This document shows, one piece after another, positions 1-64,000 of a stretch of DNA of 64,000 nucleotides. Position 1 is the first letter of the stretch. Each line of letters opens with the position of its first letter. The stretch covers positions 1 through 64,000 of the IMG/VR virus record IMGVR_UViG_3300023313_000001, one strand, 5' to 3'. The notes beneath the pieces were generated by a model. It was not told the DNA's origin. It worked only from the letters and a program-made list of their open reading frames with translations, and did not search any database. Made by a program: the position numbers and the translations under genes.

Positions 1-9888: not shown

Positions 9889-10349
9889 ATATTGGAAGTG
9901 GTTCAGGGTACCCTGCTGGCAACTTATCTAACTTTACACCCCATCCATTCGTACTGGATGGGGTTGAATGCAATTCAATGGAAGGGTTTCTGCAATCTTT
10001 AAAATTTAAAGACCCTGAAATGCAGAAGCATGTCTGTAAACTAACAGGTCGAATCGCTAAAAATAAAGGTTCAAAAAAGAAATGGTATAAAACTCAAACA
10101 CTCCATTGGAGAGGGATTGAGTATCCTAGGGATAGTAAGGAGTACCAAGATTTATTAGATCGAGCTTATCTGGCATTATCTACAAACCTAAAATTTCGTA
10201 AAGCCTTATTAGCTAGCCAACATTCAGTCCTGAAACATACCATTGGACGATCTAAATCCAATATGACAGTTTTGACTGTAAGAGAATTTTGTAGTAGACT
10301 GACGCATCTTAGAACTGAGATGCAGAATGAACAATTGATGGAGATGTAA
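9885..10349 (+). CDS. NADAR-family protein (T4 gp30.3-like)
   Basis: LSNF.PHPFVLDGVECNSMEGFLQSLKF...QTLHWRG...LLAS...LKHTIG...TVLT..EF. Confidence 0.75.
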   Translation: MNIGSGSGYPAGNLSNFTPHPFVLDGVECNSMEGFLQSLKFKDPEMQKHVCKLTGRIAKNKGSKKKWYKTQTLHWRGIEYPRDSKEYQDLLDRAYLALSTNLKFRKALLASQHSVLKHTIGRSKSNMTVLTVREFCSRLTHLRTEMQNEQLMEM

Positions 10350-10351
10350 AG

Positions 10352-10807
10352 ATGAAGAACAACTTTGTAGTTGGAATCCTATTATTGGTTCCAATGTATA
10401 CTGTGTCAGCAAATGAAACTAACAAATACTTTGGTGATCGTAGTTGGCAGTGGAACAGTCCTAATGATAACGCAGTAAAGAATCAACAATTGATGATCCG
10501 GTGTGCTGCAAAGCCTCAATCCTGTGCTGGGTTGAATAAACCAAATAGGTCTGGTGGAGGTAATAGTGGAGGGTTAGGACTCGGTTTTGGATTGGCTAGT
10601 GGTCAAAATATTGGCAACGTCGTTAATGTAATTGTCACTGGAGATAACAATGTTGTTACTATTGCTGGTGACCAAACAAATAATGGCGATCAAGCAGTCG
10701 ATATTAACGTCAATGACAATAATATCGATGTGGTTGTAGATGACCATTCCCAAATAATTAATGGGGATGTCACCCCCGCTGTTGAACCATCAGATCCACC
10801 AATGTAA
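10352..10807 (+). CDS. HfaA-like secreted curlin-like protein
   Basis: Signal peptide, Gly-rich linker, IGNVVNVIVTGDNNVV...QTNNGDQ as in HfaA; precedes a CsgG/HfaB gene. Confidence 0.6.
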   Translation: MKNNFVVGILLLVPMYTVSANETNKYFGDRSWQWNSPNDNAVKNQQLMIRCAAKPQSCAGLNKPNRSGGGNSGGLGLGFGLASGQNIGNVVNVIVTGDNNVVTIAGDQTNNGDQAVDINVNDNNIDVVVDDHSQIINGDVTPAVEPSDPPM

Positions 10808-10819
10808 ATAAGGATTAAC

Positions 10820-12136
10820 ATGAAACATATTAGAACTATCCTAGCTATAATTTGTACCATAGCTGTCGTAGGATGTAGTAGTTTTGGTACAATTCACCAT
10901 GGTAAAAATGGATACAGTATAATTAACGGACCGAAGGTTACCCGTAATAATACTCCAGCTACTGTGGGACTAATGTGTGTTGGTAATACCATCAACAATG
11001 CATATCCTGGGAAAAAACGTATTAGAGTATCTATAGGCTCCATCCCAGATTTGACTGGCAAATTTTCAAATAACGACGCAGGGTATAAAGTTACTCAAGG
11101 TGCTGCACTCATGGCCTATTCCGCTCTCCAGAAAATGAAAGCAGTTCAAGTCGTTGAGCGGGCAGACACCAACATATTCCAATTTGAAACTACCTTAGCT
11201 AACCAGCGAATGTTAGGGGATCGAGTTAACTACCGTCTTCCCAATGGCCAGACAATAAACTACAGACCTATATTGAGTGGGAAGGTACTAGGCTCTGCAT
11301 ATTATGTTACTGGAGGCATTACAGAAATTAATTATAATATCTACAGCGGAGGTGGAGAACTAGATGTAGCTTGGTTTGGAGGATCACGTAGGTATGTAAT
11401 GAATATAGCCATGGATCTACGGTTAGTTAATTCTCAAACGTTGGAAGTTGTTTCTGCTCTGACTTTACAAAAGCAAATTATCGGATATGAAACCAAATTA
11501 GGGGTTTTCAAGTTCTTTGGATCTGAGTTAGTAGATCTCAACATAGGAGAAAAGAATGATGAGCCTGTGCAGCTTGGGGTGCGAACTATAATCGAACAGG
11601 GTGTGGCTGAATTGATCGGATCATTGTATAAAATAGATACTGAAAAGTTATTTGACGGATTAGAGGACAAAGGACTATTTGGAAATCAATGGATTACAGA
11701 CCCTAGAACTGTAGCAAATGCATTTTGTCCTAGAATGGACGTGGTCCATGATACTCCTACCTACCCAACACGTAACCACAATCCAGTTAAAAAATCAGGA
11801 TATGTTGGGTCGTGTACCAATTTAAAAACCAAATGTCAATTATGTAACTTGAAAAACCTAGCCAAACAACCATCCAAAAAACGCCCTGGAATATATGTTC
11901 AAATGGCATCTTTTCAAAAACCTGAAGGTTGTTTGAATGAATGGGCTTGTTTAGAAAGTAAACATGGTGATTTATTTAAAAATCAAAATTACACAATAGA
12001 TAGAACATTATCATCCACCGGACGAATTTGGCACGGGTTACTAGTGGGTCCATTTGCTAGCAACAAGAAAGCCAATCAATTTTGCTCTACCAGCAAAAAA
12101 CGTGGGTTAAACTGCTACGTTCGCAATATCAAATAA
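10820..12136 (+). CDS. CsgG/HfaB family outer-membrane lipoprotein with C-terminal SPOR domain
   Basis: Lipobox AVVGC; IPDLTGK, VTQGAALM, VVER, GGITEINYNI.SGG, MDLRLV, EPVQLGVR; C-terminal YVQMASF...LLVGPF...A.QFC. Confidence 0.85.
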   Translation: MKHIRTILAIICTIAVVGCSSFGTIHHGKNGYSIINGPKVTRNNTPATVGLMCVGNTINNAYPGKKRIRVSIGSIPDLTGKFSNNDAGYKVTQGAALMAYSALQKMKAVQVVERADTNIFQFETTLANQRMLGDRVNYRLPNGQTINYRPILSGKVLGSAYYVTGGITEINYNIYSGGGELDVAWFGGSRRYVMNIAMDLRLVNSQTLEVVSALTLQKQIIGYETKLGVFKFFGSELVDLNIGEKNDEPVQLGVRTIIEQGVAELIGSLYKIDTEKLFDGLEDKGLFGNQWITDPRTVANAFCPRMDVVHDTPTYPTRNHNPVKKSGYVGSCTNLKTKCQLCNLKNLAKQPSKKRPGIYVQMASFQKPEGCLNEWACLESKHGDLFKNQNYTIDRTLSSTGRIWHGLLVGPFASNKKANQFCSTSKKRGLNCYVRNIK

Positions 12137-12158
12137 CTTAACTAAAAGGAAACACCCT

Positions 12159-12947
12159 ATGAAAAATCTAGCAATTATATCATTACTAATCTCAACTACA
12201 GCGTTAGCTGATACTCCAAATTTAACGGTTGTCGGCGACTATACTGTCAATTACGATACGACAGTTGATATAACTGAACTGAACGCAGATGTCCTCAATA
12301 GTCAGTTCAATCATGCCAGCGCTCAATCTGCATTAATCAACGTAACACATAACAGAACTCTCGGTAATGTAGATTTAAACGCTACAGCAATTGGGAATAC
12401 AGCAACTGTATCATTGACATCTGTGGACACTGTAACCAATGTTCAGGGCAATCAAGAAGGTGGACAAACAGCATCTACTAATTTCACGTATAATAGATTA
12501 CCCAACTCAGAACTAGTTATCAATACTACTGCAGTTGGAAATAATTTTTCAATTGATACTACAGACGGTGACCTATCAATGCAAAATGTCCAGTTCAATT
12601 ATGACTCTCCAATATCGTCTGCAATTAATGTGACCAATAATAGATTCAGTGGTGGATGGGATCCTGTATTGAATGCGACTGCTATTGGCAGCAATGCTTC
12701 CGTTATCGCATCTGGTGATATTAATGTGTCTAACTTACAAGTGAATATTAACTCTCCAATGTCCTCTTCCGTTAACTTTAGCTATAATACTGGAGCTATT
12801 GGTCCATTGTCGATAAACGCTCAAACTATTGGCAACAGTTTGAACATCAGCAATCCATTAAATACCGATAATTCTGGAAACAATGATAATTCTGGAAACA
12901 ATGATACTTCTGGAAACAATGATAATTCTGAAGATGGTGGTAGTTAG
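12159..12947 (+). CDS. HfaD-like secreted beta-repeat protein
   Basis: Signal peptide; four repeats of (A/T)TA(I/V)GN...Q.N; third gene after HfaA-like and HfaB-like genes. Confidence 0.6.
   Translation: MKNLAIISLLISTTALADTPNLTVVGDYTVNYDTTVDITELNADVLNSQFNHASAQSALINVTHNRTLGNVDLNATAIGNTATVSLTSVDTVTNVQGNQEGGQTASTNFTYNRLPNSELVINTTAVGNNFSIDTTDGDLSMQNVQFNYDSPISSAINVTNNRFSGGWDPVLNATAIGSNASVIASGDINVSNLQVNINSPMSSSVNFSYNTGAIGPLSINAQTIGNSLNISNPLNTDNSGNNDNSGNNDTSGNNDNSEDGGS
12868..12930 (+). repeat. 18-bp tandem repeat encoding DNSGNN x~3.5
   Basis: GATAATTCTGGAAACAAT repeats. Confidence 0.85.
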
Positions 12948-13041
12948 TAATTACACAGTAGTTTAGCACAACTAAATTATAGTTGTGCTAAATAGTGAAT
13001 ACTAGTATCATTTAGTGTCTACCATTATACAGAGTAATAAT

Positions 13042-13083
13042 ATGAAAAAATATGAATTGAGAGGTATGAGTACATTTCGTTAG
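13042..13083 (+). promoter_or_regulatory. short leader ORF MKKYELRGMSTFR* whose 3' part can pair over the RBS/ATG of the next gene
   Basis: ATGAGTA (13066-72) complementary to TACTCAT (13105-11); inner AGTTA/TAACT stem. Confidence 0.5.
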
Positions 13084-13109
13084 TTAATTTAACTTGGAGA
13101 AAAATACTC

Positions 13110-13796
13110 ATGATAGTACACAAAACACCTGAACTACGAATTCACGAAGTTCACCACGATCACATTGTTGTTTACGACAACATGGATGATTGGGTAGAAA
13201 ACGGCTCTAATAACTATGGTAGAAGTCACCTCATTCGCTGCCTACGGTGCAAAGCTGCCTATATGTCTACCTCACAATTCGCTGAAACCTGCATAGTTAG
13301 CACTAAGATATATAACTTTAGTGGTGATAATACACATAGATCAGTACCACACAAGGACGGACATCATTTAGTTTACACAGTAGTGATCAGAGACGAATTT
13401 GGCTACAATTTTACGTTAGATGAATTAGCTGAAGCAAGTGATGAGTATTACGAAAAGCGATCCAACTCACGATTACAAAATCGTGAGTTGGATTACTATC
13501 ACGGATCGTATATTAATCCGAACAATCGTGGCCTTCTTGAAATACACCACCCAGACAACAATTACTACCGCAAGTATCGCCACGCGTTAAAAGCTGGAAT
13601 GGGCGGATATCGCCAAATAAGAACGATGAACGAACGCCGCCAAGTTGCTGCTGGTGTAGTAGACGAGTATTCTCCAGCTATACGTCCAAATCGTAATGTT
13701 CGCAATTTACCAAATAGTTGGGACGATTTACATTATAGTCTCGAACGCACATGGAAACGCAGCAAGCATAAAAAACAATGGATGGTTAATCTATAA
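13110..13796 (+). CDS. hypothetical protein with basic C-terminal motif (LPNSWDD...RTWKRSKHKKQW)
   Basis: ORF track, GGAGA RBS. Confidence 0.75.
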   Translation: MIVHKTPELRIHEVHHDHIVVYDNMDDWVENGSNNYGRSHLIRCLRCKAAYMSTSQFAETCIVSTKIYNFSGDNTHRSVPHKDGHHLVYTVVIRDEFGYNFTLDELAEASDEYYEKRSNSRLQNRELDYYHGSYINPNNRGLLEIHHPDNNYYRKYRHALKAGMGGYRQIRTMNERRQVAAGVVDEYSPAIRPNRNVRNLPNSWDDLHYSLERTWKRSKHKKQWMVNL

Positions 13797-13813
13797 CATG
13801 GATAAATACACAT

Positions 13814-14029
13814 ATGAAAAAAGAAGCCAACCTTAAAAAAGAACTTAGAGTTCGAGAACATGAAGAAACACAACGCGTTAAGGATATAGCTGAATTAAAG
13901 AAGGCTGTTAATGCATTACGACGTGATGCCAAAAGTCAATCACGTACTATTTCTCGATTGAAGAATAATATTCGTACCATGGATAGTATGATTACTCAAT
14001 TGAGATCCAAATTATCAAAAGGAAGTTAA
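13814..14029 (+). CDS. small coiled-coil protein
   Basis: ORF track; TAAATA late motif upstream. Confidence 0.6.
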   Translation: MKKEANLKKELRVREHEETQRVKDIAELKKAVNALRRDAKSQSRTISRLKNNIRTMDSMITQLRSKLSKGS

Positions 14030-14033
14030 TACA

Positions 14034-14456
14034 ATGCCTACTATGATCTTAAAATACTGGCCATACCTGCTAGCAGCTGGTGGAGCATTAGTGCTTTTCC
14101 TATACTGGAACGGTCGCAACAATGAATTAGATGATCTTCGAACACAAGTAGCTAATCAAGCTGCAGAGATTGTTATTAAAGATGCTACATACAAAGAAAA
14201 TAAACGCAAGTTGACTGATCAAATTGATCGACAAAATATTGCAATCAACAAAGCTAATGATGATTATACTGAATTAGAACGTCGTACATCAATAGCTGTT
14301 GCAGCATCAAACGCAGAAAATGCTGTACGTGTTACCAAGTTGAAGAAACAGTTAGACCTGCTTGGAAGTATTTCAACCCCACAAACATGTGAGTCTGCAA
14401 TTAATCTATTAGTTGATATAGGAGTAGCCAACAAATGGTCCACCCAGCGAAATTAA
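14034..14456 (+). CDS. putative i-spanin (Rz-like)
   Basis: N-terminal TM, periplasmic coiled coil, Cys near C-terminus; overlaps a lipoprotein gene. Confidence 0.6.
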   Translation: MPTMILKYWPYLLAAGGALVLFLYWNGRNNELDDLRTQVANQAAEIVIKDATYKENKRKLTDQIDRQNIAINKANDDYTELERRTSIAVAASNAENAVRVTKLKKQLDLLGSISTPQTCESAINLLVDIGVANKWSTQRN

Positions 14457-14821
14457 TACTATTGTTATCCTTTGTAACAATGACAGGATGTGCTTCCACT
14501 GGTAAAACTAAATTTATCAACCGGATTGAAACCATCACGGTGTATAAGCCAGTGTATACCCCACCAACAGAACTTAAAAACCTGAAGGTAATCCAACGTC
14601 CAGACTTACAAACGAACCACTTGACTGCAGATGATAAAGCCAATCCTGGATTGGTAGTAAAAACTGTAATTGCGTCAGAGGCCCAACTTAGAACCTATGC
14701 AGAGCAACTAGAGTCTCAAAATGACGCATATCGAAAATTGCTAAGTAAACCAGCTGATCCTGTCCCTGAGACAGAACGTAGTGTGACAACATATGAAAGT
14801 ACCAAACCTATCAAGGATTGA
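14435..14821 (+). CDS. putative o-spanin (Rz1-like lipoprotein)
   Basis: Lipobox TMTGC, Pro-rich; overlaps end of Rz-like gene. Confidence 0.6.
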   Translation: MVHPAKLILLLSFVTMTGCASTGKTKFINRIETITVYKPVYTPPTELKNLKVIQRPDLQTNHLTADDKANPGLVVKTVIASEAQLRTYAEQLESQNDAYRKLLSKPADPVPETERSVTTYESTKPIKD

Positions 14822-14822
14822 T

Positions 14823-15218
14823 ATGAAATTAGTTGAAGTACACCAAAGCATCATCAACAAACAGGCATTTGATATGACTACCACCGGTATGCCTATGTAT
14901 GATAATATGATGCAAAATCGAACATACTTCAGGCAAGAAAAAGGTAAACGGTTTACATTATATAAAGACAGTTGGTCACCAGAAAAATATTTGCAACGAG
15001 CTGCACAAGGGTTTGAGAGTACAGTGCAACGACTTCAGGATACCCGCGATCAACGATTAATAGACAAATATGCTAAACAAATGCAATCTGGAGAGAAATT
15101 TCCGATATTAGTATTAGATTACTCCCACCGATTCACTCAAGAAGGTATCCATCGAGCGTTTGCTGCAATCAAAGCAGGAGTGGACATAGTTCCAGTACTA
15201 ACGGTATACTCAGCATGA
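14823..15218 (+). CDS. ParB/Srx-like domain protein
   Basis: FPILVLD...QEGIHRAFAAIKAGVDIVPV; likely start MKLVE at 14823. Confidence 0.6.
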   Translation: MKLVEVHQSIINKQAFDMTTTGMPMYDNMMQNRTYFRQEKGKRFTLYKDSWSPEKYLQRAAQGFESTVQRLQDTRDQRLIDKYAKQMQSGEKFPILVLDYSHRFTQEGIHRAFAAIKAGVDIVPVLTVYSA

Positions 15219-15607
15219 AATTAATGGAATTGAATTTAAATTGGGCAGATTCTAGTAACGCAGAGCGACCACACAACTTCGATAGCGAAGACTATACTTT
15301 GCTAATATGCAATATCAGTGATGTTTTTTCACATACTGATCAAGACTATCGGTTAGACTTAGACTCGAATACTGGTGGGTCCAACGCTATAGGAAATCGG
15401 TTGGATCGCGCAACACAACATTTTCAGAACGGTAATCCAATGGATCCTCCTGAAGTGGCGTATAGTGTACACACCAACAATATCACGTTCACTAATGGCA
15501 GACACCGATCGCTAGCTGCCTACCAGATGGGAGAAGAATACATCCCAATGTTTGTGTACTCTCCAACAATCGAGCAATTCAAAAAATTAGTGCGAACTAA
15601 ATCATAA
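15215..15607 (+). CDS. ParB/Srx-like domain protein
   Basis: PPEV...FTNGRHRSLAAYQMGEEYIP. Confidence 0.6.
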   Translation: MKLMELNLNWADSSNAERPHNFDSEDYTLLICNISDVFSHTDQDYRLDLDSNTGGSNAIGNRLDRATQHFQNGNPMDPPEVAYSVHTNNITFTNGRHRSLAAYQMGEEYIPMFVYSPTIEQFKKLVRTKS

Positions 15608-15636
15608 ATAGATTGATACGCAGTATGAGGATAACA

Positions 15637-16314
15637 ATGAATTTACTTAAAGCAGTACATTTGAATGATTGGTCTATGATAGACCAACTTAATGAAGCTC
15701 AGGCTCTCGAACCTCTTGAACTCCGCAAGGAACAAGAAGCAGTTATTATTGCACGTATCAAAAAATTAGCGAAAGATCCTAAAGAACAGTTCCCCAACGC
15801 TCTTGCACTAGTTCATCGTAGCTACGAAGAGCAAGAATGGGAACGACAAGACTCTATTGGTGATATAGTTCGTCCATCACCGTCGGACAGAAAAGCATGG
15901 GCTCAATATGAAGATATGATTAAAGTTGCAGTGAAAATGCTTAGCAAATTCCGTGGATCTAAAGGAGATTGGAGGTCGGATGCTTTTGATACCGTACCCA
16001 CTAATCAGCGAGCAAGCATGGGTAGCATGGCTGCAGCTAGAGTTAGTGAATCGACGATCCGTTCTAACTGGCAAAGTTTAGCAATGTTGAATATTGTTAT
16101 GGAGGCAGTCCACGATGATGATACCACTTTTAGAAATAATGGAGTATATGAAAACACAACATTAGGAGCGGTTGCTGATAGAGTTGTGGTAGACGCATCC
16201 GAACTTGGGTATATAGTTACTGAAGGAGCATCGACTGATGATAGTATATCATTGACGATATATGATGACCAATGTGAAGTTGTGGATTGTGTTAAGCTAT
16301 GTCTTCAAGATTAA
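15637..16314 (+). CDS. hypothetical late protein
   Basis: TAAATA upstream; LNE motifs; start chosen from GAGGA RBS (track start 15613). Confidence 0.6.
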   Translation: MNLLKAVHLNDWSMIDQLNEAQALEPLELRKEQEAVIIARIKKLAKDPKEQFPNALALVHRSYEEQEWERQDSIGDIVRPSPSDRKAWAQYEDMIKVAVKMLSKFRGSKGDWRSDAFDTVPTNQRASMGSMAAARVSESTIRSNWQSLAMLNIVMEAVHDDDTTFRNNGVYENTTLGAVADRVVVDASELGYIVTEGASTDDSISLTIYDDQCEVVDCVKLCLQD

Positions 16315-17684
16315 CAACAAACGAATTCATACGTAAATCTAACCAAAAACATTCACAGCGATACTGTTACTCTGAAACACAATATACCACCAGACAAAAT
16401 AAGATCACAATCATTTGTCCAGATCACGGCAGTTTTAAACAAACAGCATATCAACATCTACGAGGGTCTGGATGTCCAAAATGTGCTAAGGAAAAATTGG
16501 CAAGCCGTAAGCGCTTAACCACAGACGAATTTATCAAACGAGCCAAACAGATGCATGGTAATCGTTATGATTATAGTCAGACCAAGTACACTAATAATCT
16601 AGTGAACGTCGATATCATTTGTCAATCACATGGTGTGTTTTCACAACTACCTAACAATCATCTGAAAGGATCTAATTGTCCAACGTGCTCAAAATTATCA
16701 TCTATATCCAAAAAAACTTATACCACAAAAACATTCACAGACAAAGCTGCATTAATCCACGGTGGTAAATATTGTTATAGTGATGTTAAGTATGTTTCCA
16801 GTTCCACTAAAGTTTCCATTATATGTGAATCTCATGGGGAGTTTACACAACGACCAGCTTCACATTTAGAAGGATCTGGATGTCCTAAATGTGCTGGCAA
16901 TATAATGAATACTACCACCTTTGTGGAAAAAGCTAGGTTAGTGCATGGAGACACATATAATTATTCTACTGTCAACTATGTTAATAATACAACTCCCGTG
17001 AAAATAATGTGTAGTAAGCATCGTTCCTTTACACAACGACCAGCTTCACATTTAGAAGGATCTGGATGTCCTAAATGTGGGCTAGAGATATCAGCCACAT
17101 CCTCATTACTAACTACCAAAGAATATGTTATCAAGGCTATTGCAACCCACAATGCAAAATATGACTACACTTCTGTCAAATACACTGGAACATCCAACCC
17201 AATAACAATCACCTGTCCTGAACATGGTGATTTTGAACAACTCGCATCTAATCATCTTTTAGGACATGGATGTAAAACATGTGCTACTGAAAATCATGTA
17301 GGTTTTTATGATTACAATAGATTGACTACTGATCCTGATTTGATAGATTTGTCTGGTACCTGTTATTTGATGAAATTTACTGGCAGTGGTGAGACTTTTT
17401 ATAAGGTAGGTATTACTACTAGGTTATCCAAACGGTTTTACAAACATGTTACCGGATATGATATTGACAATATTGCTCAAGTCGATACATCACTGCTCAA
17501 TGCGTTTATACTTGAACAAAATATATTATATGTTTACTCTTTACAAAAATACAAACCAATGCACCAGTTCGGTGGACACACGGAGTGTCTAACTTTAACG
17601 AGTGAAGATGTGAATAGTATAATTGCTATATTTGCTGAAACTGTACATGGTGCGTCGCTGATCCCATTATTTGAAACCGGTTGA
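16299..17684 (+). CDS. homing endonuclease-like protein with five DUF723/CapR zinc-binding repeats and a GIY-YIG-like C-terminus
   Basis: Repeats of Y.YS...Y......V.I.C..HG.F.Q....HL.G.GCPKC; C-terminal YLM...FYKVGIT...R..F.GHTE. Confidence 0.75.
   Translation: MSSRLTTNEFIRKSNQKHSQRYCYSETQYTTRQNKITIICPDHGSFKQTAYQHLRGSGCPKCAKEKLASRKRLTTDEFIKRAKQMHGNRYDYSQTKYTNNLVNVDIICQSHGVFSQLPNNHLKGSNCPTCSKLSSISKKTYTTKTFTDKAALIHGGKYCYSDVKYVSSSTKVSIICESHGEFTQRPASHLEGSGCPKCAGNIMNTTTFVEKARLVHGDTYNYSTVNYVNNTTPVKIMCSKHRSFTQRPASHLEGSGCPKCGLEISATSSLLTTKEYVIKAIATHNAKYDYTSVKYTGTSNPITITCPEHGDFEQLASNHLLGHGCKTCATENHVGFYDYNRLTTDPDLIDLSGTCYLMKFTGSGETFYKVGITTRLSKRFYKHVTGYDIDNIAQVDTSLLNAFILEQNILYVYSLQKYKPMHQFGGHTECLTLTSEDVNSIIAIFAETVHGASLIPLFETG
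16842..17079 (+). repeat. identical 52-bp direct repeat (16842-16893 and 17028-17079) inside the endonuclease repeats
   Basis: TTTACACAACGACCAGCTTCACATTTAGAAGGATCTGGATGTCCTAAATGTG occurs twice. Confidence 0.9.
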
Positions 17685-17741
17685 CCTACCCAAAAACTAT
17701 CATGCATAATAGTCTCATTACTTAATTATGTTGAGACGTTC

Positions 17742-18905
17742 ATGCAACCATTATATAGCCAACTACTCAAACTGACACAAGATTCAGAAGCATTTTATTT
17801 CACTGATCACGTATTAGACACCACCACTTATCGTATATTTTTATATCGGTTGGCATCCTATACAGATTTTTGTTTACCTGGTGCACTCGAATGTCGTGGG
17901 ACTATGTTCGAAATGGATGGTGAAGATCCAGTTCGTTTAGCTGCTCGTCCGATGCAGAAATTTTTTAATATCAACGAATGCCCGTTTACCATGGGGGTTA
18001 ATTATTCAGATGGAAATATCGAAAGTGTGATGTTAAAAGAGGATGGAAGTCTCATTAGTACATTTATCCACACTGATGGTGAACTATACTGTAAATCTAA
18101 AGGATCTCTAAGCTCCGACCAAGCACAATGGGCTAATGCGTGGATACGCAAGGAGTCTATGCGGTACGATCAACTTAAAACAGTTACCAATCTGGGTAAT
18201 ACTATAAACTTAGAATATTGTGCACCGTTTAATAGAATTGTGTTAAATTATAATTGTGAAAGTATGATCATTCTTAATGTGCGTCAAATAAGTAGTGGAC
18301 TATACTTACCCAAATCCACGTTTAAGGACACTTGTCCATACATCCCTACCATATGGGTTAACAATATAGAAGATACTGATATTGAGTATGACACGTTGGA
18401 ATCATTAATTGATGATACTCCCAATTTGGAAAACATTGAAGGGTTCGTCGTTCGTTTAAAAAATGGATTGCATTTTAAAGTCAAAACTAATTGGTACTTA
18501 GTTCAACATAGAGCTAAAGATAGTATTGATTCCCCTCGTAGGTTGTTTGAAGCTGCTATTACAGAAGCTACTGATGATTTACGATCGTTGTTTACTGACA
18601 ACCAATTTGTGTTAGATAAAATAACAGAGATGGAAGAGAAAGCTGCTGGAATCTATAATCATATTGTTGAGAGAGTTGAACGATTTGTTAAAACGCATCA
18701 TGATTTAATTGAAAATGATTGTCGTAAGGATTTTGCCATGTTAGGCCAACAGGCGTTTCTAGGAACAGATAAACGATTGTTTGGTTTAGTAATGATGTGT
18801 TATAAACGTGAACGTGGGGATGGTGATGGTCCAGATTATAAACAATTTTGTATCAAAAATTGGAGAGACTGGGGATTAAAAGATGGCCCTGAGGATGATG
18901 AATAA
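17742..18905 (+). CDS. rnlA: RNA ligase 1 (T4 RnlA-like)
   Basis: YRLASYTDF...ALECRG.MFE, PMQKFFN.NE, motif I KEDGSLI, EY.AP.NRIV, EGFV, FKVKT.WY. Confidence 0.92.
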   Translation: MQPLYSQLLKLTQDSEAFYFTDHVLDTTTYRIFLYRLASYTDFCLPGALECRGTMFEMDGEDPVRLAARPMQKFFNINECPFTMGVNYSDGNIESVMLKEDGSLISTFIHTDGELYCKSKGSLSSDQAQWANAWIRKESMRYDQLKTVTNLGNTINLEYCAPFNRIVLNYNCESMIILNVRQISSGLYLPKSTFKDTCPYIPTIWVNNIEDTDIEYDTLESLIDDTPNLENIEGFVVRLKNGLHFKVKTNWYLVQHRAKDSIDSPRRLFEAAITEATDDLRSLFTDNQFVLDKITEMEEKAAGIYNHIVERVERFVKTHHDLIENDCRKDFAMLGQQAFLGTDKRLFGLVMMCYKRERGDGDGPDYKQFCIKNWRDWGLKDGPEDDE

Positions 18906-19219
18906 TGAGAGCTCAAGCATTTTTACCAAATGAAAAACGATACTTCTTTTTCCATGACCGTGCACCAGACGTGGAATGGCTTAAACGTTGGGTTAGTGTG
19001 ACTGAACCAGTACCATCCAGGTTCTATTATTTAGCTAGCTATGTCATATCGTTAGATATGTCTACAGAGAGAGCTGTGTTTATTAAGGATAGTGGATCTG
19101 GTCGTAATGGAGGTGAAGTTGCAGAAGAAGCAATGGTACCTATTGCATTGAATGCTATTAATCTAATTAAAAAGAGCAAAAAAAGTACTACAGTAACGAC
19201 ATTGCTAGGAAGTATATAA
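18905..19219 (+). CDS. hypothetical protein
   Basis: ORF track; shares a C-terminal TLLG/Q.I motif with the next two ORFs. Confidence 0.6.
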   Translation: MRAQAFLPNEKRYFFFHDRAPDVEWLKRWVSVTEPVPSRFYYLASYVISLDMSTERAVFIKDSGSGRNGGEVAEEAMVPIALNAINLIKKSKKSTTVTTLLGSI

Positions 19220-19533
19220 TGCCCATTGAAGAATTTTCGCCAAATTGGTATGCACATGTTGATGATGAAGGTACCTTATTGCATCTATTCGCTAATCAAT
19301 ATGATGGCACTTGGTTGGTTATAAATGAAGCTTGGGCATGTTTGGAACAGGATTTATTAAATACAGAAAATTCTATGGTGCCTTTTACTAAATCCCAATG
19401 CGTTGAGTTAGATAGTATCATGCATCAACATTATACCCATATAATGAAAAAGGCTGAAGGATTTTTACTCGAAGCGCCTGTCGTGTATACTGCACCAGTA
19501 GACCATGTTAACATATTATTAGGAGAGTTATAA
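19219..19533 (+). CDS. hypothetical protein
   Basis: ORF track. Confidence 0.6.
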   Translation: MPIEEFSPNWYAHVDDEGTLLHLFANQYDGTWLVINEAWACLEQDLLNTENSMVPFTKSQCVELDSIMHQHYTHIMKKAEGFLLEAPVVYTAPVDHVNILLGEL

Positions 19534-19743
19534 ATGCACCCAGACTGTAACAAACGCATTAGCGAAGAGCTTGCCGCAGATATCAATAACCATATAATAG
19601 AGACCTTATTTAAACTATCAGGTGATTCTACAATGGATATATTAGCAAGTTATAATACTGGTGGGGCATTGGTATGTAAGGTTCCATTCCCACAAGAGAT
19701 GTTAGCTCCACGAACAGTATCCACATTGCTGCAGCATATATAG
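19534..19743 (+). CDS. hypothetical protein
   Basis: ORF track, AGGAG RBS. Confidence 0.6.
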   Translation: MHPDCNKRISEELAADINNHIIETLFKLSGDSTMDILASYNTGGALVCKVPFPQEMLAPRTVSTLLQHI

Positions 19744-19755
19744 AGGAATGATAGT

Positions 19756-20064
19756 ATGAACTTTTTAAAAAAGGCTGTTGAACTTAAACCTACCCCAGAC
19801 GAAATATCAGAATTTCGTAAGGACATCGAAACTGTAATTAAATGTAACGTTGATAGTATGATCTTTAGGAAAGCATATGATGGTATTAATGATTATTTGG
19901 TGACATTTGCAGTCCACACAGGTATTCCAACATATGTGTTAGAATATATTCTAAAATACACATACCCCATAAAGGACGAGCTACCATTTCGTGAGGTGTT
20001 CTTTAATAAAGTTGAAGATAATGCAAGACTACGTGATGAGTCTGTAGATTTATCACTTAGGTAG
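19756..20064 (+). CDS. hypothetical protein
   Basis: ORF track, GAGGA RBS. Confidence 0.6.
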   Translation: MNFLKKAVELKPTPDEISEFRKDIETVIKCNVDSMIFRKAYDGINDYLVTFAVHTGIPTYVLEYILKYTYPIKDELPFREVFFNKVEDNARLRDESVDLSLR

Positions 20065-20069
20065 GTATT

Positions 20070-20288
20070 ATGTGTCAATCATATGTTTATCAGGGGACTG
20101 AGCACACTGTCATTCCTCTCAGCTCAACAGAGCGGCTACAACATCAATATGGTCAATTTTTACGGAATAGATTGACCTTACTGGGAAGTGAACACCAGCC
20201 CATTAGGCTAGATAGTACTCACTATTCAGATCAAGGTACAGTGTTAGATAAATATCAAGTTGGTCAAACAATTGACGTATTCACATAA
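20070..20288 (+). CDS. hypothetical protein
   Basis: ORF track. Confidence 0.5.
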   Translation: MCQSYVYQGTEHTVIPLSSTERLQHQYGQFLRNRLTLLGSEHQPIRLDSTHYSDQGTVLDKYQVGQTIDVFT

Positions 20289-20364
20289 CCTCATAATTAC
20301 ATCCACATAACTACGATCTTTGATAAATAACTCTATACAACAAATATTGATAGAGGACTCTTCA

Positions 20365-21867
20365 ATGGATATTGCTCACCTAAAACGATTATCTGGTCAA
20401 CCTACTTCCCTCAATGAAATGTGGAAAGAAGTAAAGGTTGCTGACCAACAAAAATCAGCTAAGAAATCAGCTAAGAAAGCCAAAGAGAATAATGTAGATA
20501 GTAAAAACAAAGCTGCGAAAGATGTACGAACCACGGACGCTAAAGCAGATATAGCGAATGATGTGTCTGCGGAACTGATAGATGTGGATGATACCTCTAT
20601 TACACCAAAAGATGGAAAAAAAGATGCCGCAGGCCAGAAGACCATAAAAGCTGGTGAACGGTTATTCCACACAGTATCTGTCGGTGATAATGGAGTTCCT
20701 AAGGTTGATGATAGTACTACTATTGACACAGTAGATGTAGAGACATGGGGAGATTATGGCGAAGGATACGTTGTATCATCCACAAATGGTAAAGTATACG
20801 TATCGGAAATGACTAACCAAGCCATAATTGGGTCAGCAAAATTGTCAGATGCGGTCATTTATGAAACTGAGTGTGCTGCAGATATTGTTGCTAAATTATT
20901 CAAACATGCTATTGTACGTAAGGTACAGAAATTGCATCCGTTGATGGAAGCTGCAGATGATTGTGACGATGATTTTGAGTCGTTAAATGAAGCTGTGGAA
21001 ACAACTAGAGAAGATCCTTTAGTTGTTATTTGGGGAGTCCCAAAAAGTACCAAGTATCCTGAACAGGGATTAACTGGACACATGAATTTATCCACAGCAG
21101 CAAAAATATATCGATTCGACACTACTGGAGTTGCGGAAGCTATTAATAATGCAGCCCCTGGGCAACGGATTGAAGTTAAGGGTGAAGAAAAATCTATATG
21201 GCTTGAACCATCTCAACATAACTCCAAGTATTTTGAAGCTTGTGATTTTAGCGTGAGATGTAACCTGACTGAGGGGATGCGTGATGATATTAATGACCGA
21301 CTTCACACTGGGAAGAAAGTTCAGTTGAGTGTGAATTATAATGGGCGTAATATTACTGGACATGTGGTAAGTGTTGGCAAGAGCACTATTCGAATTCGCC
21401 CAACAGAAAAGGCTAAAGCCCGCTTTAAAATCCAAGATGATGAAGTGATCATACCAATTGATGATAGAGCTATTAGATGGTCAGACGATCATCCAGATCG
21501 TATTGTGGGTTTTGCAAAAGATACTCAAGGAGCGTTAGCGAGCACTGATATGCGCGGTACTAGAGCACAGTTCTCCACAGCAAATCCAGGTCAACAGAAG
21601 ACTCCAGCTAAGCAACAAGCTAGTCGTCCAGGTAGAGGAACTAAAGCAAACTTTGGGCAAGGTACTAATAAACAAGGTAAGTTGGATGATCCAGATTCTT
21701 GGGGATTGACTGCTGGATTTAATGGTCCTGATGGTATATCATTAAGTGAATATGCCTTTAGTATAAGAAATAATACCCCATTACGTGAAGGAATTGAAGA
21801 TGATCATGGTGATGATCGTAGTCAGATGGGCCATACATTAGCTGATAATGCATTGGGAGCTAAGTAA
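20365..21867 (+). CDS. putative virion internal/head protein with multiple L-x-E sites
   Basis: TAAATA late motif plus GAGGA RBS; starts MDIAHLKRLSG..SLNE; recurring LME/LNE/LTE/LSE/LRE. Confidence 0.55.
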   Translation: MDIAHLKRLSGQPTSLNEMWKEVKVADQQKSAKKSAKKAKENNVDSKNKAAKDVRTTDAKADIANDVSAELIDVDDTSITPKDGKKDAAGQKTIKAGERLFHTVSVGDNGVPKVDDSTTIDTVDVETWGDYGEGYVVSSTNGKVYVSEMTNQAIIGSAKLSDAVIYETECAADIVAKLFKHAIVRKVQKLHPLMEAADDCDDDFESLNEAVETTREDPLVVIWGVPKSTKYPEQGLTGHMNLSTAAKIYRFDTTGVAEAINNAAPGQRIEVKGEEKSIWLEPSQHNSKYFEACDFSVRCNLTEGMRDDINDRLHTGKKVQLSVNYNGRNITGHVVSVGKSTIRIRPTEKAKARFKIQDDEVIIPIDDRAIRWSDDHPDRIVGFAKDTQGALASTDMRGTRAQFSTANPGQQKTPAKQQASRPGRGTKANFGQGTNKQGKLDDPDSWGLTAGFNGPDGISLSEYAFSIRNNTPLREGIEDDHGDDRSQMGHTLADNALGAK

Positions 21868-22238
21868 TGACTAATGAAGAGCTCCAACAACTAAGAGCAT
21901 TATGTGGCCAACCTAGGTTCCAACAAGGGAACAAATCACGTATGCTGGAATCAAATATAGACGAAACTGTCATCGCTGAAATGGCCGAATTCTATCGTGA
22001 TATGGGACTATCTGTGACTCGGGCGAAATTAGTGGAATTGATTGAAGCTAGAAAATCTAAATGCCCATGTTGTGGGGATAAAGCTAAATGTAAGTGTTCA
22101 CCCAACTGTGCAAAGTGTGATTGTAATGCTGTGGATGAAGATGAAGAATGTGATAGCTGTGAATTAGTTGATGTTTGTACAGACTGTAAGAAAGAATTAG
22201 ACGATTGTACATGTGAAGATACAGAGTGTTGTGATTAA
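21867..22238 (+). CDS. protein with Cys-rich metallothionein-like C-terminus
   Basis: 16 Cys in the last ~60 aa. Confidence 0.65.
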   Translation: MTNEELQQLRALCGQPRFQQGNKSRMLESNIDETVIAEMAEFYRDMGLSVTRAKLVELIEARKSKCPCCGDKAKCKCSPNCAKCDCNAVDEDEECDSCELVDVCTDCKKELDDCTCEDTECCD

Positions 22239-22606
22239 TGAACCTTAGCCAAATTTTACAAGAACGTGTAAACAGTGATAACCTTACTATATTACAGATA
22301 GATAGTGATGGATATGTTCCTACTGGAGTGTCGTTTGCTGGTAATATATACGATAGATCATACTATGACTTAATTCAAGTATTTGGGAAACCAAAAAAGT
22401 CTGATGGGGAAGATAAAGTCCAGGTGTATTGGGGAATTTCAATAGACTACCAAAAGGATGATGGTGATCAAGACACTGTAATGTTCACCATTTATGATTG
22501 GAAGGAAGACAAACGTCCAGGAGATGTCACTCAATGGAATATTGGTGCTCGTAAAACTGATGCAACTATAGTGTCTGACCTGTTAGATATAGTATTGGAG
22601 AAATAG
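22238..22606 (+). CDS. hypothetical protein (conserved phage type, FG.P...DKV...W...FTIYDWK...WNIG)
   Basis: ORF track. Confidence 0.7.
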   Translation: MNLSQILQERVNSDNLTILQIDSDGYVPTGVSFAGNIYDRSYYDLIQVFGKPKKSDGEDKVQVYWGISIDYQKDDGDQDTVMFTIYDWKEDKRPGDVTQWNIGARKTDATIVSDLLDIVLEK

Positions 22607-22609
22607 ACT

Positions 22610-22873
22610 ATGAAATTGCATGAAATGCAAGACATGAGGACTCACAGTGGACATCGTCAGAGTGATGATGTTAGCTTGTTGAACCAAGCCAATGAATACG
22701 ATCAATACTTTATGCACGATTGTCCTAATAATCACGCGAAGCGAGAATGGAATGACTTTATGGATACTATGTTGGATGATGAGAAGCAATATCTAGCAGA
22801 TTTAGATGATGCAGAATTACTATACATCATCGATAGTGGACAGGACTTAAAAATTGAATATAACTTAACTTAA
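22610..22873 (+). CDS. hypothetical acidic protein (MKLHE start)
   Basis: ORF track. Confidence 0.65.
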   Translation: MKLHEMQDMRTHSGHRQSDDVSLLNQANEYDQYFMHDCPNNHAKREWNDFMDTMLDDEKQYLADLDDAELLYIIDSGQDLKIEYNLT

Positions 22874-22892
22874 CCCCTGGAATTACAATACT

Positions 22893-23261
22893 GTGAATAC
22901 TACGAATACTATCCGGTTAATTAAATACGATTTTGGTACAAGTACCCGTACTAATACTGAGATGCACGTAGATCCAAAATTTATAGATACACTATATCGT
23001 GTACCAACTAGATCTACATCACAAGCTAACACTCAACGAACTGTAATTGATGAGTTATCAGATGGTGGTGCATATGCTTGGGATAGTGGAATGTCTATTG
23101 TAGGTATAGGATATGATGTTAAATACATCATCCAACAAATGTTAGACTTAGCCCAACAAAGTTTGTCGCAAGATGAGATAGATGAGATTAAAGAAGCTTT
23201 CAAGCCAGGATTGTCAGATGACGATAAATCTCAATTACGTAAAGATGCTGGATTAGATTAA
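22893..23261 (+). CDS. hypothetical protein ending in LRKDAGL motif
   Basis: ORF track. Confidence 0.55.
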   Translation: MNTTNTIRLIKYDFGTSTRTNTEMHVDPKFIDTLYRVPTRSTSQANTQRTVIDELSDGGAYAWDSGMSIVGIGYDVKYIIQQMLDLAQQSLSQDEIDEIKEAFKPGLSDDDKSQLRKDAGLD

Positions 23262-23965
23262 TGTTGTTGATCGAAATATCTAAAGACCGGTATGATTTCC
23301 CTGGGTACGAAAATGTTAAAGATAACTGGCAATACCTAATCACTCAGTTCAAAGATCCCGAGAGCAAAACTAAATTTTATATACATAACGCTAAACAGAT
23401 CCACGGCGATAAATATACGTATGACCATACAAAATACGTAGCTGCAGATAAACCAATCACTGTTACCTGTCCCAAACATGGAGATTTCAAAGTCAGAGCT
23501 GTTGCTCACGTATCACCATACCATCGAACTGGGTGCCAAGAGTGTTCTGGTAGGAAGCGACTGTCCACGCAAGAATGGATTGTAAAAGCCGCAAAAAAAC
23601 ATGATAATTTCTATAGTTATGATAAAACCAAATATACAGGCACTTCCAAAAAAGTCACCGTTACTTGCCCCAAACATGGAGATTTTAGCGTGTTCCCCAG
23701 GAACCACATAAAAGGCATTATATGTGCCAAATGTGCTGGACAAGGATTGACCAACGATGAATGGATTGAGCAGTCCAAAGAACGTTATGGCAATCAATTC
23801 ACCTATGAGTTAACTGAGTATACAAAGGGTAATAATCCTATTACGATAACTTGTACTGATCATGGACAAATTAATTTGAAACAAGCAAAAACGCATTTCA
23901 AAAATACCTACGGTGGCTGTAGACAATGTGGTCGTGATGCACGAAAGGCTGCAAACAATACATGA
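23261..23965 (+). CDS. DUF723/CapR zinc-repeat protein without recognisable nuclease domain
   Basis: Three repeats Y.Y..T.Y......VTC..HG.F...C..C. Confidence 0.7.
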   Translation: MLLIEISKDRYDFPGYENVKDNWQYLITQFKDPESKTKFYIHNAKQIHGDKYTYDHTKYVAADKPITVTCPKHGDFKVRAVAHVSPYHRTGCQECSGRKRLSTQEWIVKAAKKHDNFYSYDKTKYTGTSKKVTVTCPKHGDFSVFPRNHIKGIICAKCAGQGLTNDEWIEQSKERYGNQFTYELTEYTKGNNPITITCTDHGQINLKQAKTHFKNTYGGCRQCGRDARKAANNT

Positions 23966-24173
23966 CCTGTACAACAGTACACTAATTATTAAATTTAACT
24001 AAACCAACAAGTTAACAACAATCCGACTTAATTAGTAAATATTATTATTCAAATAGTGTTGCCTTACTAAATACTATTAAGTAAGATGTACTACATCGCA
24101 GCCAATCACATCAGGCAAATAGAGCCAAACTAGTATGCTGCAAACTTAAAACTGATTATTAACAGGAAGAACG

Positions 24174-24323
24174 ATGCAAACCATTATAGCCAACAGACGA
24201 ATTACCAATACGATTACGATCGTAGCGGATACGTTTGCGCGCAATAATGTGGCAACCTTCCAACAGTATCATAATGAACAACGTGATACAAGCGCCTTTC
24301 GAGGAGGTTCAACTGGAATATAA
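24174..24323 (+). CDS. 49-aa attenuator leader peptide upstream of the tRNA array
   Basis: AGGAAG RBS; MQTIIANRRITNTITIVADTFARNNVATFQQYHNEQRDTSAFRGGSTGI*; overlaps the antiterminator strand. Confidence 0.65.
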   Translation: MQTIIANRRITNTITIVADTFARNNVATFQQYHNEQRDTSAFRGGSTGI

Positions 24324-24377
24324 TTAACTTCCATTAGAATCAAACATCGAAAGGCTTCATTATGAAGCCTTTTTTTT
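24294..24377 (+). terminator. attenuator: terminator AAGGCTTCA/TGAAGCCTT plus U8 with mutually exclusive antiterminator
   Basis: GCCTTTCGA (24294-302) pairs with TCGAAAGGC (24347-355), which overlaps the terminator 5' arm. Confidence 0.75.
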
Positions 24378-24389
24378 GGACTATAGAAA

Positions 24390-24512
24390 ATGTTAACTCA
24401 ACAAGAGAAAGAAGAATGGCAAAATGCAGGAATGGATTTTGAACATTTTAGAAAGTACGACAAGAATGGAAAATTAGTAAGTGGGGAAGAACGACATACC
24501 CCAACGAAGTAA
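24390..24512 (+). CDS. small hypothetical protein (40 aa)
   Basis: MLTQQEKEEW...; not in the ORF track because of size. Confidence 0.4.
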   Translation: MLTQQEKEEWQNAGMDFEHFRKYDKNGKLVSGEERHTPTK

Positions 24513-24522
24513 AAAGTATTAT

Positions 24523-24597
24523 GGTGACCTTGGTGTAATGGAAGCACTCAACCTTGTGACGGTTATGGCGAGAGATCGATACTCTCAGGTCACCCCA
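24523..24597 (+). tRNA. tRNA-His(GTG)
   Basis: G-1 plus GTGACCT/AGGTCAC, C discriminator, CCA; loop TT-GTG-AC. Confidence 0.88.
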
Positions 24598-24645
24598 GCT
24601 CTCTAATGGGATAGATACCTCTAATAGACAACTAGAGGATATTAG

Positions 24646-25287
24646 ATGGCTTTTACGAAAGATGATATTACATTAGAATTAGTGCAACGTAGTAATAGTG
24701 TTACAAACTTATTAAGATTAATTGATCAACCAGTTGGAGATTATAGTCGAGTTAAACTCAAAAGAATATTAATCGACAATAATTGGTATGATAGTCTCAA
24801 TACAGATTATTTAGGAAAAACTGGGGTTTGGGGATCTTTAACATACGACGCATTCGCCACGGTGGTTGCACGATGTACCACATGGACGGATGTAGCAAAG
24901 CGATTGAACTTGGGGTGTAGAGGAGCAACATTTAACACTATTAAGAAGTATGTTGCTAAGTATAATATATCCACATCCCATTTTGACGGTAGAGGTAAAC
25001 AAGGCAGGATGCCTTGTACTAGAAAAGAAAATAGTGATTTGTTTGTGGCTGATAGTGGTAGTGCGAATATAACTATCCGAACTAGAATCATACAAGAAGC
25101 GTTGTTACAGTATGTGTGTAGTGAGTGTGGTTTAGATTCCACATGGAACGGCAAAGATTTAACGTTACAATTGGAACATAAAAATGGAATTCCTAACGAT
25201 CATCGGTTAAGTAATTTGTGTTTTATTTGTCCCAATTGTCATACCCAAACTAAAACTTGGGGTAGGAAAAAAAGAGACCACAATTAG
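24646..25287 (+). CDS. HNH homing endonuclease
   Basis: CSECG...WNGK.LTLQLEHKNG..NDHRLSNL.FICPNCHTQT. Confidence 0.88.
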   Translation: MAFTKDDITLELVQRSNSVTNLLRLIDQPVGDYSRVKLKRILIDNNWYDSLNTDYLGKTGVWGSLTYDAFATVVARCTTWTDVAKRLNLGCRGATFNTIKKYVAKYNISTSHFDGRGKQGRMPCTRKENSDLFVADSGSANITIRTRIIQEALLQYVCSECGLDSTWNGKDLTLQLEHKNGIPNDHRLSNLCFICPNCHTQTKTWGRKKRDHN

Positions 25288-25299
25288 AGGAATGAGAAC

Positions 25300-25632
25300 A
25301 TGAAAGCACTTAACGAACTTGGATTTGATGTTGAAGCAGCTCATAAAAAAATTGAGGAACGATGGGATGAATTAGAAACATACTCACACGATCAATTGGT
25401 TTCGGAAGTGAAAGAAATGGAACTTATTGAAGAACAGTGCCAACAACTAATTGATGACACTGAAGATTTTGCAGACGGGTTACCGAATGATAGATCCAAA
25501 ATAATTAAACGCGGTAAAGCATTGTGTGAAATATTAGACGCGATGACGAATAGACAAGGGTTAAATTGGCAATTGTCTATGAATGCAGATCCTGAGATGA
25601 AAGCTCGCTTTCGCACAGGACGAAAAAGTTAA
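25300..25632 (+). CDS. hypothetical protein
   Basis: ORF track, GAGGA RBS. Confidence 0.65.
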   Translation: MKALNELGFDVEAAHKKIEERWDELETYSHDQLVSEVKEMELIEEQCQQLIDDTEDFADGLPNDRSKIIKRGKALCEILDAMTNRQGLNWQLSMNADPEMKARFRTGRKS

Positions 25633-25633
25633 G

Positions 25634-25712
25634 GCCCTTATAATTCAACGGTAGAATGCTTGTTTTGTAATCAAGTTATGGTTTGTGGGTTCGATTCCCC
25701 CTAAGGGCTCCA
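25634..25712 (+). tRNA. tRNA-Thr(TGT)
   Basis: GCCCTTA/TAAGGGC plus T-CCA; loop TT-TGT-AA; slightly irregular variable/T region. Confidence 0.8.
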
Positions 25713-25725
25713 TTATAAATACTGC

Positions 25726-26649
25726 ATGGAATTTAATTATAAACATGCAAAACTTCTAAATGAAGTGGAATTAGAGAAATATGGTGTAGATTTAATACAT
25801 CATCACCACATTAACTTTGGTGAAATATTAACATACACTAAGTGTAAGAAAATATATGGTGTCTCGTTAACGGAACTGTTAAGAAGAGAATTTGGATGGA
25901 GTAAGTTAGTAACAACAGCAGGCTTCAAAAACGGAAACGAACGGAAACGAACGGGAGATTACGTAAACTGCACACAATGTGGACTTACCATATATAAGCG
26001 TAAGTCAGCTCTATGTGGTAATAATTTTTGCTCTCAATCGTGTTCAGCTAGTTATAACAATCGATTTAAGATTAGAAAGCCTTGGACTGAAGAGAGTAAA
26101 CAGAAGTTACGTAATTCGACACTCGAAAGGCGAGAATATAATAGGATAAAGTATACACTTTATCGGAACATGTGTAAGTATTGTGATAAGTTTTTTTGGT
26201 ACAAGAATAGAATTAAATACTGTGGTGATAATTGTAGGAAATATGCGTCATCAGAACAACAGACTCAGTGGTTGAAGGATCATCCTAATCAATTTAAAAA
26301 ATTTAGATTGGGTAGAAAACAGAATCAGATGTCCTATATGGAACGATCGTTTGAGAAGTGGTTGATACAGTTAGGAATAGTTGAAGGATATACTGGATAT
26401 TTGAGAGAAATACATTTCTTCAACAAAACACTACGACGGAATGGATGGATTGATTTTTTATTTCCTAAACATAAGTTAATTATAGAATTGGATGGAACAC
26501 ACCACAAACAACGTGTTCATCAAGATCAAATGAGAGATACATTCTTAATTGGTCGTGGTTGGAATGTTTTAAGAATATCCCACAGAGAGTATGTGAAGAA
26601 TAGTAAAACATCGGAAGTATTAAAATTGTTAGGTCAACGAATGAGTTGA
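25726..26649 (+). CDS. DUF559/Vsr-like homing endonuclease with zinc fingers
   Basis: FCSQSC motifs; IDFLFPKHKLIIELDGTHH...DQMRDTFL..RGW.VLRI. Confidence 0.85.
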   Translation: MEFNYKHAKLLNEVELEKYGVDLIHHHHINFGEILTYTKCKKIYGVSLTELLRREFGWSKLVTTAGFKNGNERKRTGDYVNCTQCGLTIYKRKSALCGNNFCSQSCSASYNNRFKIRKPWTEESKQKLRNSTLERREYNRIKYTLYRNMCKYCDKFFWYKNRIKYCGDNCRKYASSEQQTQWLKDHPNQFKKFRLGRKQNQMSYMERSFEKWLIQLGIVEGYTGYLREIHFFNKTLRRNGWIDFLFPKHKLIIELDGTHHKQRVHQDQMRDTFLIGRGWNVLRISHREYVKNSKTSEVLKLLGQRMS

Positions 26650-26704
26650 CAAATAGCACAATACGTGCGACGCTCTTTAACAATATGAATAAAAATTTGG
26701 TTTT

Positions 26705-26778
26705 ATCAACACGATAGTTCAGTTTGGTTTAGAATAGTCTTGTTACAGAAGTTGGGTTCGATTCCTGACCGAGTTGAT
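26705..26778 (+). ncRNA. tRNA-like element lacking a proper anticodon arm (pseudo-tRNA)
   Basis: TCAAC/GTTGA acceptor, TAGTTCAG..GG..AGAAT D arm, GGG-TTCGATT-CCT T arm; no CCA. Confidence 0.45.
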
Positions 26779-26904
26779 ATTTTTAAAATGATCGGGTATG
26801 AGTCCTCCCTATCTTGAAACATATAATAGGATCTGCAATGCGGAGTATAGGCCCAGCAATAAGAGCAAACACTATATGGAATGAGAGCAGCGTTCAAATA
26901 TTAA

Positions 26905-26981
26905 TGGGGTATGGCGAAGTGGCCTAACGCATGTGGCTTTGATCCACACACTCCCAGGTTCGAATCCTGGTACCCCAGCCA
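26905..26981 (+). tRNA. tRNA-Gln(TTG)
   Basis: TGGGGTA/TACCCCA plus G-CCA; TGTGG-CTTTGAT-CCACA. Confidence 0.92.
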
Positions 26982-26987
26982 AATAAT

Positions 26988-27071
26988 GTGTCAGTTGGGT
27001 AATTGGATGACCCGTGAGGTTGTAGCCCTCATCCGAAAGGCGTGTAGGTTCGAGTCCTACCTGGCACACCA
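26988..27071 (+). tRNA. tRNA-Tyr(GTA)
   Basis: TGAGG-TTGTAGC-CCTCA, variable arm, A-CCA. Confidence 0.88.
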
Positions 27072-27095
27072 AATTATACGTCTACGGATGTGTAT

Positions 27096-27154
27096 AGTAA
27101 GGTATTTTGAGCTCATTACTCAAACTTAGGGTTAATCACCCTACCTTACGACCA
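27096..27154 (+). ncRNA. D-armless tRNA-like RNA with CAT anticodon and CCA end
   Basis: GTAAGG/CCTTAC acceptor, TTTGAG-CTCATTA-CTCAAA, TAGGG-TTAATCA-CCCTA, ACCA. Confidence 0.55.
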
Positions 27155-27160
27155 AATTAT

Positions 27161-27236
27161 GGAACTCTGGCAGTGATGGTTCATGCGCCCGCCTGAAGAG
27201 CGGATTATCTCGGTTCGAAACCGAGGGGTTCCACCA
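27161..27236 (+). tRNA. tRNA-Phe(GAA)
   Basis: GGAACTC/GGGTTCC; CCGC-CTGAAGA-GCGG; ACCA. Confidence 0.9.
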
Positions 27237-27257
27237 AATTAGAAATATGATTTAACA

Positions 27258-27488
27258 ATGGAGACTATTATGATTGATTCGAAACCAGTTAACGAGGTTG
27301 AACCTATGAGCCTAAAAAATTACAAATTTAATGATGATGATTTAAAATATTCACATGAATTTGATGAGTTTGCTGTGTTTGAACATTCAGTTGAAACAAG
27401 TAAACGAAGTGGATTTTATCACGATGAACCTTTTACTTTGACTAAAGATGATGCAATAGCTATTGCAAAACATTTTAAAATAATTTAA
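27258..27488 (+). CDS. hypothetical protein
   Basis: ORF track; ends L.K.DAIAIAKHF. Confidence 0.65.
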   Translation: METIMIDSKPVNEVEPMSLKNYKFNDDDLKYSHEFDEFAVFEHSVETSKRSGFYHDEPFTLTKDDAIAIAKHFKII

Positions 27489-27637
27489 GAAATAGCTGAA
27501 CTATTTGTGACACATGCCCTACCTTTAATTGGGATCAAACACGGATTGTTATGACGATAGTTTGGCGACGTTATTTCCTCTTCGGAGGTTTCCATCTAAA
27601 AAGTACGGAGGTGGACGTAAGAAGTAACCGTTTCAAT

Positions 27638-27713
27638 AGAGCAGTAGGACAATTGGTAGTCTACCTCATTGTCAGTGAGACCGTTGCGGGTTCGATTCCC
27701 GTCTGTTCTGCCA
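27638..27713 (+). tRNA. tRNA-Asp(GTC)
   Basis: AGAGCAG/CTGTTCT, G-CCA; loop TT-GTC-AG. Confidence 0.9.
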
Positions 27714-27719
27714 AATTAC

Positions 27720-27794
27720 ATTCCTATGGAGAAACTGGCATCTCAACACCCTTTCAAGGTGTTATTACGGGTTCAAATCCCGTTAGGAATACCA
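27720..27794 (+). tRNA. tRNA-Glu(TTC)
   Basis: ATTCCTA/TAGGAAT; ACACC-CTTTCAA-GGTGT; ACCA. Confidence 0.88.
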
Positions 27795-27942
27795 AATTGT
27801 GATACAGACACAATATAAAATAAGCGTCTGTTCTCTTTTGTAAGATGTTTTGAGGACGAAAACATTCACTGAAAACTATAATAGATGCCGTGGTCGGTTG
27901 AAGACTTTAAAGAGCTGTATTGAATAGTGAGTAGGGTATACT

Positions 27943-28018
27943 GGACGTGTAGCTCAGTTGGTAGAGCGACAGATTGTTAATCTGTGGGTCCCTGGTTCAA
28001 GTCCAGGCTCGTCCGCCA
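27943..28018 (+). tRNA. tRNA-Asn(GTT)
   Basis: ACAGA-TTGTTAA-TCTGT; canonical D and T arms; GCCA. Confidence 0.92.
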
Positions 28019-28021
28019 AAT

Positions 28022-28747
28022 TTATGTGATCCAGTTATTAATTCTATGAATTAATTGTGTATAAGTAATGGTTGACTGAGATCTGCTAATATTTTCTCGC
28101 CAGGTCACCATTTCAGCATTAGCTGGGTGAGACATTATAGTGGGATCTATGTTTAATTTATATCCGTCACTAATACGGAATAGATGATCCCAAGTTACAC
28201 CATCGGGATTATACTGGCCCTTGTTGGATGGAACATACCAACCATTGGATTTAATTAGATTGAAGTTATACAGTTCTGGATAATCCTTTTGTGAAAATAT
28301 GAATCTGCAAGCTGACCGATATGTAGCTTTAGCATGTTTAGATGTATTACATTGTGGTGAACAATAGTGTTGTCGGCAATGTACTGCTACAAAGTTATTG
28401 GTACAAGTATTACACTCGATTGATTTAGGAAATTTGGGAACAAAGACTTGATCTCGTTTAATCGTTGTTCCTAAATTATCGCGCCACCAATTGATCCGTT
28501 TAATACGAGTTTCAGGTGACGCATTATTATTGGAATGGGTAGCTCCGCAAGACGAATTGCAAAAAGTATTGTTACGTTTTTTGTATGGAATTATGGAATC
28601 GCATAATTTGCATTTTTTGGGATTTGATTCATACGTCAATCGTTGGCGAGCAAATATACCTATAGTTTCGGGATGTTTTGTCGTTTTGTGACGATGGAGA
28701 GATTTAAGAGATTTATAAAATTTATTACAAGTGGGACATTCGATCAT
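28022..28747 (-). CDS. zinc-finger/HNH-like homing endonuclease inserted antisense in the tRNA array
   Basis: C2H2 start, FCNSSC, YCSPQC, DH...I.DG....IDP.IMSHPAN..M..W.EN; TATAAATA late motif upstream on - strand; track start 28948 overlaps tRNA-Ala. Confidence 0.75.
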   Translation of the reverse strand: MIECPTCNKFYKSLKSLHRHKTTKHPETIGIFARQRLTYESNPKKCKLCDSIIPYKKRNNTFCNSSCGATHSNNNASPETRIKRINWWRDNLGTTIKRDQVFVPKFPKSIECNTCTNNFVAVHCRQHYCSPQCNTSKHAKATYRSACRFIFSQKDYPELYNFNLIKSNGWYVPSNKGQYNPDGVTWDHLFRISDGYKLNIDPTIMSHPANAEMVTWRENISRSQSTITYTQLIHRINNWIT

Positions 28748-28815
28748 ATATGTACATTTCCTCAAGTATACTGTATTTATAATCGATTTTCGATAGATCC
28801 ACCAAACCAAATATT

Positions 28816-28894
28816 GGGGCGCGGGACTGCTGGGGGTGGTCATTTGTCTTGCACACAAAAAATCAGCCGAATTCGAATTTCGGGCGCTCCACCA
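28816..28894 (+). tRNA. tRNA-Ala(TGC)
   Basis: GGGGCGC/GCGCTCC with G3:U70; TTTGT-CTTGCAC-ACAAA; ACCA. Confidence 0.85.
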
Positions 28895-29022
28895 AATTAA
28901 TAAGGATAGTAAAATGTCTGATTTAGATGAACAAGATGAATCAACCATGCCAGGTGGAATGATGGATCTTTTTGTAACAACATTAGTTGAAGGTTTAAAG
29001 AAAGTAGTAAAAGATAAACAAT

Positions 29023-29098
29023 AGTAGCAGAGCTCGGCAGGTTGAGCATACCGCTGATAACGGTAAGGTCGTGGGTTCGATCCCCACTGCTACTACCA
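29023..29098 (+). tRNA. tRNA-Ile(GAT)
   Basis: TACCG-CTGATAA-CGGTA; ACCA. Confidence 0.9.
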
Positions 29099-29109
29099 AA
29101 TTATGTCCA

Positions 29110-29184
29110 GGGCCTATGGTGGAATGGATATCACACAAGCCTACGAAGCTTGAGTTCCAGGTTCGAATCCTGGTAGGCCCGCCA
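29110..29184 (+). tRNA. tRNA-Arg(ACG)
   Basis: CAAGC-CTACGAA-GCTTG; GCCA. Confidence 0.9.
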
Positions 29185-29190
29185 AACAAT

Positions 29191-29268
29191 GCCCCTGTAG
29201 TCTAACTGGATAGGCACTTCACTACGAATGAAGACATTATGTAGGTTCGAATCCTATCAGGGGTGCCA
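29191..29268 (+). tRNA. tRNA-Arg(ACG), second non-identical copy
   Basis: CTTCA-CTACGAA-TGAAG; body nearly identical to tRNA-Arg(TCT) at 31086. Confidence 0.9.
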
Positions 29269-29290
29269 AATTAGAGTATGTTGGCGTACA

Positions 29291-29320
29291 ATATCAATAT
29301 CAATATCAATATCAATATCA
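29291..29320 (+). repeat. (ATATCA)5 microsatellite
   Basis: Seen directly in sequence. Confidence 0.85.
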
Positions 29321-29347
29321 TACACCAAAATCATAACGTGAATATAT

Positions 29348-29421
29348 GGCCGGTTAACATAAGGGTAATGTGCTTGTTTTACATGCAGGAAATAATGGTT
29401 CGAGTCCATTACTGGCTACCA
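29348..29421 (+). tRNA. tRNA-Val(TAC)
   Basis: CTTGT-TTTACAT-GCAGG; ACCA. Confidence 0.85.
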
Positions 29422-29438
29422 TATTATAACCAAATTGA

Positions 29439-29525
29439 CGCGAGGTATGCAAGTGGTCAAAGCACTAGGGTTCATATCCCTGGATCGTAAGATTTCACAG
29501 GTTCGAATCCTGTCTCTCGCTTCCA
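29439..29525 (+). tRNA. tRNA(CAT), initiator-like, with long variable arm
   Basis: AGGG-TTCATAT-CCCT (three G:C pairs), C1 mismatch, extra arm ATC-GTAA-GAT, TCCA. Confidence 0.7.
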
Positions 29526-29564
29526 ATCTATAAATACTATTACTTACATGTATATGGAGCACCA

Positions 29565-29846
29565 ATGAACATTCAAGAGATACTACAAGAATCATCAGAC
29601 ATTACCAAACAATTTGAACAGAAATGGGAGAATGCTGAAGAAGAGTTTGACCAAAGTCTTCGCCAAGCAAATATTAATGGGTATGATGGTGGAAGTGACA
29701 GTTATTATGAATTCAAAGAATACAGGAAAGTATTTTTTGATGTTTTATATGCTGGTAAATACACTGCAGATACTATAAAACGACTAGACGGATTGATATC
29801 CAGAGTATATGGATTAATCAATGATATGTCGGAGCATTTACAATAA
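29565..29846 (+). CDS. hypothetical late protein (MNIQEILQE start)
   Basis: TATAAATA upstream, GGAG RBS. Confidence 0.7.
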   Translation: MNIQEILQESSDITKQFEQKWENAEEEFDQSLRQANINGYDGGSDSYYEFKEYRKVFFDVLYAGKYTADTIKRLDGLISRVYGLINDMSEHLQ

Positions 29847-29914
29847 TTTAACTGTTGAACAATATACTAGTTCATGTAAACTAATACCACTATTAATCAA
29901 ATTGGAACTACACA

Positions 29915-30136
29915 ATGTCAAAACGTAAAACAGTAATCAAAACAGATCGTGGTGTTAAAATCTTTAAAGCTCCAGCCAAGTTCAGGGTAGGGAATCGGAA
30001 AAGCGGTCGTTCTGCATTGATAATGACTACTGCAGACTTGTTAAAAGAATTGACATCTGGTAACAATAAACGTGCCCATGATAAAATTAGAACAGTTTTA
30101 AATAAGCGTGGTGTAGATTTTAAGTCAGCTGAGTAA
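29915..30136 (+). CDS. small basic protein
   Basis: Lys/Arg-rich; sigma70-like promoter upstream. Confidence 0.7.
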   Translation: MSKRKTVIKTDRGVKIFKAPAKFRVGNRKSGRSALIMTTADLLKELTSGNNKRAHDKIRTVLNKRGVDFKSAE

Positions 30137-30139
30137 TTT

Positions 30140-30334
30140 ATGTTAAGTCCAGGTGGCAAAATTGAGTACTCTTGTCGAGAATGTAAGAGTACTAATATCT
30201 ACAAAGGTTTTCATCAACTAATGGAAATGAATGTCGCTATGTGTAGAGACTGTAATAGTTGGACACAATGGCATAGTCGCATAAAAACTAGTCTAAAAAC
30301 GAAAAAGAATAAAGCGCGTTTAGTTCAATGTTAG
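30140..30334 (+). CDS. small zinc-ribbon protein
   Basis: CxxC...CxxC. Confidence 0.5.
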   Translation: MLSPGGKIEYSCRECKSTNIYKGFHQLMEMNVAMCRDCNSWTQWHSRIKTSLKTKKNKARLVQC

Positions 30335-30385
30335 AACAGCTCTTCTTCAGGAGAGTGCATTGCGGTTAAATTCCTCCAACCCACA
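30314..30385 (+). pseudogene. degenerate tRNA with TCA-containing loop
   Basis: TAGTTCAATGTTAGAAC D arm, GCTCT/AGAGT stem; degenerate T arm and acceptor, no CCA. Confidence 0.35.
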
Positions 30386-30434
30386 TTCACCGACAATAGC
30401 ATAAATAGAATACCAAACACATAGGAATTTAATC

Positions 30435-30827
30435 ATGCTTACATTAACAGAACAGAACAGAATTAGAAAATTAGCTGGAATGTCATTATTGACTGAGGCA
30501 GCAGGTCAAACGTATCACATACAGAATGAAGCAGACTTGAAAAAGTTGGCATCTAGGTACACTATAATGTATGATGAAGAAGGAGAATCTGTTGTGGTGT
30601 TAACCGATGTTGGACCAGATCTGTCGTCTAATGAATTATATGCCAAGTACGCCAATGATTTGGACCCAGCAGAGTTGGATGTGTTATCTGATTATCCACA
30701 TTTTGCAACATCAGTTACTGAGAAGCCTGGTATGGCTGAGTTCCCATTTGATCCAGAATATCGTACCTGGGCTAGCCATATCAAAATTGAACGACGTATA
30801 GCAAAACACTTACTGTCACAAATGTAA
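30435..30827 (+). CDS. MLTLTEQNRIRKLAGM-leader family protein, copy 1
   Basis: Shared 5' cassette with 34327, 34763 and 35535. Confidence 0.8.
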   Translation: MLTLTEQNRIRKLAGMSLLTEAAGQTYHIQNEADLKKLASRYTIMYDEEGESVVVLTDVGPDLSSNELYAKYANDLDPAELDVLSDYPHFATSVTEKPGMAEFPFDPEYRTWASHIKIERRIAKHLLSQM

Positions 30828-31085
30828 CACAAAGCTCAGGCGAAGGGCTAAAAATCAGCCGATACATAGGAAGTAGAAATTTATAACAATTTCTAGCAAT
30901 ATGCGGATGGCTGATGTAGATTAGGGTAGTCAACAACATTCCATTGCGTGTAACGGGTGTGTACACATTCGAGTCGAACTTCTGGCGTTGTGTGAAAGCA
31001 TCAGATCGAATCTTGACAGATTCTCCTCGCTCTAGTGTTGAGTGGTCTTATAGTGAATTCAGTAATAGACCGTCTTACTTGTAAT

Positions 31086-31162
31086 GCCCCTGTAGTCTAA
31101 TTGGATAGGCAACAGATTTCTACTCTGTTCGTATGTAGGTTCGAATCCTATCAGGGGTGCCA
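31086..31162 (+). tRNA. tRNA-Arg(TCT)
   Basis: ACAGA-TTTCTAC-TCTGT; GCCA. Confidence 0.9.
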
Positions 31163-31321
31163 AATCACGTCGTACGGGTAACCTAGGCGATGTCCAAAGT
31201 AGGGGCCATCGAATGCCAAGCTGAATTGGCGGACGGTGGGTCGGCCCTACTGCTTATCTGGTTGACCATTTCATTCAAACATACTATGATGTTGTATCGA
31301 TTTAATACAGAGGATACACTC

Positions 31322-31726
31322 ATGTCCACCAATAAAATACCTTCGTTAGATTTAGAAGAACACATACACCACTGTTGGAATATTACCAAAGATATCGATA
31401 CTCTGTATGAAGGTGTGTTAAATGTTGGAATGACTACCGATCAAATTGCAAACACGTTATTAGGACTATATCAATTATATGAATTAAAATTTGACGCGTT
31501 GTGGTTATCTTGTGAGCGACTATGGGCAGAGCAGGCAAAAATTGCGGATGAGCGAACTAAGTTGAAGCAGAAGTTACAAATGCAAGATAATGATCTGGCA
31601 AATCATCTAGCAGTGATTAACCAATTGGAAACTCAATTGTCTCAAGCTCGTGTAACAACTGCTGGTGATGAGTATGATGATGCTAAACGATCTATGGGAC
31701 TAAACGATGATATACAATCCAAGTAA
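31322..31726 (+). CDS. hypothetical protein (conserved phage motif DLEE.I..CW.IT.DI...IAN.LLG...LY.LKF)
   Basis: GAGGA RBS before 31322. Confidence 0.7.
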   Translation: MSTNKIPSLDLEEHIHHCWNITKDIDTLYEGVLNVGMTTDQIANTLLGLYQLYELKFDALWLSCERLWAEQAKIADERTKLKQKLQMQDNDLANHLAVINQLETQLSQARVTTAGDEYDDAKRSMGLNDDIQSK

Positions 31727-32300
31727 ACCATTTTTTATGGAGCTGGGTAGCAATTGCTTTGATACCTTAATTCCATTTGCTGAAGCTGGTTGGCATGGAA
31801 TCTTTGTAGAACCTGTGCCACATTATATGGCTAACTTGAGACAGTTGGGAAACTTTTCCAACTGTGCATACGAACAGTGTGCCATAGTATCCGATCCATC
31901 TATTTCTAGTATTAAAATGGCTAGATATGATGAGAATCATATTCCCGTAGATCAAGGATGGATGCACGGAATTGGTCATATTGATAGTGATATTCAGACG
32001 GGTGAAAAACTAATCACAGACACACATAAACTAGATATTCCTGTAGTGAAATGGATGGCACATGCCAAAACCCTGGATCAGATAATTCTTGAGTACAATG
32101 TACATCATATAGATTTTATGAAAATAGACATTGAGGGACACGAGATTGATATCATTAAACAATATAGTTGGAATGTGATCCCAAAAATTATTAAGGTGGA
32201 GCATGCCCACTGTGATGATGACTTAATGAAGTTATTACTCGAACAGCATGGATACCATGTGTATTACGAACACAATGATTTATACGGTATTAGATTGTAA
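31707..32300 (+). CDS. FkbM-family methyltransferase
   Basis: F.ELGS, GW.GIFVEPV, IDFMKIDIEGHE. Confidence 0.85.
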   Translation: MIYNPSKPFFMELGSNCFDTLIPFAEAGWHGIFVEPVPHYMANLRQLGNFSNCAYEQCAIVSDPSISSIKMARYDENHIPVDQGWMHGIGHIDSDIQTGEKLITDTHKLDIPVVKWMAHAKTLDQIILEYNVHHIDFMKIDIEGHEIDIIKQYSWNVIPKIIKVEHAHCDDDLMKLLLEQHGYHVYYEHNDLYGIRL

Positions 32301-32386
32301 ACAACAGTCAAGTATGGGAGACACATATGTTGACAACAATCATTACACAGTTATTGGCAACATGTTGCCTACCATAGGAGACTATT

Positions 32387-33529
32387 GTGGATTTACTCAA
32401 TATACCGAAAACTATTCATATAGGTGTCAATAAACGAAATGACACTTATACTGGTCATTTAGCTTATGTAATCTATACTGATGAAAAAGGCAAGAGACGG
32501 AAAGAATGCAGTTGGGAAAGCTGGAGAGATACCTCGATCGATCCAATTGATTATGATAACGTGCCAACTTCAGGATTTGTATTAAACAAGGGTGTCGGTG
32601 GTGGTAGATCTGGCGGTGGATGGAATGCTCGCAATGAATACATTCGGGTATACGATCCTCGTAATTTTGAGTTTGAAATTTCGGTAGCCAATTTATTATT
32701 CATATTGCAAGAGACAAATTCAATTAAAGGCAAAGGACTCGAAGGAGAATTTGTCTACTCATGGTCAGGAGCAGATTTAGTCCTACTCCCTGTGGCCAGT
32801 GCAGAATATGCTGCATCAACCGAATTTACAAATGCAAAAACCATGAAAGTCACCAAGAAAGATATGGTGGAAGGTTGTGTATATCTTAGTAAAGATATGA
32901 GAGAATTAGTTTACTTAGGTCGACATAAATGTAGACAATATTACGGATATAGTGATACATTCGGTTATAATGAATTAACCACACCTCCGGAAAAATTCTT
33001 TCATGTTTTTTATGATGTAGAAACTGAGAAGTATGATTTCGAACGTGGATTTACCAAATTATGTAAAAAGGTTAGTGATGAATCCTACCACGATTATGCT
33101 AATCTACATACTGAATTGGTTGATAGCAAATATTGTTCACTGTTATCCAAAACAATACTGACCCCTGTTACAATAGATGACATGCCTCCAACAATATGGA
33201 GAGATTGTAAGTTTTTCATTAGACGTGATGACCATTATGATATGTATCAAATAACAAACAATCACTGGAAATGTAGTCATAACGATAATACACCGTTGAA
33301 TACTGTTATCACATTAGATGGTGACACTGTAACTGATATCGAATTTGGTTCACGTGAAGTTAAACCTAGACACGGTGGGTTTAATCATGGACCGTCATAT
33401 AAAGAACACTACATTGACCATACAAAATTAGTAAAAATGGGTGACATTGAAATGTTTACCATAGAATATTTACTAGAATCTGGATTAACATTAGGAGTAC
33501 AAGATTATGTCCAACGACAATCAAATTAA
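32387..33529 (+). CDS. conserved phage hypothetical protein
   Basis: ORF track; LAYVIY.DEKG..RKE.SW.SWR, GFVLNK.VGG, RVYDPR.FEFEI. Confidence 0.75.
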   Translation: MDLLNIPKTIHIGVNKRNDTYTGHLAYVIYTDEKGKRRKECSWESWRDTSIDPIDYDNVPTSGFVLNKGVGGGRSGGGWNARNEYIRVYDPRNFEFEISVANLLFILQETNSIKGKGLEGEFVYSWSGADLVLLPVASAEYAASTEFTNAKTMKVTKKDMVEGCVYLSKDMRELVYLGRHKCRQYYGYSDTFGYNELTTPPEKFFHVFYDVETEKYDFERGFTKLCKKVSDESYHDYANLHTELVDSKYCSLLSKTILTPVTIDDMPPTIWRDCKFFIRRDDHYDMYQITNNHWKCSHNDNTPLNTVITLDGDTVTDIEFGSREVKPRHGGFNHGPSYKEHYIDHTKLVKMGDIEMFTIEYLLESGLTLGVQDYVQRQSN

Positions 33530-33929
33530 AGACTACAGAACTAAGGTAGAAGCCAAACGATCAGCTCTAGGCAGTAAACCTAGAGTGAACTACGTAACTA
33601 ATATGTTACTACCACTCAACGATAGTAAGTTGAATCTCAATTTAATGAATACAGAAAAGGCGTGCATAGATGTTGCACAACAGCTTGCAATGATGCATAA
33701 CGCACAAGTACAAGCTAATGAATGGTTAGGTACTTCACAATCACTTACGGTAGGTAATTTCAAAGTGGAAGAGTGGGTGGAAGATATTAGAACTCGTTTG
33801 TCTATTATTAACTGGGATCAAGAAAAACAAAAACTAAATGCTATGGACACCAAGCTAGCTGGATTGTTAAGTGAGGATGCCAAAACTGCTAATGCTATTG
33901 CAGACATTGCAGGCGAATTAGGTTTATAG
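33507..33929 (+). CDS. hypothetical protein, partner of the preceding gene
   Basis: ORF track, AGGAG RBS. Confidence 0.7.
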   Translation: MSNDNQIKDYRTKVEAKRSALGSKPRVNYVTNMLLPLNDSKLNLNLMNTEKACIDVAQQLAMMHNAQVQANEWLGTSQSLTVGNFKVEEWVEDIRTRLSIINWDQEKQKLNAMDTKLAGLLSEDAKTANAIADIAGELGL

Positions 33930-33935
33930 AATTAC

Positions 33936-34089
33936 CCACACTGGTACCTGATATATTACATTACTATGCATGGTAATGTAATACCAAGCGATTAGGGCAT
34001 GGTATCACGGACATTTGAACAGTATGCTCCTATGCATGGGAGTTGCTACTACATAATGTTCACGGGTTCGACTCCCGATGTGTGGTCCA
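33936..34089 (+). ncRNA. enlarged tRNA-like RNA (~154 nt) with T arm and CCA
   Basis: CCACAC/GTGTGG terminal stem, T-CCA, CGGG-TTCGACT-CCCG T arm, two long internal hairpins. Confidence 0.55.
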
Positions 34090-34326
34090 AATAATGCGAT
34101 GAAGTAGGTACAGCATCTAAATAGTCCAATGATGTAGGTTGTACAGTCGACCGTGCACAAAAAGCTGCAGCAAATTTTGCCGACTACGTATCATAGATAG
34201 TATGATTTTGGTTAAACTAATTTAATATGAAAGTAGTCCCTACATATTCATTAGACTTGAGATGATAGTTTACGTGGTGAGATGCCTGGTTGGTATAAAT
34301 ACAATACATTATATAGGAATTTAATC

Positions 34327-34734
34327 ATGCTCACATTAACAGAACAGAACAGAATTAGAAAATTAGCTGGAATGCCATTATTGACTGAGGCAGCAGGCAT
34401 GTCGGCAGGGCCGTCTGGTACTCCCATATCAATGAACCAAGTAGTTGAATACAAACGACGTGGATTCGTAGTAGCATATAAATACGATTTCTATGCAGAT
34501 GAACCAGACGACGAACTGCGTGATATGTACGGTGATGAAGAAGATTGGCCAACTAATAGTGCAGAGTTAGCTGATTACGGTTACGAACCAGATGTGTTAG
34601 CATTTAGATCTAAAGGTGATATGATCGGGTATGCTAAACAAGAAGATGATACAGAGAAATTTGTTTTCGTAAACGATACTACATTACGGTATGAACGTGA
34701 TACAGGTAGTTGGATTGAATACGTAATAGTGTAA
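34327..34734 (+). CDS. MLTLTEQNRIRKLAGM-leader family protein, copy 2 (acidic cargo)
   Basis: Cassette start ATG 34327. Confidence 0.8.
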   Translation: MLTLTEQNRIRKLAGMPLLTEAAGMSAGPSGTPISMNQVVEYKRRGFVVAYKYDFYADEPDDELRDMYGDEEDWPTNSAELADYGYEPDVLAFRSKGDMIGYAKQEDDTEKFVFVNDTTLRYERDTGSWIEYVIV

Positions 34735-34762
34735 ATACAATACATTATATAGGAATTTAATC

Positions 34763-35506
34763 ATGCTCACATTAACAGAACAGAACAGAATTAGAAAATT
34801 AGCTGGAATGCCATTATTGACTGAGGCAGCAGGCATGTCGGCAGGGTATGGTTTTGATCAACTGTCATACCACCAAAAATTGGTTGCCATAGCAAGTTTG
34901 ACAGCATACATGGAAGGTCCATGGGAATGGGACAGAGAAGATCGAGACGATTTGGCAGGATACGAGGATGCTGACAATGATGATGTCTTTGATGCATACA
35001 TGCGTAGTCATCAATTGGATATAACAAAGTTAACTCGCACTGAAATCTCACAACGCTGGAAAGATCTATTAAACAACGTGAGTGATGTAGCCTCAGATGC
35101 CGTTCGGTATGCATCTAATCCACGCGCTGTCGCAGAACAGCACCGACTCAGAGCAGACACTAAACCATTATTGACAGAAATGTCCACACAATCCCACCCA
35201 TTTATAGACCATCTACAATCTATGATAGCAGATGGTTCATCTGAATATTCTGATGCAGATGTTGCCTGGATAGAACGTGGTGAAGCCACTATCATTATCG
35301 ATAGGGATGTGGAAATGTACGCGGATGACATGGAATCACTGGACAGGAGATTTGAATCTTATGGATTTAATGAATATCGTGATTATGAATGGGGTATTGA
35401 GCGAGGGGATGATGGAGCACATGCTATTAGGATTTTAAACTTATCTATGTTGGATAATAAAAATGTGCAATCCATTTTAGAGTCTATATGTGGACCAGAA
35501 GACTAA
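34763..35506 (+). CDS. MLTLTEQNRIRKLAGM-leader family protein, copy 3 (two cargo modules)
   Basis: Internal second PLLTE-MSTQSHP. Confidence 0.8.
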   Translation: MLTLTEQNRIRKLAGMPLLTEAAGMSAGYGFDQLSYHQKLVAIASLTAYMEGPWEWDREDRDDLAGYEDADNDDVFDAYMRSHQLDITKLTRTEISQRWKDLLNNVSDVASDAVRYASNPRAVAEQHRLRADTKPLLTEMSTQSHPFIDHLQSMIADGSSEYSDADVAWIERGEATIIIDRDVEMYADDMESLDRRFESYGFNEYRDYEWGIERGDDGAHAIRILNLSMLDNKNVQSILESICGPED

Positions 35507-35534
35507 ATACAATACATTATATAGGAATTTAATC

Positions 35535-36290
35535 ATGCTTACATTAACAGAACAGAACAGAATTAGAAAATTAGCTGGAATGCCATTATTGACTGAAATG
35601 TCCACACAATCCCACCCAGCATCTTACATGAATCATGGTGCAAATATACCATTTGAAGACGGTAAGGATGGAATAGTATTCTTAGACGATAACAATCTTT
35701 TGTATGGCCTGGTTGGGGATGGTGTGAATAATTTCGAAGGAATTAAACGAATTTTCAGAGATTTCAGTAAAGGCCAGAGTTTCGATAGTGGTAGTGATAT
35801 GATGGTTGAATTTCTCCGTGACATCCCAGACCACGAAAAATGGTATAACGGGAAAGTACATGAAGTGACTAACCTAGCTGAATATCTAGATTTAGATGAT
35901 GATGATAGTGTATACGAACCTGTTGATCGTAAGAAATACCCTAGAACCAAGTTATCACCAAAGCTAACAGAAATGGCAGACCCACGTTCATCCGCAGCAG
36001 CTTTGTTCATGGATGAGAATGATGAAGTAGCAATCGATCAGGATCCTGATCAAATGCGTGATCACATTAGTCAAATCGGTCGTCGGAACTTGGTACGCGG
36101 TTGGCGCAAGAGTATTGAGCAATTTAGACAACAGATATCTAGAGCTGGACAACGTGATCCAGACAGTGTTCAACGAAACACAGAGGTGTTAAATAGATTC
36201 ATACGATACAATCGGTCTAAGTATGCTAATAATCAAGTCTTTTTCCACACAGACGAGTTTGCTGTACTATATTGCGGATCTATAGATTAA
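35535..36290 (+). CDS. MLTLTEQNRIRKLAGM-leader family protein, copy 4 (two cargo modules)
   Basis: LLTE-MSTQSHP followed by internal KLTE-MADP. Confidence 0.8.
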   Translation: MLTLTEQNRIRKLAGMPLLTEMSTQSHPASYMNHGANIPFEDGKDGIVFLDDNNLLYGLVGDGVNNFEGIKRIFRDFSKGQSFDSGSDMMVEFLRDIPDHEKWYNGKVHEVTNLAEYLDLDDDDSVYEPVDRKKYPRTKLSPKLTEMADPRSSAAALFMDENDEVAIDQDPDQMRDHISQIGRRNLVRGWRKSIEQFRQQISRAGQRDPDSVQRNTEVLNRFIRYNRSKYANNQVFFHTDEFAVLYCGSID

Positions 36291-36442
36291 TGGTGTAAAA
36301 CTGTGAATTAATAGTTGCTTATAATTAAATAAGCAACTATAATCTTCACAATTGGTAAAGGGACTGGAACGGCTTCCAGCTTTACGTCGCTCATAATGAG
36401 TTTAGCCGATAATTCAAATTACTATGTCAATGGAGACAGATA

Positions 36443-36490
36443 ATGAAACATACAAAATCTGATAAAACCAACGACATGCGTACCTCCTAA
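36443..36490 (+). promoter_or_regulatory. 15-aa leader ORF MKHTKSDKTNDMRTS* with stop codon inside a long hairpin
   Basis: GGAGA RBS; AACGACATGCG..ACC pairs with GGT..CGTGTGTCGTT. Confidence 0.45.
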
Positions 36491-36532
36491 GATAGTCTTA
36501 TTACGGTCCGTGTGTCGTTAAACGATACGTAC

Positions 36533-36609
36533 GGGCGTGTAGTGTAGTCTGGTAGCACACCATCCTTTTAAGATGATCAGGGTAGGTTCGAATCCTATCA
36601 CGCCCACCA
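36533..36609 (+). tRNA. tRNA-Lys(TTT)
   Basis: GGGCGTG/CACGCCC; CATC-CTTTTAA-GATG; ACCA. Confidence 0.9.
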
Positions 36610-36672
36610 ATTCGTTGACTACAATATTTAATTCCAGTACACTACATCATTAACTCAATTTAGGAGCACCTC

Positions 36673-37140
36673 ATGACTTTTGGTAAACTAGATGAAGAAT
36701 CCACTTTTGGAGATAGACTCACAGAAATGATGAAGGCTGACAATGCTGATGATCCCAGTTCCATAGATACTCCGAAACGCGATGGTGGAACTTTACATGG
36801 ATGGTATTCGAAAATGTTTACGTTTGAAAGTAAAAAAGATCCCTTCACAGTAGTATTTGGTCATATTAGTGGTGACTCACGTTGGAGAGATGGAAAACCG
36901 ATTAAAACATCTCCAGTGATAACTTTAAACACAGAGGATCGGATTCTGGAAACTGAAAATACGATCTATCGACTAGGAAATGAGGCAACTGAACAAGACA
37001 TCATGTCCATTGGGATGTTGCGGTATGACATCCCATCAGGACCGGAAGACTACCACGTAGATGATGTAACAGTACCTGAACCACTGTCGGAAGAAGAGCA
37101 AGCAAAGCTAGATGCCATGTTACAAGCGATGATATTTTAA
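36673..37140 (+). CDS. hypothetical protein (G.I.GD.RW.DG..I.TS.V...ET.NT.Y.L phage family)
   Basis: ORF track, AGGAG RBS. Confidence 0.7.
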   Translation: MTFGKLDEESTFGDRLTEMMKADNADDPSSIDTPKRDGGTLHGWYSKMFTFESKKDPFTVVFGHISGDSRWRDGKPIKTSPVITLNTEDRILETENTIYRLGNEATEQDIMSIGMLRYDIPSGPEDYHVDDVTVPEPLSEEEQAKLDAMLQAMIF

Positions 37141-37291
37141 TGGCAGATTGTGCACATACAAAAAACATAACCTGTCTCATGATCCGGAAGAGTGGGATGA
37201 AAATTTTAGATGCTATTGAACATCTATCGTATAAATATGAATAACAACACCCGTAACGCCTCTGGATCAAGCGTACCAGAACGGGTTTATT

Positions 37292-37368
37292 GGCAACTTA
37301 GCTCAGTCTGGCAGAGCACATCCTTCATACGGATAAGGTCAGTGGTTCAAATCCACTAGTTGCTACCA
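37292..37368 (+). tRNA. tRNA-Met/Ile2(CAT)
   Basis: ATCC-TTCATAC-GGAT; canonical arms; ACCA. Confidence 0.88.
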
Positions 37369-37370
37369 AA

Positions 37371-37658
37371 TTGTTTATGATAACAACTACTGTACACTGG
37401 AAATTGGACCACTATGATATAGACATTCGACGTCCTGCTAAATGGGGGAATCCATTCAAGATAGGAGTTGATGGTACTAGGTCTGAAGTCATTCAAAAAT
37501 TCGAAGATTATGTTAGATCTACTCCAGAACTGTTATCTGATATTGAAGAACTCAGAGGCAAACGTCTTGGTTGTTGGTGTGCACCAAAACCATGTCATGG
37601 TGATGTGTTAATTTCACTATTAGATGAGATTGCTTACAATAAGCTAATGGAATTTTAA
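37371..37658 (+). CDS. DUF4326 family protein
   Basis: RPAKWGNPFKIG.DG.R.EVI..F...L.GKRLGCWCAPKPCHGDVL. Confidence 0.85.
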   Translation: MFMITTTVHWKLDHYDIDIRRPAKWGNPFKIGVDGTRSEVIQKFEDYVRSTPELLSDIEELRGKRLGCWCAPKPCHGDVLISLLDEIAYNKLMEF

Positions 37659-37685
37659 ACTAAACATTAGGTAAGGCTGGACAAC

Positions 37686-38189
37686 ATGAATTTAACAGAA
37701 GTAACTAATACAGACAAACCCATCATTTTAGTGTTTGGACGATTGTGTTCAGGTAAAGGCACATACTGTCTGAGTAAGAAATATCAAAACTATACACACA
37801 TCACTACATCTGATATTGTAAAAAAAGTTTCCGGAAAACACACTCGTGGAGATTTACAAAAGACTGCAGATTTCGACGTACAAATTGCTGACGAAATGAT
37901 AACGTTCATTAAAAAGAACAAAAGCTCTATCATTGATGGAATTAGACAAAAGTCGATTGTAGATAAAATTATCAGTACCTTTGGGAATGATCAAATAGAC
38001 TTAATTTGGTTAGATGTTCCTTCTGATATCAGAAAAGCTAGATTTACTTCTCGATCAAGAGATAACGATGATCAGGGGTTCGAAAAAGCAGAAGCTGGAG
38101 ACAGCGCTTTAGGACTAGATGATTTGGAAGCACATTATAGAAGTATGAGTAACATAATTAATAACTACAACACCCAGTCGAAAAAATAA
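37686..38189 (+). CDS. P-loop NMP kinase-like protein
   Basis: VFGRLCSGKGT Walker A, IIDGIR, R..RF..R.R. Confidence 0.7.
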   Translation: MNLTEVTNTDKPIILVFGRLCSGKGTYCLSKKYQNYTHITTSDIVKKVSGKHTRGDLQKTADFDVQIADEMITFIKKNKSSIIDGIRQKSIVDKIISTFGNDQIDLIWLDVPSDIRKARFTSRSRDNDDQGFEKAEAGDSALGLDDLEAHYRSMSNIINNYNTQSKK

Positions 38190-38263
38190 ACTCAAATACC
38201 GTTTACTTCTAACGACTCATCCATATATAATATCTGAGTTATCAACACCAGCAAGGATATTAT

Positions 38264-38779
38264 ATGTCGCACAATTGCAAATACACTTCGACCAAAACTT
38301 ATCACCAAGCGTTCCCTGTGGCATACCGTCAATGGCGTGCAGATCGAAAGAGTGGTAAAACATCTGGCATGTATACTCAAACTGAAATTCCTGGATGTAA
38401 CGCTATCCATGGATATGCTCTATCAATGCATTTTGAATTTTCCACAGATGTTCTAGATGCTAGAAATTGGGTTATGGATTTTGGTGGTTTAAGAGAACTG
38501 AAAAATATGTTAGATGAATACTTTGACCATACATTATTATTAGCTCAAGATGATCCAGATTATGATCAGATCAAAGCGTTAGGAACTGCTGGGCTTGCTA
38601 AGATAACGGAAGTTGAACGAACTGGATGTGAAGGAATAGCTGACTGGTTATATGAATACATCAATACCATATTTTTACCAAATTATGGTGAGGCTGATCG
38701 TATATGGTGTACTAAAATAGAAGTAAGGGAAACTGATAAAAACATGGCGTTCAGAAGTGGTTATCGAGATATTGAATAA
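38264..38779 (+). CDS. queD: 6-pyruvoyl-tetrahydropterin/6-carboxytetrahydropterin synthase
   Basis: AYRQWRA...C..IHGY, LD.RNWVMDFGGL, FDHTLL, GCE, EVRET.KN.A. Confidence 0.85.
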   Translation: MSHNCKYTSTKTYHQAFPVAYRQWRADRKSGKTSGMYTQTEIPGCNAIHGYALSMHFEFSTDVLDARNWVMDFGGLRELKNMLDEYFDHTLLLAQDDPDYDQIKALGTAGLAKITEVERTGCEGIADWLYEYINTIFLPNYGEADRIWCTKIEVRETDKNMAFRSGYRDIE

Positions 38780-38811
38780 CACATAACTTAAATAATATAG
38801 GAATACTAACA

Positions 38812-39039
38812 ATGAATTATGCACAACTAGCAGAACAAGCGTACGTATCGTACGGAGAATATTCAAATTGGAAAAACTACCAAGGTAGTGGAATGCCAGC
38901 ATGGAAAGATTTACCACAATCAAATCAAAATGCGTGGATGAATGCAGCAGAATCTACGGTGGCACTAGTGCTAGACGATGTAGAGGGAGCAGTAGAGATG
39001 TCCAAGACTGAAATTTGTCCAAGGTTTGTTGCAGGGTAG
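38812..39039 (+). CDS. hypothetical protein
   Basis: AY..Y...NYQG..MP.W.DLP....AW. Confidence 0.65.
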   Translation: MNYAQLAEQAYVSYGEYSNWKNYQGSGMPAWKDLPQSNQNAWMNAAESTVALVLDDVEGAVEMSKTEICPRFVAG

Positions 39040-39171
39040 AATATATACCTAAGCACTGGATGATTCGACTGAGTGCACTTTGAGTTTCAAGTCGACGCAA
39101 GTTGGGAGGTCTTGTTCCTTTATCTTCCAAACTTTTTCATTACAATACATAAAACACAAGGAAAATTAATA

Positions 39172-39864
39172 ATGTCGTATAATAAATTAAAGTGTGACAG
39201 TGCACTAGGTGCACTAGTCCAAAAACATCTCGAATCTCTACAATTACATACTCCAATGGTAGAATCTCCTTTATCAGAACAACAAAAAATTGATGCTATC
39301 AAACCCTTAATGCATGATATAATGGCAGTATTAGGATTAGATCTGACTGACGATAGTTTAGCAGACACTCCCCACAGAGTGGCTAAAATGTTTGTGAGAG
39401 AAATTTTTTGGGGATTAGATCCAGCTGCGTTTCCCAAATGTACAACAGTCAATAATAAAATGACTAGGGGGAATGAGTTCGTGTTAGAAAAAAACGTAAG
39501 CGTTAACTCTACATGCGAACACCATTTTCTACCCATATTAGGTGGATGTTGTATAGCGTATGTTCCACAAGATAAAGTTTTAGGATTGAGTAAGTTAAAT
39601 CGAGTCGCTGAATATTTCTCCAAGCGACCTCAGGTACAGGAAAGATTGACATCTCAAATTAGAGAGGCACTGGCCTTTATCTTAGGCACAGACGATGTTA
39701 TTGTTTACATCGATGCCAAACATACATGTGTGTCTACTAGGGGGGTGGAAGATGTTGGGTCGTCTACCGTAACGATGTCAGCTGGCGGTATATTTAATAC
39801 CCCAGAGTCTAGCATTCGATCTGAATTTTTAGCAATAGCTAGATCTGGAATGAATTTAGTGTAA
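39172..39864 (+). CDS. folE: GTP cyclohydrolase I
   Basis: LDL.DDSL.DTP.RVAKM, STCEHHF, GLSKLNR, RPQVQERLT, HTCV..RGV. Confidence 0.95.
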   Translation: MSYNKLKCDSALGALVQKHLESLQLHTPMVESPLSEQQKIDAIKPLMHDIMAVLGLDLTDDSLADTPHRVAKMFVREIFWGLDPAAFPKCTTVNNKMTRGNEFVLEKNVSVNSTCEHHFLPILGGCCIAYVPQDKVLGLSKLNRVAEYFSKRPQVQERLTSQIREALAFILGTDDVIVYIDAKHTCVSTRGVEDVGSSTVTMSAGGIFNTPESSIRSEFLAIARSGMNLV

Positions 39865-39907
39865 GTTAAGTCACAATGAATTCATTGTTAAGTCACAATG
39901 AATTCAT
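39865..39907 (+). repeat. 21-bp direct repeat containing a 16-bp palindrome
   Basis: GTTAAGTCACAATGAATTCAT x2; ACAATGAATTCATTGT palindrome. Confidence 0.85.
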
Positions 39908-39981
39908 CTACCCCCACCCGACCGTTGAGTTAAATTTAATTATGTAGTACAGTTAATTAAATTTAGAAAATAGGGAACATC

Positions 39982-40344
39982 ATGACTGACATATCTCACA
40001 CAGTAGATCTGAGTACCTTAATATTATCTGATAAACCTCACCCTGAACCAGATTGGGAAAATCCGCGCGTGACAATCTCCATTGGGTTGAATGCACGAAT
40101 GCAAATCATTGAAATCATTAATGACGCAACAGCTAATCCGTACATAGTTGAAATGTTCGATGAGGGTGGTATTGAAGACGAGTTAGAATTTGATGACGAA
40201 GTTGGCATTTATCGTGCTGAACTTAGTACATTAGATACCTCATATGAAATGGAGTATGGCAGAGAATATGATTGGGATCCTGTGGTTAAACTGACACACA
40301 AGTACAACTTTATAACTTGCGGATGGGATGAAACAGATGACTAA
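39982..40344 (+). CDS. hypothetical acidic protein
   Basis: ORF track. Confidence 0.65.
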   Translation: MTDISHTVDLSTLILSDKPHPEPDWENPRVTISIGLNARMQIIEIINDATANPYIVEMFDEGGIEDELEFDDEVGIYRAELSTLDTSYEMEYGREYDWDPVVKLTHKYNFITCGWDETDD

Positions 40345-40612
40345 TAAAAAGAAAACAATTATCCATGTTAATCAATTTAAAATAAAAGCCAACAATAAAA
40401 CTATCCGTGAAAATCCTGATGATTGGATAGATAAACTAGAACCACCACTCACTGTTAAAACGTATAATACCAACGATTATTGTGATCGTGCTGATATTAC
40501 TGTTGGTGGGAAAGTGGTGGCTTCAATAATTCATCGTCCACATAAACCACTAAGTTGTGGGGCTAGAGTGTGGATAGAAACTTATGAGGATGTTGAATTA
40601 AAGTTCAACTAA
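40328..40612 (+). CDS. conserved phage hypothetical protein
   Basis: IIHVNQ..I.AN...P.LTVK...P.KPLSCGARVWIET. Confidence 0.75.
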   Translation: MKQMTNKKKTIIHVNQFKIKANNKTIRENPDDWIDKLEPPLTVKTYNTNDYCDRADITVGGKVVASIIHRPHKPLSCGARVWIETYEDVELKFN

Positions 40613-40618
40613 AGTAAT

Positions 40619-41137
40619 ATGTTATCAATTTACACCCCCGAAGTAAAATTAACCCCATCTATTAACATGTTTGTAGCTGGCAGTATTGAAATGGGAACTG
40701 CTGAAAATTGGCAAGACCTTCTGTTACAAAAGCTATCACTATTTAATGATGATGAATCATTTAACCTCAATGTGTTTAACCCTCGTCGAGCTGATTGGGA
40801 TACATCTATTGATCCTACATCCAACGATCCCGAGTTAATGTATCAAATTAATTGGGAGTTAGATGCATTAGATACAGCAGATATTATTGTATTGTTCTTA
40901 GATCCGAACACTAAATCTCCAATATCGTTATTAGAATTAGGATTATACTCTGGTAAGCGACTGATAGTGTATTGCCCACCAGAATTTTATCGAAGTGCTA
41001 ATGTACGAGTTACCTGTGCACGACACGACATTGAATTGCACACCGATCGTAAGGAATGGATTGATTCTATATTGGGTACTATATTGATATTACTTGAACG
41101 AAAGATAACCCCTACAACAGTCCTGGATTTCCAATAG
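40619..41137 (+). CDS. nucleoside 2-deoxyribosyltransferase-like protein
   Basis: F.AGSIEMG.A.NWQ, FNPRR.DWD, QINWEL.AL..AD, SPISLLELGL. Confidence 0.85.
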   Translation: MLSIYTPEVKLTPSINMFVAGSIEMGTAENWQDLLLQKLSLFNDDESFNLNVFNPRRADWDTSIDPTSNDPELMYQINWELDALDTADIIVLFLDPNTKSPISLLELGLYSGKRLIVYCPPEFYRSANVRVTCARHDIELHTDRKEWIDSILGTILILLERKITPTTVLDFQ

Positions 41138-41230
41138 GTAATAAGCGTTAGATATAGTTATGTGGTTGATATCAACATGGAGTTACCGTAACCCTGTTGT
41201 ATTAATGTCAAATGTATGTACAATTGCTTC

Positions 41231-41327
41231 ACTGATTTGTTGCGAAGCGTAGAGTTACTTCAAAAATACTCGACCTTAACCGTCGAGCTTAATGCTTACA
41301 CTTTTCGTGTTTTTATCTCAAACCAGT
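41231..41327 (+). ncRNA. Y RNA 1 (Ro60-associated, no tRNA-like domain)
   Basis: Shared TGCGAAG..AGAGTTACTTC / TCG..TTTTATCTCA motifs, terminal stem, upstream of Ro60. Confidence 0.7.
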
Positions 41328-41351
41328 ACTAAACGGGCTATATAGTAGCAC

Positions 41352-41443
41352 GTTTTTAAGAATATTGCTGCGAAGCATTGGGTTACTTCACTTTTAATGA
41401 AACTAACACCCTATCGCGATTTTATCTCAGTATTCTTAAAAAC
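41352..41443 (+). ncRNA. Y RNA 2 (Ro60-associated)
   Basis: Same motifs; long terminal stem TTTTAAGAATATTG/CAGTATTCTTAAAA. Confidence 0.7.
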
Positions 41444-41578
41444 ATGTTGCTGCGAAGATTAGAGTTACTTCTATGGTAAAGACGAGATGTTGGTTCGAGT
41501 CCAACTCAATCCGTAAGGATTGATAGCTTAACGGATAAAGCACGAAAATCTCTCTCATCGATTTTATCTCAACATGTT
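41441..41578 (+). ncRNA. Y RNA 3, YrlA-type with permuted tRNA-like domain
   Basis: T arm GTTGG-TTCGAGT-CCAAC, closed acceptor hairpin, then D arm TAGCTT..GG..AAGC. Confidence 0.8.
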
Positions 41579-41660
41579 ATTATTAATATTATCAACTTCG
41601 TTAACTATTTTGAAATGATAACGGAAAATACATTTCCATAACCTCACAAAATATTTAACG

Positions 41661-41800
41661 AAGTTGATGTTGCGAAGATTAGAGTTACTTCTCCCTGGAT
41701 GTCGTCGGTTCGATTCCGACTTTAGGATCTGATTCCTTTATAGCTCAGTTGGTAGAGCGCCTGGCTCAACAGTCTCTTATCGTTTTTACCTCATCAACTT
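41661..41800 (+). ncRNA. Y RNA 4, YrlA-type with permuted tRNA-like domain
   Basis: T arm GTCGG-TTCGATT-CCGAC, then TAGCTCAGTTGGTAGAGC D arm. Confidence 0.8.
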
Positions 41801-41840
41801 GTTTTATTTAAGCTGCTCAATCTCTTAATAGGAAACTACA

Positions 41841-43388
41841 ATGACTAAAATGAACCCAAAAAATACAAACACTAACCGTTACAAAGGCGTGAGCTTTAAC
41901 AGGAATGTTCAAGAACTGAAAGGTGCTGAACAAGCTCTGTATGAAATCATTGTAACTACTTTATTCGGTAAGGATAAATTTTACGAATCAAATGATGAAA
42001 CACTAGTGCGTTTAAAAGATGCTGTGAATAAGGTCGTTGCTAAAGGTAACGTGGATTTCATTGCAAACTCAATCGTGCACGCTCGTTCAGTAATGAACAT
42101 TCGTTCTATGCCAGTAATATTAACTGTGTTGTTGGCAGAGTCTCTCCGTGCACACAATACTACATATGAAAACATGCGTCGATTGACTACGGATGTTATT
42201 CAACGTGCTGATCAAATCAATGATTTATTTGCGTATGCAGTAAACGTATTTGGATCGGGTAAAAAAGTTCCTATGGCAATCAAACGTGGTTTAGCTGATG
42301 CATTCAACAATTTCGGGGCATACGCTTTTGCGAAATACAATCGCACTAATGGAACGGTAAAGTTCACCGACGTATTGCGTGTTGTTCATCCAAAAGCTAA
42401 GGATGTGGCACAGGCTGAAATTTTCGATAAACTAATGAATGGATCACGTATTGAGCAAACAGAAGCTGGTACACTTTCAACTCCGTACACCTGGGAAACT
42501 GAATTATCAGAAGCAGGTAAAACTGGAAAGTCAAAAGCTAAAGTTTGGACAGAACTAATCAAGTCTGATAAATTAGGTTATATGGCACTGTTACGTAACT
42601 TACGTAATATGATTCAGGAAGGCGTAAGTACTAGTGTGATGAATTCCGTGTATGAGCGACTAGCTGATCCAGAACAAGTTGTTAAGTCTAAGCAACTACC
42701 ATTTCGTTTCGTGAATGCGTATGATGCTGTGGTAGGTGCTCCTGCGAAGATGAAACGTGCTATCTCTCGTGCTATGGATGCTAGTTTATCAAACATACCT
42801 TCACTTGGGGATAACCTTTGGATAGTTGTGGATGTTTCGGCTTCAATGGATGGTACGTGGAGTCTAAGAACTTCCGATGGAGCAGCACCAATTAACACTG
42901 CAACATTATTTGCTGCAGCATTAGCGAAAGCCAATGCTGAGGCTGATAATGTAAAAATAACGTTATTTAGTGATGGTGCTAAGCATGCTTCTATCAATAC
43001 TGACGATAGTGTTATGTCTATTGCTTACAAACTACGTAAAGAGGTTTACGGTGGTGGAACTAACCTGGAGGCAGCACTAAGTGAGATTAAAACTCTCGGA
43101 TTTAAACCAGACACCGTGGTATTGTTTAGCGATATGCAGGTTAACCGGTTACGTGGTGGCAAATCAGTATCTAGTTACTTTGATGACAACACTATTAAGG
43201 TGGCTATAGATCTTACCGGATATGCTTCAACCCCAGTAGGTCCAATGGATGGCTGGCATCAATTGTCAGGATGGAGTGAACGTTTGTTTGATTTCATTCC
43301 AGCCATTAAAAACAAGTCTTCAGTGACGAAACAACTTTCAGTTCCTTATCTCGGGGTAGCTGGAATTAAGAAGCTCCACCGTCAGTAA
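41841..43388 (+). CDS. Ro60/TROVE-vWA RNA-binding protein (Rsr)
   Basis: D.FYES, YAFAKY.R, DVLRVVHPK, PYTWETELS, LGYMALLRNLRN, SKQLPFRF..AY, vWA DVSASM, GGTN, SDMQ. Confidence 0.92.
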   Translation: MTKMNPKNTNTNRYKGVSFNRNVQELKGAEQALYEIIVTTLFGKDKFYESNDETLVRLKDAVNKVVAKGNVDFIANSIVHARSVMNIRSMPVILTVLLAESLRAHNTTYENMRRLTTDVIQRADQINDLFAYAVNVFGSGKKVPMAIKRGLADAFNNFGAYAFAKYNRTNGTVKFTDVLRVVHPKAKDVAQAEIFDKLMNGSRIEQTEAGTLSTPYTWETELSEAGKTGKSKAKVWTELIKSDKLGYMALLRNLRNMIQEGVSTSVMNSVYERLADPEQVVKSKQLPFRFVNAYDAVVGAPAKMKRAISRAMDASLSNIPSLGDNLWIVVDVSASMDGTWSLRTSDGAAPINTATLFAAALAKANAEADNVKITLFSDGAKHASINTDDSVMSIAYKLRKEVYGGGTNLEAALSEIKTLGFKPDTVVLFSDMQVNRLRGGKSVSSYFDDNTIKVAIDLTGYASTPVGPMDGWHQLSGWSERLFDFIPAIKNKSSVTKQLSVPYLGVAGIKKLHRQ

Positions 43389-43409
43389 CTAAATTATCAC
43401 TGATCGCCA

Positions 43410-43446
43410 AATGGGTTAAGGAAGTACTTCCTTAACCCATTTTTTT
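43410..43446 (+). terminator. Rho-independent terminator
   Basis: ATGGGTTAAGGAAG-TAC-TTCCTTAACCCAT plus U tract. Confidence 0.85.
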
Positions 43447-43510
43447 ATGTGTTCAATATAGTTGAGTCCATGTATACTCTGTTCCACATTCATTTATAGG
43501 AGCATCAATC

Positions 43511-44464
43511 GTGTCAAAGAATATGGTTTTATTTTCCGGCAATGCAACAATAGGGTTAGCCCAAAGAATCGCTAAAGATTTACAGACGGATCTTGGAAAA
43601 ATGATAGTTGGTAATTTTAGTGACGGAGAAACAAAAGTTCAAATCAATGAAAATGTGCGTGGTCAGGATGTGTACTTAATACAGTCTACTTGCTCCCGAG
43701 CCAACCATAATATCATGGAATTACTAATCATGATAGATGCAGTACGTAGGTCTGCTGCTAAAAGCATAACTGCTGTGATTCCATATTTTGGGTACTCTCG
43801 CCAAGATAGACGTCCTGGATTTTCTAGAGTTCCCATCACGTCTAGTTTAGTTGCCAAATTGTTAGAGACAGCTGGAGCAAATCATGTTGTGACAGTGGAT
43901 CTGCATGCCCAACAAATTCAAGGGTTCTTTAATATGCCTATTATCAATGCCACTGCTGCTAGTATATTGACGAACGATATTGAACGACGATACATGTCGT
44001 CTGACGCGATAATGGTATCTCCGGATGTAGGAGGAGTAGCTAGAGCTAGAGCTATTGCTAAGAAGATTGGTGATGGACATATGGATTTGGCTATTATCGA
44101 TAAACGGCGTCCAGAAGCAAACGTATCAGAGGTCATGAATATTATCGGAGATGTCAAAGGAAAAACTTGTATTATAGTAGACGACATTGTAGATACTGCA
44201 GGAACGTTATGTAAGGCTGCTCAAGCCCTAGTAGATGCTGGAGCAAATAGTGTGGTAGCCTACTGTACACACCCTGTACTCTCAGGAGAGGCTATTCACA
44301 CCATATCTAATTCTGTACTGACTGAACTGGTAGTGACTGATACTATTCCGCTACTACCATCTGCAGTAGAATGTAAAATCCGAAGTTTATCTACAGCAAA
44401 AATTTTATCAGATACCATTCGCCGTATTCATAACGACGATAGTGTATCAGGGCTATTTTCGTAA
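43511..44464 (+). CDS. prs: ribose-phosphate pyrophosphokinase
   Basis: [52 protein letters not shown]. Confidence 0.95.
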
Positions 44465-44773
44465 GGAGTATAATTACTGTGGAATTCTAACATACTGAGT
44501 TGCTACCTAAATACTAGACACACAATGGAGGTAGCATGTATGGATTCAAAAAGTACGGAGCGTCTGACTGATATATTCAGATTTGCGTTAGTGATGGGTA
44601 TCATCCATCTTGTGATAAGTTTATCGTTCTTAACTTTGGTATTTTTCATCAAATAACCCTTCTCATATTGAGATGATCCTCGTATACTTGATTGAGAACA
44701 AGTCAAAGGTATGAAATAACATATAGATACTGTGGTCAATCATGACACTAAAATCCAACTATGAGGAAATACT

Positions 44774-45205
44774 ATGAACCTGATAACAACGATTAAACAA
44801 GACCAACTAAAAGCTCGTAAGAATAAACATAATGTAGTTGCTACAATACTAACAACATTATTAGGAGAGGCTTTAATGATTGGTAAAGATGACGGAGATC
44901 GGGAAACCACAGATAAAGAAGTGTTAGGGATAATTCGAAAGTTTATTAAAAACATAGATTTCACAATAGAACAAATTGCAGTAGTACCTGATGCATTAAT
45001 TACGGAAAAAACTGTATTACAGAAATATTTACCAGTACAACTAACTTACGATGCTCTTAACGATGCTATTTATAGCATTATTGATCTGCGAGGGTTGACT
45101 GGAATGAAGGGCCTAGGAGTGGTAATGAAGCAGCTCAACCAAAACTTTAATGGCCAATATGATGGGAAGCAAGCATCATCCATAGCTAAAGGAATGCTGG
45201 CTTGA
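44774..45205 (+). CDS. GatB/YqeY domain protein
   Basis: I..DQ..ARK, D.EV...I.K, E..VL..YLP.QL, G.VM..L...F.GQYDG. Confidence 0.85.
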   Translation: MNLITTIKQDQLKARKNKHNVVATILTTLLGEALMIGKDDGDRETTDKEVLGIIRKFIKNIDFTIEQIAVVPDALITEKTVLQKYLPVQLTYDALNDAIYSIIDLRGLTGMKGLGVVMKQLNQNFNGQYDGKQASSIAKGMLA

Positions 45206-45384
45206 GTAATAATTTATTAAATACCGAGCACCTAGAGACCTTGGTTGCTCGATTGAAATATGTGAATGCATTGATATCAATTCACCTCACTGAAGCTCCC
45301 TCAACACCAGTCACTGCATTGATTAGTGAGCGATACAACTTACGAGCAGAGATCAAGTTACTCAACATACACTTGAAACTATAA
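45202..45384 (+). CDS. hypothetical protein
   Basis: ORF track. Confidence 0.45.
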   Translation: MSNNLLNTEHLETLVARLKYVNALISIHLTEAPSTPVTALISERYNLRAEIKLLNIHLKL

Positions 45385-45396
45385 TGGATTATTAAT

Positions 45397-45717
45397 ATGG
45401 AACATAATGAAGTATTACGATTAGTATTAGAAGAGAATGATGACCGCCGTAAAGTCGCCAGGTGTCGAATAAATCATGGAACAGAGGTTCCATGTAATAG
45501 CCAGAATAAATTCCACATACAGGTAGATTGGGTGTCTGAACAAGAATCTAAATTACTGGGTATGACATACAACGTATACGAAAATAGATTATCACATCAT
45601 TACTATGGAGCTGGACATGAATGGCGGGAATATAAGGATGGTGGATTGATACATATACACGACACAATGACTATAATGATGTTGCATGCTACTATGCAAA
45701 AATGGTGTGATAGATGA
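45397..45717 (+). CDS. hypothetical protein
   Basis: ORF track. Confidence 0.6.
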   Translation: MEHNEVLRLVLEENDDRRKVARCRINHGTEVPCNSQNKFHIQVDWVSEQESKLLGMTYNVYENRLSHHYYGAGHEWREYKDGGLIHIHDTMTIMMLHATMQKWCDR

Positions 45718-46004
45718 TTTGCGAACTATGTCAACGGGACATCCCACCTGACATGGTACAACGACACCATTTGGTTCCTAAAACATTCAAAGGAACTGAA
45801 CTAGTTAATCTTCATCCAATATGTCATAGAACTATTCACACTACATTTTCAGAACGTGAGCTGAAACAATACTACCACACTATTGATCGATTATTATCTG
45901 TGACACTGATCCAGAAATTCATAAAATGGATCAGTAATAAACCCCCAGAATATAACACTAAAACTAAAGATACTAACGAACGTAAGAAACGACGACGGAG
46001 ATAA
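45714..46004 (+). CDS. small HNH-like protein (YisB-type)
   Basis: CELCQR...HHLVPK...ICHRTIH..FSE.EL...F..WI. Confidence 0.8.
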   Translation: MICELCQRDIPPDMVQRHHLVPKTFKGTELVNLHPICHRTIHTTFSERELKQYYHTIDRLLSVTLIQKFIKWISNKPPEYNTKTKDTNERKKRRRR

Positions 46005-46010
46005 CAGCAC

Positions 46011-46517
46011 ATGACCACAGTGATTAATATTTTTGGGGGCCCTGGATCAGGTAAAACTACGTTAGCAGCTGGGTTGTTCCACAAAATGAAAATTAACCAG
46101 GTGGAAGTGGAGTTGGTGTCTGAATACGCTAAAGATATGGTATGGGAAGAACGGCCCAACATCATGGATGATCAATTATACATATTCACCAAACAGTACA
46201 GACGTATTGTTAGATTAATCGATAAAGTAGACTTTGTAATAGTAGATTCGCCGTTGTTGATGTGCAATGCGTATATCCTTCCTGGATATTTCACTAAACT
46301 AGAACCATTAATAGTTGAAGTGTTTAACACGTTTAATAACATTAACTTCGTGAAAGCTCGAACCACAGTATACAACTCTAACGGTAGGTGCCAAACCGAA
46401 AACCAAGCCCTTCAGAAAGACCGAGACATCCTAGATGTTCTACAAAAGTATTCAGCTCCATATTATGATACTGATGGGGATATAGACCTAATATTGGAAC
46501 ACATCGATGGTCTATAA
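46011..46517 (+). CDS. NadR/AAA_28-type P-loop kinase
   Basis: INIFGGPGSGKTT, ELVSEYAKD.VWE, DSPLL, GR.Q. Confidence 0.8.
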   Translation: MTTVINIFGGPGSGKTTLAAGLFHKMKINQVEVELVSEYAKDMVWEERPNIMDDQLYIFTKQYRRIVRLIDKVDFVIVDSPLLMCNAYILPGYFTKLEPLIVEVFNTFNNINFVKARTTVYNSNGRCQTENQALQKDRDILDVLQKYSAPYYDTDGDIDLILEHIDGL

Positions 46518-46540
46518 ATACCTCCAATAAAGGAGGCTAT

Positions 46541-46744
46541 ATGAAATTAATATTATTACTATCAGCAGTTGTGATAATTTGTGGACTACTATTAAGTAGC
46601 TGTAAATCCACCAAATCTACACCAACTCCATTCAAAGTAAGTACTAAAAAAATTATCGCACCAGGATGCGTGCAACTACACAAGGATGTAGAAGAATGGA
46701 ATAACCAGCATCCAGATAAGGAGCCGCGTATAGCGGATTGTTAA
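46541..46744 (+). CDS. small lipoprotein
   Basis: Lipobox LLSSC; TATAAATA upstream. Confidence 0.65.
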   Translation: MKLILLLSAVVIICGLLLSSCKSTKSTPTPFKVSTKKIIAPGCVQLHKDVEEWNNQHPDKEPRIADC

Positions 46745-46745
46745 T

Positions 46746-64000: not shown

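What the first reader, a model, noticed from the sequence alone, without database searches (positions are those of the whole stretch)
10352..12947. Phage-encoded hfaA-hfaB-hfaD-like (holdfast anchor/curli-type) secretion operon with SPOR fusion
Seen: a secreted Asn/Gly-rich beta-repeat protein, a CsgG/HfaB lipoprotein with a C-terminal SPOR-like domain, and a second secreted repeat protein, in the same order as Caulobacter hfaABD. Established: CsgG/HfaB pores export amyloid-like subunits, and SPOR binds denuded septal peptidoglycan. Inference: the phage builds an amyloid-like surface structure on infected cells (aggregation, superinfection or grazer shielding), possibly positioned at the septum.
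Basis: partly seen in the sequence, partly recalled or inferred. Interest (0 to 1): 0.62.

Follow-up and report, generated by a model that had tools for sequence, protein, structure and literature searches.

The report
Phage-borne holdfast anchor operon hfaABD
A large T4-like phage from a microbial mat carries a complete copy of the three-gene bacterial "holdfast anchor" system, whose outer-membrane pore has gained a cell-wall-binding SPOR domain. This suggests the virus remodels how its infected host sticks to surfaces, but the effect on the cell is untested.

Summary
Window 10352-12947 (+) holds three tightly packed genes.

- **ORF1** (151 aa) has a Sec signal and is a distant HfaA homologue (hhalign 97%, E 6e-11).
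- **ORF2** (438 aa) is a lipoprotein. It has an HfaB/CsgG domain (NCBIfam HfaB E 5e-71; Foldseek CsgG E 2e-13) and a C-terminal SPOR domain (Pfam 30.4 bits against a cut-off of 21; fold match to the RlpA SPOR domain).
- **ORF3** (262 aa) has a Sec signal and four 48-aa repeats. It is a half-length HfaD homologue (hhalign 94%, E 8e-8) and is predicted to be a beta-solenoid.

The record is a T4-like phage: gp23, gp30.3 and RNA ligase are present. The cassette is conserved in at least five other T4-like phage contigs, four of which I examined, with synonymous sites saturated and dN/dS about 0.13-0.22. Its closest cellular relatives are chromosomal hfaABD-like loci of Thiotrichaceae, which have a similar GC content.

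The SPOR fusion was found only in the phage-type proteins. None of the roughly 80 bacterial HfaB-like proteins examined carries it, although eight carry an OmpA domain instead.

The molecular reading, a wall-tethered pore that exports two surface beta-solenoid proteins, is well supported. The benefit to the phage (adhesion or aggregation, superinfection exclusion, or lysis) is inference. I found no paper describing a phage hfaABD. I class this as a new variant of a known kind.

The parts
10352..10807 (+). hfaA-like gene. Encodes a 151-aa secreted Asn/Gly/Val-rich protein: Sec signal 1-20, a conserved Cys pair (C51, C58), a Gly-rich linker, then an HfaA-type 'AIGN..NV.V.G.NN.V....Q.N' core at about residues 66-126.
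   Evidence: NCBIfam HfaA gives E 2.8e-4 and 21.3 bits, below the 50-bit cut-off. Orthologues score better: E 4e-7 and 5e-6. The family HMM hits bona fide HfaA genes upstream of hfaB at E about 1e-9. hhalign of A10 against true HfaA (A9) gives probability 97.1% and E 6.1e-11. Relatives carry Pfam PF27294 HfaA.
10820..12136 (+). hfaB-SPOR gene. Encodes a 438-aa outer-membrane lipoprotein: lipobox Cys19, HfaB/CsgG pore domain at about 30-272, a helical and disordered linker at 273-356, and a SPOR domain at 357-435. The C-terminal part holds 8 Cys.
   Evidence: Family matches: Pfam CsgG 4.3e-20 and SPOR 4.9e-7; NCBIfam HfaB 4.7e-71 at 239 bits, below the 300-bit cut-off; phrog_20175 1.5e-54. The AF2 model has mean pLDDT 81.9, and the SPOR part about 95 with beta-alpha-beta-beta-alpha-beta order. 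Foldseek gives CsgG 4UV2 at E 2e-13 and RlpA SPOR 6I09 at TM 0.71 and rmsd 3.0. The tree places it in a 98* clade with true HfaB.
12159..12947 (+). hfaD-like gene. Encodes a 262-aa secreted protein: Sec signal 1-17, four repeats of about 48 aa with the signature Q...A-x-G-N (residues 45-231, predicted beta-solenoid), and a unique C-terminal (SGNNDN)x4 tail.
   Evidence: The family HMM hits the gene directly downstream of hfaB in Thiotrichaceae at E 1e-32 to 1e-41 and CcrColossus gp243 at 2e-7. hhalign of A4 against bona fide HfaD (A5) gives probability 94.4% and E 8.4e-8. Relatives carry Pfam PF27277 HfaD. NCBIfam HfaD gives no hit. AF2 pLDDT exceeds 90 over residues 45-231, all beta. Fold matches are weak: CsgA fibril Z 5.9 and FapC E 2.7e-4. 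Repeats are shown.
12961..12993 (+). Stem-loop of 14 bp directly after the ORF3 stop codon. It is the likely 3' boundary of the cassette transcript (a terminator-like or RNA-stabilising hairpin with no clear U-run).
   Evidence: RNA fold gives -18.6 kcal/mol, z = -4.19, and 0 of 200 shuffles fold as well. Sequence shown.

Best explanation
This is a complete holdfast-anchor module (hfaA-hfaB-hfaD) carried as an auxiliary operon by a T4-like jumbo phage. The host is probably a mat-forming member of the Thiotrichaceae.

Proposed mechanism in the infected cell:
1. All three products are exported by Sec.
2. ORF2 is lipidated and sent to the outer membrane. There its CsgG-type domain assembles into an oligomeric pore. 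Its phage-specific C-terminal SPOR domain, held on a linker of about 85 residues, ties the pore to peptidoglycan. The likely target is denuded glycan strands, which are enriched at septa and new poles.
3. The pore exports ORF1 (HfaA-like) and ORF3 (HfaD-like, a four-repeat beta-solenoid) to the cell surface.
4. On the surface the two co-assemble into a stable, amyloid-like anchor that binds and holds surface polysaccharide.

Proposed benefit to the phage: the infected cell stays attached or aggregated inside the mat, next to susceptible kin. A coated surface that excludes other phages is a second possibility.

What is shown and what is inferred:
- Shown: gene content, homology, export signals, folds, conservation in phages, and the phage-restricted SPOR fusion.
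- Inferred from Caulobacter HfaABD and from SPOR biology: pore assembly, export of ORF1 and ORF3, wall tethering and localisation.
- Speculative: the ecological pay-off.

The confidence of 0.65 is for the molecular reading (a wall-tethered HfaB-type pore exporting two surface subunits) with adhesion or aggregation as the leading pay-off. The molecular part alone I put at about 0.8.
For: Homology of all three proteins to HfaA, HfaB and HfaD, in the same order.

ORF2 sits inside a 98* clade that holds the true alphaproteobacterial HfaB proteins. That clade is separate from the OmpA-fused CsgG/HfaB-family proteins, whose neighbouring genes gave no HfaA or HfaD hits.

Structure:
- CsgG fold and SPOR fold for ORF2.
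- A confident beta-solenoid for ORF3.
- Signal peptide or lipobox on all three proteins.

Conservation in phages:
- The whole cassette recurs in T4-like contigs L005, L006/L092, L007 and L088.
- Divergence is similar to that of the neighbouring gp30.3 gene. dS is saturated and dN/dS is 0.13-0.22 where it can be computed.
- This points to long-term purifying selection on pore and substrates alike.

Likely host:
- The closest cellular loci are chromosomal, next to trmD, rimM and recO, in Thiotrichaceae MAGs of GC 37-41% against 38% for the window.
- 11 of 81 genomes of that family carry the ORF3 family.
- The phage comes from a microbial-mat metagenome, where it is deeply covered.

Wall tethering recurs in this family: 8 of 85 HfaB-like proteins carry an OmpA domain.

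The ORF1-ORF3 complex prediction gave weak support: ipSAE 0.33 against a best control of 0.00, and partner pLDDT 45-48. That mark was reached by 58 of 80 solved complexes and 2 of 110 mismatches, but passes at or under 0.60 are more often wrong than right.

Roles of HfaA, HfaB and HfaD in Caulobacter are taken from PMC6707917.
Against: - ORF1 and ORF3 score below the curated NCBIfam cut-offs (21 bits against 50, and no hit). ORF2 scores 239 bits against 300.
- ORF3 aligns only with the C-terminal half of HfaD (4 repeats against 8).
- Both flanking proteins are biased repeat proteins, which can inflate profile scores.
- No holdfast polysaccharide export gene (Poly_export) was found in the 229-kb record. 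Any anchored polymer would therefore have to come from the host.
- There is no expression data. The one RNA run from the sample is tiny and holds none of the stretch.
- No promoter could be assigned.
- The host is inferred, not shown.
- Nothing tested here tells adhesion apart from exclusion or lysis roles.
Confidence: 0.65

Rival explanations
1. Lysis or envelope-permeabilisation device. The HfaB-SPOR pore would be used as an outer-membrane channel that helps time or complete lysis, as proposed for the CsgG/CsgF pores of phage Melnitz. ORF1 and ORF3 would act as plugs or regulators rather than as surface anchors.
For: A pinholin or secretin-like lysis role has been proposed for phage CsgGF (PMC9004378). 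A spanin-like i/o pair lies about 1.1 kb downstream at 14034-14821, with weak PHROG Rz-like hits. T4-type spanin genes also lie a few kb downstream of the cassette in L007 and L088. The SPOR domain places the pore on the wall, which lysis enzymes attack.
Against: Both exported repeat proteins are conserved with the pore across divergent phages under purifying selection. That fits a secretion system with cargo better than a bare channel. In T4-like genomes spanin genes are not part of a lysis cassette, so their proximity says little. The cassette also sits in different neighbourhoods in different phages. A CsgG-type channel lies in the outer membrane and cannot depolarise the inner membrane.
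Confidence: 0.12
2. Superinfection exclusion or receptor masking. The exported HfaA/HfaD-like layer, or the pore itself, would change or cover the cell surface or pole so that other phages, or the phage's own progeny, cannot adsorb to the infected cell.
For: The cassette lies among non-structural, early-type genes (gp30.3, RNA ligase, nucleases). That is typical of host-takeover or exclusion morons. Related cassettes occur in Caulobacter and Brevundimonas jumbo phages, which are described as adsorbing at the cell pole (my own knowledge). The products are surface-exposed by homology.
Against: There is no direct evidence. The module keeps the full architecture of an anchor that binds polysaccharide, which is more than masking would need. 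This reading overlaps with the best explanation at the molecular level and differs only in the pay-off.
Confidence: 0.15
3. Passenger DNA. The cassette would be a recently captured host operon with no role in the phage life cycle.
For: The closest cellular homologues are host-like Thiotrichaceae loci of similar GC content. The cassette occupies variable positions among phages.
Against: All three ORFs are intact in at least five divergent phage contigs, with saturated dS and dN/dS of 0.13-0.22. Divergence matches that of the neighbouring phage gene gp30.3. The SPOR fusion is specific to the phage lineage and is absent from the 78 bacterial HfaB-like proteins examined. The phage proteins are only 42-47% identical to the closest bacterial ones, so capture was not recent.
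Confidence: 0.04

Closest known systems
Caulobacter crescentus holdfast anchor HfaA-HfaB-HfaD (PMC6707917)
   Same: Three genes in the same order. A small secreted HfaA with the 'AIGN..NV.V.G..N.V...Q.N' core. A CsgG-like lipoprotein HfaB. A secreted HfaD built of repeats of about 48 aa with a Q...A-x-G-N signature. ORF2 groups with true HfaB in a 98* clade.
   Different: ORF2 carries an extra C-terminal SPOR domain. ORF3 has 4 repeats rather than 8. All three proteins score below the NCBIfam equivalog cut-offs. The genes are encoded by a virus. No hfs polysaccharide export gene (Poly_export) was found in the phage record.
Chromosomal hfaABD-like loci of Thiotrichaceae/Cocleimonas MAGs (L008, L009, L010, L015)
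   Same: These are the closest cellular relatives of all three proteins. ORF2 is 42-47% identical, the ORF3-family HMM scores E 1e-32 to 1e-41, and the ORF1-family HMM scores E 1e-13 to 1e-19. They share the order, a short four-repeat HfaD and similar GC content.
   Different: The bacterial HfaB proteins are 278-280 aa and have no SPOR domain. The loci lie among housekeeping genes.
HfaB/CsgG-like cassettes of Caulobacter and Brevundimonas jumbo siphophages (CcrColossus gp241-243, CcrPW, Domovoi and others; phrog_20175)
   Same: A phage-borne HfaB homologue (39-44% identity) flanked by a small protein upstream and an HfaD-like repeat protein downstream. gp243 scores NCBIfam HfaD E 1.5e-5 and ORF3-family HMM 2e-7.
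   Different: They belong to a different phage lineage (Dolichocephalovirinae) and have high GC content and no SPOR domain. The upstream protein shows no detectable HfaA similarity. They branch outside the clade of T4-like phages plus Thiotrichaceae. The records annotate them only as a CsgG-like protein, a putative HfaB 'transcription activator' or hypothetical proteins.
Curli-type csgF-csgG modules of pelagimyophages and Methylophilales phage Melnitz (PMC7029224, PMC9004378)
   Same: T4-like marine phages carrying a CsgG-family outer-membrane pore with repeat proteins next to it. Their function is unknown, with 'sibling capture' and lysis timing proposed. Those phages also carry a two-piece tmRNA, as this window does.
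   Different: Those are true curli-type modules (CsgF present, curlin-repeat proteins), are only 29% identical over part of the domain, and serve as the distant outgroup in the tree. They have no HfaA, HfaD or SPOR.
OmpA-fused CsgG/HfaB-family lipoproteins of Beta- and Alphaproteobacteria (e.g. Rhodoferax, Castellaniella, Variovorax)
   Same: A CsgG/HfaB pore domain followed by a C-terminal peptidoglycan-binding domain, so wall tethering of the pore recurs.
   Different: The domain is OmpA-like (PF00691), not SPOR. The proteins form a separate clade, and no HfaA or HfaD hits were found among their neighbours.

Membership tests
HfaB (NCBIfam NF037935) within the CsgG family (PF03783) | Pfam CsgG domain above the gathering score, and a CsgG fold | tested here: met
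   72.4 bits against a 20.8 cut-off. Foldseek to CsgG 4UV2 gives E 2e-13 and target TM 0.63.
HfaB (NCBIfam NF037935) within the CsgG family (PF03783) | Score above the curated equivalog cut-off (300 bits) | tested here: not met
   239.1 bits, E 4.7e-71, covering model positions 3-263 of 264. The chromosomal Thiotrichaceae copies also fall below the cut-off, at 182-198 bits.
HfaB (NCBIfam NF037935) within the CsgG family (PF03783) | N-terminal lipoprotein signal with a lipobox cysteine | tested here: met
   AVVGC19|SS. C19 is at least 90% conserved in 85 homologues. This was judged by inspection, with no predictor run.
HfaB (NCBIfam NF037935) within the CsgG family (PF03783) | Groups phylogenetically with holdfast HfaB rather than with other CsgG-family clades | tested here: met
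   A 98* clade (SH-aLRT, quick tree) contains this protein, the other phage sequences, the Thiotrichaceae sequences and the true alphaproteobacterial HfaB proteins.
HfaB (NCBIfam NF037935) within the CsgG family (PF03783) | Flanked by hfaA upstream and hfaD downstream | tested here: met
HfaB (NCBIfam NF037935) within the CsgG family (PF03783) | Forms an outer-membrane pore required for surface display of HfaA and HfaD | not testable with these tools
   This is known for Caulobacter only (PMC6707917).
HfaA (NCBIfam NF037934 / Pfam PF27294) | Score above the curated cut-off (50 bits) | tested here: not met
   21.3 bits, E 2.8e-4, covering only the C-terminal core. PF27294 is not in the local Pfam library. 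It is recorded for relatives P0142, P0151 and P0152.
HfaA (NCBIfam NF037934 / Pfam PF27294) | Profile-level homology to bona fide HfaA | tested here: met
   hhalign gives probability 97.1% and E 6.1e-11 over 59 columns. The phage-family HMM hits HfaA proteins that pass NF037934 (L059, L083) at E about 1e-9.
HfaA (NCBIfam NF037934 / Pfam PF27294) | Heat- and SDS-resistant multimers that depend on HfaD | not testable with these tools
   The ORF1-ORF3 complex prediction gave only weak support (0.33 against 0.00).
HfaD (NCBIfam NF037936 / Pfam PF27277) | Score above the curated cut-off (100 bits) | tested here: not met
   No hit even at E 10. PF27277 is not in the local library, but it is recorded for many family members.
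HfaD (NCBIfam NF037936 / Pfam PF27277) | Profile-level homology and the same repeat design | tested here: met
   hhalign gives probability 94.4% and E 8.4e-8 to the C-terminal part of HfaD (about 160 columns, 154 aligned). Both families have a 46-50-aa period with Q...A-x-G-N. ORF3 has 4 repeats (Q49, Q96, Q145, Q194). True HfaD has 8 repeats.
SPOR domain (PF05036) | Pfam gathering score and the beta-alpha-beta-beta-alpha-beta fold | tested here: met
   - Pfam: 30.4 bits against 21.
- AF2: pLDDT about 95 with the matching order of elements.
- Foldseek: RlpA SPOR 6I09 at target TM 0.71 and rmsd 3.0, and CwlC 1X60.
- Whole-library phmmer: 306 hits. Seven of the ten I scanned have SPOR as their only Pfam family, two of them with 2-3 copies.
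- A SPOR HMM built from 316 segments scores E 1.5e-24.
SPOR domain (PF05036) | Binds denuded peptidoglycan and localises to septa | not testable with these tools
   The motifs YVQMASF and W..LLVGP resemble the glycan-binding face of FtsN-type SPOR domains as I recall it. That is a lead from memory, not a test.
Curli system (CsgA/B/E/F/G) | Curlin-repeat subunits and the CsgE and CsgF accessory proteins | tested here: not met
   ORF1 and ORF3 gave no curlin-repeat hit at E up to 1, and no CsgF or CsgE hit appeared among the neighbours I scanned. It is therefore not a curli operon, although the pore belongs to the same superfamily.

The most novel reading that the evidence does not exclude
T4-like phages of mat-forming sulfur bacteria carry a self-sufficient holdfast-anchor module that they inherit vertically. 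Its pore has swapped host-specific polar targeting for a generic SPOR 'address' on septal or polar peptidoglycan. The virus would then actively control whether and where its host sticks, which would be viral manipulation of bacterial sessility. In the tree the Thiotrichaceae HfaB clade sits among the phage sequences. This leaves open that phages moved the hfaABD adhesion module between Alpha- and Gammaproteobacteria.
Probability: 0.25. Interest if true: 0.8.

Novelty: new variant of a known kind. Interest (0 to 1): 0.58.

Why it matters
Holdfast anchors fix bacteria to surfaces with an exceptionally strong adhesive. They have been studied as a chromosomal trait of stalked Alphaproteobacteria. 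This finding shows three things:

- The whole anchor (pore plus both exported subunits) is kept under selection in several T4-like phages.
- A Gammaproteobacterial family (Thiotrichaceae) has the same module.
- The phage version has acquired a SPOR domain that no cellular HfaB examined here has.

If the module is functional, a virus changes the attachment or aggregation of its host inside a microbial mat. That bears on phage transmission in biofilms and on the unexplained CsgG-type pores already reported in marine phages. The SPOR fusion also offers a testable idea for how a CsgG-type pore can be positioned in the envelope without host-specific partners.

Tried and rejected
Searches that found nothing:
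- Megablast and blastn of the cassette and of neighbouring genes against GenBank phages gave no match, so no close sequenced relative is available.
- The Pfam HfaA and HfaD models (PF27294, PF27277) are not in the local library.
- NCBIfam HfaD finds nothing in the record.
- The T4 late promoter motif TATAAATA is absent near the cassette and is not enriched in the window. The sigma-70 promoter and terminator scans did not exceed the shuffles. Expression timing could therefore not be assigned.
- phmmer of the SPOR region against PDB sequences gave no hit. The fold search was needed instead.
- Literature searches for phage hfaABD returned nothing. HfaA + HfaD + bacteriophage gave 0 papers. HfaB + phage gave only host papers. 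The CcrColossus genome paper does not mention the genes.

Weak or limited results:
- Pairwise BLASTP of ORF1 against the CcrColossus and Domovoi upstream proteins showed no significant similarity.
- Fold searches with the ORF3 model gave only weak generic beta-solenoid matches (best Z 5.9, TM at most 0.21). No specific fold family is claimed.
- Iterative HMM search with the ORF3 family began to pick up HfaA-like proteins as well, which is repeat drift. The homology claim therefore rests on the non-iterated HMM and on hhalign.
- Laying reads showed only that the source run holds the stretch at high depth. The RNA run from the same sample held none of it, so there is no evidence on expression either way.
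- The ESM Atlas search gave only scores below 0.9, which count as leads.

Tested and rejected:
- A virion-part reading is rejected because of the export signals and the neighbouring early-type genes.
- ORF3's weak PHROG 'virion structural protein' hit (E 3e-4) covers a single repeat and is taken as compositional.


Full report
**What is there**

On the + strand of the window lie three close-packed ORFs: 10352-10807 (151 aa), 10820-12136 (438 aa) and 12159-12947 (262 aa). Gaps of 12 and 22 nt separate them. Each start is preceded by a GGAG or AAGGA ribosome-binding site. A 14-bp stem-loop lies directly after the third stop codon (-18.6 kcal/mol, z -4.2). ORF1 starts 2 nt after the stop of a gp30.3 homologue (Pfam Phage_30_3, 1.7e-57), so the cassette is probably read through from upstream. 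No promoter could be assigned.

**It is a phage**

- The window is bases 1-64000 of a 229.5-kb IMG/VR virus record that CheckV estimates at 65% complete.
- The record encodes a T4-type gp23 major capsid protein (2.7e-96).
- The window holds gp30.3, a T4 RNA ligase/tail-fibre attachment homologue, homing-type nucleases, 19 tRNAs and a permuted tmRNA.
- No close relative exists among 50,697 GenBank phage records.
- The stretch is held at high depth in one microbial-mat metagenome run.

**ORF2**

- The N-terminus has a lipobox (AVVGC19|SS), and C19 is at least 90% conserved among 85 homologues.
- Residues 14-272 match NCBIfam holdfast_HfaB end to end (E 4.7e-71, 239 bits, below the 300-bit equivalog cut-off). 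The match to E. coli-type CsgG is far weaker (1.3e-14).
- Pfam CsgG and SPOR (residues 357-435) both pass their gathering scores.
- An AlphaFold2 model built from 53 sequences has mean pLDDT 81.9. The last 100 residues have pLDDT of about 95 and the beta-alpha-beta-beta-alpha-beta order of a SPOR domain.
- Foldseek returns CsgG structures (E 2e-13). For the C-terminal part it returns the SPOR domains of P. aeruginosa RlpA bound to denuded glycan (6I09, target TM 0.71, rmsd 3.0) and of B. subtilis CwlC.
- A phmmer search of the last 139 residues against 1.84 billion representatives gave 306 hits. Seven of the ten I scanned have SPOR as their only Pfam family, two of them with 2-3 copies.
- A SPOR HMM built from 316 such segments scores ORF2 at E 1.5e-24.

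**ORF1**

- It has a Sec-type N-terminus with an invariant A|NE site, two conserved cysteines, a Gly-rich stretch and an Asn/Val/Gly-rich core.
- NCBIfam HfaA matches only weakly (E 2.8e-4, 21 bits against a 50-bit cut-off). Orthologues in related phages score better (4e-7, 5e-6).
- An HMM of four phage orthologues hits the ORF directly upstream of hfaB in Thiotrichaceae (E 1e-13 to 1e-19). It also hits the same position in Micropepsaceae, Caulobacteraceae and Hyphomonadaceae (E 1e-5 to 1e-9), including proteins that pass the NCBIfam HfaA cut-off.
- hhalign of the enlarged family against true HfaA gives probability 97.1% and E 6e-11. The aligned core is 'AIGN..NV.V.G..N.V...Q.N'.
- Close relatives carry the newer Pfam HfaA model PF27294 in precomputed annotation.

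**ORF3**

- It has a Sec-type N-terminus and is 18% Asn. It contains four repeats of 47-50 aa with the signature Q...A-x-G-N (Q49, Q96, Q145, Q194).
- Its tail, (SGNNDN)x4, comes from an 18-nt tandem repeat that the homologues lack.
- The family HMM hits the ORF directly downstream of hfaB in Thiotrichaceae (E 1e-32 to 1e-41) and CcrColossus gp243 (2e-7).
- The NCBIfam HfaD model does not see ORF3.
- hhalign of the family against eight bona fide HfaD proteins, two of which I verified against NF037936, gives probability 94.4% and E 8.4e-8 over the C-terminal part of HfaD (about 160 columns, 154 aligned).
- True HfaD shows the same period and signature, but with eight repeats.
- Many family members carry Pfam HfaD PF27277.
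- The AF2 model is an all-beta solenoid with pLDDT above 90 over residues 45-231.
- Fold matches are weak and generic. The best are the functional amyloids CsgA (Z 5.9) and FapC (Foldseek E 2.7e-4, TM at most 0.21), followed by beta-helical adhesins. I make no claim beyond 'beta-solenoid'.

**Relatives and evolution**

- The same three genes occur in the T4-like contigs L005 (IMG/VR, 61.5 kb), L006/L092 (one phage, syntenic with the window from an ion-channel-like gene to RNA ligase), L007 and L088.
- L005, L006/L092 and L007 have the SPOR-type C-terminus. L088 does not.
- Between the window and L006, the three proteins are 63%, 75% and 56% identical, against 73% for gp30.3. Synonymous sites are saturated, and dN/dS is 0.13-0.22 where it can be computed. 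The cassette has therefore been kept by selection and has diverged along with the phage.
- In a tree of 100 HfaB-domain sequences (quick IQ-TREE, SH-aLRT), ORF2 lies in a 97* clade of T4-like phage sequences plus Thiotrichaceae. That clade joins the true alphaproteobacterial HfaB proteins (99*) and the Caulobacter and Brevundimonas phage copies in a 98* clade. This larger clade is separate from the OmpA-fused CsgG/HfaB-family proteins.
- The Thiotrichaceae form one 100* subclade placed among phage sequences, but only through branches with 83-86 support. The direction of transfer is therefore open.
- The Thiotrichaceae loci are chromosomal, next to trmD, rimM, recO and a cytochrome c peroxidase gene. 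Their GC content is 37-41% against 38% for the window.
- 11 of 81 genomes sampled from that family have the ORF3 family.
- These points make a Thiotrichaceae host plausible, but they do not show it.

**The SPOR fusion**

- Among 85 HfaB-like proteins, all have a CsgG domain, eight have an OmpA domain and three pass Pfam SPOR.
- With HMMs built from the phage C-terminus and from general SPOR segments, only the phage proteins (window, L005, L006, L007) score. None of the 78 bacterial proteins does.
- In the whole-library search, only a handful of 50%-identity clusters are HfaB/CsgG-SPOR fusions: P0003, P0008, P0009, P0155 and P0175.
- One further case is independent: a canonical CsgG-SPOR next to csgF (P0158), on short contigs of unknown origin.
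- Wall tethering of this pore family is thus recurrent (OmpA in bacteria). Tethering through SPOR is rare, and in this sample it is linked to phages.

**Mechanism**

[quoted passage not shown] HfaA forms heat- and SDS-resistant multimers that depend on HfaD, and the complex anchors the holdfast polysaccharide (PMC6707917). I read the cassette in the same way: a wall-tethered outer-membrane pore that exports two beta-solenoid subunits, which assemble on the surface.

A complex prediction for mature ORF3 and ORF1 gave only weak support. The ipSAE was 0.33 against a best control of 0.00. The runs agreed in at least 79% of contacts, and the partner pLDDT was 45-48. That mark was reached by 58 of 80 solved complexes and 2 of 110 mismatches, but passes at or under 0.60 are more often wrong than right.

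The record has no polysaccharide export gene, so any anchored polymer would be the host's. The SPOR domain may give the pore a generic address, such as the septum or new pole, or any denuded glycan. This is inferred from what is known of SPOR domains in general.

The pay-off for the phage is not determined by anything tested here. Possibilities are keeping the infected cell attached among susceptible kin, 'sibling capture' as proposed for pelagimyophage curli genes (PMC7029224), exclusion of other phages, or a role in lysis as proposed for Melnitz (PMC9004378).

**Comparison with what is known, and novelty**

- Phage-borne CsgG-family genes are known. Curli-type csgF-csgG modules occur in pelagimyophages and in Melnitz.
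- HfaB-like genes are annotated in Caulobacter and Brevundimonas jumbo phages, and a PHROG exists for them.
- I found no paper describing a complete phage hfaA-hfaB-hfaD set, its presence in T4-like phages or in Thiotrichaceae, or the SPOR fusion. The library does not cover all journals.
- I therefore class it as a new variant of a known kind. The molecular identity is solid, the function in infection is open, and the interest is moderate to fairly high.

Noticed in passing
window 50655-51024 (+): Phage-encoded permuted (two-piece) tmRNA of the alphaproteobacterial type. Rfam tmRNA_permuted scores 114.6 bits, and ARAGORN gives the tag ANDNFFATAIAA. The same oddity is reported in Melnitz and the pelagimyophages, which also carry CsgG-type pores.
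   Followed up: partly
window 640-717 (+): A tRNA with a CTA anticodon (amber-suppressor type, which ARAGORN calls tRNA-Pyl). It stands apart from the main tRNA cluster of 18 genes at 24.5-50.5 kb. I did not examine whether the phage recodes TAG.
   Followed up: no
window 5095-6117 (+); L092 1-502: A 340-aa protein with PHROG hits to K+ channel-like families. The syntenic gene in the related phage contig L092 carries ligand-gated channel and ion-transport Pfam domains (SBP_bac_3, Lig_chan, Ion_trans_2). This may be a phage-encoded glutamate-receptor-like channel.
   Followed up: no
window 14034-14456 and 14435-14821 (+): An overlapping gene pair that resembles i-spanin and o-spanin. The first has an N-terminal membrane helix followed by a coiled coil. 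The second has a lipobox (VTMTGC). PHROG Rz-like hits are weak (E 0.003-0.06). The pair lies 1.1 kb downstream of the cassette.
   Followed up: partly
window 12842-12931 (+): An 18-nt tandem repeat (4 copies) encodes a (SGNNDN)x4 tail on ORF3. All homologues lack it, so it looks like a recent slippage expansion.
   Followed up: partly
L093 553-2481; L094 370-2298: An independent fusion of a canonical CsgG (Pfam 5.9e-57) to a C-terminal SPOR domain, with csgF directly upstream. It lies on 2.8-2.9-kb metagenome contigs of unknown origin.
   Followed up: partly
L084 3881-4747 and 4744-5862: Two tandem hfaB paralogues in one bacterial MAG contig, both on long branches next to the alphaproteobacterial HfaB clade.
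   Followed up: no

What the first reader, a model, noticed from the sequence alone, without database searches (positions are those of the whole stretch)
24059..24377. Leader-peptide attenuator with a pan-codon leader gating the phage tRNA array
Seen: a sigma70-like promoter (TTGCCT-17-TAAGAT), an RBS, a 49-codon ORF, then a U8 terminator whose 5' arm can instead pair with GCCTTTCGA inside the ORF's last codons. The tRNA cluster starts about 150 nt later. The leader is not rich in one amino acid. It samples synonymous codons widely: all 3 Ile, all 4 Thr, 4 Arg (AGA, CGA, CGC, CGT), 3 Ala, both Phe, both Gln and 2 Val codons, which is unusual for this AT-rich genome. Inference: ribosome stalling from depletion or cleavage of almost any host tRNA would allow the antiterminator to form and turn on phage tRNA supply. 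That would make it a sensor for host anticodon-nuclease defence.
Basis: partly seen in the sequence, partly recalled or inferred. Interest (0 to 1): 0.82.

Follow-up and report, generated by a model that had tools for sequence, protein, structure and literature searches.

The report
Translation-sensing switch before phage tRNA genes
A short translated leader with a terminator/antiterminator switch sits in front of a jumbo phage's tRNA gene array, and the leader uses almost only the amino acids whose tRNAs that array encodes, which suggests the phage makes tRNAs on demand.

Summary
The structural observation holds. Window 24059-24377 contains a promoter, a Shine-Dalgarno sequence, a 49-codon ORF and a strong U8 terminator. 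The terminator's 5' arm can instead pair with GCCUUUCGA (codons 41-43). The two states are nearly equal in energy.

Two relatives were found: a sister phage (93% nt identity) and a second lineage whose leader peptide is 23% identical. Both keep the promoter, an ORF of 49-52 codons, a hairpin over the start region, a small hairpin P1, a three-tier antiterminator with UAA in its apical loop, the terminator and the tRNA array.

The "pan-codon" claim fails: 31 distinct codons against 29.9 +/- 2.7 in phage genes. A sharper pattern replaces it. Codons 1-39 use exactly the 13 amino acids whose tRNAs lie in the array downstream. That run of 41 residues is unique in six frames of the window and longer than any run in 748 kb of other phage DNA. 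The second lineage repeats the rule with its own 12-amino-acid set.

Best reading (about 0.6): a ribosome-mediated attenuator that raises array transcription when decoding of those codons is slow. The anticodon-nuclease link is untested. I found no published precedent. It is a new variant of a known kind.

The parts
24056..24110 (+). Promoter block: -35 TTGCCT 24059-24064, 17-nt spacer, -10 TAAGAT 24082-24087, predicted start near 24095
   Evidence: The 55 nt are identical in the sister phage while the 5' UTR behind them varies. Lineage 2 has TTGACA-17-TAGAGT at the same place and shares the 18-nt motif GTGTTGNCNTACTAAATA. That motif occurs once in the window and once in each relative locus. 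The match to consensus alone is weak, 8 of 12.
24165..24261 (+). Hairpin A: a long imperfect hairpin pairing the Shine-Dalgarno/start region with codons about 26-29
   Evidence: dG -27 kcal/mol, z -4.3. Lineage 2 has an equivalent hairpin of different sequence that pairs the AUG and codons 2-5 with codons 23-27.
24174..24323 (+). Leader ORF: 49 codons plus UAA, with SD AGGAAG at 24164-24169
   Evidence: The ORF is kept as 49, 49, 51 and 52 codons in relatives, with the arm GCC-UUU-CGA always in frame. Chance of such an ORF in lineage 2: 0.013-0.05. Composition is restricted to the array's amino-acid set.
24266..24289 (+). P1 hairpin (GUAUCAU / GUGAUAC), a possible RNA polymerase pause hairpin
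   Evidence: z -3.0. The arms are conserved in lineage 2, where the stem grows to 10 bp with a different loop.
24294..24355 (+). Antiterminator: base helix 24294-24302 with 24347-24355, middle helix 24306-24310 with 24337-24341, apical helix 24314-24318 with 24329-24333; stop codon 24321-24323 in the apical loop
   Evidence: Minimum-energy fold, z -5.7. All relatives fold to the same three-tier shape, with different sequences in the middle and apical helices and UAA in the apical loop.
24350..24377 (+). Intrinsic terminator: stem 24350-24372, loop UUA, U8 tract 24370-24377. It shares 24350-24355 with the antiterminator 3' arm.
   Evidence: dG -13.6 kcal/mol, z -4.9; also found in the terminator census. 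The antiterminator and terminator states differ by only -4.5 to +0.7 kcal/mol in five sequences.
24390..24512 (+). ORF40, the first gene after the terminator; a small protein of unknown function
   Evidence: Against the sister phage pN/pS = 0.07 and pS = 0.41, which marks a real coding gene. Lineage 2 has an unrelated 95-codon ORF in this position.
24524..31162 (+). tRNA array: His, Thr, Gln, Tyr, Phe, Asp, Glu, Asn, Ala, Ile, Arg x3, Val, Met, interspersed with homing-endonuclease-like genes
   Evidence: ARAGORN and Rfam. tRNA-Ala 28816-28894 was checked by hand and has G3:U70.

Best explanation
This is a ribosome-mediated (leader-peptide) transcription attenuator at the head of the phage tRNA array.

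Proposed mechanism:
1. Transcription starts near 24095.
2. The start region of the 49-codon leader is free only while the RNA is nascent. Later it is locked into hairpin A, so mainly the first, polymerase-coupled ribosome counts.
3. If that ribosome keeps pace with the polymerase, it reaches the last codons and the UAA in the apical loop. It then occupies or melts the 5' half of the antiterminator, including GCCUUUCGA (codons 41-43). The 3' arm is left free to form the terminator, and transcription stops at the U8 tract.
4. If the ribosome lags anywhere in codons 2 to about 36, GCCUUUCGA pairs with UCGAAAGGC as soon as the latter emerges. The terminator cannot form, and polymerase reads into ORF40 and the tRNA genes.

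The sensing codons specify only the amino acids whose tRNAs the array encodes. The switch would therefore report shortage of exactly the tRNA species the phage can replace, giving negative feedback on tRNA supply.

Shown here: the sequence elements, the two alternative folds and their near-equal energies, their conservation, and the composition rule.
Inferred: that the leader is translated, the direction of regulation, and the physiological trigger (host tRNA depletion through defence nucleases, host shut-off or codon-demand mismatch).
For: Anatomy: all elements are present, and the antiterminator is the minimum-energy fold. The two states are near-isoenergetic in five sequences.

Conservation against a diverged background (sister phage):
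- Flanking genes share 68-78% nt identity, and one upstream protein 34% amino-acid identity. The leader block is 88-93% identical.
- Synonymous divergence of the leader is 0.118, against 0.414 for ORF40 and 0.371 for the 110-codon gene next to it (Fisher P = 0.007). This shows constraint at the RNA level.

Second lineage (L050, L060-L064), with a leader peptide 23% identical:
- It keeps the promoter motif, an ORF of 51-52 codons in frame with the arm, hairpin A, P1, the 9-nt 5' arm at the same distance (47 against 44 nt), the terminator and a tRNA array.
- The middle and apical helices differ in sequence but still pair. In L063 the stop moved by one codon, the apical helix was replaced, and UAA is again in the loop.

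Composition, lineage 1:
- Codons 1-39 use exactly the 13 amino acids of the array.
- This run of 41 in-set residues is the only run of 30 or more in six frames of the window.
- None of 13,317 windows of real genes exceeds 35 of 38 in-set.
- None of 104,035 open position-preserving shuffles reaches the observed value.
- The longest run in 748 kb of other phage DNA is 30.

Composition, lineage 2:
- The apparent Asp mismatch was resolved when two tRNA-Asp genes missed by default ARAGORN were found.
- 47 of 50 codons are then in its 12-amino-acid set, with a run of 36 against a maximum of 30 elsewhere.

Differences between lineages go the right way: Ile (tRNA present, 6 codons, against absent, 0 codons), Lys (absent from the main array, 0 codons, against present, 2 codons) and Thr (8 against 2 codons).

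The tRNA array is the only common cargo behind the terminator.
Against: - There is no experimental evidence of translation or of regulated termination.
- There are only two independent lineages, so the match between leader composition and array content rests on few evolutionary events.
- Leader 2 fits lineage 1's amino-acid set about as well as its own (37 of 40 for both).
- Lineage 2 was found by searching for the terminator sequence, so the terminator's invariance there is by construction.
- The base helix is invariant and therefore gives no covariation.
- Exceptions to the composition rule: Ser40 in the window; Thr2, Ser3 and Thr40 in lineage 2.
- At codon level, ACC, GCC and GUC need expanded wobble by the phage's U34 tRNAs.
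- Hairpin A sequesters the SD and AUG at equilibrium, and the SD is weak in lineage 2.
- The leader's codon usage resembles that of out-of-frame ORFs.
- No anti-antiterminator exists, so the predicted default is read-through, unlike the trp attenuator.
- The other 165 kb of the genome was not checked for further tRNA genes.
- The host is unknown.
Confidence: 0.6

Rival explanations
1. A conserved cis-regulatory RNA switch that does not sense translation. A phage or host protein, an uncharged tRNA or another ligand would choose between antiterminator and terminator. Alternatively the roughly 280-nt transcript is a stand-alone structured small RNA, and the ORF is incidental.
For: The RNA is very structured (z -4.55 and -5.9). 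The SD and AUG are paired in hairpin A in both lineages. Synonymous sites are constrained and pN/pS is 0.45. Codon usage is atypical. The promoter spacer motif is conserved beyond what sigma-70 recognition needs, which could mark an operator.
Against: An incidental ORF should not survive 77% peptide divergence with the frame, the length and the stop-in-loop position intact. Restriction of the reading frame to the array's amino acids has no meaning for an untranslated RNA, yet it is extreme in two lineages. No Rfam family, including T-box, matches.
Confidence: 0.2
2. An ordinary small protein gene followed by a leaky end-of-gene terminator. The alternative pairing is fortuitous or serves mRNA stability.
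For: The ORF with an SD is conserved. A short C-terminal motif (Q-Y-H ... D-T-x-A-F-R) is shared by both lineages.
Against: Peptide identity between lineages is only 23%, and predicted character differs: Ile/Thr/Asn-rich against Ala/Gln/Glu-rich. No other homologues were found in a word-indexed search of 5.8 billion protein clusters or an exhaustive phmmer scan of 1.84 billion representatives. The shared motif is identical at every synonymous position, including the rare GCC (chance about 0.002 from the codon usage), and it coincides with P1 and the antiterminator arm, so RNA constraint explains it. Synonymous divergence is depressed 3.5-fold relative to neighbouring genes. ORF40, 12 nt after the U tract, and the first tRNA have no promoter-like site of their own in the scan, so they need read-through.
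Confidence: 0.1
3. The long hairpin is an RNase III or other processing site, or a stabiliser, at the 5' end of the tRNA precursor. It is not a switch.
For: It is a three-tier imperfect hairpin of 18-20 bp lying ahead of tRNA precursors that must be processed.
Against: This does not explain the exact overlap with a near-isoenergetic terminator, the conserved ORF with its stop in the loop, or the composition rule.
Confidence: 0.05

Closest known systems
Multi-amino-acid leader-peptide attenuators of enterobacterial operons (thrL: Thr and Ile; ilvL: Ile, Val, Leu)
   Same: A promoter-proximal short ORF, an intrinsic terminator, an overlapping antiterminator whose 5' strand lies in or at the end of the ORF, and regulatory codons for more than one amino acid. 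Read-through follows when the ribosome lags.
   Different: The cargo is tRNA genes, not biosynthetic enzymes. There are 12-13 regulatory amino acids spread over the whole leader rather than runs of one to three. No 1:2 anti-antiterminator exists, so the predicted default without translation is read-through. The stop codon sits in the apical loop of the antiterminator. No match to Rfam leader models.
pheST leader (pheM) attenuator
   Same: Leader-peptide attenuation that controls a component of the translation apparatus according to the supply of charged tRNA.
   Different: That leader senses one amino acid (Phe) and controls a synthetase. Here many tRNA species are sensed and the tRNAs themselves are the product.
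T-box riboswitches
   Same: Terminator/antiterminator choice that responds to tRNA status.
   Different: T-boxes bind uncharged tRNA directly through a specifier codon and the T-box motif, with no translation involved. No T-box match was found here, and a conserved ORF is present instead.
tRNA regions of phages T5 and T4
   Same: Arrays of tRNA genes interspersed with small ORFs, homing endonucleases and stable RNAs. The T4 Rnl1-type RNA ligase is known from tRNA repair.
   Different: The T5 record annotates many internal promoters and terminators in and around its tRNA region but no attenuator. T5 and Vibrio phage pv27 carry tRNAs for nearly all or all 20 amino acids, so the composition test has no power there.

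Membership tests
Ribosome-mediated (leader-peptide) transcription attenuators | Short ORF with a start codon and SD directly downstream of a promoter | tested here: met
   AGGAAG-4 nt-ATG, 49 codons, about 80 nt after the predicted start. The promoter position is conserved in both lineages.
Ribosome-mediated (leader-peptide) transcription attenuators | Intrinsic terminator between the leader ORF and the regulated genes | tested here: met
   Stem plus U8 at 24350-24377, dG -13.6 kcal/mol, z -4.9. The same element is present in all relatives.
Ribosome-mediated (leader-peptide) transcription attenuators | Antiterminator mutually exclusive with the terminator, with its 5' strand placed where a translating ribosome can mask it | tested here: met
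   24294-24302 (codons 41-43) pairs with 24347-24355, which overlaps terminator positions 24350-24355. The two states differ by -4.5 to +0.7 kcal/mol.
Ribosome-mediated (leader-peptide) transcription attenuators | Regulatory codons cognate to what the operon supplies | tested here: met
   The leader is restricted to the amino acids of the array's tRNAs in two lineages, with empirical P below 1e-4 and binomial P of 1e-5 to 1e-7. The form is new: many amino acids, and tRNAs as the product.
Ribosome-mediated (leader-peptide) transcription attenuators | Upstream 1:2 pause or anti-antiterminator hairpin that makes termination the default without translation | tested here: inconclusive
   The conserved P1 hairpin (24266-24289) could be a pause hairpin, but it does not pair with the antiterminator arm. 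The predicted default is read-through.
Ribosome-mediated (leader-peptide) transcription attenuators | Leader is translated, and termination responds to charged-tRNA supply | not testable with these tools
   The phages are uncultured, and no expression data are available here.
Rfam leader families and T-box (RF00230 and amino-acid leader models) | Match to the family covariance model | tested here: not met
   There is no hit at 24059-24377, either at E up to 1 or at gathering thresholds.
Ordinary small protein-coding gene | Purifying selection on the protein, with freely diverging synonymous sites and detectable homologues | tested here: not met
   pS 0.118 against 0.37-0.41 in neighbouring genes, and pN/pS 0.45. 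Identity between lineages is 23%. There are no other homologues.
Stand-alone small RNA | Own promoter and terminator, conserved structure, no conserved reading frame | tested here: not met
   Promoter, terminator and structure are present. However, a reading frame is conserved and its composition is constrained.

The most novel reading that the evidence does not exclude
A tRNA-supply homeostat. This would be the first case in which leader-peptide attenuation controls tRNA genes. The leader's amino-acid repertoire would evolve to mirror the repertoire of the phage's own array, so the phage boosts tRNA synthesis only when those host tRNAs are depleted, for instance by anticodon nucleases or host shut-off.
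Probability: 0.5. Interest if true: 0.9.

Novelty: new variant of a known kind. Interest (0 to 1): 0.8.

Why it matters
Phage tRNA genes are currently discussed as codon-usage helpers and as counter-measures to host tRNA-cleaving defences. How their expression is controlled is largely unknown. A leader that reads out decoding speed at exactly the codon families the phage can serve would show that tRNA supply is regulated on demand. It would extend classical attenuation from amino-acid biosynthesis to tRNA genes.

It also gives a simple, testable rule, leader composition equals array repertoire, that can be searched for in other phages whose arrays cover only part of the amino acids. Finally, it would be a compact natural sensor of tRNA depletion for use as a reporter of anticodon-nuclease activity in laboratory strains.

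Tried and rejected
- **GenBank phages (INPHARED).** No DNA or protein match to the leader. No cultured relatives through the flanking proteins.
- **IMG/VR.** Only the window's own contig (IMGVR_UViG_3300023313_000001) encodes the leader, the 515-residue protein (20320-21867) or the 110-residue protein (25300-25632). The DUF723 gene gave 43 loci, but it is a mobile endonuclease-type gene and the hits are not syntenic.
- **Pattern hits judged to be chance.** The inverted-arm pattern gave 7 unrelated loci. The promoter motif gave 21 unrelated loci, and none of the seven most promoter-like of them that I scanned has tRNAs. L051 is GC-rich and unrelated.
- **Metagenome protein-pattern scan with ORF40.** Nothing found.
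- **The 'pan-codon' reading.** Rejected on statistics.
- **A long outer helix in the window's minimum-energy fold.** 24269-24278 pairs with the terminator loop, but this is not conserved in L046 or in lineage 2, so it was dropped.
- **Column-wise covariation counting.** Not attempted. MAFFT does not place the inner helices of the two lineages in common columns. Per-sequence folds and shuffles were used instead.
- **Homology between the 110-residue protein and lineage 2's 95-residue protein.** Not supported (E = 1.3).
- **Generality test in T5 and Vibrio phage pv27.** Uninformative, because their arrays cover nearly all or all 20 amino acids.
- **Literature.** Four full-text searches found no report of an attenuator on a phage tRNA array.

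Full report
**What is in the window.** The window is the first 64 kb of a 229.5-kb uncultured jumbo-phage contig, IMGVR_UViG_3300023313_000001.
- TTGCCT (24059-24064), 17 nt, TAAGAT (24082-24087).
- AGGAAG (24164-24169), 4 nt before the ATG.
- A 49-codon ORF (24174-24323, stop UAA).
- A hairpin at 24350-24372 running into a U8 tract (24370-24377).

ARAGORN places tRNA-His at 24524. An array follows to 31162: His, Thr, Gln, Tyr, Phe, Asp, Glu, Asn, Ala, Ile, Arg x3, Val and Met, interspersed with homing-endonuclease-like genes.

**Are the elements more than chance?**
- The promoter matches 8 of 12 consensus positions, below the scan's threshold. The scan listed neither the promoter nor the terminator.
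- Folded alone, the terminator has dG -13.6 kcal/mol and z -4.9. My own census finds about seven comparably strong + strand terminators in 64 kb.
- GCCUUUCGA (24294-24302, codons 41-43) is the perfect complement of UCGAAAGGC (24347-24355). The latter shares six bases with the terminator's 5' strand.
- This pairing is the minimum-energy structure: z -2.7 for 24280-24380, z -5.7 for 24290-24360, and z -4.55 for the whole predicted 286-nt RNA.
- Rfam has no match here, either at E up to 1 or at gathering thresholds.

**Relatives.**
- GenBank phages gave nothing, and IMG/VR holds only the contig itself.
- The large protein collection gave one homologue of the leader peptide, P0002 (90% identity). 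An exhaustive phmmer scan of 1.84 billion representatives added only a spurious repeat protein.
- P0002 lies on three contigs of a sister phage, L046-L048, with the same order: Rnl1-type RNA ligase, small genes, leader, 39-codon ORF, tRNA array.
- A scan of metagenome contigs for the terminator sequence found L050. Its leader peptide cluster (P0005-P0008) led to L060-L064, including an 80-kb contig.
- This second lineage has the same neighbourhood: Rnl1, small genes, leader, a 95-codon ORF, tRNA array.
- Lineage 2 was found through its terminator, so the identity of that element there proves nothing. Everything else about it is independent evidence.

**Conservation pattern.** Against the sister phage:
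- Ordinary genes share 68-78% nucleotide identity, and many do not align at all.
- The protein just upstream of the sister phage's leader (L046 6257-6523; window counterpart 22610-22873) is 34% identical.
- The leader block is 88-93% identical, with 55 consecutive identical bases over the promoter (24056-24110) and a much more variable 5' UTR.

Nei-Gojobori counts:

| Gene | pS | pN/pS |
|---|---|---|
| Leader ORF | 0.118 | 0.45 |
| ORF40 | 0.414 | 0.07 |
| 110-codon gene | 0.371 | 0.36 |
| Rnl1 | 0.685 | 0.34 |

The leader's synonymous sites are significantly less diverged than those of its two neighbours (Fisher P = 0.007). The leader is therefore constrained as nucleic acid, and only weakly as protein.

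**The second lineage.** Its leader peptide is 23% identical to the window's, yet the following are kept:
- A promoter at the same place, now TTGACA-17-TAGAGT. It shares the 18-nt motif GTGTTGNCNTACTAAATA, which is unique to the leader in the window and in every relative locus.
- An ORF of 51-52 codons in frame with GCC-UUU-CGA. The chance of such an ORF in shuffled sequence is 0.013-0.05.
- A long hairpin that pairs the start region with codons about 23-29, built from a different sequence.
- The small hairpin P1 (GUAUCAU / AUGAUAC) just upstream of the arm.
- The 9-nt 5' arm, which was not part of the search pattern, 47 nt before its partner against 44 nt in the window.
- Between the arms, a two-tier hairpin of different sequence. 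The window has GGUUC/GAAUC plus UGGAA/UUCCA. L060 has AGAUG/CAUCU plus GAGU/ACUC. L063 has AGAUGA/UCAUCU plus a GGG/CCC helix.

In all four distinct sequences the UAA stop lies in the apical loop. In L063 the stop has moved by one codon and the apical helix has been replaced around it. With either the antiterminator or the terminator enforced, the two states differ by only -4.5 to +0.7 kcal/mol in five sequences. That is what a kinetic switch needs.

**The 'pan-codon' claim.**
- 31 distinct codons against 29.9 +/- 2.7 in 49-codon windows of this phage's genes.
- 16 extra synonymous codons against 13.0 +/- 2.3.
- P = 0.09 given the peptide.

Synonymous codon choice is somewhat atypical (P = 0.02-0.04) and resembles that of out-of-frame ORFs.

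**What the leader composition does show, lineage 1.** Codons 1-39 use 13 amino acids: Met, Gln, Thr, Ile, Ala, Asn, Arg, Val, Asp, Phe, Tyr, His and Glu. These are exactly the 13 whose tRNA genes form the array downstream. The first residue outside the set is Ser40, and the others (Gly, Gly, Ser, Gly) lie after the arm. In the sister phage all 43 codons up to and including the arm are in the set, and all five amino-acid replacements between the two phages are to in-set residues.

The 13 amino acids make up 66.6% of codons in the phage's genes. Against that background:
- The run of 41 in-set residues is the only run of 30 or more in all six frames of the window.
- None of 13,317 38-residue windows of real genes exceeds 35 in-set.
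- None of 18,335 open mononucleotide shuffles, and none of 104,035 open codon-position-preserving shuffles, reaches the observed value.
- The longest run in 748 kb of unrelated phage loci is 30.
- Adding Lys and Cys, whose tRNA genes lie elsewhere in the window, does not change the result.
- ORF40 next door has 13 out-of-set residues in 40.

**Replication in lineage 2.**
- Default ARAGORN gave an array of Ala, His, Lys, Glu, Asn, Phe, Gln, Tyr, Met, Arg and Val. This left three Asp residues of the leader unexplained.
- Rfam then showed two more tRNAs, and relaxed ARAGORN calls both tRNA-Asp(GUC).
- With this 12-amino-acid set, 47 of 50 leader codons are in-set. The exceptions are Thr2, Ser3 and Thr40, and Thr40 is encoded by the P1 3' arm.
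- The run of 36 is the longest in the 20-kb locus (the next is below 18). It exceeds anything in the window or the 748 kb of other loci, where the maximum is 30.
- Every amino acid of each lineage's set occurs in its own leader.
- Differences between the lineages go the right way for three amino acids. For Ile, lineage 1 has the tRNA and six codons, and lineage 2 has neither. For Lys, lineage 1's main array lacks the tRNA and its leader has no Lys codons, while lineage 2 has the tRNA as third gene and two codons. Thr falls from eight codons to two where the tRNA is absent.
- This specificity is only partial. Leader 2 fits lineage 1's set as well as its own (37 of 40 for both).

**Mechanism proposed.** The elements fit a ribosome-mediated attenuator with this logic:
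1. The antiterminator's 5' strand is made long before its partner. Left alone, the RNA therefore takes the antiterminator fold, and polymerase reads through into ORF40 and the tRNA genes.
2. A ribosome that keeps pace with polymerase reaches codons 37-49 and the UAA in the apical loop at the moment the 3' arm emerges.
3. That ribosome masks or melts the 5' half of the hairpin, the 3' arm pairs downstream, and the terminator fires.
4. A ribosome delayed anywhere in codons 2 to about 36 leaves the arm free.
5. Hairpin A would close the start region once it is fully transcribed, so that mainly the polymerase-coupled ribosome is counted.
6. P1, followed about 10 nt later by a U-rich stretch, is a candidate pause hairpin for synchronisation.

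The sensing codons belong only to amino acids whose tRNAs the array makes, so the output (phage tRNAs) relieves the signal (slow decoding). That is negative feedback.

The sequence elements, folds, energies, conservation and composition are shown. Translation, the direction of the effect and the trigger are inferred. Unlike the trp attenuator, there is no anti-antiterminator, so absence of translation should give read-through rather than super-attenuation.

**Context and the defence idea.** A T4 Rnl1-type RNA ligase (17742-18905) lies 2-5 kb upstream of the leader in both lineages. The window also encodes a Ro60/TROVE-vWA protein, GTP cyclohydrolase I, a permuted tmRNA and a CUA-anticodon tRNA. 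This is a phage heavily invested in RNA repair and translation, which is consistent with conflict over tRNAs. Nothing here tests the anticodon-nuclease link. Host shut-off or codon-demand mismatch would serve equally well as triggers.

**Rivals.**
- A translation-independent switch or a stand-alone small RNA (about 0.2) explains the strong structure, the paired start region and the constrained synonymous sites. It does not explain a frame that survives 77% peptide divergence and whose composition is so constrained.
- An ordinary small protein gene with a leaky terminator (about 0.1) is contradicted by the divergence pattern, the lack of homologues, and the fact that the only shared peptide motif coincides with RNA elements and is identical at all synonymous positions.
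- A processing site (about 0.05) does not explain the terminator overlap.

**Comparison with known systems.**
- The closest mechanisms are the multi-amino-acid attenuators thrL and ilvL and the pheST leader. T-boxes share the tRNA-sensing purpose but not the mechanism, and no T-box match exists.
- The T5 record annotates many promoters and terminators in and around its tRNA region but no attenuator.
- T5 and Vibrio phage pv27 encode tRNAs for nearly all or all amino acids, so the composition test has no power there.
- Four full-text literature searches found no report of leader-peptide attenuation of tRNA genes in phages. Absence from that library is not proof of absence.
- I class this as a new variant of a known kind.

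**Caveats.**
- There are two independent lineages only.
- Lineage 2 was ascertained through the terminator.
- The base helix is invariant, so it offers no covariation.
- There are a few out-of-set residues.
- C-ending codons in four-codon boxes need expanded wobble by the phage's U34 tRNAs.
- The SD is weak in lineage 2.
- The host is unknown, and 165 kb of the genome was not examined.

Noticed in passing
window 640-717 (terminator at 575-598 just upstream): A tRNA with anticodon CUA, called 'tRNA-Pyl' by ARAGORN and scoring 60.7 bits as tRNA in Rfam. It looks like an amber suppressor, which hints at stop-codon read-through or recoding somewhere in this phage.
   Followed up: no
window 30314-30385: A tRNA-like sequence (Rfam 27.2 bits, just below threshold) with an 8-nt anticodon loop, UCUUCAGG. 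It may be a degenerate or unusual (suppressor or frameshift-type) tRNA.
   Followed up: partly
window 26623-26788 (L046 7723-7890): An intergenic block 93% identical to the sister phage, as conserved as the leader. It contains two small hairpins and a tRNA-like element (26708-26776, Rfam 21 bits) with a poor anticodon stem. Function unknown.
   Followed up: partly
window 50655-50980: A permuted (two-piece, alphaproteobacterial-type) tmRNA with tag ANDNFFATAIAA, next to tRNA-Cys. It is a possible hint to the host group.
   Followed up: no
window 17742-18905; L046 1246-2448; L060 2627-3832: A T4 Rnl1-type RNA ligase (PF09511 plus PF20819) is kept 2-5 kb upstream of the leader and array in both lineages. 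This suggests a tRNA-repair and tRNA-supply module.
   Followed up: partly
window 23261-23965, 24646-25287, 25726-26649, 16299-17684: Homing-endonuclease-like genes (DUF723, DUF723/T5orf172, an HNH-like ORF, DUF559) riddle the region. The DUF723 gene sits immediately upstream of the leader's promoter and is absent from the sister phage. The 213-codon ORF after tRNA-His replaces a tRNA-Tyr present in the sister phage.
   Followed up: partly
window 24390-24512: ORF40, a 40-residue protein under strong purifying selection (pN/pS 0.07), is the first gene after the terminator. It has no homologues beyond the sister phage. Lineage 2 carries an unrelated 95-residue ORF there.
   Followed up: partly
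L050 3480-3515 (minus strand); also in L060-L063: Lineage 2 has a second, tandem copy of the promoter motif (TTGCCATACTAAATA...) about 90 nt upstream of the first.
   Followed up: no
window 28816-28894; L064 7303-7378 and 7663-7739: tRNA callers disagree on unusual phage tRNAs. The window's tRNA-Ala (G3:U70, odd D arm) is missed by Rfam. Two tRNA-Asp genes of lineage 2 are missed by default ARAGORN.
   Followed up: yes
window 41841-43388 and 39073-39864: A Ro60/TROVE-vWA protein and a GTP cyclohydrolase I. Together with the tmRNA and RNA ligase, this is an unusually rich set of RNA quality-control and modification genes.
   Followed up: no

What the first reader, a model, noticed from the sequence alone, without database searches (positions are those of the whole stretch)
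30401..36290. Shuffled cassette array: one late-promoter/leader module fused to six unrelated acidic cargo domains
Seen: four genes share a near-identical ~95-115 bp unit (TAAATA late motif, RBS, MLTLTEQNRIRKLAGMxLLTE) and then diverge completely. In the tandem trio, the TAA of each unit's TAAATA is the stop codon of the previous gene. A second junction repeat (PLLTE-MSTQSHP, 36 bp, 1 mismatch) is internal in 34763 but directly follows the leader in 35535, and 35535 has another internal KLTE-M junction. Established: T4 internal proteins share an N-terminal capsid-targeting sequence cleaved by the prohead protease after L/I-x-E, and ipI is a polymorphic anti-restriction locus near the tRNA genes. 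Inference: this is a recombinational expression and packaging cassette system making polyproteins that are cut at LTE into separate D/E-rich effectors injected with the DNA, probably anti-defence proteins or nucleic-acid mimics.
Basis: partly seen in the sequence, partly recalled or inferred. Interest (0 to 1): 0.85.

Follow-up and report, generated by a model that had tools for sequence, protein, structure and literature searches.

The report
Shared leader on four phage genes
Four genes in the tRNA region of an uncultured T4-like giant phage begin with the same late-type promoter and the same 21-residue peptide ending in a T4-type protease site, which is most likely a tag that loads unrelated proteins into the capsid: a known T4 strategy, here with a new tag, and not yet shown by experiment.

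Summary
Four + strand genes (30435, 34327, 34763, 35535) share a unit of about 95-118 nt: a TAAATA motif, an AGGA ribosome-binding site and a 21-codon leader. The leader is 61-63/63 nt identical between copies, and the sequence after it is at random level.

The window is the first 64 kb of a 229.5-kb IMG/VR contig from a distant T4-superfamily jumbo phage. It encodes a gp55-like late sigma factor, DsbA, gp5/gp25/gp6-like baseplate proteins and gp46/47. The same TAAATA motif sits upstream of its baseplate and tail-fibre genes.

The leader carries LTE at residues 6 and 21. LTE|A is the T4 gp23 maturation site, and L-x-E is conserved at that site across the superfamily. One relative exists, in TARA short contigs. 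It keeps the peptide through synonymous changes and matches the second half of gene C end to end, so C is a fusion of two leader-cargo units.

Best reading (confidence about 0.55): these are capsid-targeted, protease-trimmed internal proteins like the T4 IPs, with a non-homologous tag, acidic cargo and two-module precursors.

- Packaging and cleavage are not shown.
- The phage's own head protease was not reached.
- Cargo function is unknown, so the anti-defence or DNA-mimic idea has no support.
- The principle is already known for T-even IP loci.

The parts
30402..30434 (+). Unit A upstream part: TAAATA (30402-30407, here TAAATAG), a spacer 2 nt longer than in B-D, and AGGA at 30423-30426
30435..30827 (+). 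Gene A (130 aa). The leader is 30435-30497 (MLTLTEQNRIRKLAGMSLLTE), followed by AAG and a unique cargo
   Evidence: no Pfam/PHROG/PDB hit
34296..34326 (+). Unit B upstream part: (TA)TAAATAC late-promoter-like motif and AGGA ribosome-binding site
34327..34734 (+). Gene B (135 aa from the conserved ATG; the public gene call starts at 34282). The leader is 34327-34389, and AAGMSAG is shared with C
   Evidence: P0002 is 150 aa
34732..34762 (+). Unit C upstream part. The TAA of TAAATAC is the stop codon of B
34763..35506 (+). Gene C (247 aa): leader, module C1, a degenerate internal leader and module C2
   Evidence: (two profile stretches)
35129..35200 (+). Internal vestigial leader of C (residues 123-146). 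PLLTE|MSTQSHP at 35165-35200 is 35/36 nt identical to the junction in D
35504..35534 (+). Unit D upstream part. The TAA of TAAATAC is the stop codon of C
35535..36290 (+). Gene D (251 aa). The leader is 35535-35597, followed directly by MSTQSHP. There is an internal KLTE|M at 35961-35975, which is a weak junction
36302..36350 (+). Strong hairpin just after the stop codon of D (-18.8 kcal/mol, z -8.15). It is the likely 3' end of the B-C-D transcripts

Best explanation
The four genes are the internal-protein locus of a distant T4-superfamily jumbo phage.

**Proposed mechanism.**
1. Each gene has its own late promoter (TAAATA, read by the gp55-like late sigma factor) and its own ribosome-binding site.
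2. Each gene encodes a 21-residue N-terminal propeptide that acts as a capsid-targeting sequence, docking the protein to the scaffolding core of the prohead.
3. The T4-type (S77) prohead protease then cuts after L-T-E, at residues 6 and 21. In the two fused genes C and D it also cuts at the internal PLLTE|M and KLTE|M sites. This frees cargo domains of about 100-120 residues that stay in the head and enter the host with the DNA.
4. The near-identical unit, which runs from the previous gene's stop codon to the cleavage site, also serves as the homology patch for recombination. New cargo ORFs are placed behind the tag and units are duplicated or fused there, as proposed for the T-even IP loci.

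**Shown:** the repeat anatomy, the mosaic breakpoints, the fusion in C, selection on the peptide, the T4-type gene content, and the same motif in front of virion genes.

**Inferred:** late transcription, capsid targeting, cleavage, injection, and any function of the cargo.
For: **Anatomy.** The unit occurs 4 times. The leader is 61-63/63 nt identical, followed by an abrupt drop to random identity at three nested breakpoints: after LLTE, after AAG and after MSAG.

**Phage type.**
- DNA polymerase is closest to Xoo-sp13, CM1, RsoM2USA and XacN1, at about 40%.
- Other T4-type genes found: Phage_DsbA; RnlA, RnlB, topoisomerase II, Td, Frd and NrdAB; gp5-, gp25- and gp6-like baseplate proteins; a gp55-like late sigma factor (phrog_234, 9e-26); gp47/gp46-like proteins; and T4_baseplate.

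**Promoter.**
- TAAATAC occurs 27 times on the + strand and 4 on the - strand, 31 in total against 18.5 +/- 4.2 expected.
- TAAATA lies 27-53 nt upstream of the gp25-like gene, the 2702-aa giant gene, the 278-aa virion protein and four genes of the tail-fibre block (annotation).
- In the four units it lies at -31 or -33.

**Cleavage motif.**
- T4 gp23 LTE65|A66 aligns with LVE|N, LME|N, LME|S and LRE|A in the capsid proteins of jumbo relatives.
- The protease of the PA5oct-type relative is Pfam Peptidase_S77. Its scaffold has 19 [LI]xE sites in 368 aa, and its gp67-like protein starts with a 9-residue peptide ending in ITE|G.
- T4 Alt is cut at ITE-6 and LTE-619, and T4 CTS propeptides are 10-20 residues long (PMC5694885).

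**Selection on the peptide.**
- TARA protein P0005 carries the leader, with 5 synonymous codon differences and 1 I-to-L difference in 15 codons.
- It keeps both L-x-E sites (LTE, LVE|G) and has TAAATA 41 nt upstream of its start codon.
- In C's internal copy the leader has decayed but PLLTE is intact.

**Precedent in T4.**
- T4 ipII and ipIII share an identical ribosome-binding site and first 33 nt, then diverge. IPI has a 19-residue leader ending in ITE|A and lies next to the tRNA cluster.
- The literature describes IPs as diverse proteins with only the CTS conserved (PMC3012670), and repeated regulatory elements at the IP loci (PMC2839356).
Against: - There is no direct evidence of packaging or cleavage.
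- The phage's own head module (protease, scaffold, capsid protein) was not seen. Only contig positions 1-150,700 of 229,507 could be read.
- The leader has no sequence similarity to the T4 CTS.
- Mature T4 IPs are basic (pI 8.9-9.5), whereas these proteins are acidic (pI 4.3-5.1).
- [LI]xE is a common tripeptide, at 9.5 per 1000 residues in this contig.
- The neighbouring gene 36673 also has an N-terminal LTE|M but sits behind a sigma-70-like promoter, so LTE on its own proves little.
- Identity at synonymous sites within the genome could reflect recent duplication rather than function.
- Only one outside relative of the leader exists.
Confidence: 0.55

Rival explanations
1. The genes are a paralogous ORFan family whose conserved N-terminal helix serves a purpose unrelated to the capsid. 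Examples would be binding a common host or phage partner, oligomerisation or localisation. The LTE motifs would then be incidental, and the proteins would act inside the infected cell late in infection.
For: - The peptide is conserved under purifying selection, but nothing links it to the head.
- The cargo is acidic, unlike the T4 IPs.
- [LI]xE is frequent by chance.
- Both low-confidence models place a helix at residues 4-14.
Against: - Both L-x-E sites are retained in the TARA relative despite an indel (LLTE against LVE), each followed by a small residue as at T4 sites.
- In C's internal copy only PLLTE is preserved.
- The promoter motif is the one shared with virion genes.
- The length of 21 residues and the N-terminal position match CTS propeptides (PMC5694885).
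Confidence: 0.2
2. The conserved unit is mainly a DNA-level element. It would be a mobile regulatory or recombination cassette (promoter, ribosome-binding site and translation-initiation region) that shuffles ORFans, like the PeSLs of RB49 and phi1. The encoded peptide would be a by-product of the homology patch.
For: - Within the genome the leader is identical at synonymous sites too (61-63/63), and the breakpoints are abrupt and nested.
- The unit starts exactly at the previous gene's stop codon.
- T4-type phages shuffle ORFans through repeated regulatory cassettes of about 100 bp, and similar elements flank the IP loci (PMC2839356).
Against: - The unit has no sigma-70-type promoter above the chance level and no stem-loop (RNA fold z-scores -0.57, +0.29 and +1.48). 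It is therefore not a PeSL.
- The TARA relative conserves the amino acids while changing 5 of 15 codons synonymously.
- A leader remnant persists in frame inside C, where it has no regulatory role.
- This reading is compatible with the best explanation rather than exclusive of it.
Confidence: 0.12
3. The proteins are capsid-targeted but are expendable prohead-core or scaffold accessories, like T4 gp67, gp68 and the acidic internal peptides. They would be cut up and mostly expelled during maturation, not delivered as effectors.
For: - The composition is acidic and there are extra internal LTE sites.
- T4 core proteins are acidic and are cut at several L-x-E sites (PMC5694885).
- The scaffold of the PA5oct-type relative has 19 such sites.
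Against: - The genes lie in the tRNA/ORFan region, not in a head module.
- They are ORFans with unrelated cargo, which is unlike conserved core proteins.
- Each has only one or two candidate LTE sites beyond the leader.
Confidence: 0.1
4. The arrangement is an assembly artefact: a repeat of about 118 nt caused chimeric joins, so the order or the fusions of the cargo modules are not real.
For: The B and C units are 117/118 identical, which is long enough to tangle a short-read assembly graph. No reads are available.
Against: - The copies differ by SNPs and by their flanks.
- All ORFs are intact and in frame.
- An independent leader-cargo gene occurs in two separate TARA/ENA assemblies and is colinear with the second half of C.
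- A misjoin could change the order of the modules but could not create the leaders.
Confidence: 0.03

Closest known systems
T4 internal proteins IPI, IPII and IPIII with their capsid-targeting sequence (CTS), removed by the gp21 prohead protease
   Same: - Small, mutually unrelated proteins share a short N-terminal propeptide that ends in L/I-x-E.
- The ribosome-binding site and first codons are identical at the DNA level between paralogues (T4 ipII/ipIII).
- The locus lies in a plastic region next to tRNA genes.
- The phage belongs to the same superfamily, with a gp55-type late sigma factor.
   Different: - The leader sequence is not homologous, and it is 21 residues long with two candidate sites.
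- The cargo is acidic rather than basic.
- Two of the four genes are two-module fusions with an internal site.
- Only late-type promoters are evident.
- The phage is a distant jumbo lineage, about 40% identical in DNA polymerase to XacN1-type phages.
- Nothing has been shown experimentally.
T4 Alt (a packaged ADP-ribosyltransferase)
   Same: Alt is processed at ITE-6 and LTE-619 (PMC5694885). The leader here has LTE at residue 6 and again at residue 21, and LTE inside C and D.
   Different: There is no sequence or domain similarity to Alt, and no Pfam hit.
SPN3US gp53/gp54 and other propeptide-bearing ejection proteins of phiKZ-like giant phages
   Same: Paralogues with identical N-terminal 15 residues that contain protease motifs while the rest has diverged. 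The authors interpret this as CTS-like (PMC5694885).
   Different: Those proteins are true paralogues (34% identity) with propeptides of about 125 residues and A/S-x-E sites. They are cut by an S80 protease in a different phage lineage.
PeSL mobile regulatory cassettes of T4-type hyperplastic regions (RB49/phi1), and the analogous elements at T-even IP loci
   Same: A repeated unit of about 100 bp runs from the upstream stop codon to the start of the next gene. It flanks ORFans and offers a homology patch for modular shuffling (PMC2839356).
   Different: PeSLs are sigma-70-type early promoters with a GC-rich stem-loop and stop at the ATG. This unit has a late-type TAAATA motif, has no stem-loop and extends 63 nt into the coding sequence.

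Membership tests
T4-type capsid-targeted internal proteins (CTS plus gp21 cleavage) | Encoded by a T4-superfamily phage that has an S77 (gp21-type) prohead protease | tested here: inconclusive
   T4-type gene content is shown: a gp55-like sigma factor, DsbA, gp5/25/6-like baseplate proteins, gp46/47, RnlA/B, topoisomerase II and PolB. The protease gene itself was not in the 150.7 kb of 229.5 kb that I could read. The PA5oct-type relative has a Peptidase_S77 between its portal and capsid genes.
T4-type capsid-targeted internal proteins (CTS plus gp21 cleavage) | A short (10-20 residue) N-terminal propeptide shared by otherwise unrelated small proteins | tested here: met
   The 21-residue leader is identical in 20 of 21 positions in four proteins. 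The cargo modules are unrelated, with a best pairwise E-value of 0.78.
T4-type capsid-targeted internal proteins (CTS plus gp21 cleavage) | The propeptide ends in the protease motif L/I-x-E, usually followed by a small residue | tested here: met
   The leaders end LLTE|AAG in A, B and C and LLTE|M in D, with an additional LTE at residue 6. The TARA relative has LVE|G. The same P3-P1' sequence occurs at T4 gp23 LTE65|A66.
T4-type capsid-targeted internal proteins (CTS plus gp21 cleavage) | Sequence homology to the T4 CTS | tested here: not met
   The T4 ipI, ipII and ipIII N-termini read from the T4 record show no resemblance to the leader. The PHROG and Pfam scans gave no hits.
T4-type capsid-targeted internal proteins (CTS plus gp21 cleavage) | Expressed when proheads assemble (late promoter) | tested here: inconclusive
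   TAAATA lies at -31/-33, the same motif as upstream of the baseplate and tail-fibre genes, and a gp55-like sigma factor is present. There are no transcript data.
T4-type capsid-targeted internal proteins (CTS plus gp21 cleavage) | Present in virions in the cleaved form and injected with the DNA | not testable with these tools
   The phage is uncultured and known only from a metagenome.
T4-type capsid-targeted internal proteins (CTS plus gp21 cleavage) | Basic mature protein that packs with the DNA | tested here: not met
   pI is 4.3-5.1, against 8.9-9.5 for the T4 IPs.
PeSL regulatory cassettes | A sigma-70-type early promoter with an adjacent stable stem-loop, confined to the intergenic space | tested here: not met
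   Sigma-70-like sites are not above the chance level (36 found against 33.2 expected). The unit does not fold better than shuffled sequence. It extends 63 nt into the ORF.

The most novel reading that the evidence does not exclude
A T4-superfamily jumbo phage uses a new, non-homologous capsid-delivery tag in an integron-like cassette array.
- Any ORF recombined behind the unit (late promoter, ribosome-binding site, tag) would be expressed late, loaded into the prohead and released by the head protease.
- Units could be fused into polyproteins that the protease cuts again at internal LTE sites, delivering several acidic effectors from one precursor.
- The same tag would circulate among marine phages with different cargo.
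Probability: 0.3. Interest if true: 0.6.

Novelty: new variant of a known kind. Interest (0 to 1): 0.45.

Why it matters
If confirmed, this would extend the T4 rule of one tag and many injected proteins, so far documented in T-even coliphages, to a distant uncultured jumbo lineage.
- It would give a second, unrelated capsid-targeting sequence, usable as a packaging tag.
- It would show that such tags can carry acidic cargo and two-module cargo.
- It would give a simple sequence signature for finding injected proteins in metagenomic phages: late promoter, shared leader, L-x-E, then unrelated ORFans.

The principle itself is already known, so the gain is one of breadth and tools, not a new concept.

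Tried and rejected
**Relatives of the phage and the leader**
- Megablast of the locus against 50,697 phage records: no match.
- The leader peptide as degenerate DNA in IMG/VR, twice: only this contig.
- The same in JGI metagenome contigs: 0 hits.
- A profile of C2 plus P0005 in metagenome contigs: 264 pattern hits, none confirmed.
- The search for homologous proteins with C, with P0005 and with the leader region of B: only the query's own or the window's proteins.
- A leader profile against 1.84 billion representative proteins: the four window proteins plus P0005 only.
- The flanking 515-aa protein found no close relative in IMG/VR.
- Homologues of the 380-aa neighbour exist in 9 other contigs. 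Those contigs carry no leader and no comparable repeat array.

**Function of the cargo**
- Pfam, PHROGs and PDB sequence search: nothing credible. The 2e-4 hit of B to an LH2 gamma chain has no passing stretch and covers the leader, so I rejected it.
- Single-sequence AlphaFold models of C and D: pLDDT 42.5 and 37.1. I did not run a fold search, because it would be meaningless on such models.

**The head module of this phage**
- Nine successful steps along the contig (one further look-up failed on a GTG start) reached 150.7 kb without finding it.
- Capsid-protein searches in IMG/VR returned other contigs only.

**Other checks**
- No other family of shared N-terminal leaders in 141 kb.
- No Rfam family in the locus.
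- I considered the ClpP-like gene at 63187-63942 as the head protease and rejected it on context: it sits among nucleotide-metabolism and replication genes, and its best PHROG matches are ATP-dependent proteases.

Full report
**What is there.** The region holds four + strand genes:
- A: 30435-30827, 130 aa
- B: 34327-34734, 135 aa
- C: 34763-35506, 247 aa
- D: 35535-36290, 251 aa

All four start with the same 21 residues, MLTLTEQNRIRKLAGM[P/S]LLTE. At the DNA level repeat finder reports four copies of a 118-nt unit and a separate 36-nt pair with one mismatch. The alignment shows the common core: TAAATA, a spacer, AGGA, ATG and 21 codons.

Pairwise, the leader is 61-63/63 nt identical and the 40 nt upstream are 30-34/40. 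The next 60 nt fall to 13-19/60, which is random level. B-C is the exception, because those two share a further AAGMSAG. The breakpoints are nested: D diverges after LLTE, A after LLTEAAG, and B and C after LLTEAAGMSAG.

The TAA of TAAATA is the stop codon of B and of C. A lies 3.4 kb upstream of the trio, separated by tRNA-Arg and four genes, among them an FkbM methyltransferase and two conserved phage ORFs. A strong hairpin (-18.8 kcal/mol, z -8.15) follows D, and tRNA-Lys comes next. The cargo parts are unrelated to one another, with a best pairwise E-value of 0.78.

**Corrections to the description.**
- The junction inside C is a degenerate copy of the whole leader (residues 123-146, reading ..AEQHRLRADTKPLLTE|MSTQSHP). 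The leader profile detects it as a second stretch.
- The KLTE|M junction inside D shares only nine bases with the others and does not score as a leader. The evidence therefore supports five cargo modules well and a sixth only weakly.
- The proteins are moderately acidic, at pI 4.3-5.1. Their D+E content is at the 82nd-94th percentile of 159 proteins of the same contig.

**Where it comes from.** The window is positions 1-64,000 of IMGVR_UViG_3300023313_000001, a 229,507-bp contig. No phage record matches the locus at the DNA level. By looking up exact proteins I read the contig as far as 150.7 kb. It carries:
- PhoH, Td, an NAD-dependent ligase, DHFR and a two-subunit topoisomerase II
- an Acb1 homologue, NrdAB, dCMP deaminase and RnlA- and RnlB-like ligases
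- a DnaB-type helicase and Phage_DsbA
- a split family-B polymerase with an intein, and RNase H
- a block of tail-fibre and baseplate genes: gp5-, gp25- and gp6-like proteins, a 2702-aa giant and T4_baseplate
- a gp55-like late sigma factor (phrog_234, E 9e-26) next to gp47- and gp46-like genes

The polymerase is closest to the jumbo phages Xoo-sp13, CM1/RAS14, RsoM2USA and XacN1 (38-41%), then to the PA5oct group (32%). This is a distant member of the T4 superfamily. The head module was not reached.

**The promoter.** TAAATAC occurs 27 times on the + strand and 4 times on the - strand of the window, 31 in all against 18.5 +/- 4.2 expected. About fifteen of these sites lie 20-45 nt upstream of a start codon with a ribosome-binding site.

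The same TAAATA core lies 27-53 nt upstream of the gp25-like gene, the giant baseplate gene, a 278-aa virion protein and four genes of the tail-fibre block. The base before it varies there, just as it does among units A-D. With a gp55-type sigma factor and DsbA in the genome, this is best read as the phage's version of the T4 late promoter TATAAATA. The late-promoter reading is inference, since there are no transcript data. The units contain no stable RNA structure (z -0.57, +0.29, +1.48) and no Rfam family.

**The cleavage motif.**
- In T4 the gp23 maturation site is LTE65|A66. In a capsid-protein alignment this position reads LVE|N, LME|N, LME|S and LRE|A in PA5oct-type, Atu_ph07-type and metagenomic jumbo relatives.
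- The PA5oct-type phage Cassandra has a Pfam Peptidase_S77 protease between its portal and capsid genes. Its scaffold has 19 [LI]xE sites in 368 aa, and its gp67-like protein begins with a nine-residue peptide ending in ITE|G.
- Published mass spectrometry shows that T4 Alt is cut at ITE-6 and LTE-619. The same paper describes T4 CTS propeptides as 10-20 residues long (PMC5694885).
- The leader here has LTE at residue 6 and LLTE|A (or |M) at residue 21.

**Is the peptide itself functional?** A profile of the leader searched against 1.84 billion representative proteins finds only the four window proteins and one outsider, P0005. P0005 is 133 aa, scores E 5.7e-4, and comes from two short TARA/ENA contigs.
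- Its leader differs from the window's by five synonymous codon changes and one I-to-L change in 15 codons.
- It keeps both L-x-E sites despite an indel (LVE|G).
- It has TAAATA 41 nt upstream of its start codon.
- P0005 aligns end to end with residues 123-244 of C, at 28% identity and E 2e-5.

So the second half of C is a free-standing leader-cargo gene elsewhere, and C is a fusion of two units. Within that fusion the internal leader has decayed except for PLLTE|MSTQSHP, which is 35/36 nt identical to the junction in D. These facts argue for selection on the peptide, and particularly on the cleavage site, and for repeated recombination at the unit.

**Comparison with what is known.**
- From the T4 record, ipII and ipIII share an identical ribosome-binding site and first 33 nt and then diverge.
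- IPI has a 19-residue leader ending in ITE|A and sits beside the tRNA cluster.
- All three are basic.
- Rao and Black describe the T-even IPs as a highly diverse set of defence proteins with only a conserved CTS (PMC3012670).
- Arbiol et al. report more than 30 IP variants, note repeated regulatory elements at the two IP loci, and demonstrate shuffling through cassettes of about 100 bp (PeSLs) in RB49 and phi1 (PMC2839356).
- In SPN3US, two diverged paralogues share identical N-terminal 15 residues containing protease motifs (PMC5694885).

The present locus works like an IP locus. It is not a sequence member of the T4 CTS family, and it is not a PeSL (see the membership table).

**What remains open.**
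- Packaging, cleavage and injection are inferred, not shown.
- The cargo has no homologues and no family or structure hits, and the single-sequence models are unusable. The suggestion of anti-defence or DNA-mimic function has no evidence beyond analogy.
- The acidity is the opposite of the T4 IPs. It leaves room for a role as core or scaffold accessories.
- [LI]xE is common, at 9.5 per 1000 residues. The neighbouring gene 36673 also has an N-terminal LTE|M but lies behind a sigma-70-like promoter.
- No close relative of the phage exists in the collections, so cargo swapping could not be examined.

**Verdict.** The repeat array is real, and its anatomy is as described. The best-supported explanation, with confidence about 0.55, is a T4-IP-like locus of late-expressed, capsid-targeted, protease-trimmed proteins. 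It has a new tag, acidic cargo and fused two-module precursors. I rate it a new variant of a known kind, of moderate interest.

Noticed in passing
window 50655-50980: A permuted (two-piece, alpha-type) tmRNA: Rfam tmRNA_permuted scores 114.6 bits, and ARAGORN gives the tag ANDNFFATAIAA. It sits next to tRNA-Cys. This hints at an alphaproteobacterial host.
   Followed up: partly
window 640-717: ARAGORN calls a tRNA with anticodon CTA and labels it Pyl, meaning it would read the amber stop codon. Several genes of this contig end in TAG, among them the 2702-aa giant gene.
   Followed up: no
window 63187-63942: A ClpP-family protease gene (Pfam CLP_protease, 2.2e-17; best PHROG match is ATP-dependent protease) lies among the DHFR, primase-like and topoisomerase genes. 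It is probably not the head protease.
   Followed up: partly
window 36673-37140: The gene after D and tRNA-Lys starts with a 19-residue stretch ending in RLTE|M. It is as acidic as the cassette proteins, but it lies behind a sigma-70-like promoter (TTGACT, 17 nt, TACACT, at 36615-36643).
   Followed up: partly
window 29565-29846: An acidic 93-aa ORFan with TATAAATAC 34 nt upstream and ILQE at residues 6-9. It could be another late-expressed small protein with an L-x-E near its N-terminus.
   Followed up: no
window 33990-34090: The 360-nt gap upstream of B contains a tRNA-like T-arm/acceptor remnant (GGTTCGACTCCCG). Neither ARAGORN nor Rfam calls it. It may be a decayed tRNA.
   Followed up: partly
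L010:14291-19374 (contig about 105.4-110.4 kb): The family-B DNA polymerase is split by a 630-aa DUF7487 gene, and its second part carries an intein. A second DUF7487 gene lies next to nrdB.
   Followed up: no
L004:17712-18191 (contig about 70.3 kb): An Acb1 (anti-CBASS phosphodiesterase) homologue lies between the two topoisomerase II subunit genes, next to a DUF723 homing-endonuclease-like gene.
   Followed up: no
window 29110-29268: Two tandem tRNA-Arg(ACG) genes lie 7 nt apart within a 19-tRNA cluster (24.5-37.4 kb, plus 640 and 50454).
   Followed up: no
L007:120-150 and 585-650: In the TARA contig, the leader-bearing gene is bracketed by GC-rich terminator hairpins and followed by a sigma-70-like promoter. 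This is a self-contained cassette layout.
   Followed up: partly

What the first reader, a model, noticed from the sequence alone, without database searches (positions are those of the whole stretch)
33936..34089. Oversized tRNA-like RNA with twin TATGCAT-capped hairpins
Seen: the 5' CCACAC pairs with 3' GTGTGG-T-CCA, preceded by a canonical GGTTCGACTCC T arm. The D and anticodon regions are replaced by two extended arms, TATTACATTAC-TATGCATG-GTAATGTAATA and TGAACA...CTCC-TATGCATG-GGAG...TGTTCA. Both are capped by the same self-complementary ATGCAT. Inference: an unclassified tRNA-mimic ncRNA, processed by RNase P/CCA machinery, whose palindromic loops could kiss or dimerise. It could alternatively be an intron-containing tRNA.
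Basis: partly seen in the sequence, partly recalled or inferred. Interest (0 to 1): 0.6.

Follow-up and report, generated by a model that had tools for sequence, protein, structure and literature searches.

The report
Phage tRNA-mimic RNA with kissing arms
This jumbo-phage segment encodes a real, conserved ~154-base RNA that keeps the top half of a tRNA but replaces the lower half with two long arms whose tips pair with each other, the same plan I find in phage T4's RNAC (species 1 RNA), whose role is still unknown.

Summary
Window 33936-34089 (+) folds into a 6-bp acceptor stem ending U-CCA, a canonical T arm, and two long arms each tipped by AUGCAU.

It is not a chance fold. Four related elements (three lineages) on uncultured marine jumbo-phage contigs match a covariance model of it over the full length (52-60 bits). 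On a MAFFT alignment, 99% of cells pair, against 29-47% in slid controls. Twenty-one of 43 pairs show compensatory changes.

In the relatives the two hexaloops are not palindromes. They are exact complements of each other (GUGCAU / AUGCAC), so the likely interaction is an intramolecular loop-loop kiss, not dimerisation.

It is not a decoding tRNA, an intron-bearing tRNA, a Y RNA, a tmRNA or coding sequence.

The closest known thing is T4 RNAC (species 1 RNA). RNAC has the same plan, including complementary hexaloops (UUGACG / CGUCAA) with a compensatory change in Yersinia phage TG1. Reciprocal covariance models find no homology beyond the tRNA-like module, so it is an analogue, not a demonstrable family member.

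The function is inferred only: a stable, non-decoding mimic of the tRNA top half, matured by tRNA-processing enzymes. I rate it a new variant of a known but unexplained kind.

The parts
33936..33941 (+). Acceptor stem, 5' strand (CCACAC)
   Evidence: Pairs with 34080-34085. Four of the 6 pairs show compensatory changes across the 5 sequences.
33942..33948 (+). D-stem-like helix P2, 5' strand (UGGUACC)
   Evidence: Pairs with 34001-34007. All cells pair, and 2 pairs show both-side changes: UGAUGUC/GACAUCA in L005 and L056.
33949..33953 (+). Conserved junction, NGAUA (the conserved GAUAU runs one base into hairpin 1)
   Evidence: GAUAU is invariant in all 5 sequences.
33954..33983 (+). Hairpin 1: 11 counted base pairs plus hexaloop AUGCAU (33966-33971)
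   Evidence: Seven of 11 counted pairs show both-side changes. The loop is GUGCAU in the relatives.
33984..34000 (+). Remainder of the D-loop-like region, with a conserved G-rich patch (UGG/GGG)
   Evidence: Alignment A5 columns 49-65. A role as a G18/G19 equivalent is inference only.
34001..34007 (+). Helix P2, 3' strand (GGUAUCA)
34009..34061 (+). Arm 2, the anticodon-arm equivalent: about 20 bp with internal loops, and hexaloop AUGCAU (34032-34037)
   Evidence: The base helix GGACAUU/AAUGUUC covaries with GGCAU/GUGUC and GGGUGC/GCACUU. The distal helices covary. The loop is AUGCAC in the relatives.
33966..34037 (+). Proposed 6-bp loop-loop kiss: 33966-33971 pairs with 34032-34037
   Evidence: The six pairs form in all 5 sequences. 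One pair switches from A-U (window) to G-C (the 4 related sequences). A comparable complement arises in about 3% of shuffles and in 0 of 17 other oversized tRNA-like candidates.
34063..34077 (+). T arm: CGGG-UUCGACU-CCCG
   Evidence: Invariant apart from one loop base. Matches the GGTTCRANTCC motif shared with the phage's tRNAs.
34078..34089 (+). 2-nt linker (AU), acceptor 3' strand GUGUGG, discriminator U, encoded CCA
   Evidence: The relatives end G-CCA, U-CCA or GCCCA.
33507..33929 (+). Upstream 140-aa ORF (phrog_2574). Its TAG stop lies 6 nt before the RNA's 5' end
   Evidence: This ORF and the 380-aa ORF (32387-33529, phrog_2475) lie within about 1 kb of the RNA in all five genomes.

Best explanation
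Window 33936-34089 (+) is the gene for a stable non-coding RNA of about 154 nt, built on a tRNA scaffold but not used for decoding.

Shown:
- A four-way junction is conserved by covariation. It joins a 6-bp acceptor stem with an N-CCA tail, a canonical T arm, a 7-bp D-stem-like helix carrying a hairpin of about 12 bp, and a long anticodon-arm-like helix.
- The two hexaloops are exact complements in every member.

Inferred:
- The loops form an intramolecular 6-bp kiss that locks the lower half into a closed, compact shape. There is no anticodon loop.
- The RNA is co-transcribed with its upstream gene and excised like a tRNA: RNase P at the 5' end, and 3' trimming with CCA repair at the other end. 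It then accumulates as a discrete RNA.
- It acts through the part that stays tRNA-like, the acceptor/T minihelix with CCA. The likely role is a mimic or decoy for a protein that recognises the tRNA top half, such as a processing or modification enzyme or a tRNA-end-targeting toxin or defence nuclease.

It is the architectural counterpart of phage T4 RNAC (species 1 RNA). I find that RNAC has the same plan, including complementary hexaloops.
For: Structure:
- Homologues match the covariance model of the element over its full length: L005 at 54.8 bits, L056 and L057 at 52.3, L059 at 59.7 and L060 at 53.5.
- On a MAFFT alignment made without any structure input, 43 pairs are 99.1% paired, against 29-47% in slid controls. 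Twenty-one pairs have both-side changes, against 0-3 in slid controls.

Kiss:
- Loop 1 and loop 2 are complementary in 5 of 5 sequences, with an A-U to G-C switch.
- Only about 3% of shuffles show any 6-nt complement between loops.
- None of 17 other oversized tRNA-like RNAs from related phages show one.

tRNA-gene style:
- The T-loop motif and the encoded CCA match the phage's own tRNA genes, on the same strand, inside a tRNA-rich region.

T4 analogy:
- RNAC folds with an acceptor-like stem, two long arms and a T arm.
- A seven-genus alignment gives 94% of cells paired and 23 covarying pairs. The hexaloops UUGACG and CGUCAA are complementary in 7 of 7 sequences, with a compensatory change (UUGAUG/CAUCAA) in Yersinia phage TG1.
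- RNAC genes sit a few bases from flanking tRNA genes.
- RNAC is a real late RNA, seen on northern blots, and its function is unknown (PMC9697503, PMC3014915, PMC12685909).
Against: - There is no expression, end-mapping or binding data for this uncultured phage.
- Only five sequences, about four independent lineages, are available. The kiss rests on one compensatory event in each family.
- Reciprocal covariance models do not link the two families beyond scores typical of tRNAs: 17.7 and 13.6 bits. The shared plan could be convergence or partly coincidence.
- T4 RNAC does not encode CCA, and its acceptor-like stem has two U-U mismatches.
- The decoy function is pure inference. No partner protein was identified, and the conserved 380-aa neighbour has no recognisable fold.
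Confidence: 0.6

Rival explanations
1. It is a functional but highly aberrant tRNA. Either it is spliced from two insertions, or it is chargeable as it stands and supplies an amino acid during translation or to some other acceptor.
For: - The acceptor stem, T arm and encoded CCA are tRNA-like.
- Related phages do carry tRNAs with insertions of 16 to about 180 nt.
- The window lacks Ser, Leu, Gly, Pro and Trp tRNAs.
- ARAGORN sometimes calls a Phe(GAA) tRNA among the deletion variants.
Against: - ARAGORN in intron mode finds nothing, and the Rfam tRNA model does not hit at E<=10.
- The deletion scan gives 96 calls in 67,172 variants, against 27-559 in shuffled-interior controls.
- No 7-nt anticodon-like loop with U33 is conserved. 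The GAA is AAA in L005 and L056.
- The supposed 'intron' arms are conserved with covariation, and their loops pair with each other.
- The acceptor identity positions and the discriminator base are not conserved.
Confidence: 0.1
2. It is only a processing or stability signal. A tRNA-like structure placed after the 140-aa gene would let RNase P define the mRNA's 3' end, or would protect it from 3' exonucleases. The RNA would have no role of its own.
For: - It starts 6 nt after the upstream ORF's stop codon.
- No promoter-like or terminator-like signal above background flanks it.
Against: - In the four related sequences it does not follow an ORF. It lies among other tRNA-like RNAs upstream of the gene pair.
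- A punctuation signal needs only an acceptor/T minihelix. It does not need two long covarying arms with complementary loops.
Confidence: 0.12
3. It belongs to the phage's Ro60/Y RNA system, either as a ligand or as a substrate mimic of the TROVE protein encoded 7.7 kb downstream.
For: - The window encodes a TROVE plus vWA protein at 41841-43388.
- Relatives L056 and L057 encode one too.
- Bacterial Y RNAs of the YrlA type contain tRNA-like domains (own knowledge: Chen et al. 2014).
Against: - The TROVE gene has its own array of YrlA-like RNAs directly upstream, with sub-threshold Rfam YrlA hits of 32.9 and 27.5 bits.
- The element shows no YrlA match.
- Its 5' and 3' ends form an acceptor stem rather than a Ro-binding stem, so the topology is not permuted as it is in YrlA.
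Confidence: 0.05
4. It is not an RNA gene. It is either a C-terminal extension of the upstream ORF read through TAG (the phage carries a CUA-anticodon tRNA), or a chance fold.
For: - The upstream reading frame stays free of TAA and TGA for 54 codons past its TAG stop.
- A tRNA with anticodon CUA lies at 640-717.
Against: - TAG ends 10 of 67 long ORFs in the window, and in one case another stop follows immediately.
- The homologous elements have stop codons in all three frames and are not downstream of an ORF.
- The substitution pattern is compensatory base pairing, not codon-wise.
Confidence: 0.01

Closest known systems
Phage T4 RNAC (rnaC, 'species 1 RNA'; NC_000866 70908-71046) and its homologues in Tevenvirinae
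   Same: - Both are phage-encoded, lie on the same strand as a tRNA gene cluster, and are about 140-155 nt long.
- Both close with an acceptor-like terminal stem and have a canonical T arm (UUCGAAU in T4, UUCGAYU here).
- In both, the D-arm and anticodon-arm positions are occupied by two long helices.
- In both, the two hexaloops are perfect 6-nt complements, with one compensatory change in each family.
- Neither is in Rfam.
- Neither has a known function (PMC3014915, PMC9697503, PMC12685909).
   Different: - No sequence or covariance-model homology is detectable beyond the tRNA module.
- T4 RNAC does not encode CCA, and its terminal stem has two U-U mismatches.
- In T4 the whole D-arm equivalent is a single long hairpin. 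Here a 7-bp helix carries an inserted hairpin plus a loop remnant.
- The loop sequences differ: UUGACG/CGUCAA in T4, RUGCAU/AUGCAY here.
Canonical and intron-bearing tRNAs (Rfam RF00005)
   Same: Acceptor stem, T arm with a T-loop consensus, discriminator base plus CCA, and a four-way junction.
   Different: It has no D loop of normal size, no 7-nt anticodon loop and no variable region.
Bacterial and phage Y RNAs of the YrlA type (Rfam RF02553)
   Same: Both are tRNA-mimicking non-coding RNAs found in phages. One such array lies in the same window, at about 41.2-41.8 kb, next to a Ro60 gene.
   Different: In YrlA the tRNA-like domain is circularly permuted, and the RNA ends form the Ro-binding stem. 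Here the ends form the acceptor stem with CCA, and there is no match to the YrlA model.
tRNA-like domain of tmRNA
   Same: Both keep the acceptor stem, T arm and CCA while the D and anticodon arms are lost or replaced.
   Different: The element has no tag reading frame and no pseudoknot series. ARAGORN's tmRNA mode finds nothing there. The phage has a separate permuted tmRNA at 50682-51024.

Membership tests
Canonical tRNA (RF00005) | Acceptor stem, T arm with T-loop consensus, and a 3' N-CCA | tested here: met
Canonical tRNA (RF00005) | Cloverleaf with a normal D arm and a 7-nt anticodon loop; detected by tRNA models | tested here: not met
   ARAGORN does not call it. The Rfam tRNA model gives no hit at gathering score or at E<=10. 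No U33-NNN-R37 loop is conserved.
Intron-containing tRNA | Removing the insertion(s) yields a canonical tRNA | tested here: not met
   ARAGORN with -i finds nothing. A scan of 67,172 two-deletion variants gives 96 hits, against 27-559 in shuffled controls.
T4 RNAC / species 1 RNA | Encoded co-directionally in a phage tRNA gene region; about 140 nt | tested here: met
T4 RNAC / species 1 RNA | Terminal acceptor-like stem, T arm, and two long arms in place of the D and anticodon arms | tested here: met
T4 RNAC / species 1 RNA | Complementary hexaloops on the two arms (a feature defined here) | tested here: met
   Complementary in 5 of 5 sequences here and 7 of 7 in Tevenvirinae, with one compensatory change in each family.
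T4 RNAC / species 1 RNA | Sequence or covariance-model homology to rnaC | tested here: not met
   R2 scores T4 rnaC at 17.7 bits and R3 scores the element at 13.6 bits. Ordinary tRNAs score the same. blastn finds no match.
T4 RNAC / species 1 RNA | Accumulates as a discrete stable RNA late in infection | not testable with these tools
   Shown for T4 by northern blot (PMC9697503). No transcript data exist for this uncultured phage.
YrlA-type Y RNA (RF02553) | A Ro-binding stem formed by the RNA ends, a permuted tRNA-like domain, and adjacency to a Ro60 gene | tested here: not met
   No YrlA hit on the element. Its ends form the acceptor stem. The Ro60 gene lies 7.7 kb away and has its own YrlA-like array.
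tmRNA | A tRNA-like domain plus a tag ORF and pseudoknots | tested here: not met
   ARAGORN with -m finds nothing. Rfam matches only a 15-nt T-arm fragment at 9.3 bits.

The most novel reading that the evidence does not exclude
Large tRNA-carrying phages share a recurrent, so far unrecognised class of 'locked' tRNA mimics, and T4 RNAC is its founding member. In this class the D-arm and anticodon-arm equivalents are tied together by a loop-loop kiss. Only the acceptor/T minihelix is left exposed. The RNA would serve as a decoy or inhibitor for host factors that act on tRNA ends, for example tRNA-targeting defence toxins or processing enzymes. This would give a function to an RNA that has been an orphan since the 1970s.
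Probability: 0.2. Interest if true: 0.8.

Novelty: new variant of a known kind. Interest (0 to 1): 0.6.

Why it matters
T4 RNAC has been known for about 50 years, is conserved in hundreds of T4-like phages (748 records), and still has no function. An unrelated-in-sequence RNA from marine jumbo phages has the same unusual plan, and in both families covariation points to a kiss between the two arms. That makes a concrete structural hypothesis directly testable in T4, a tractable system. It also gives a search descriptor (acceptor stem, T arm, two arms with complementary hexaloops) for finding more of these RNAs, which tRNA finders and Rfam currently miss. If they turn out to be decoys for tRNA-directed defence or processing proteins, they would add an RNA-based layer to the phage-host conflict over tRNAs.

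Tried and rejected
**Searches for more relatives**
- GenBank phages by blastn: no relative of the locus or the element.
- IMG/VR, by protein, protein alignment and three DNA patterns: only the source contig IMGVR_UViG_3300023313_000001. One chance hit in a coding region (L003).
- JGI metagenomes: the protein alignment found nothing. A DNA pattern returned 39 loci, all unrelated tRNA-derived repeats or ordinary tRNAs by covariance model and by eye.
- GTDB genomes: 4 pattern hits, none a member.
- Vibrio phage pv27, a cultured phage with a homologue of the 380-aa neighbour: no member within +/-20 kb of that homologue.

**Alternative identities**
- Intron-bearing tRNA: rejected.
- TAG read-through coding: rejected.
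- tmRNA: rejected.
- Y RNA: rejected for this element.

**Context**
- The promoter and terminator scan gave nothing above background.
- The 190-nt spacer downstream (34090-34281) shows no significant fold, z = -0.9.

**Neighbouring 380-aa protein (phrog_2475)**
- No Pfam, NCBIfam or PDB sequence match.
- The AlphaFold2 model has mean pLDDT 81, but Foldseek finds nothing at E<=0.001. VIA-align's best match is Z = 5.1, on a small beta-barrel domain only. No functional clue came from it.

**Other**
- Homology to T4 rnaC was tested with covariance models in both directions and not found.
- I could not retrieve a paper documenting RNase P processing or the 3' end of T4 species 1 RNA. That point rests on my memory of the 1970s-80s T4 literature and is marked as such.

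Full report
**Context**

The window is the first 64 kb of IMGVR_UViG_3300023313_000001, a 229.5-kb uncultured phage contig.
- All substantial ORFs lie on the + strand.
- ARAGORN and Rfam find 19 tRNA genes, including one with a CUA anticodon, and a permuted tmRNA.
- The window also encodes a T4 Rnl1-like RNA ligase and a Ro60/TROVE protein.
- The phage has no close relative among GenBank phages at the DNA level.

**Checking the observation**

- CCACAC pairs with GUGUGG, followed by U and CCA.
- The T arm is CGGG-UUCGACU-CCCG.
- Two arms are each tipped by AUGCAU.

The minimum-free-energy fold is a four-way junction at -50.4 kcal/mol, z = -2.78.
- A 7-bp helix (UGGUACC/GGUAUCA) continues directly from the acceptor stem and carries hairpin 1.
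- The base of arm 2 is GGACAUU/AAUGUUC, not TGAACA/TGTTCA.

ARAGORN does not call the element. No Rfam family matches it at gathering score, and none matches meaningfully at E<=10. The T-loop motif GGTTCRANTCC occurs 19 times in the window against 0.12 expected, and the copy at 34065 is one of four that lie outside called tRNAs.

**Homologues**

The upstream 140-aa protein has relatives at 50-56% identity on short metagenomic contigs. The 380-aa protein before it has many more. I fetched contigs that encode these proteins.

A covariance model built from the window element alone (R1) matches four related elements over its full length.

| Locus | Coordinates | Bits |
|---|---|---|
| L005 | 416-565 | 54.8 |
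| L056 (L057 identical) | 9309-9458 | 52.3 |
| L059 | 9125-9273 | 59.7 |
| L060 | 8785-8936 | 53.5 |

L060 comes from an NCBI metagenome-assembled genome labelled Neptunomonas. Ordinary tRNAs score at most about 18-20 bits with the same model. In these relatives the element sits in a cluster of tRNA-like genes 0.5-1 kb upstream of the same 380-aa/140-aa gene pair. In the window it sits 6 nt downstream of the pair. Further scans of IMG/VR, JGI metagenomes, GTDB genomes and Vibrio phage pv27 found no other member.

**Covariation**

I used a MAFFT alignment of the five sequences, made without any structural input (A5), and counted the 43 pairs of the proposed structure on it.

| Measure | Proposed structure | Slid controls |
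|---|---|---|
| Cells paired | 99.1% | 29-47% |
| Pairs with changes on both sides | 21 | 0-3 |

- No column shuffle out of 500 reached the observed values.
- The acceptor stem changes from CCACAC/GUGUGG to GGGCAC/GUGCUC, GGGUAC/GUAUCC and GGGU(A/G)C/GUACUC.
- Helix P2 changes from UGGUACC/GGUAUCA to UGAUGUC/GACAUCA.
- Hairpin 1 has 7 covarying pairs.
- The base of arm 2 also covaries.
- The T arm, a GAUAU junction and both loop cores (UGCA) are invariant.

With only about four independent lineages these numbers are suggestive rather than statistically rigorous. They are, however, consistent across every helix.

**The loops kiss rather than dimerise**

In the window both hexaloops are the palindrome AUGCAU. 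In all four related sequences loop 1 is GUGCAU and loop 2 is AUGCAC. These are different sequences that are exact reverse complements of each other.
- The six loop-loop pairs form in 5 of 5 sequences. The outermost pair switches from A-U to G-C (helix 4).
- The conserved property is therefore complementarity between the two arms of one molecule, not self-complementarity.
- A 6-nt Watson-Crick complement between any two hairpin loops (taken with 2 flanking nt) appears in 29 of 1000 dinucleotide shuffles.
- It appears in none of 17 other oversized tRNA-like candidates from the related contigs.
- Duplex energies are modest, -4.7 to -6.3 kcal/mol, which I take to be in the usual range for loop-loop kisses.

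**What it is not**
- *Coding sequence.* TAG terminates 10 of 67 long ORFs in the window. The homologous elements have stop codons in all frames.
- *Intron-bearing tRNA.* ARAGORN in intron mode finds nothing. The Rfam tRNA model is silent on the element, although it does detect a 142-nt insertion-bearing tRNA in L060. Deleting every combination of two segments gives 96 ARAGORN calls in 67,172 variants, against 27, 106 and 559 in three shuffled-interior controls.
- *Decoding tRNA.* No anticodon-like 7-nt loop, acceptor identity pair or discriminator base is conserved.
- *tmRNA.* ARAGORN's tmRNA mode finds nothing.
- *Y RNA.* The Ro60 gene at 41841-43388 has its own upstream array of four repeats. 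Two of them give sub-threshold YrlA hits of 32.9 and 27.5 bits. The topology of those RNAs is permuted relative to this element.

**Closest known: T4 RNAC**

T4 encodes two small stable RNAs in its tRNA cluster, rnaC (species 1) and rnaD (species 2). rnaC is 139 nt and folds into an acceptor-like terminal stem, two long arms and a T arm CCGGG-UUCGAAU-CCCGG, with z = -4.6. blastn finds it in 748 phage records.

I aligned T4 with six diverged members from Karamvirus, Kagamiyamavirus, Moonvirus (two), Tegunavirus and Gelderlandvirus.
- 94% of cells pair, and 23 pairs covary.
- The tip of arm 1 (UUGACG) is the exact complement of the hexaloop of arm 2 (CGUCAA) in all seven.
- Yersinia phage TG1 carries UUGAUG and CAUCAA, a compensatory double change.

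T4 RNAC therefore shares the whole plan, including the kiss. I do not know of this interaction having been described, but I could not search the older literature.

Membership in the same family is not demonstrable.
- The model of our family scores T4 rnaC at 17.7 bits.
- The T4-family model scores the window element at 13.6 bits.
- Both values are at the level of ordinary tRNAs.
- Rfam has no rnaC family.

The literature agrees that RNAC and RNAD have unknown roles (PMC3014915). They are late RNAs confirmed by northern blot (PMC9697503) and were still described as of unknown function in 2025 (PMC12685909). My recollection that species 1 RNA is matured by RNase P like the neighbouring tRNAs comes from the 1970s-80s T4 literature. 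I could not verify it here.

**Likely mechanism**

Shown: a conserved tRNA-derived four-way junction, an intact acceptor/T minihelix (N-CCA encoded in the window, L059 and L060; GCCCA in L005/L056), two arms with complementary loops, and no anticodon.

Inferred:
1. The RNA is cut out of a longer transcript by RNase P and the 3' tRNA-processing enzymes. It starts 6 nt after an ORF stop, and no promoter-like or terminator-like signal above background flanks it.
2. The kiss closes the lower half into a rigid body that cannot decode.
3. The exposed tRNA-like top half is the working surface. This suggests a mimic or decoy for a protein that recognises tRNA ends.

Which protein that would be is unknown. 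The only conserved neighbours, the 380-aa and 140-aa proteins (phrog_2475 and phrog_2574), gave no clue. They have no family or PDB sequence match. A confident AlphaFold2 model of the 380-aa protein (mean pLDDT 81) has no convincing structural neighbour: Foldseek finds nothing at E<=0.001, and the best VIA-align Z is 5.1, on one small barrel domain.

**Verdict**

This is a genuine, conserved structured RNA and a new family. It is best described as an RNAC-like 'locked' tRNA mimic. Two points need correction: the loops kiss within the molecule rather than drive dimerisation, and the intron hypothesis fails.

| Claim | Confidence |
|---|---|
| The RNA and its secondary structure | about 0.85-0.9 |
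| The intramolecular kiss | about 0.6 |
| It works like T4 RNAC | about 0.5-0.6 |
| A decoy function | about 0.2-0.25 |

Noticed in passing
window 41130-41840 and ORF 41841-43388: The ORF encodes a Ro60/TROVE plus vWA protein. Directly upstream are four tandem repeats of a conserved stem motif (UUGCGAAG..AGAGUUACUUC paired region, with CGAUUUUAUCUCA). Two of them enclose T-arm, acceptor-loop and D-arm pieces in permuted order. They give sub-threshold Rfam YrlA hits at 41461-41574 (32.9 bits) and 41697-41761 (27.5 bits). This looks like a phage Y-RNA array next to rsr. Relatives L056 and L057 also carry a TROVE gene, preceded by a 1.2-kb non-coding gap.
   Followed up: partly
window 50682-51024: A circularly permuted (two-piece) tmRNA gene encoded by the phage. 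Rfam tmRNA_permuted scores 114.6 bits, and ARAGORN predicts the tag peptide ANDNFFATAIAA.
   Followed up: no
window 640-717: A tRNA with a CUA anticodon (amber-reading; ARAGORN labels it 'Pyl'). TAG is nonetheless an ordinary stop codon in 10 of 67 long ORFs of the window. It may be a suppressor used against host defences or for a subset of genes.
   Followed up: partly
window 26694-26779: A degenerate tRNA-like sequence with acceptor TATCAAC/GTTGATA and T arm GGGTTCGATTCC. Neither ARAGORN nor Rfam calls it, and its anticodon stem is poor.
   Followed up: no
L005 573-708; L004 1783-1929; L056 9466-9601; L059 ~9280-9420; L060 ~9050-9200: A second conserved oversized tRNA-like RNA family lies immediately downstream of the element's homologues. 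It has a 7-bp acceptor stem, a T arm and an ACCA end, with a near-invariant core AGACUUGGRAACGUCUGGUGAWCUCUAGGGGG. It is absent from the window, has no loop-loop complement, and its nature is unknown.
   Followed up: partly
L013 7387-7478 and 7482-7589; L014 20074-20245; L011 1754-2007; L060 2364-2505; L007 2463-2707: Related phage contigs carry tRNA genes with normal acceptor, D and T arms but insertions of about 16 to 180 nt in or near the anticodon loop. ARAGORN's default mode misses them. The Rfam tRNA model catches only the L060 one among those scanned (L056/L059/L060). Several insertions look too short to be group I introns.
   Followed up: no
L004 ~1400-1530; L005 ~50-190: A T arm and 3' acceptor strand are followed about 100 nt later by a 5' acceptor/D-arm-like segment (CCAGGTAGCTCTGG). 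The order is permuted. This may be another YrlA-like RNA inside the tRNA cluster.
   Followed up: no
window 5095-6117: A 340-aa ORF combines a periplasmic solute-binding domain (SBP_bac_3, Lig_chan-Glu_bd) with a potassium-channel-type pore (Ion_trans_2). This is a glutamate-receptor-like ligand-gated channel encoded by a phage.
   Followed up: no
window 17742-18905; L014 8393-9787; L056 5118-5525: This phage group carries many tRNA-repair and tRNA-metabolism genes: a T4 Rnl1-like RNA ligase in the window, a CCA-adding/poly(A) polymerase-HD enzyme in L014, and a PTH2 peptidyl-tRNA hydrolase in L056, L059 and L060.
   Followed up: no
window 34090-34281: The 190-nt non-coding spacer after the element contains an imperfect direct repeat (ATGAAGTAGGTACAG / ATGATGTAGGTTGTACAG). 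It shows no significant fold (z = -0.9), and no homologue was available to test it.
   Followed up: partly

What the first reader, a model, noticed from the sequence alone, without database searches (positions are those of the whole stretch)
41269..41482. Y RNAs display 7-nt anticodon-like loops, including an exact tRNA-Lys(UUU) loop
Seen: right after the conserved GTTACTTC, Y2 forms TTCA-CTTTTAA-TGAA, the same loop as tRNA-Lys(TTT) at 36533. Y1 has CTCGAC-CTTAACC-GTCGAG (U33, UAA) and Y3 has TCT-ATGGTAA-AGA (U33, GGU). Established: tRNA-Lys(UUU) is the target of the PrrC anticodon nuclease. Inference: Ro60-protected Y RNAs act as anticodon decoys or sensors for host tRNases, with Rnl1 available for repair.
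Basis: inference. Interest (0 to 1): 0.62.

Follow-up and report, generated by a model that had tools for sequence, protein, structure and literature searches.

The report
Anticodon-arm-like hairpins in phage Y RNAs
Four small Y RNA genes sit in front of a phage Ro60 gene, and three carry a hairpin shaped like a tRNA anticodon arm; this hairpin recurs in about half of some 140 related Y RNAs, but nothing ties it specifically to the lysine-tRNA nuclease PrrC.

Summary
Four tandem Y RNAs (41231-41800, + strand) precede a Ro60 (TROVE+vWA) gene in a 229.5-kb virus record from a microbial mat. The three 7-nt-loop hairpins are where stated, and the Y2 loop equals the loop of the phage tRNA-Lys(UUU).

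Taken alone they are weak evidence. Only the Y1 hairpin is stable by itself, and Y1 has C, not a purine, at position 37.

Relatives change the picture. In 143 related Y RNAs from viral, metagenomic and bacterial contigs, a hairpin starting in the conserved UUAC-UUC box has anticodon-arm geometry far more often than in shuffled controls:
- 34 of 66 T-arm Y RNAs, against 8.9 +/- 2.6 in shuffles
- 33 of 77 short Y RNAs, against 9.2 +/- 2.5 in shuffles
- U33 in about 75%, R37 in 70-82%
- a 3-6-nt (mostly 4-5-nt) spacer before the T arm

This is the published, little-described "V stem-loop", probably the anticodon arm of a tRNA ancestor.

The central triplet varies. The commonest loop is Asn-type (CUGUUAA). 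The Lys-type loop occurs only here and differs from it by one base. A PrrC-specific decoy is therefore unsupported. A general anticodon-loop-mimic role stays open and can be tested.

The parts
41231..41327 (+). Y1, a short (YrlB-like) Y RNA. Basal stem 41231-41239 with 41319-41327; Ro60-type box GCGAAG..GAGTTACTTC 41242-41261.
   Evidence: Covariance model R1 scores it 44.7 bits, E 5.5e-10, and it was not in the seed. Sequence.
41269..41287 (+). Y1 hairpin: 6 bp with 7-nt loop CUUAACC, offset 7 nt from the box; C at positions 37 and 38.
   Evidence: dG -6.6 kcal/mol alone. Present in both the MFE and the centroid fold.
41352..41443 (+). Y2, a short Y RNA with a 16-bp basal stem (41352-41367 with 41428-41443). 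Its 3' end overlaps the start of Y3 by 3 nt.
   Evidence: Fold z-score -4.26. R1 scores 67.5 bits, as a seed member.
41387..41401 (+). Y2 apical hairpin UUCA-CUUUUAA-UGAA, resembling an anticodon arm. Its loop is identical to that of the phage tRNA-Lys(UUU).
   Evidence: dG +1.0 alone, but it forms in the whole-RNA MFE. Same frame as L138, L147 and L143.
41441..41578 (+). Y3, a YrlA-like Y RNA with a tRNA-like module: T arm 41489-41505, closed acceptor-like hairpin, D arm.
   Evidence: Rfam YrlA 32.9 bits, E 4e-5, below the gathering score of 69. Fold z-score -2.76.
41468..41484 (+). Y3 V arm in anticodon-arm geometry: CUUCU / AUGGUAA / AGACG (4 of 5 pairs), then spacer AGAU and the T arm.
   Evidence: The same U.C mismatch register occurs in L009, L148, L132 and L095.
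41661..41800 (+). Y4, a YrlA-like Y RNA (T arm 41704-41720, canonical D arm). It has no anticodon-like arm, only a possible 3-bp stem with a 5-nt loop.
   Evidence: Rfam YrlA partial match, 27.5 bits..
41590..41669 (+). Long, stable hairpin between Y3 and Y4. Its 3' arm is the 5' strand of Y4's basal stem.
   Evidence: dG -26.7 kcal/mol, z-score -6.8.
41841..43388 (+). Ro60/Rsr ortholog (TROVE plus vWA domains).
   Evidence: Pfam TROVE E 4.9e-29 and VWA_2 E 1.4e-8. At most 31% identity to Ro60 of named phages.
43409..43442 (+). Intrinsic terminator after Ro60, the likely end of a Y1-Y4-Ro60 transcription unit.
   Evidence: 15-bp stem followed by a T run.
36533..36609 (+). Phage tRNA-Lys(UUU), anticodon loop CUUUUAA.
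17742..18905 (+). T4-type RNA ligase 1.
   Evidence: Pfam RNA_lig_T4_1 E 3e-24 and T4_Rnl1_C E 1.9e-15.

Best explanation
The three hairpins are this phage's copies of the optional "V arm" of bacterial and phage Y RNAs.

Anatomy (shown):
- Each Y RNA has a basal stem, an internal loop with the Ro60-type CGAAG box, and a second helix ending in GGG-UUAC.
- From the UUC that follows UUAC, a hairpin begins.
- In about half of the relatives this hairpin has the anatomy of a tRNA anticodon arm: a 5-bp stem, a 7-nt loop with U33, A37 and A38, and, where a T arm follows, a spacer of 3-6 nt (mostly 4-5 nt).
- In short Y RNAs such as Y1 and Y2 it is the apical hairpin. In YrlA-like RNAs such as Y3 it precedes the T arm, acceptor-like hairpin and D arm.

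Origin (inferred): it is the anticodon arm of the 5' tRNA of the tRNA-derived ancestor. Selection keeps its shape but not its triplet.

Function (inferred): on the Ro60 particle it acts as a protein-binding or tethering arm that presents an anticodon-like loop. The partner is unknown.

The Lys-type loop (shown): the Y2 loop is a one-base variant of the family's commonest Asn-type loop, so it is not evidence for a PrrC decoy.

State of the window's copies (shown): Y2 and Y3 have weak stems, Y1 has an offset arm with a non-canonical loop, and Y4 has lost the arm.
For: Identity as Y RNAs:
- Four copies of the box lie in front of a TROVE+vWA gene on the same strand.
- Rfam YrlA gives sub-threshold hits on Y3 and Y4.
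- The CM built from 19 relatives finds Y1 at E 5.5e-10.
- Both helices show covariation.
- 40 fetched loci carrying the box gave a tblastn match to this Ro60, 36 of them strong. Bacterial examples (Lentzea, a Frankiaceae MAG and two others) match too.

Hairpin, T-arm class (n = 66):
- Stem of at least 4 bp and spacer of 3-6 nt: 25 sequences with a 7-nt loop, against 3-7 for loop lengths 3-6, 8, 10 and 11, and 17 for length 9.
- Fixed tRNA geometry is met in 34, against 8.9 +/- 2.6 in 500 shuffles, maximum 17.
- U33 76% against 23% in shuffles; R37 82% against 54%; A38 74% against 27%.
- Stem pairs change on both sides at 4 of 5 positions.

Hairpin, short class (n = 77): 33 sequences, against 9.2 +/- 2.5 in shuffles; U33 75% against 21%.

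tRNA likeness:
- ARAGORN calls six Y RNAs from other contigs as tRNAs, with the Ro60 box in the D-arm place and this hairpin as the anticodon arm.
- 10 of 30 loops equal real tRNA loops, against 0 of 30 reversed loops.

Literature: the V stem-loop, the conserved YUAY and the dimeric-tRNA origin model are published (PMC4201824, bioRxiv 10.1101/312249).
Against: - The arm is missing in about half of the relatives and in Y4, so Y RNA function does not need it.
- The Y2 and Y3 hairpins are not stable by nearest-neighbour energies, and Y3's AGA competes with the 3' strand.
- The sequences share descent, so the shuffle statistics overstate independence. Alignment A5 was also selected for pairing.
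- There is no expression, Ro60-binding or partner data.
- The 5'-pyrimidine and 3'-adenine skew of the region explains part of the U33/A37 signal.
- Two reviews by the Wolin laboratory could not be read, so the anticodon-arm reading may already be in print.
Confidence: 0.65

Rival explanations
1. The loops are decoys or sensors for host anticodon nucleases. Y2 mimics tRNA-Lys(UUU) against PrrC, Ro60 protects the RNA, and Rnl1 repairs cut tRNAs.
For: - The Y2 loop is identical to the tRNA-Lys loop.
- The phage carries 19 tRNAs, Rnl1 with its tRNA-specific C domain, and an HD-kinase.
- The family-wide anticodon-arm geometry is what a mimic would need.
- A competitive-inhibitor role for YrlA was proposed for Salmonella (PMC7790460).
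Against: - The Lys-type loop is unique to this phage among 74 loops listed. The commonest loop is Asn-type and the triplets are varied.
- The Y2 stem is 4 A-U-rich pairs and unlike the tRNA-Lys stem.
- Y1 has C37.
- From my own knowledge, PrrC recognition depends on modified U34 and A37.
- The host and its nucleases are unknown.
Confidence: 0.1
2. A decaying relic. The arm is only a leftover of the tRNA ancestor, or of recombination with neighbouring tRNA genes. In this phage it has no function of its own beyond spacing.
For: - The stems of Y2 and Y3 are weak, Y1's loop is non-canonical, and Y4 has lost the arm.
- About half of the relatives lack it.
- Y RNA arrays sit beside tRNA clusters.
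Against: - Compensatory stem changes, strict 7-nt loop length and conserved U33/A37/A38 persist across very divergent Y RNAs with different stems.
- The stems do not match tRNAs on the same contig where the loops do, as in L068, L015 and the window. This argues against recent copying.
Confidence: 0.2
3. Chance. Short A/U-rich hairpins with 7-nt loops arise at random in an AT-rich spacer, and one of them happens to equal a tRNA loop.
For: - Y2 and Y3 are not stable alone.
- A single 7-mer match carries a background of a few percent.
Against: The same hairpin, in the same register after UUAC-UUC, recurs at 3-4 times the shuffle rate in two independent classes.
Confidence: 0.03
4. The Y1 hairpin is an intrinsic terminator read on the minus strand.
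For: The pattern scan lists 41288-41268 (- strand) followed by a T-rich tail.
Against: - No minus-strand gene runs into it. The flanking genes are on the + strand.
- The hairpin lies inside a Y RNA recognised by the model.
Confidence: 0.02

Closest known systems
YrlA (Rfam RF02553), the tRNA-like Y RNAs of Salmonella, Mycobacterium and mycobacteriophages (Chen et al. 2014, PMC4201824; Wang et al. 2018, bioRxiv 10.1101/312249)
   Same: - Encoded upstream of Ro60 on the same strand.
- CGAA-G box near the 5' end and a long terminal stem.
- Conserved YUAY, T arm, closed acceptor-like hairpin and D arm (Y3, Y4).
- An optional "V" stem-loop before the T arm.
   Different: - Scores of 32.9 and 27.5 bits fall below Rfam's 69.
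- The box reads UGCGAAG rather than GNCGAAG.
- The published description calls V a poorly conserved variable arm and states that YrlA lacks an anticodon loop. Here V has anticodon-arm geometry in about half of the clade.
[quoted passage not shown] 2014)
   Same: Y1 and Y2 consist of the Ro60-binding stem plus one apical hairpin, and the apical region is pyrimidine-rich on its 5' side.
   Different: The apical loop is often a 7-nt loop of the form CU-NNN-AA closed by 4-5 bp, that is, shaped like an anticodon arm. The papers I could read do not note this.
D. radiodurans Yrn1
   Same: It has been drawn with a potential anticodon arm with a 5-bp stem (PMC4201824).
   Different: Its loop has 6 nt, and the orientation of its T and D arms differs. 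The authors judged it to have evolved independently.
T4 PrrC / Pnk / Rnl1 tRNA-Lys restriction and repair
   Same: The phage has Rnl1, an HD-kinase and its own tRNA-Lys(UUU).
   Different: No PrrC, host or cleavage data exist. The Y RNA link to this pathway is inference only.
Thermus phage phiLo Ro60 with Yrl1 and Yrl2 (PMC12135203)
   Same: A phage Ro60 with two or more Y-like RNAs upstream and a CGAA motif. That work proposes hijack of host PNPase.
   Different: No tRNA-like or anticodon-like element is reported there. The sequences are unrelated.

Membership tests
Bacterial/phage Y RNA (YrlA/YrlB) | Encoded within about 4 kb of a Ro60/Rsr gene on the same strand | tested here: met
   Y1-Y4 lie at 41231-41800 and Ro60 at 41841-43388, all on the + strand.
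Bacterial/phage Y RNA (YrlA/YrlB) | GNCGAAN0-1G motif near the 5' end | tested here: inconclusive
   The core CGAAG is present in all four, but the first G is replaced by U, giving UGCGAAG. The same variant occurs in relatives next to Ro60.
Bacterial/phage Y RNA (YrlA/YrlB) | 5' and 3' ends pair into a long stem bearing the Ro60 site | tested here: met
   Whole-RNA folds. In the 19-sequence alignment, 12 of 16 consensus pairs change on both sides.
YrlA (RF02553) | tRNA-like module (T arm, closed acceptor-like stem, D arm) reaching Rfam's gathering score | tested here: inconclusive
   The elements are visible in Y3 and Y4, but the scores of 32.9 and 27.5 bits are below 69. Y1 and Y2 have no such module.
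Bacterial/phage Y RNA (YrlA/YrlB) | Bound and stabilised by Ro60 | not testable with these tools
   No RNA run holds the locus.
tRNA anticodon-arm mimic | 5-bp stem, 7-nt loop, U33, purine 37 | tested here: inconclusive
   - Y2: 4 bp, 7 nt, U33, A37.
- Y3: 4 of 5 pairs, 7 nt, U33, A37, 4-nt spacer to the T arm.
- Y1: 6 bp, 7 nt, U33, but C37.
- Y4: none.
Sources. At family level the feature is met in 34 of 66 and 33 of 77 sequences.
PrrC-directed tRNA-Lys decoy | Lys(UUU)-type loop conserved among related Y RNAs | tested here: not met
   CUUUUAA occurs only in the window's Y2 among the 74 loops listed. The commonest loop is CUGUUAA.
PrrC-directed tRNA-Lys decoy | Recognition or inhibition of the nuclease; modified U34 and A37 | not testable with these tools
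   This needs biochemistry, and the host is unknown.

The most novel reading that the evidence does not exclude
Phage and bacterial Ro60 particles carry interchangeable mimics of the anticodon stem-loop. The V arm, with a conserved C/A32-U33...A37-A38 frame and a variable triplet, binds enzymes that read anticodon loops, such as anticodon nucleases, tRNA-guanine transglycosylase or t6A enzymes. It either tethers them to Ro60 or sequesters them. Arrays of 4-7 Y RNAs per genome would then form a panel of different targets. This would give a structural basis to the competitive-inhibitor idea raised for Salmonella YrlA.
Probability: 0.12. Interest if true: 0.85.

Novelty: new variant of a known kind. 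Interest (0 to 1): 0.58.

Why it matters
The effector partners of bacterial and phage Y RNAs are largely unknown. YrlA has been described as a tRNA mimic without an anticodon loop.

A conserved hairpin shaped like an anticodon arm, in phage, metagenomic and actinobacterial Y RNAs, has three consequences:
- It supports a tRNA origin for the 5' half of these RNAs.
- It defines a short element that can be mutated.
- It makes testable the idea that Ro60 particles engage anticodon-loop-reading proteins, including phage-defence nucleases.

For this phage, it places the Y RNAs alongside 19 tRNAs, a tmRNA, Rnl1 and an HD-kinase as part of a large tRNA-centred gene set.

Tried and rejected
- Megablast of 40000-43000 against named phages gave no match.
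- Peptide-pattern search for Ro60 relatives in viral contigs gave none. No close relative of this phage was found anywhere; the best Ro60 identity is 33%. Conservation of the Y2 loop in near kin could therefore not be tested.
- My stem-closure heuristics for picking Y RNAs were noisy. I replaced them with a covariance model.
- Single-linkage clustering at 70% identity collapsed nearly all short Y RNAs into one cluster, so it gave no control for relatedness.
- RNAalifold on the short class gives no consensus apical hairpin, because the apical region aligns poorly. Register-anchored counting was needed.
- The test for a match between a Y loop and a tRNA on the same contig gave 3 of 28. Two of those were ARAGORN calls on the Y RNA itself.
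- The genome-collection scan was mostly chance hits. Only a few bacterial loci were used.
- No RNA run holds the locus.
- Two reviews (PMC10870794, PMC6047535) are not held.
- The RtcB search gave only a weak sub-threshold match. PNK3P gave none.

Full report
WHAT IS THERE

The window is the first 64 kb of a 229.5-kb IMG/VR virus record, estimated about 65% complete. It comes from a microbial mat metagenome.

Between a nucleoside deoxyribosyltransferase-like gene (40619-41137) and a 515-aa TROVE+vWA protein, that is Ro60/Rsr (41841-43388), lie four + strand units. They share a 5' box (UGCGAAG, 4 nt, then GRG-UUACUUC) and a 3' box ending in UUUAYCUC.

The unit bounds, taken from folds and from the model, are:
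- Y1: 41231-41327
- Y2: 41352-41443
- Y3: 41441-41578
- Y4: 41661-41800

Y3 and Y4 carry a T arm, a closed acceptor-like hairpin and a D arm. They hit Rfam YrlA at 32.9 and 27.5 bits, below the gathering score of 69. Y1 and Y2 are short.

A strong terminator follows Ro60 at 43409-43442, and none lies between the RNAs and Ro60. One transcription unit with processing is therefore likely, as reported for M. smegmatis (PMC4201824).

THE OBSERVATION

All three hairpins are at the stated coordinates, and the Y2 loop equals the anticodon loop of the phage tRNA-Lys(UUU). There are four caveats:
- Y1's hairpin starts 7 nt after the box and has C at position 37.
- Y2's 5' stem strand is part of the box.
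- Only Y1's hairpin is stable alone: -6.6 kcal/mol, against +1.0 for Y2 and +1.5 for Y3.
- In the fold of whole Y3, the AGA pairs with the 3' strand.

None of the 19 tRNAs, all of which lie in the window, has the Y1 or Y3 loop.

RELATIVES

The box pattern found Y RNAs in viral contigs, metagenome contigs and bacterial genomes.

A covariance model built from 19 short relatives recovered 88 hits in the first search and 42 in the second; I analysed the best 58 and all 42. These include Y1 at E 5.5e-10, and arrays of 4-7 Y RNAs per contig.

Forty fetched loci carrying the box gave a tblastn match to this phage's Ro60, 36 of them strong. So did the bacterial examples: Lentzea, a Frankiaceae MAG and two others.

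The consensus has a basal stem and a second helix. Both show compensatory changes, and the second helix ends in GGG:CCC and a U:A pair at the start of UUAC. UUAC is the published conserved YUAY, and the stem-loop after it is the published "V" stem-loop (PMC4201824).

THE KEY RESULT

T-arm class, 66 unique Y RNAs:
- A hairpin with at least 4 bp, ending 3-6 nt before the T stem, has a 7-nt loop in 25 sequences. Loop lengths 3-6, 8, 10 and 11 give 3-7 each. Length 9 gives 17, and these are mostly the same hairpins with one pair fewer.
- With fixed tRNA geometry, 34 of 66 pass, against 8.9 +/- 2.6 in 500 shuffles that keep UACUUC; the maximum was 17.
- The loops have U33 in 76%, R37 in 82% and A38 in 74%. 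Hairpins from the shuffles have 23%, 54% and 27%.
- The stems differ between contigs by changes on both sides at 4 of 5 positions. That alignment was chosen for pairing, so only the diversity of pair types counts as evidence.

Short class, 77 unique Y RNAs:
- A hairpin with at least 4 bp and a 7-nt loop occurs in 33, against 9.2 +/- 2.5 in shuffles. U33 is 75% against 21%.
- Taking the best-energy hairpin of each short Y RNA, 23 have 7-nt loops; 7 of these read CU-NNN-AA, against 2.2% of background windows.

Independent signs of tRNA likeness:
- ARAGORN, at default settings, calls six Y RNAs of other contigs as tRNAs. It places the Ro60 box as the D arm and this hairpin as the anticodon arm.
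- Ten of 30 loops equal real tRNA loops seen in the same data, against none of 30 reversed loops.

WHERE THE WINDOW'S COPIES FIT

- Y2 shares its frame, UUCA-loop-UGAA, with L138 (Asn-type loop) and L147 (Ser-type).
- Y3 shares the CUUCN/NGACG stem, with a U.C mismatch and a 4-5-nt spacer, with L009, L148, L132 and L095.
- Y1 is an offset arm with a non-canonical loop.
- Y4 has none.

The triplets vary widely. The commonest loop is CUGUUAA, found in at least seven contigs. The Lys-type loop occurs only in this window and differs from the commonest loop by one base. Because the frame is CU...AA, most single changes in the triplet give another authentic-looking tRNA loop. Where loops match a tRNA on the same contig (L068, L015 and the window), the stems do not match.

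INTERPRETATION

Shown:
- These are Y RNAs.
- The hairpin is a selected, optional module with anticodon-arm anatomy.

Inferred:
- It descends from the anticodon arm of the first tRNA in the dimeric-tRNA origin model (bioRxiv 10.1101/312249).
- It serves as a protein-binding arm of the Ro60 particle.

Its PrrC/Lys specificity is not supported. A related competitive-inhibitor idea exists for Salmonella YrlA (PMC7790460).

Context that makes a tRNA-directed role plausible:
- 19 tRNAs and a permuted tmRNA
- Rnl1 with its C-terminal domain
- an HD plus P-loop kinase protein

LIMITS

- The sequences are related by descent.
- The pyrimidine-to-adenine skew of the region contributes to the loop signal.
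- There are no expression or binding data.
- Two reviews could not be read.

Noticed in passing
window 41590-41669 (+): An 80-nt hairpin between Y3 and Y4 is very stable (dG -26.7 kcal/mol, z-score -6.8). Its 3' arm is the 5' strand of Y4's basal stem, so the two pairings exclude each other. It may be a processing site or a switch.
   Followed up: partly
window 640-717 (+): A tRNA with anticodon CUA (an amber suppressor, labelled Pyl by ARAGORN). This raises the question whether TAG is read through in part of this phage.
   Followed up: no
window 50655-51024 (+): A permuted (two-piece) tmRNA, 114.6 bits, with tag peptide ANDNFFATAIAA, next to a tRNA-Cys.
   Followed up: no
window 17742-18905 and G000 184225-185337: Rnl1 with the T4 Rnl1 C-terminal domain, and a 370-aa protein with an HD domain followed by a P-loop kinase (HD-Pnk-like). 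Together they would form an RNA end-healing and sealing set.
   Followed up: partly
window 38264-39864 (+): A QueD-like 6-pyruvoyl-tetrahydropterin synthase and GTP cyclohydrolase I lie just upstream of the Y RNA cluster (7-deazaguanine pathway). Many relatives' V-arm loops carry U33-G34-U35, which I recall to be the tRNA-guanine transglycosylase recognition motif; the window's own loops do not carry it.
   Followed up: no
loci L040:459-530, L021:2260-2330, L018:11417-11487, L157:89-162, L015:8914-8984, L028:936-1010: ARAGORN annotates the 5' halves of these Y RNAs as tRNA genes. Such calls in phage genomes may be mis-annotated Y RNAs.
   Followed up: yes
loci L090:924-1586, L040:457-878, L024:1-400, L009:12197-12736, L021: Tandem arrays of 4-7 Y RNAs per contig, often beside tRNA clusters. 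A true tRNA-Asn(GUU) is frequently the neighbour.
   Followed up: partly
G000 150772-151125: A weak match to the N-terminal part of RtcB (17.8 bits, below cut-off) inside a 993-aa open frame.
   Followed up: no
window 41428-41449: The 3' strand of Y2's basal stem and the 5' strand of Y3's overlap by 3 nt (41441-41443). The two RNAs cannot both keep full stems after a single cut.
   Followed up: no

What the first reader, a model, noticed from the sequence alone, without database searches (positions are those of the whole stretch)
41231..43388. Four tandem Y RNAs upstream of phage Ro60, in two architectures
Seen: four units share TGCGAAG-N4-(A/G)G(A/G)GTTACTTC and TCG-N-TTTTA(T/C)CTCA within distinct terminal stems. 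Units 3 and 4 carry a T arm, closed acceptor hairpin and D arm (permuted tRNA mimic); units 1 and 2 do not. Established: YrlA-type Y RNAs with tRNA-like domains flank bacterial and some phage Ro60 genes. Inference: one Ro60 with four interchangeable RNA adaptors, each recruiting or decoying a different partner.
Basis: partly seen in the sequence, partly recalled or inferred. Interest (0 to 1): 0.65.

Follow-up and report, generated by a model that had tools for sequence, protein, structure and literature searches.

The report
Four Y RNAs before phage Ro60
A large T4-like phage from a microbial mat carries a Ro60 RNA-binding protein gene preceded by four small Y RNA genes, two with a tRNA-like body and two simple hairpins; this is a sound new example of a system already known in bacteria and phages.

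Summary
Four units at 41231-41327, 41353-41442, 41441-41578 and 41661-41800 (+) share TGCGAAG-N4-G(A/G)GTTACTTC. That is 4 exact hits where 0 are expected, and none elsewhere in the 229-kb genome.

They lie 40 nt upstream of a 515-aa Ro60 orthologue (TROVE plus vWA). It aligns over residues 30-490 with the solved Thermus phage phiLo Ro60.

I built two covariance models from Y RNA units of other viral contigs only. The short model finds units 2 and 1 (46 and 42 bits). The tRNA-like model finds units 4 and 3 (98 and 92 bits). Across 23 tRNA-like units, 96% of cells pair and 28 of 32 pairs show compensatory change.

Units 3 and 4 have the YrlA layout: T arm, closed acceptor-like stem, D arm. Units 1 and 2 are YrlB-like hairpins with pyrimidine-rich loops.

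Arrays of 4 to at least 7 such units upstream of Ro60 recur in other viral contigs, so four is ordinary for this class.

Transcription and Ro60 binding could not be tested; the only RNA run is tiny and empty. The data show two classes, not four distinct partners. A 22-bp hairpin that competes with unit 4's closing stem is unexplained.

Verdict: a new member of a known kind.

The parts
41197..41224 (+). Possible sigma-70-like promoter: -35 TTGTAT (41197-41202), 16-nt spacer, -10 TACAAT (41219-41224). It would start transcription near 41231, the first base of unit 1.
   Evidence: Read by eye. It is below the thresholds of the consensus scan, which did not list it. Inference only, low confidence.
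41231..41327 (+). Y RNA unit 1, simple (YrlB-like). Closing stem 41231-41239/41319-41327. 5' motif 41241-41261. Upper helix 41247-41255/41300-41308. Apical hairpin 41269-41274/41282-41287 with the 7-nt loop CUUAACC.
   Evidence: Short-Y model R1, built without window sequences: 41.8 bits, E 1.6e-9, full length. The curated structure is -16.3 kcal/mol against an MFE of -17.5. In this unit the conserved 3' CG reads UG, which keeps a G-U pair with the G of GAAG.
41353..41442 (+). Y RNA unit 2, simple (YrlB-like). 15-bp closing stem 41353-41367/41428-41442. 5' motif 41369-41389. Upper helix 41375-41383/41408-41417 with one bulged C and one U-U. Small hairpin 41387-41390/41398-41401 with loop CUUUUAA.
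   Evidence: R1: 46.3 bits, E 8.5e-11, full length. The curated structure is -17.6 against an MFE of -19.3. GGG/CCC here replaces GAG/CUC of units 1, 3 and 4, a compensatory change.
41441..41578 (+). Y RNA unit 3, tRNA-like (YrlA-like). It abuts unit 2, sharing A41441-A41442. Closing stem 41441-41449/41570-41578. 5' motif 41451-41471. Upper helix 41457-41464/41552-41559. T arm 41489-41505. Perfect 7-bp acceptor-like stem with GUAA loop 41506-41523. D arm 41526-41541.
   Evidence: Long-Y model R2, built without window sequences: 91.6 bits, E 1.6e-22, full length. Rfam YrlA RF02553: 32.9 bits, E 3.4e-5, below the gathering score of 69. Curated structure -29.1 against MFE -34.7. ARAGORN calls no tRNA here.
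41590..41669 (+). Stable 22-bp hairpin in the spacer between units 3 and 4. Its 3' arm includes the 5' strand (41661-41669) of unit 4's closing stem. Role unknown.
   Evidence: dG -26.7 kcal/mol, z -7.25, 0 of 200 shuffles as stable. With the full hairpin and unit 4 open the energy is -51.0; with unit 4 closed it is -47.1 kcal/mol. It is not a recognisable Y unit: R1 gives 2 bits or less with filters off.
41661..41800 (+). Y RNA unit 4, tRNA-like (YrlA-like). Closing stem 41661-41669/41792-41800. 5' motif 41671-41691. Upper helix 41677-41684/41774-41781. Anticodon-stem-like helix 41694-41698/41760-41764. 5-nt variable-loop equivalent 41699-41703. T arm 41704-41720. Acceptor-like stem 41721-41740 (5 standard pairs and 2 U-U). 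D arm 41743-41758.
   Evidence: R2: 97.9 bits, E 3.3e-24, full length. Rfam YrlA: 27.5 bits on the tRNA-like core. Curated structure -33.1 against MFE -35.1.
41841..43388 (+). Ro60 orthologue, 515 aa: TROVE (HEAT-repeat ring) plus a vWA domain with the MIDAS-type DVSASM. AGGAAA ribosome-binding site at 41831-41836. It is the only TROVE gene in the record.
   Evidence: Pfam TROVE 4.9e-29 and VWA_2 1.4e-8. Aligns with PDB 9KOP/9L5Y, Thermus phage phiLo Ro60, E 5.6e-24 over residues 30-490. Single TROVE hit in the genome. Phage homologues are 31% identical or less.
43409..43450 (+). Intrinsic terminator (15-bp stem then a T run) closing the unit. No terminator-like site lies between the Y RNAs and Ro60 on the + strand.
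   Evidence: Consensus scan.

Best explanation
The 703-nt gap between the upstream gene and Ro60 encodes four Y RNAs.

Shared scaffold. Each unit has (i) a closing stem made from its own 5' and 3' ends. (ii) It has an invariant asymmetric module, 5' UGCGAAG against 3' CG-N-UUUUAYCU; its CGAAG core is the known Ro60-recognition motif. (iii) It has an upper helix in which G-N4-GRG pairs with CYC-N4'-C. (iv) An invariant UUACUUC follows. On top sits a variable apical domain.

Apical domains. In units 3 and 4 it is a tRNA mimic in YrlA order: variable-loop equivalent, T arm, acceptor-like stem closed by a loop, U8-A9 equivalents, D arm. An R15:Y48 Levitt pair is possible and differs between them (A:U in unit 3, G:C in unit 4). 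In units 1 and 2 it is a short hairpin with a pyrimidine-rich loop, as in YrlB and Yrn2.

Inferred mechanism. The array and Ro60 are transcribed together, ending at the terminator at 43409, and the units are cut out of the precursor. Each RNA binds the outside of the phage Ro60 ring through the shared module. The apical domain either tethers the ring to a host enzyme or gates the ring's cavity. The most likely enzyme is a 3'-5' exoribonuclease such as PNPase, as shown for D. radiodurans, S. Typhimurium and Thermus phage phiLo. The phage would so redirect host structured-RNA decay or quality control during infection.

Shown here: the repeats, their conserved structure with covariation, family membership, and linkage to Ro60. 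Inferred: transcription, processing, binding, and the identity of any partner. The data support two functional classes of adaptor, not four.

The confidence of 0.8 is for the identity claim, that these are Ro60-associated Y RNA genes in two classes. My confidence in the tethering mechanism, with a host exoribonuclease as partner, is lower, about 0.4.
For: Motif statistics: 4 hits against 0 expected, unique in the genome.

Same motif elsewhere: exact matches in 30 viral contigs. In at least 16 of them a Ro60 homologue lies just downstream on the same strand.

Consensus folds of units from other contigs: 12 of 16 pairs (short units) and 22 of 32 pairs (long units) show compensatory change.

Models built without the window recover all four units full length: 46.3, 41.8, 97.9 and 91.6 bits. 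They find nothing else in the genome.

On 23 tRNA-like units including units 3 and 4: 96.1% of cells pair against 66% in shuffles and 37-47% when partners are slid. 28 of 32 pairs carry double changes, and 0 of 500 shuffles reach the observed values.

Within the array the closing stems differ completely in sequence yet all pair, and the upper helix shows CG/CG against AU/AU and GGG/CCC against GAG/CUC.

The Ro60 protein is intact, with TROVE, vWA and a MIDAS-type motif.

Literature: YrlA next to Ro60 in 254 bacteria and 22 phages. At least 2 Y RNAs per characterised species, one tRNA-like and one a pyrimidine-loop hairpin. Processing from one precursor in M. smegmatis. Phage phiLo Ro60 binds two upstream Y-like RNAs and host PNPase.

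The held genome encodes no PNPase/RNase PH or RNase II domain, so an effector would have to come from the host.
Against: No expression data. The only RNA run from the source sample holds 4 million letters and nothing lies on the locus.

Rfam's YrlA model scores units 3 and 4 below its gathering score, at 32.9 and 27.5 against 69 bits.

The literal GNCGAAN0-1G motif has G two bases before CGAA. Here that base is U.

The 616-nt precursor does not fold into four clean units in a minimum-energy prediction. The 41590-41669 hairpin is predicted to out-compete unit 4's closing stem by about 4 kcal/mol.

Units 1 and 2 deviate in the 3' strand (extra bases; UG for CG), which could mean weaker binding.

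The jumbo phages nearest by capsid show no such RNAs: Ralstonia phage RsoM2USA has a Ro60 gene but no detectable Y RNA within 2.5 kb.
Confidence: 0.8

Rival explanations
1. The units act in cis as a structured leader of the Ro60 mRNA. For example, Ro60 binds its own 5' UTR to autoregulate, or the structures stabilise the message. They do not accumulate as free small RNAs.
For: There is no terminator between the array and Ro60, and unit 4 ends only 40 nt before the ATG. The precursor fold is entangled. The hairpin competes with unit 4's closure.
Against: Homologous units elsewhere form arrays of 4 to at least 7, sometimes hundreds of bases from Ro60. Each has its own covarying closing stem, which is what a stand-alone RNA needs. 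In M. smegmatis and D. radiodurans such RNAs are cut from polycistronic precursors and bind Ro60 in trans.
Confidence: 0.08
2. One reading: the four RNAs are four functionally distinct adaptors, each with its own partner or decoy target.
For: All four apical domains differ in sequence. [quoted passage not shown] Unit 4's stem has two U-U mismatches but it has an anticodon-stem-like helix. Multi-unit arrays are kept in many phages.
Against: Units 3 and 4 share the same nearly invariant T and D arms and score alike on one model. Units 1 and 2 both fit one short model. No partner is known for any bacterial tRNA-like module beyond PNPase. Nothing here tests binding.
Confidence: 0.15
3. Units 3 and 4 are decayed or rearranged tRNA genes, for example a tandem-tRNA junction. 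The shared motif would then be an unrelated repeat such as a promoter or a binding site for another protein.
For: The window holds 19 tRNA genes and a tmRNA. The junction of two adjacent tRNA-Arg genes gives a weak match to the long-Y model (15.3 bits). Chen et al. warn of this artefact.
Against: ARAGORN and Rfam's tRNA model find no tRNA at units 3 or 4. The T and D arms are enclosed by the covarying Ro-binding scaffold and score 92-98 bits full length. The motif is linked to Ro60 genes in many unrelated contigs.
Confidence: 0.02

Closest known systems
Mycobacterium smegmatis YrlA/YrlB and mycobacteriophage YrlA RNAs (Chen et al. 2014, PMC4201824)
   Same: Y RNAs lie upstream of Ro60 on the same strand and are processed from one precursor. 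One is tRNA-like (T arm, acceptor-like stem, D arm) and one is simpler. They share the CGAA-containing 5' motif. A 7-bp acceptor-like stem is present, as in unit 3 here.
   Different: There are four units here rather than two. The base two positions before CGAA is U, not G. The 3' strand of the module is also conserved (CG-N-UUUUAYCU). [quoted passage not shown]
Salmonella Typhimurium YrlA/YrlB (rsr-yrlBA-rtcBA operon; Rfam RF02553)
   Same: The YrlA layout and the YrlB-like hairpin with a pyrimidine-rich loop. YrlA is found with Rsr and PNPase.
   Different: No RtcB or RtcA was found in the held 229 kb: the only weak RtcB hit is not RtcB. Rfam's model scores units 3 and 4 below its threshold, and its alignment put the 5' strand in the wrong register.
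Thermus phage phiLo Ro60 with Yrl1/Yrl2 (PMC12135203; PDB 9KOP, 9L5Y)
   Same: A phage Ro60, the best solved relative (E 5.6e-24), with Y-like RNAs carrying CGAA just upstream of the gene. It was shown to bind them and to form complexes with host PNPase.
   Different: That paper never uses the term 'tRNA-like' (0 occurrences), and it reports two RNAs, not four. The host and phage type are unrelated.
Deinococcus radiodurans Yrn1/Yrn2 and RNAs a, b, d
   Same: Several small RNAs lie upstream of rsr, made as a polycistronic precursor. Both strands of the Ro-binding helix are recognisable.
   Different: The order of the T and D arms relative to the 5' end differs in Yrn1. That locus is cellular and UV-induced.
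Y RNA arrays in other IMG/VR viral contigs
   Same: The same 5' motif, scaffold and mix of long, T-arm-only and short units, directly upstream of Ro60.
   Different: The usual 3' strand there is CG-N(1-2)-UU(G/U)(G/U)UYCUC with a GA/UC pair next to the closing stem. The window has UUUUAYCUC and a C-U or U-U mismatch at that pair. Several of those arrays are larger (5 to at least 7). The Ro60 proteins are only 25-32% identical.

Membership tests
Bacterial/phage Y RNA, YrlA type (Chen et al. 2014) | Encoded within 4 kb of a TROVE/Ro60 gene, on the same strand | tested here: met
   All four units lie 40-610 nt upstream of the Ro60 ORF on the + strand.
Bacterial/phage Y RNA, YrlA type (Chen et al. 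2014) | 5' motif GNCGAAN0-1G near the 5' end | tested here: inconclusive
   CGAAG (CGAA, N0, G) is invariant in all four units. The first position is U, not G, giving UGCGAAG. The same variant is in dozens of Ro60-linked units in other viral contigs.
Bacterial/phage Y RNA, YrlA type (Chen et al. 2014) | Long stem formed by the 5' and 3' ends that contains the Ro60 site, supported by covariation | tested here: met
   Closing stems of 8 of 9, 15, 9 and 9 standard pairs, plus an upper helix. In the family, 7 of 8 pairs in each of the two helices carry double changes.
Bacterial/phage Y RNA, YrlA type (Chen et al. 2014) | tRNA-like module in the order T arm, acceptor-like stem-loop, D arm, with tRNA tertiary determinants such as the Levitt 15:48 pair | tested here: met
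   Units 3 and 4 only. T loops UUCGAGU and UUCGAUU. D loops with A14 and G18-G19 equivalents. U8-A9 equivalents. A15:U48 in unit 3 against G15:C48 in unit 4 (read). R2 gives 91.6 and 97.9 bits. Units 1 and 2 lack the module.
Rfam RF02553 (YrlA) | Score at or above the curated gathering score (69 bits) | tested here: not met
   32.9 bits (unit 3) and 27.5 bits (unit 4, partial); nothing for units 1 and 2. I therefore file the units under the wider Y RNA family with YrlA-like architecture, not as hits to this Rfam model.
Simple Y RNA (YrlB / Yrn2 type) | [quoted passage not shown] | tested here: met
   Units 1 and 2 have apical loops CUUAACC and CUUUUAA. R1 gives 41.8 and 46.3 bits, full length.
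Y RNA (any type) | Accumulates as a discrete small RNA and is bound by Ro60 | not testable with these tools
   The only RNA run of the source sample is 4 million letters with no coverage. No RNA-protein predictor is on hand.
Ro60 / TROVE protein | TROVE HEAT-repeat domain followed by a vWA domain with a MIDAS motif | tested here: met
   TROVE 4.9e-29 and VWA_2 1.4e-8. DVSASM aligns with DVSGSM of phiLo Ro60, and the alignment spans residues 30-490.
tRNA gene | Cloverleaf with open acceptor ends and an anticodon arm, recognised by ARAGORN or Rfam RF00005 | tested here: not met
   No tRNA is called at 41231-41800. The best tRNA-model hit there is 14.3 bits, E 8.3.

The most novel reading that the evidence does not exclude
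Phages have expanded Y RNAs into programmed arrays: four here, up to at least seven elsewhere. One Ro60 ring would then be re-targeted in turn to different host RNA enzymes. Some units would be matured like tRNAs; unit 3's perfect 7-bp acceptor-like stem could be cut by RNase P and given CCA. The 41590-41669 hairpin would gate when unit 4 can fold, or be the site where the precursor is cut.
Probability: 0.15. Interest if true: 0.6.

Novelty: new member of a known kind. Interest (0 to 1): 0.35.

Why it matters
It adds a clean, well-delimited Ro60/Y RNA module from a T4-type jumbo phage of a microbial mat. The module sits in a genome region packed with translation and RNA-maintenance functions: 19 tRNAs, a two-piece tmRNA, PTH2 and YqeY.

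The comparative work also gives something reusable. It yields an extended consensus for the Ro-binding module of phage and actinobacterial Y RNAs, with both strands conserved. It yields two covariance models that reach units Rfam's YrlA model misses. And it shows that arrays of 4 to at least 7 Y RNAs upstream of phage Ro60 are common. That could guide experiments on what the tRNA-like domain binds, which is still an open question. On its own, the window's array does not change what is known.

Tried and rejected
Corrected by one base.
- Rfam at gathering thresholds: no Y RNA family hit. With E-values, only sub-threshold YrlA hits, and its alignment of unit 3 starts 11 nt too late.
- DNA similarity of the locus to 50,697 phage records: none.
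- Close Ro60 relatives in IMG/VR by peptide patterns: none.
- Genome-contig scan with the motif: many actinobacterial hits that are probably real Y RNAs. The low-GC hits look like chance matches in coding sequence. By my own estimate, about 140 chance hits are expected in 596 Gb. No host clue came out of it.
- Expression: the DNA run holds the locus and the RNA run is empty, so no verdict.
- RtcB: a weak hit in a 976-aa ORF that Pfam shows is not RtcB.
- CCA-adding enzyme, PNPase/RNase PH and RNase II: none in the held 65%-complete record. Absence is not proven.
- The hairpin 41590-41669 as a decayed fifth unit: rejected for now, 2 bits or less on R1.
- Y RNAs next to the Ro60 of Ralstonia phage RsoM2USA, a capsid relative: none found.
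- GAAG/CUUC pairing within the 5' motif: not kept in family variants that read GUAG or GCAG, so I did not adopt it.
- The two large protein searches, structure prediction and complex prediction were not used. Pfam and PDB settled the protein, and no protein-protein claim is made.
Full report
WHAT IS THERE. The window is the first 64 kb of a 229,507-base IMG/VR virus record that CheckV rates about 65% complete. The record encodes a T4-type major capsid protein (Pfam Gp23, E 2.7e-96) and a large terminase. Its capsid is closest to jumbo phages of Stenotrophomonas, Xanthomonas and Ralstonia, at 51-70% identity. The DNA comes from a microbial mat metagenome. The ORF 41841-43388 (+) encodes a 515-aa protein with a TROVE domain (4.9e-29) and a vWA domain (1.4e-8). 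It aligns over residues 30-490 with the solved Ro60 of Thermus phage phiLo (9KOP/9L5Y, E 5.6e-24), including the MIDAS-type DVSASM. It is the only TROVE gene in the record. Its relatives in phage records are 31% identical or less.

THE OBSERVATION. TGCGAAG-N4-G(A/G)GTTACTTC gives four exact matches at 41241, 41369, 41451 and 41671, with none expected by chance. There are none elsewhere in the genome, even with three mismatches. The 3' pattern is exact in units 3 and 4. It has one mismatch in unit 2 and needs a one-base insertion in unit 1. Each unit is closed by its own stem, and the stems are unrelated in sequence: 41231-39/41319-27, 41353-67/41428-42, 41441-49/41570-78 and 41661-69/41792-800.

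ANATOMY. Comparison with other contigs (below) shows a shared scaffold. It consists of a closing stem, then the invariant 5' UGCGAAG facing 3' CG-N-UUUUAYCU, then an upper helix in which the last G of GAAG plus N4-GRG-U pairs with A-CYC-N4'-C, then the invariant UUACUUC. All four window units fit it. The upper helix carries compensatory differences inside the array: CG...CG in unit 1 against AU...AU in units 3 and 4, and GGG/CCC in unit 2 against GAG/CUC. A U-U or U-C mismatch recurs at the same place. In unit 1 the conserved CG reads UG, which keeps a G-U pair. The hand-curated structures lie within 1.2-5.6 kcal/mol of each unit's minimum free energy.

The apical domains fall into two kinds. 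Units 3 and 4 carry a T arm (loops UUCGAGU and UUCGAUU), then directly a 7-position acceptor-like stem closed by a loop. That stem is perfect with a GUAA loop in unit 3, and has five standard pairs plus two U-U in unit 4. Then come UA (the U8-A9 equivalents) and a D arm with the A14 and G18-G19 equivalents. The base just before the T stem and the second D-loop base could form the Levitt pair, A15:U48 in unit 3 and G15:C48 in unit 4. Unit 4 also has a 5-position anticodon-stem-like helix and a 5-nt variable-loop equivalent. Units 1 and 2 have only a small hairpin with a pyrimidine-rich 7-nt loop.

IS IT THE KNOWN FAMILY? Rfam's gathering-score scan finds no Y RNA. A permissive scan gives YrlA (RF02553) at 32.9 bits on unit 3 and 27.5 bits on unit 4, under the 69-bit cut-off. 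I therefore looked for relatives directly. The corrected motif occurs exactly in 30 IMG/VR contigs. A few are chance hits inside coding sequence, and these later get no model hit (L008, L013, L019, L020, L024, L029). The rest are Y-like units with a matching 3' strand. In at least 16 loci a Ro60 homologue lies just downstream on the same strand.

RNAalifold on 11 short units and on 10 tRNA-like units from those contigs predicts the scaffold and the T, acceptor-like and D arms. 12 of 16 and 22 of 32 pairs show compensatory change. Covariance models built from these alignments, with no window sequence, find the window's units full length. R1 (short) gives unit 2 46.3 bits (E 8.5e-11) and unit 1 41.8 bits (E 1.6e-9), and no further unit in the genome: the only other hit is a weak, mis-aligned match to unit 4's 5' half. 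R2 (long) gives unit 4 97.9 bits (E 3.3e-24) and unit 3 91.6 bits (E 1.6e-22).

On an alignment of 23 tRNA-like units including units 3 and 4, 96.1% of cells form standard pairs. Shuffles give 65.6% and slid partners 37-47%. 28 of 32 pairs carry double changes, and no shuffle reaches the observed values. That alignment was fitted to the model, which favours the structure, but the margin is large and the independent RNAalifold results agree.

The features match the published definition: within 4 kb of Ro60 on the same strand, a CGAA-containing 5' motif, T/AS/D stem-loops, and a compensating Levitt pair (PMC4201824). One exception is that the base two positions before CGAA is U rather than G. 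This variant is shared by the viral units and by many actinobacterial genomes.

HOW ORDINARY IS FOUR? Counting non-overlapping R1 and R2 hits gives the following array sizes in other viral contigs: at least 7 units (L023), 6 (L034), 5-6 (L030), 5 (L006, L011, L014, L017, L018, L025) and 4 (L009, L012, L021, L026, L031). They mix tRNA-like, T-arm-only and short units. [quoted passage not shown] It also reports five small RNAs upstream of rsr in D. radiodurans (Yrn1, Yrn2 and RNAs a, b, d). Phage phiLo Ro60 binds two upstream Y-like RNAs and assembles with host PNPase. A text search found no paper describing large phage arrays. That size range may therefore be a small new point, but the kind is known.

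HOW IT PROBABLY WORKS. No terminator-like site separates the units from Ro60, and a strong one follows the gene at 43409-43442. By eye, TTGTAT-16 nt-TACAAT (41197-41224) would start transcription at about 41231, the first base of unit 1. This is weak and was not listed by the scan. I infer one precursor that is cut into four RNAs plus the Ro60 message, as in M. smegmatis and D. radiodurans. Each RNA would bind Ro60 through the shared module. The apical domain would then tether the ring to a host enzyme or gate the ring's cavity. The held genome has no PNPase/RNase PH, RNase II, CCA-adding enzyme or RtcB, so any partners would be host proteins. The record is incomplete, so this absence is not proven. 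The neighbourhood is rich in tRNA and translation upkeep: QueD, FolE, a nucleoside deoxyribosyltransferase-like gene, Prs, YqeY, peptidase M3, tRNA-Cys, a permuted tmRNA and PTH2. This fits a role in RNA maintenance or turnover during infection. None of the mechanism was testable: the one RNA run from the sample is tiny and empty on this locus.

WHAT DOES NOT FIT. A 22-bp hairpin at 41590-41669 (z -7.25) uses as its 3' arm the 5' strand of unit 4's closing stem. Its 5' arm begins with a near copy (8 of 9 bases) of unit 4's 3' strand. The full hairpin with unit 4 open is predicted about 4 kcal/mol more stable than unit 4 closed. The whole 616-nt precursor does not fold into four neat units. The hairpin is not a recognisable Y unit. 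It may be a processing site, a folding gate or a duplication scar. I could not decide among these.

VERDICT. The identification as Y RNAs in two architectures is supported by independent models and by covariation. The claim of four different partners is not supported beyond two classes. This is a new member of a known kind, of moderate to low surprise.

Noticed in passing
window 41590-41669: A very stable 22-bp hairpin lies between units 3 and 4. Its 3' arm is also the 5' strand of unit 4's closing stem, so the two pairings exclude each other. ACCUCA sits just before the 3' arm, as in real units, but the Y model does not match.
   Followed up: partly
window 50655-50980 (tmRNA), 50454-50529 (tRNA-Cys), 51396-51770 (PTH2): The phage encodes a permuted (two-piece) tmRNA (Rfam tmRNA_permuted, 114.6 bits; tag ANDNFFATAIAA). 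It lies next to a tRNA-Cys gene and a peptidyl-tRNA hydrolase PTH2 gene. By recollection, not tested here, the ANDN start of the tag suggests an alphaproteobacterial-type system.
   Followed up: no
window 640-717: A tRNA with a CUA anticodon, which ARAGORN labels 'Pyl'. It is a possible amber suppressor. I did not check whether in-frame TAG codons occur in phage genes.
   Followed up: no
window 38264-38779, 39073-39864, 40619-41137: QueD/PTPS and GTP cyclohydrolase I (early 7-deazaguanine pathway) and a nucleoside 2-deoxyribosyltransferase-like gene lie just upstream of the Y RNA array. This suggests base modification of DNA or tRNA.
   Followed up: no
L034:2479-2622(-), L034:2193-2333(-), L006:10371-10510(-): In other viral contigs some Y RNA scaffolds enclose what ARAGORN calls a tRNA. 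L034:2479-2622 has the unpermuted order of D arm, anticodon-like arm and T arm inside the Ro-binding stem. This is a third architecture, not seen in the window.
   Followed up: partly
L023:774-1585, L034:1415-3051, L030:3469-4145 and others: Tandem Y RNA arrays of 5 to at least 7 units upstream of Ro60 in other IMG/VR contigs, mixing tRNA-like, T-arm-only and short units. I found no paper that describes arrays of this size.
   Followed up: partly
window 41165-41176 and 41182-41194: Two short palindromes lie upstream of unit 1: GTTGATATCAAC, and GTTAC-C-GTAAC within GGAGTTACCGTAACC. The second shares GAGTTAC with the Y RNA motif. They may be a regulatory site or may be coincidence.
   Followed up: no
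window 29145-29233: The junction of two adjacent tRNA-Arg(ACG) genes gives a weak match to the tRNA-like Y model (15.3 bits). This is the tandem-tRNA false positive that Chen et al. 2014 warn about.
   Followed up: yes
window 41792-41812: Unit 4's closing stem is followed by the U-rich run UUGUUUUAUUU, 30 nt before the Ro60 start. It might act as a leaky terminator that sets the ratio of Y RNA to Ro60 message. The terminator scan did not list it.
   Followed up: no
L163 (Ralstonia phage RsoM2USA 41244-47509): This isolated jumbo phage is a capsid relative (51%) and has a Ro60 homologue annotated only as a hypothetical protein. Models R1 and R2 detect no Y RNA within 2.5 kb of it.
   Followed up: yes
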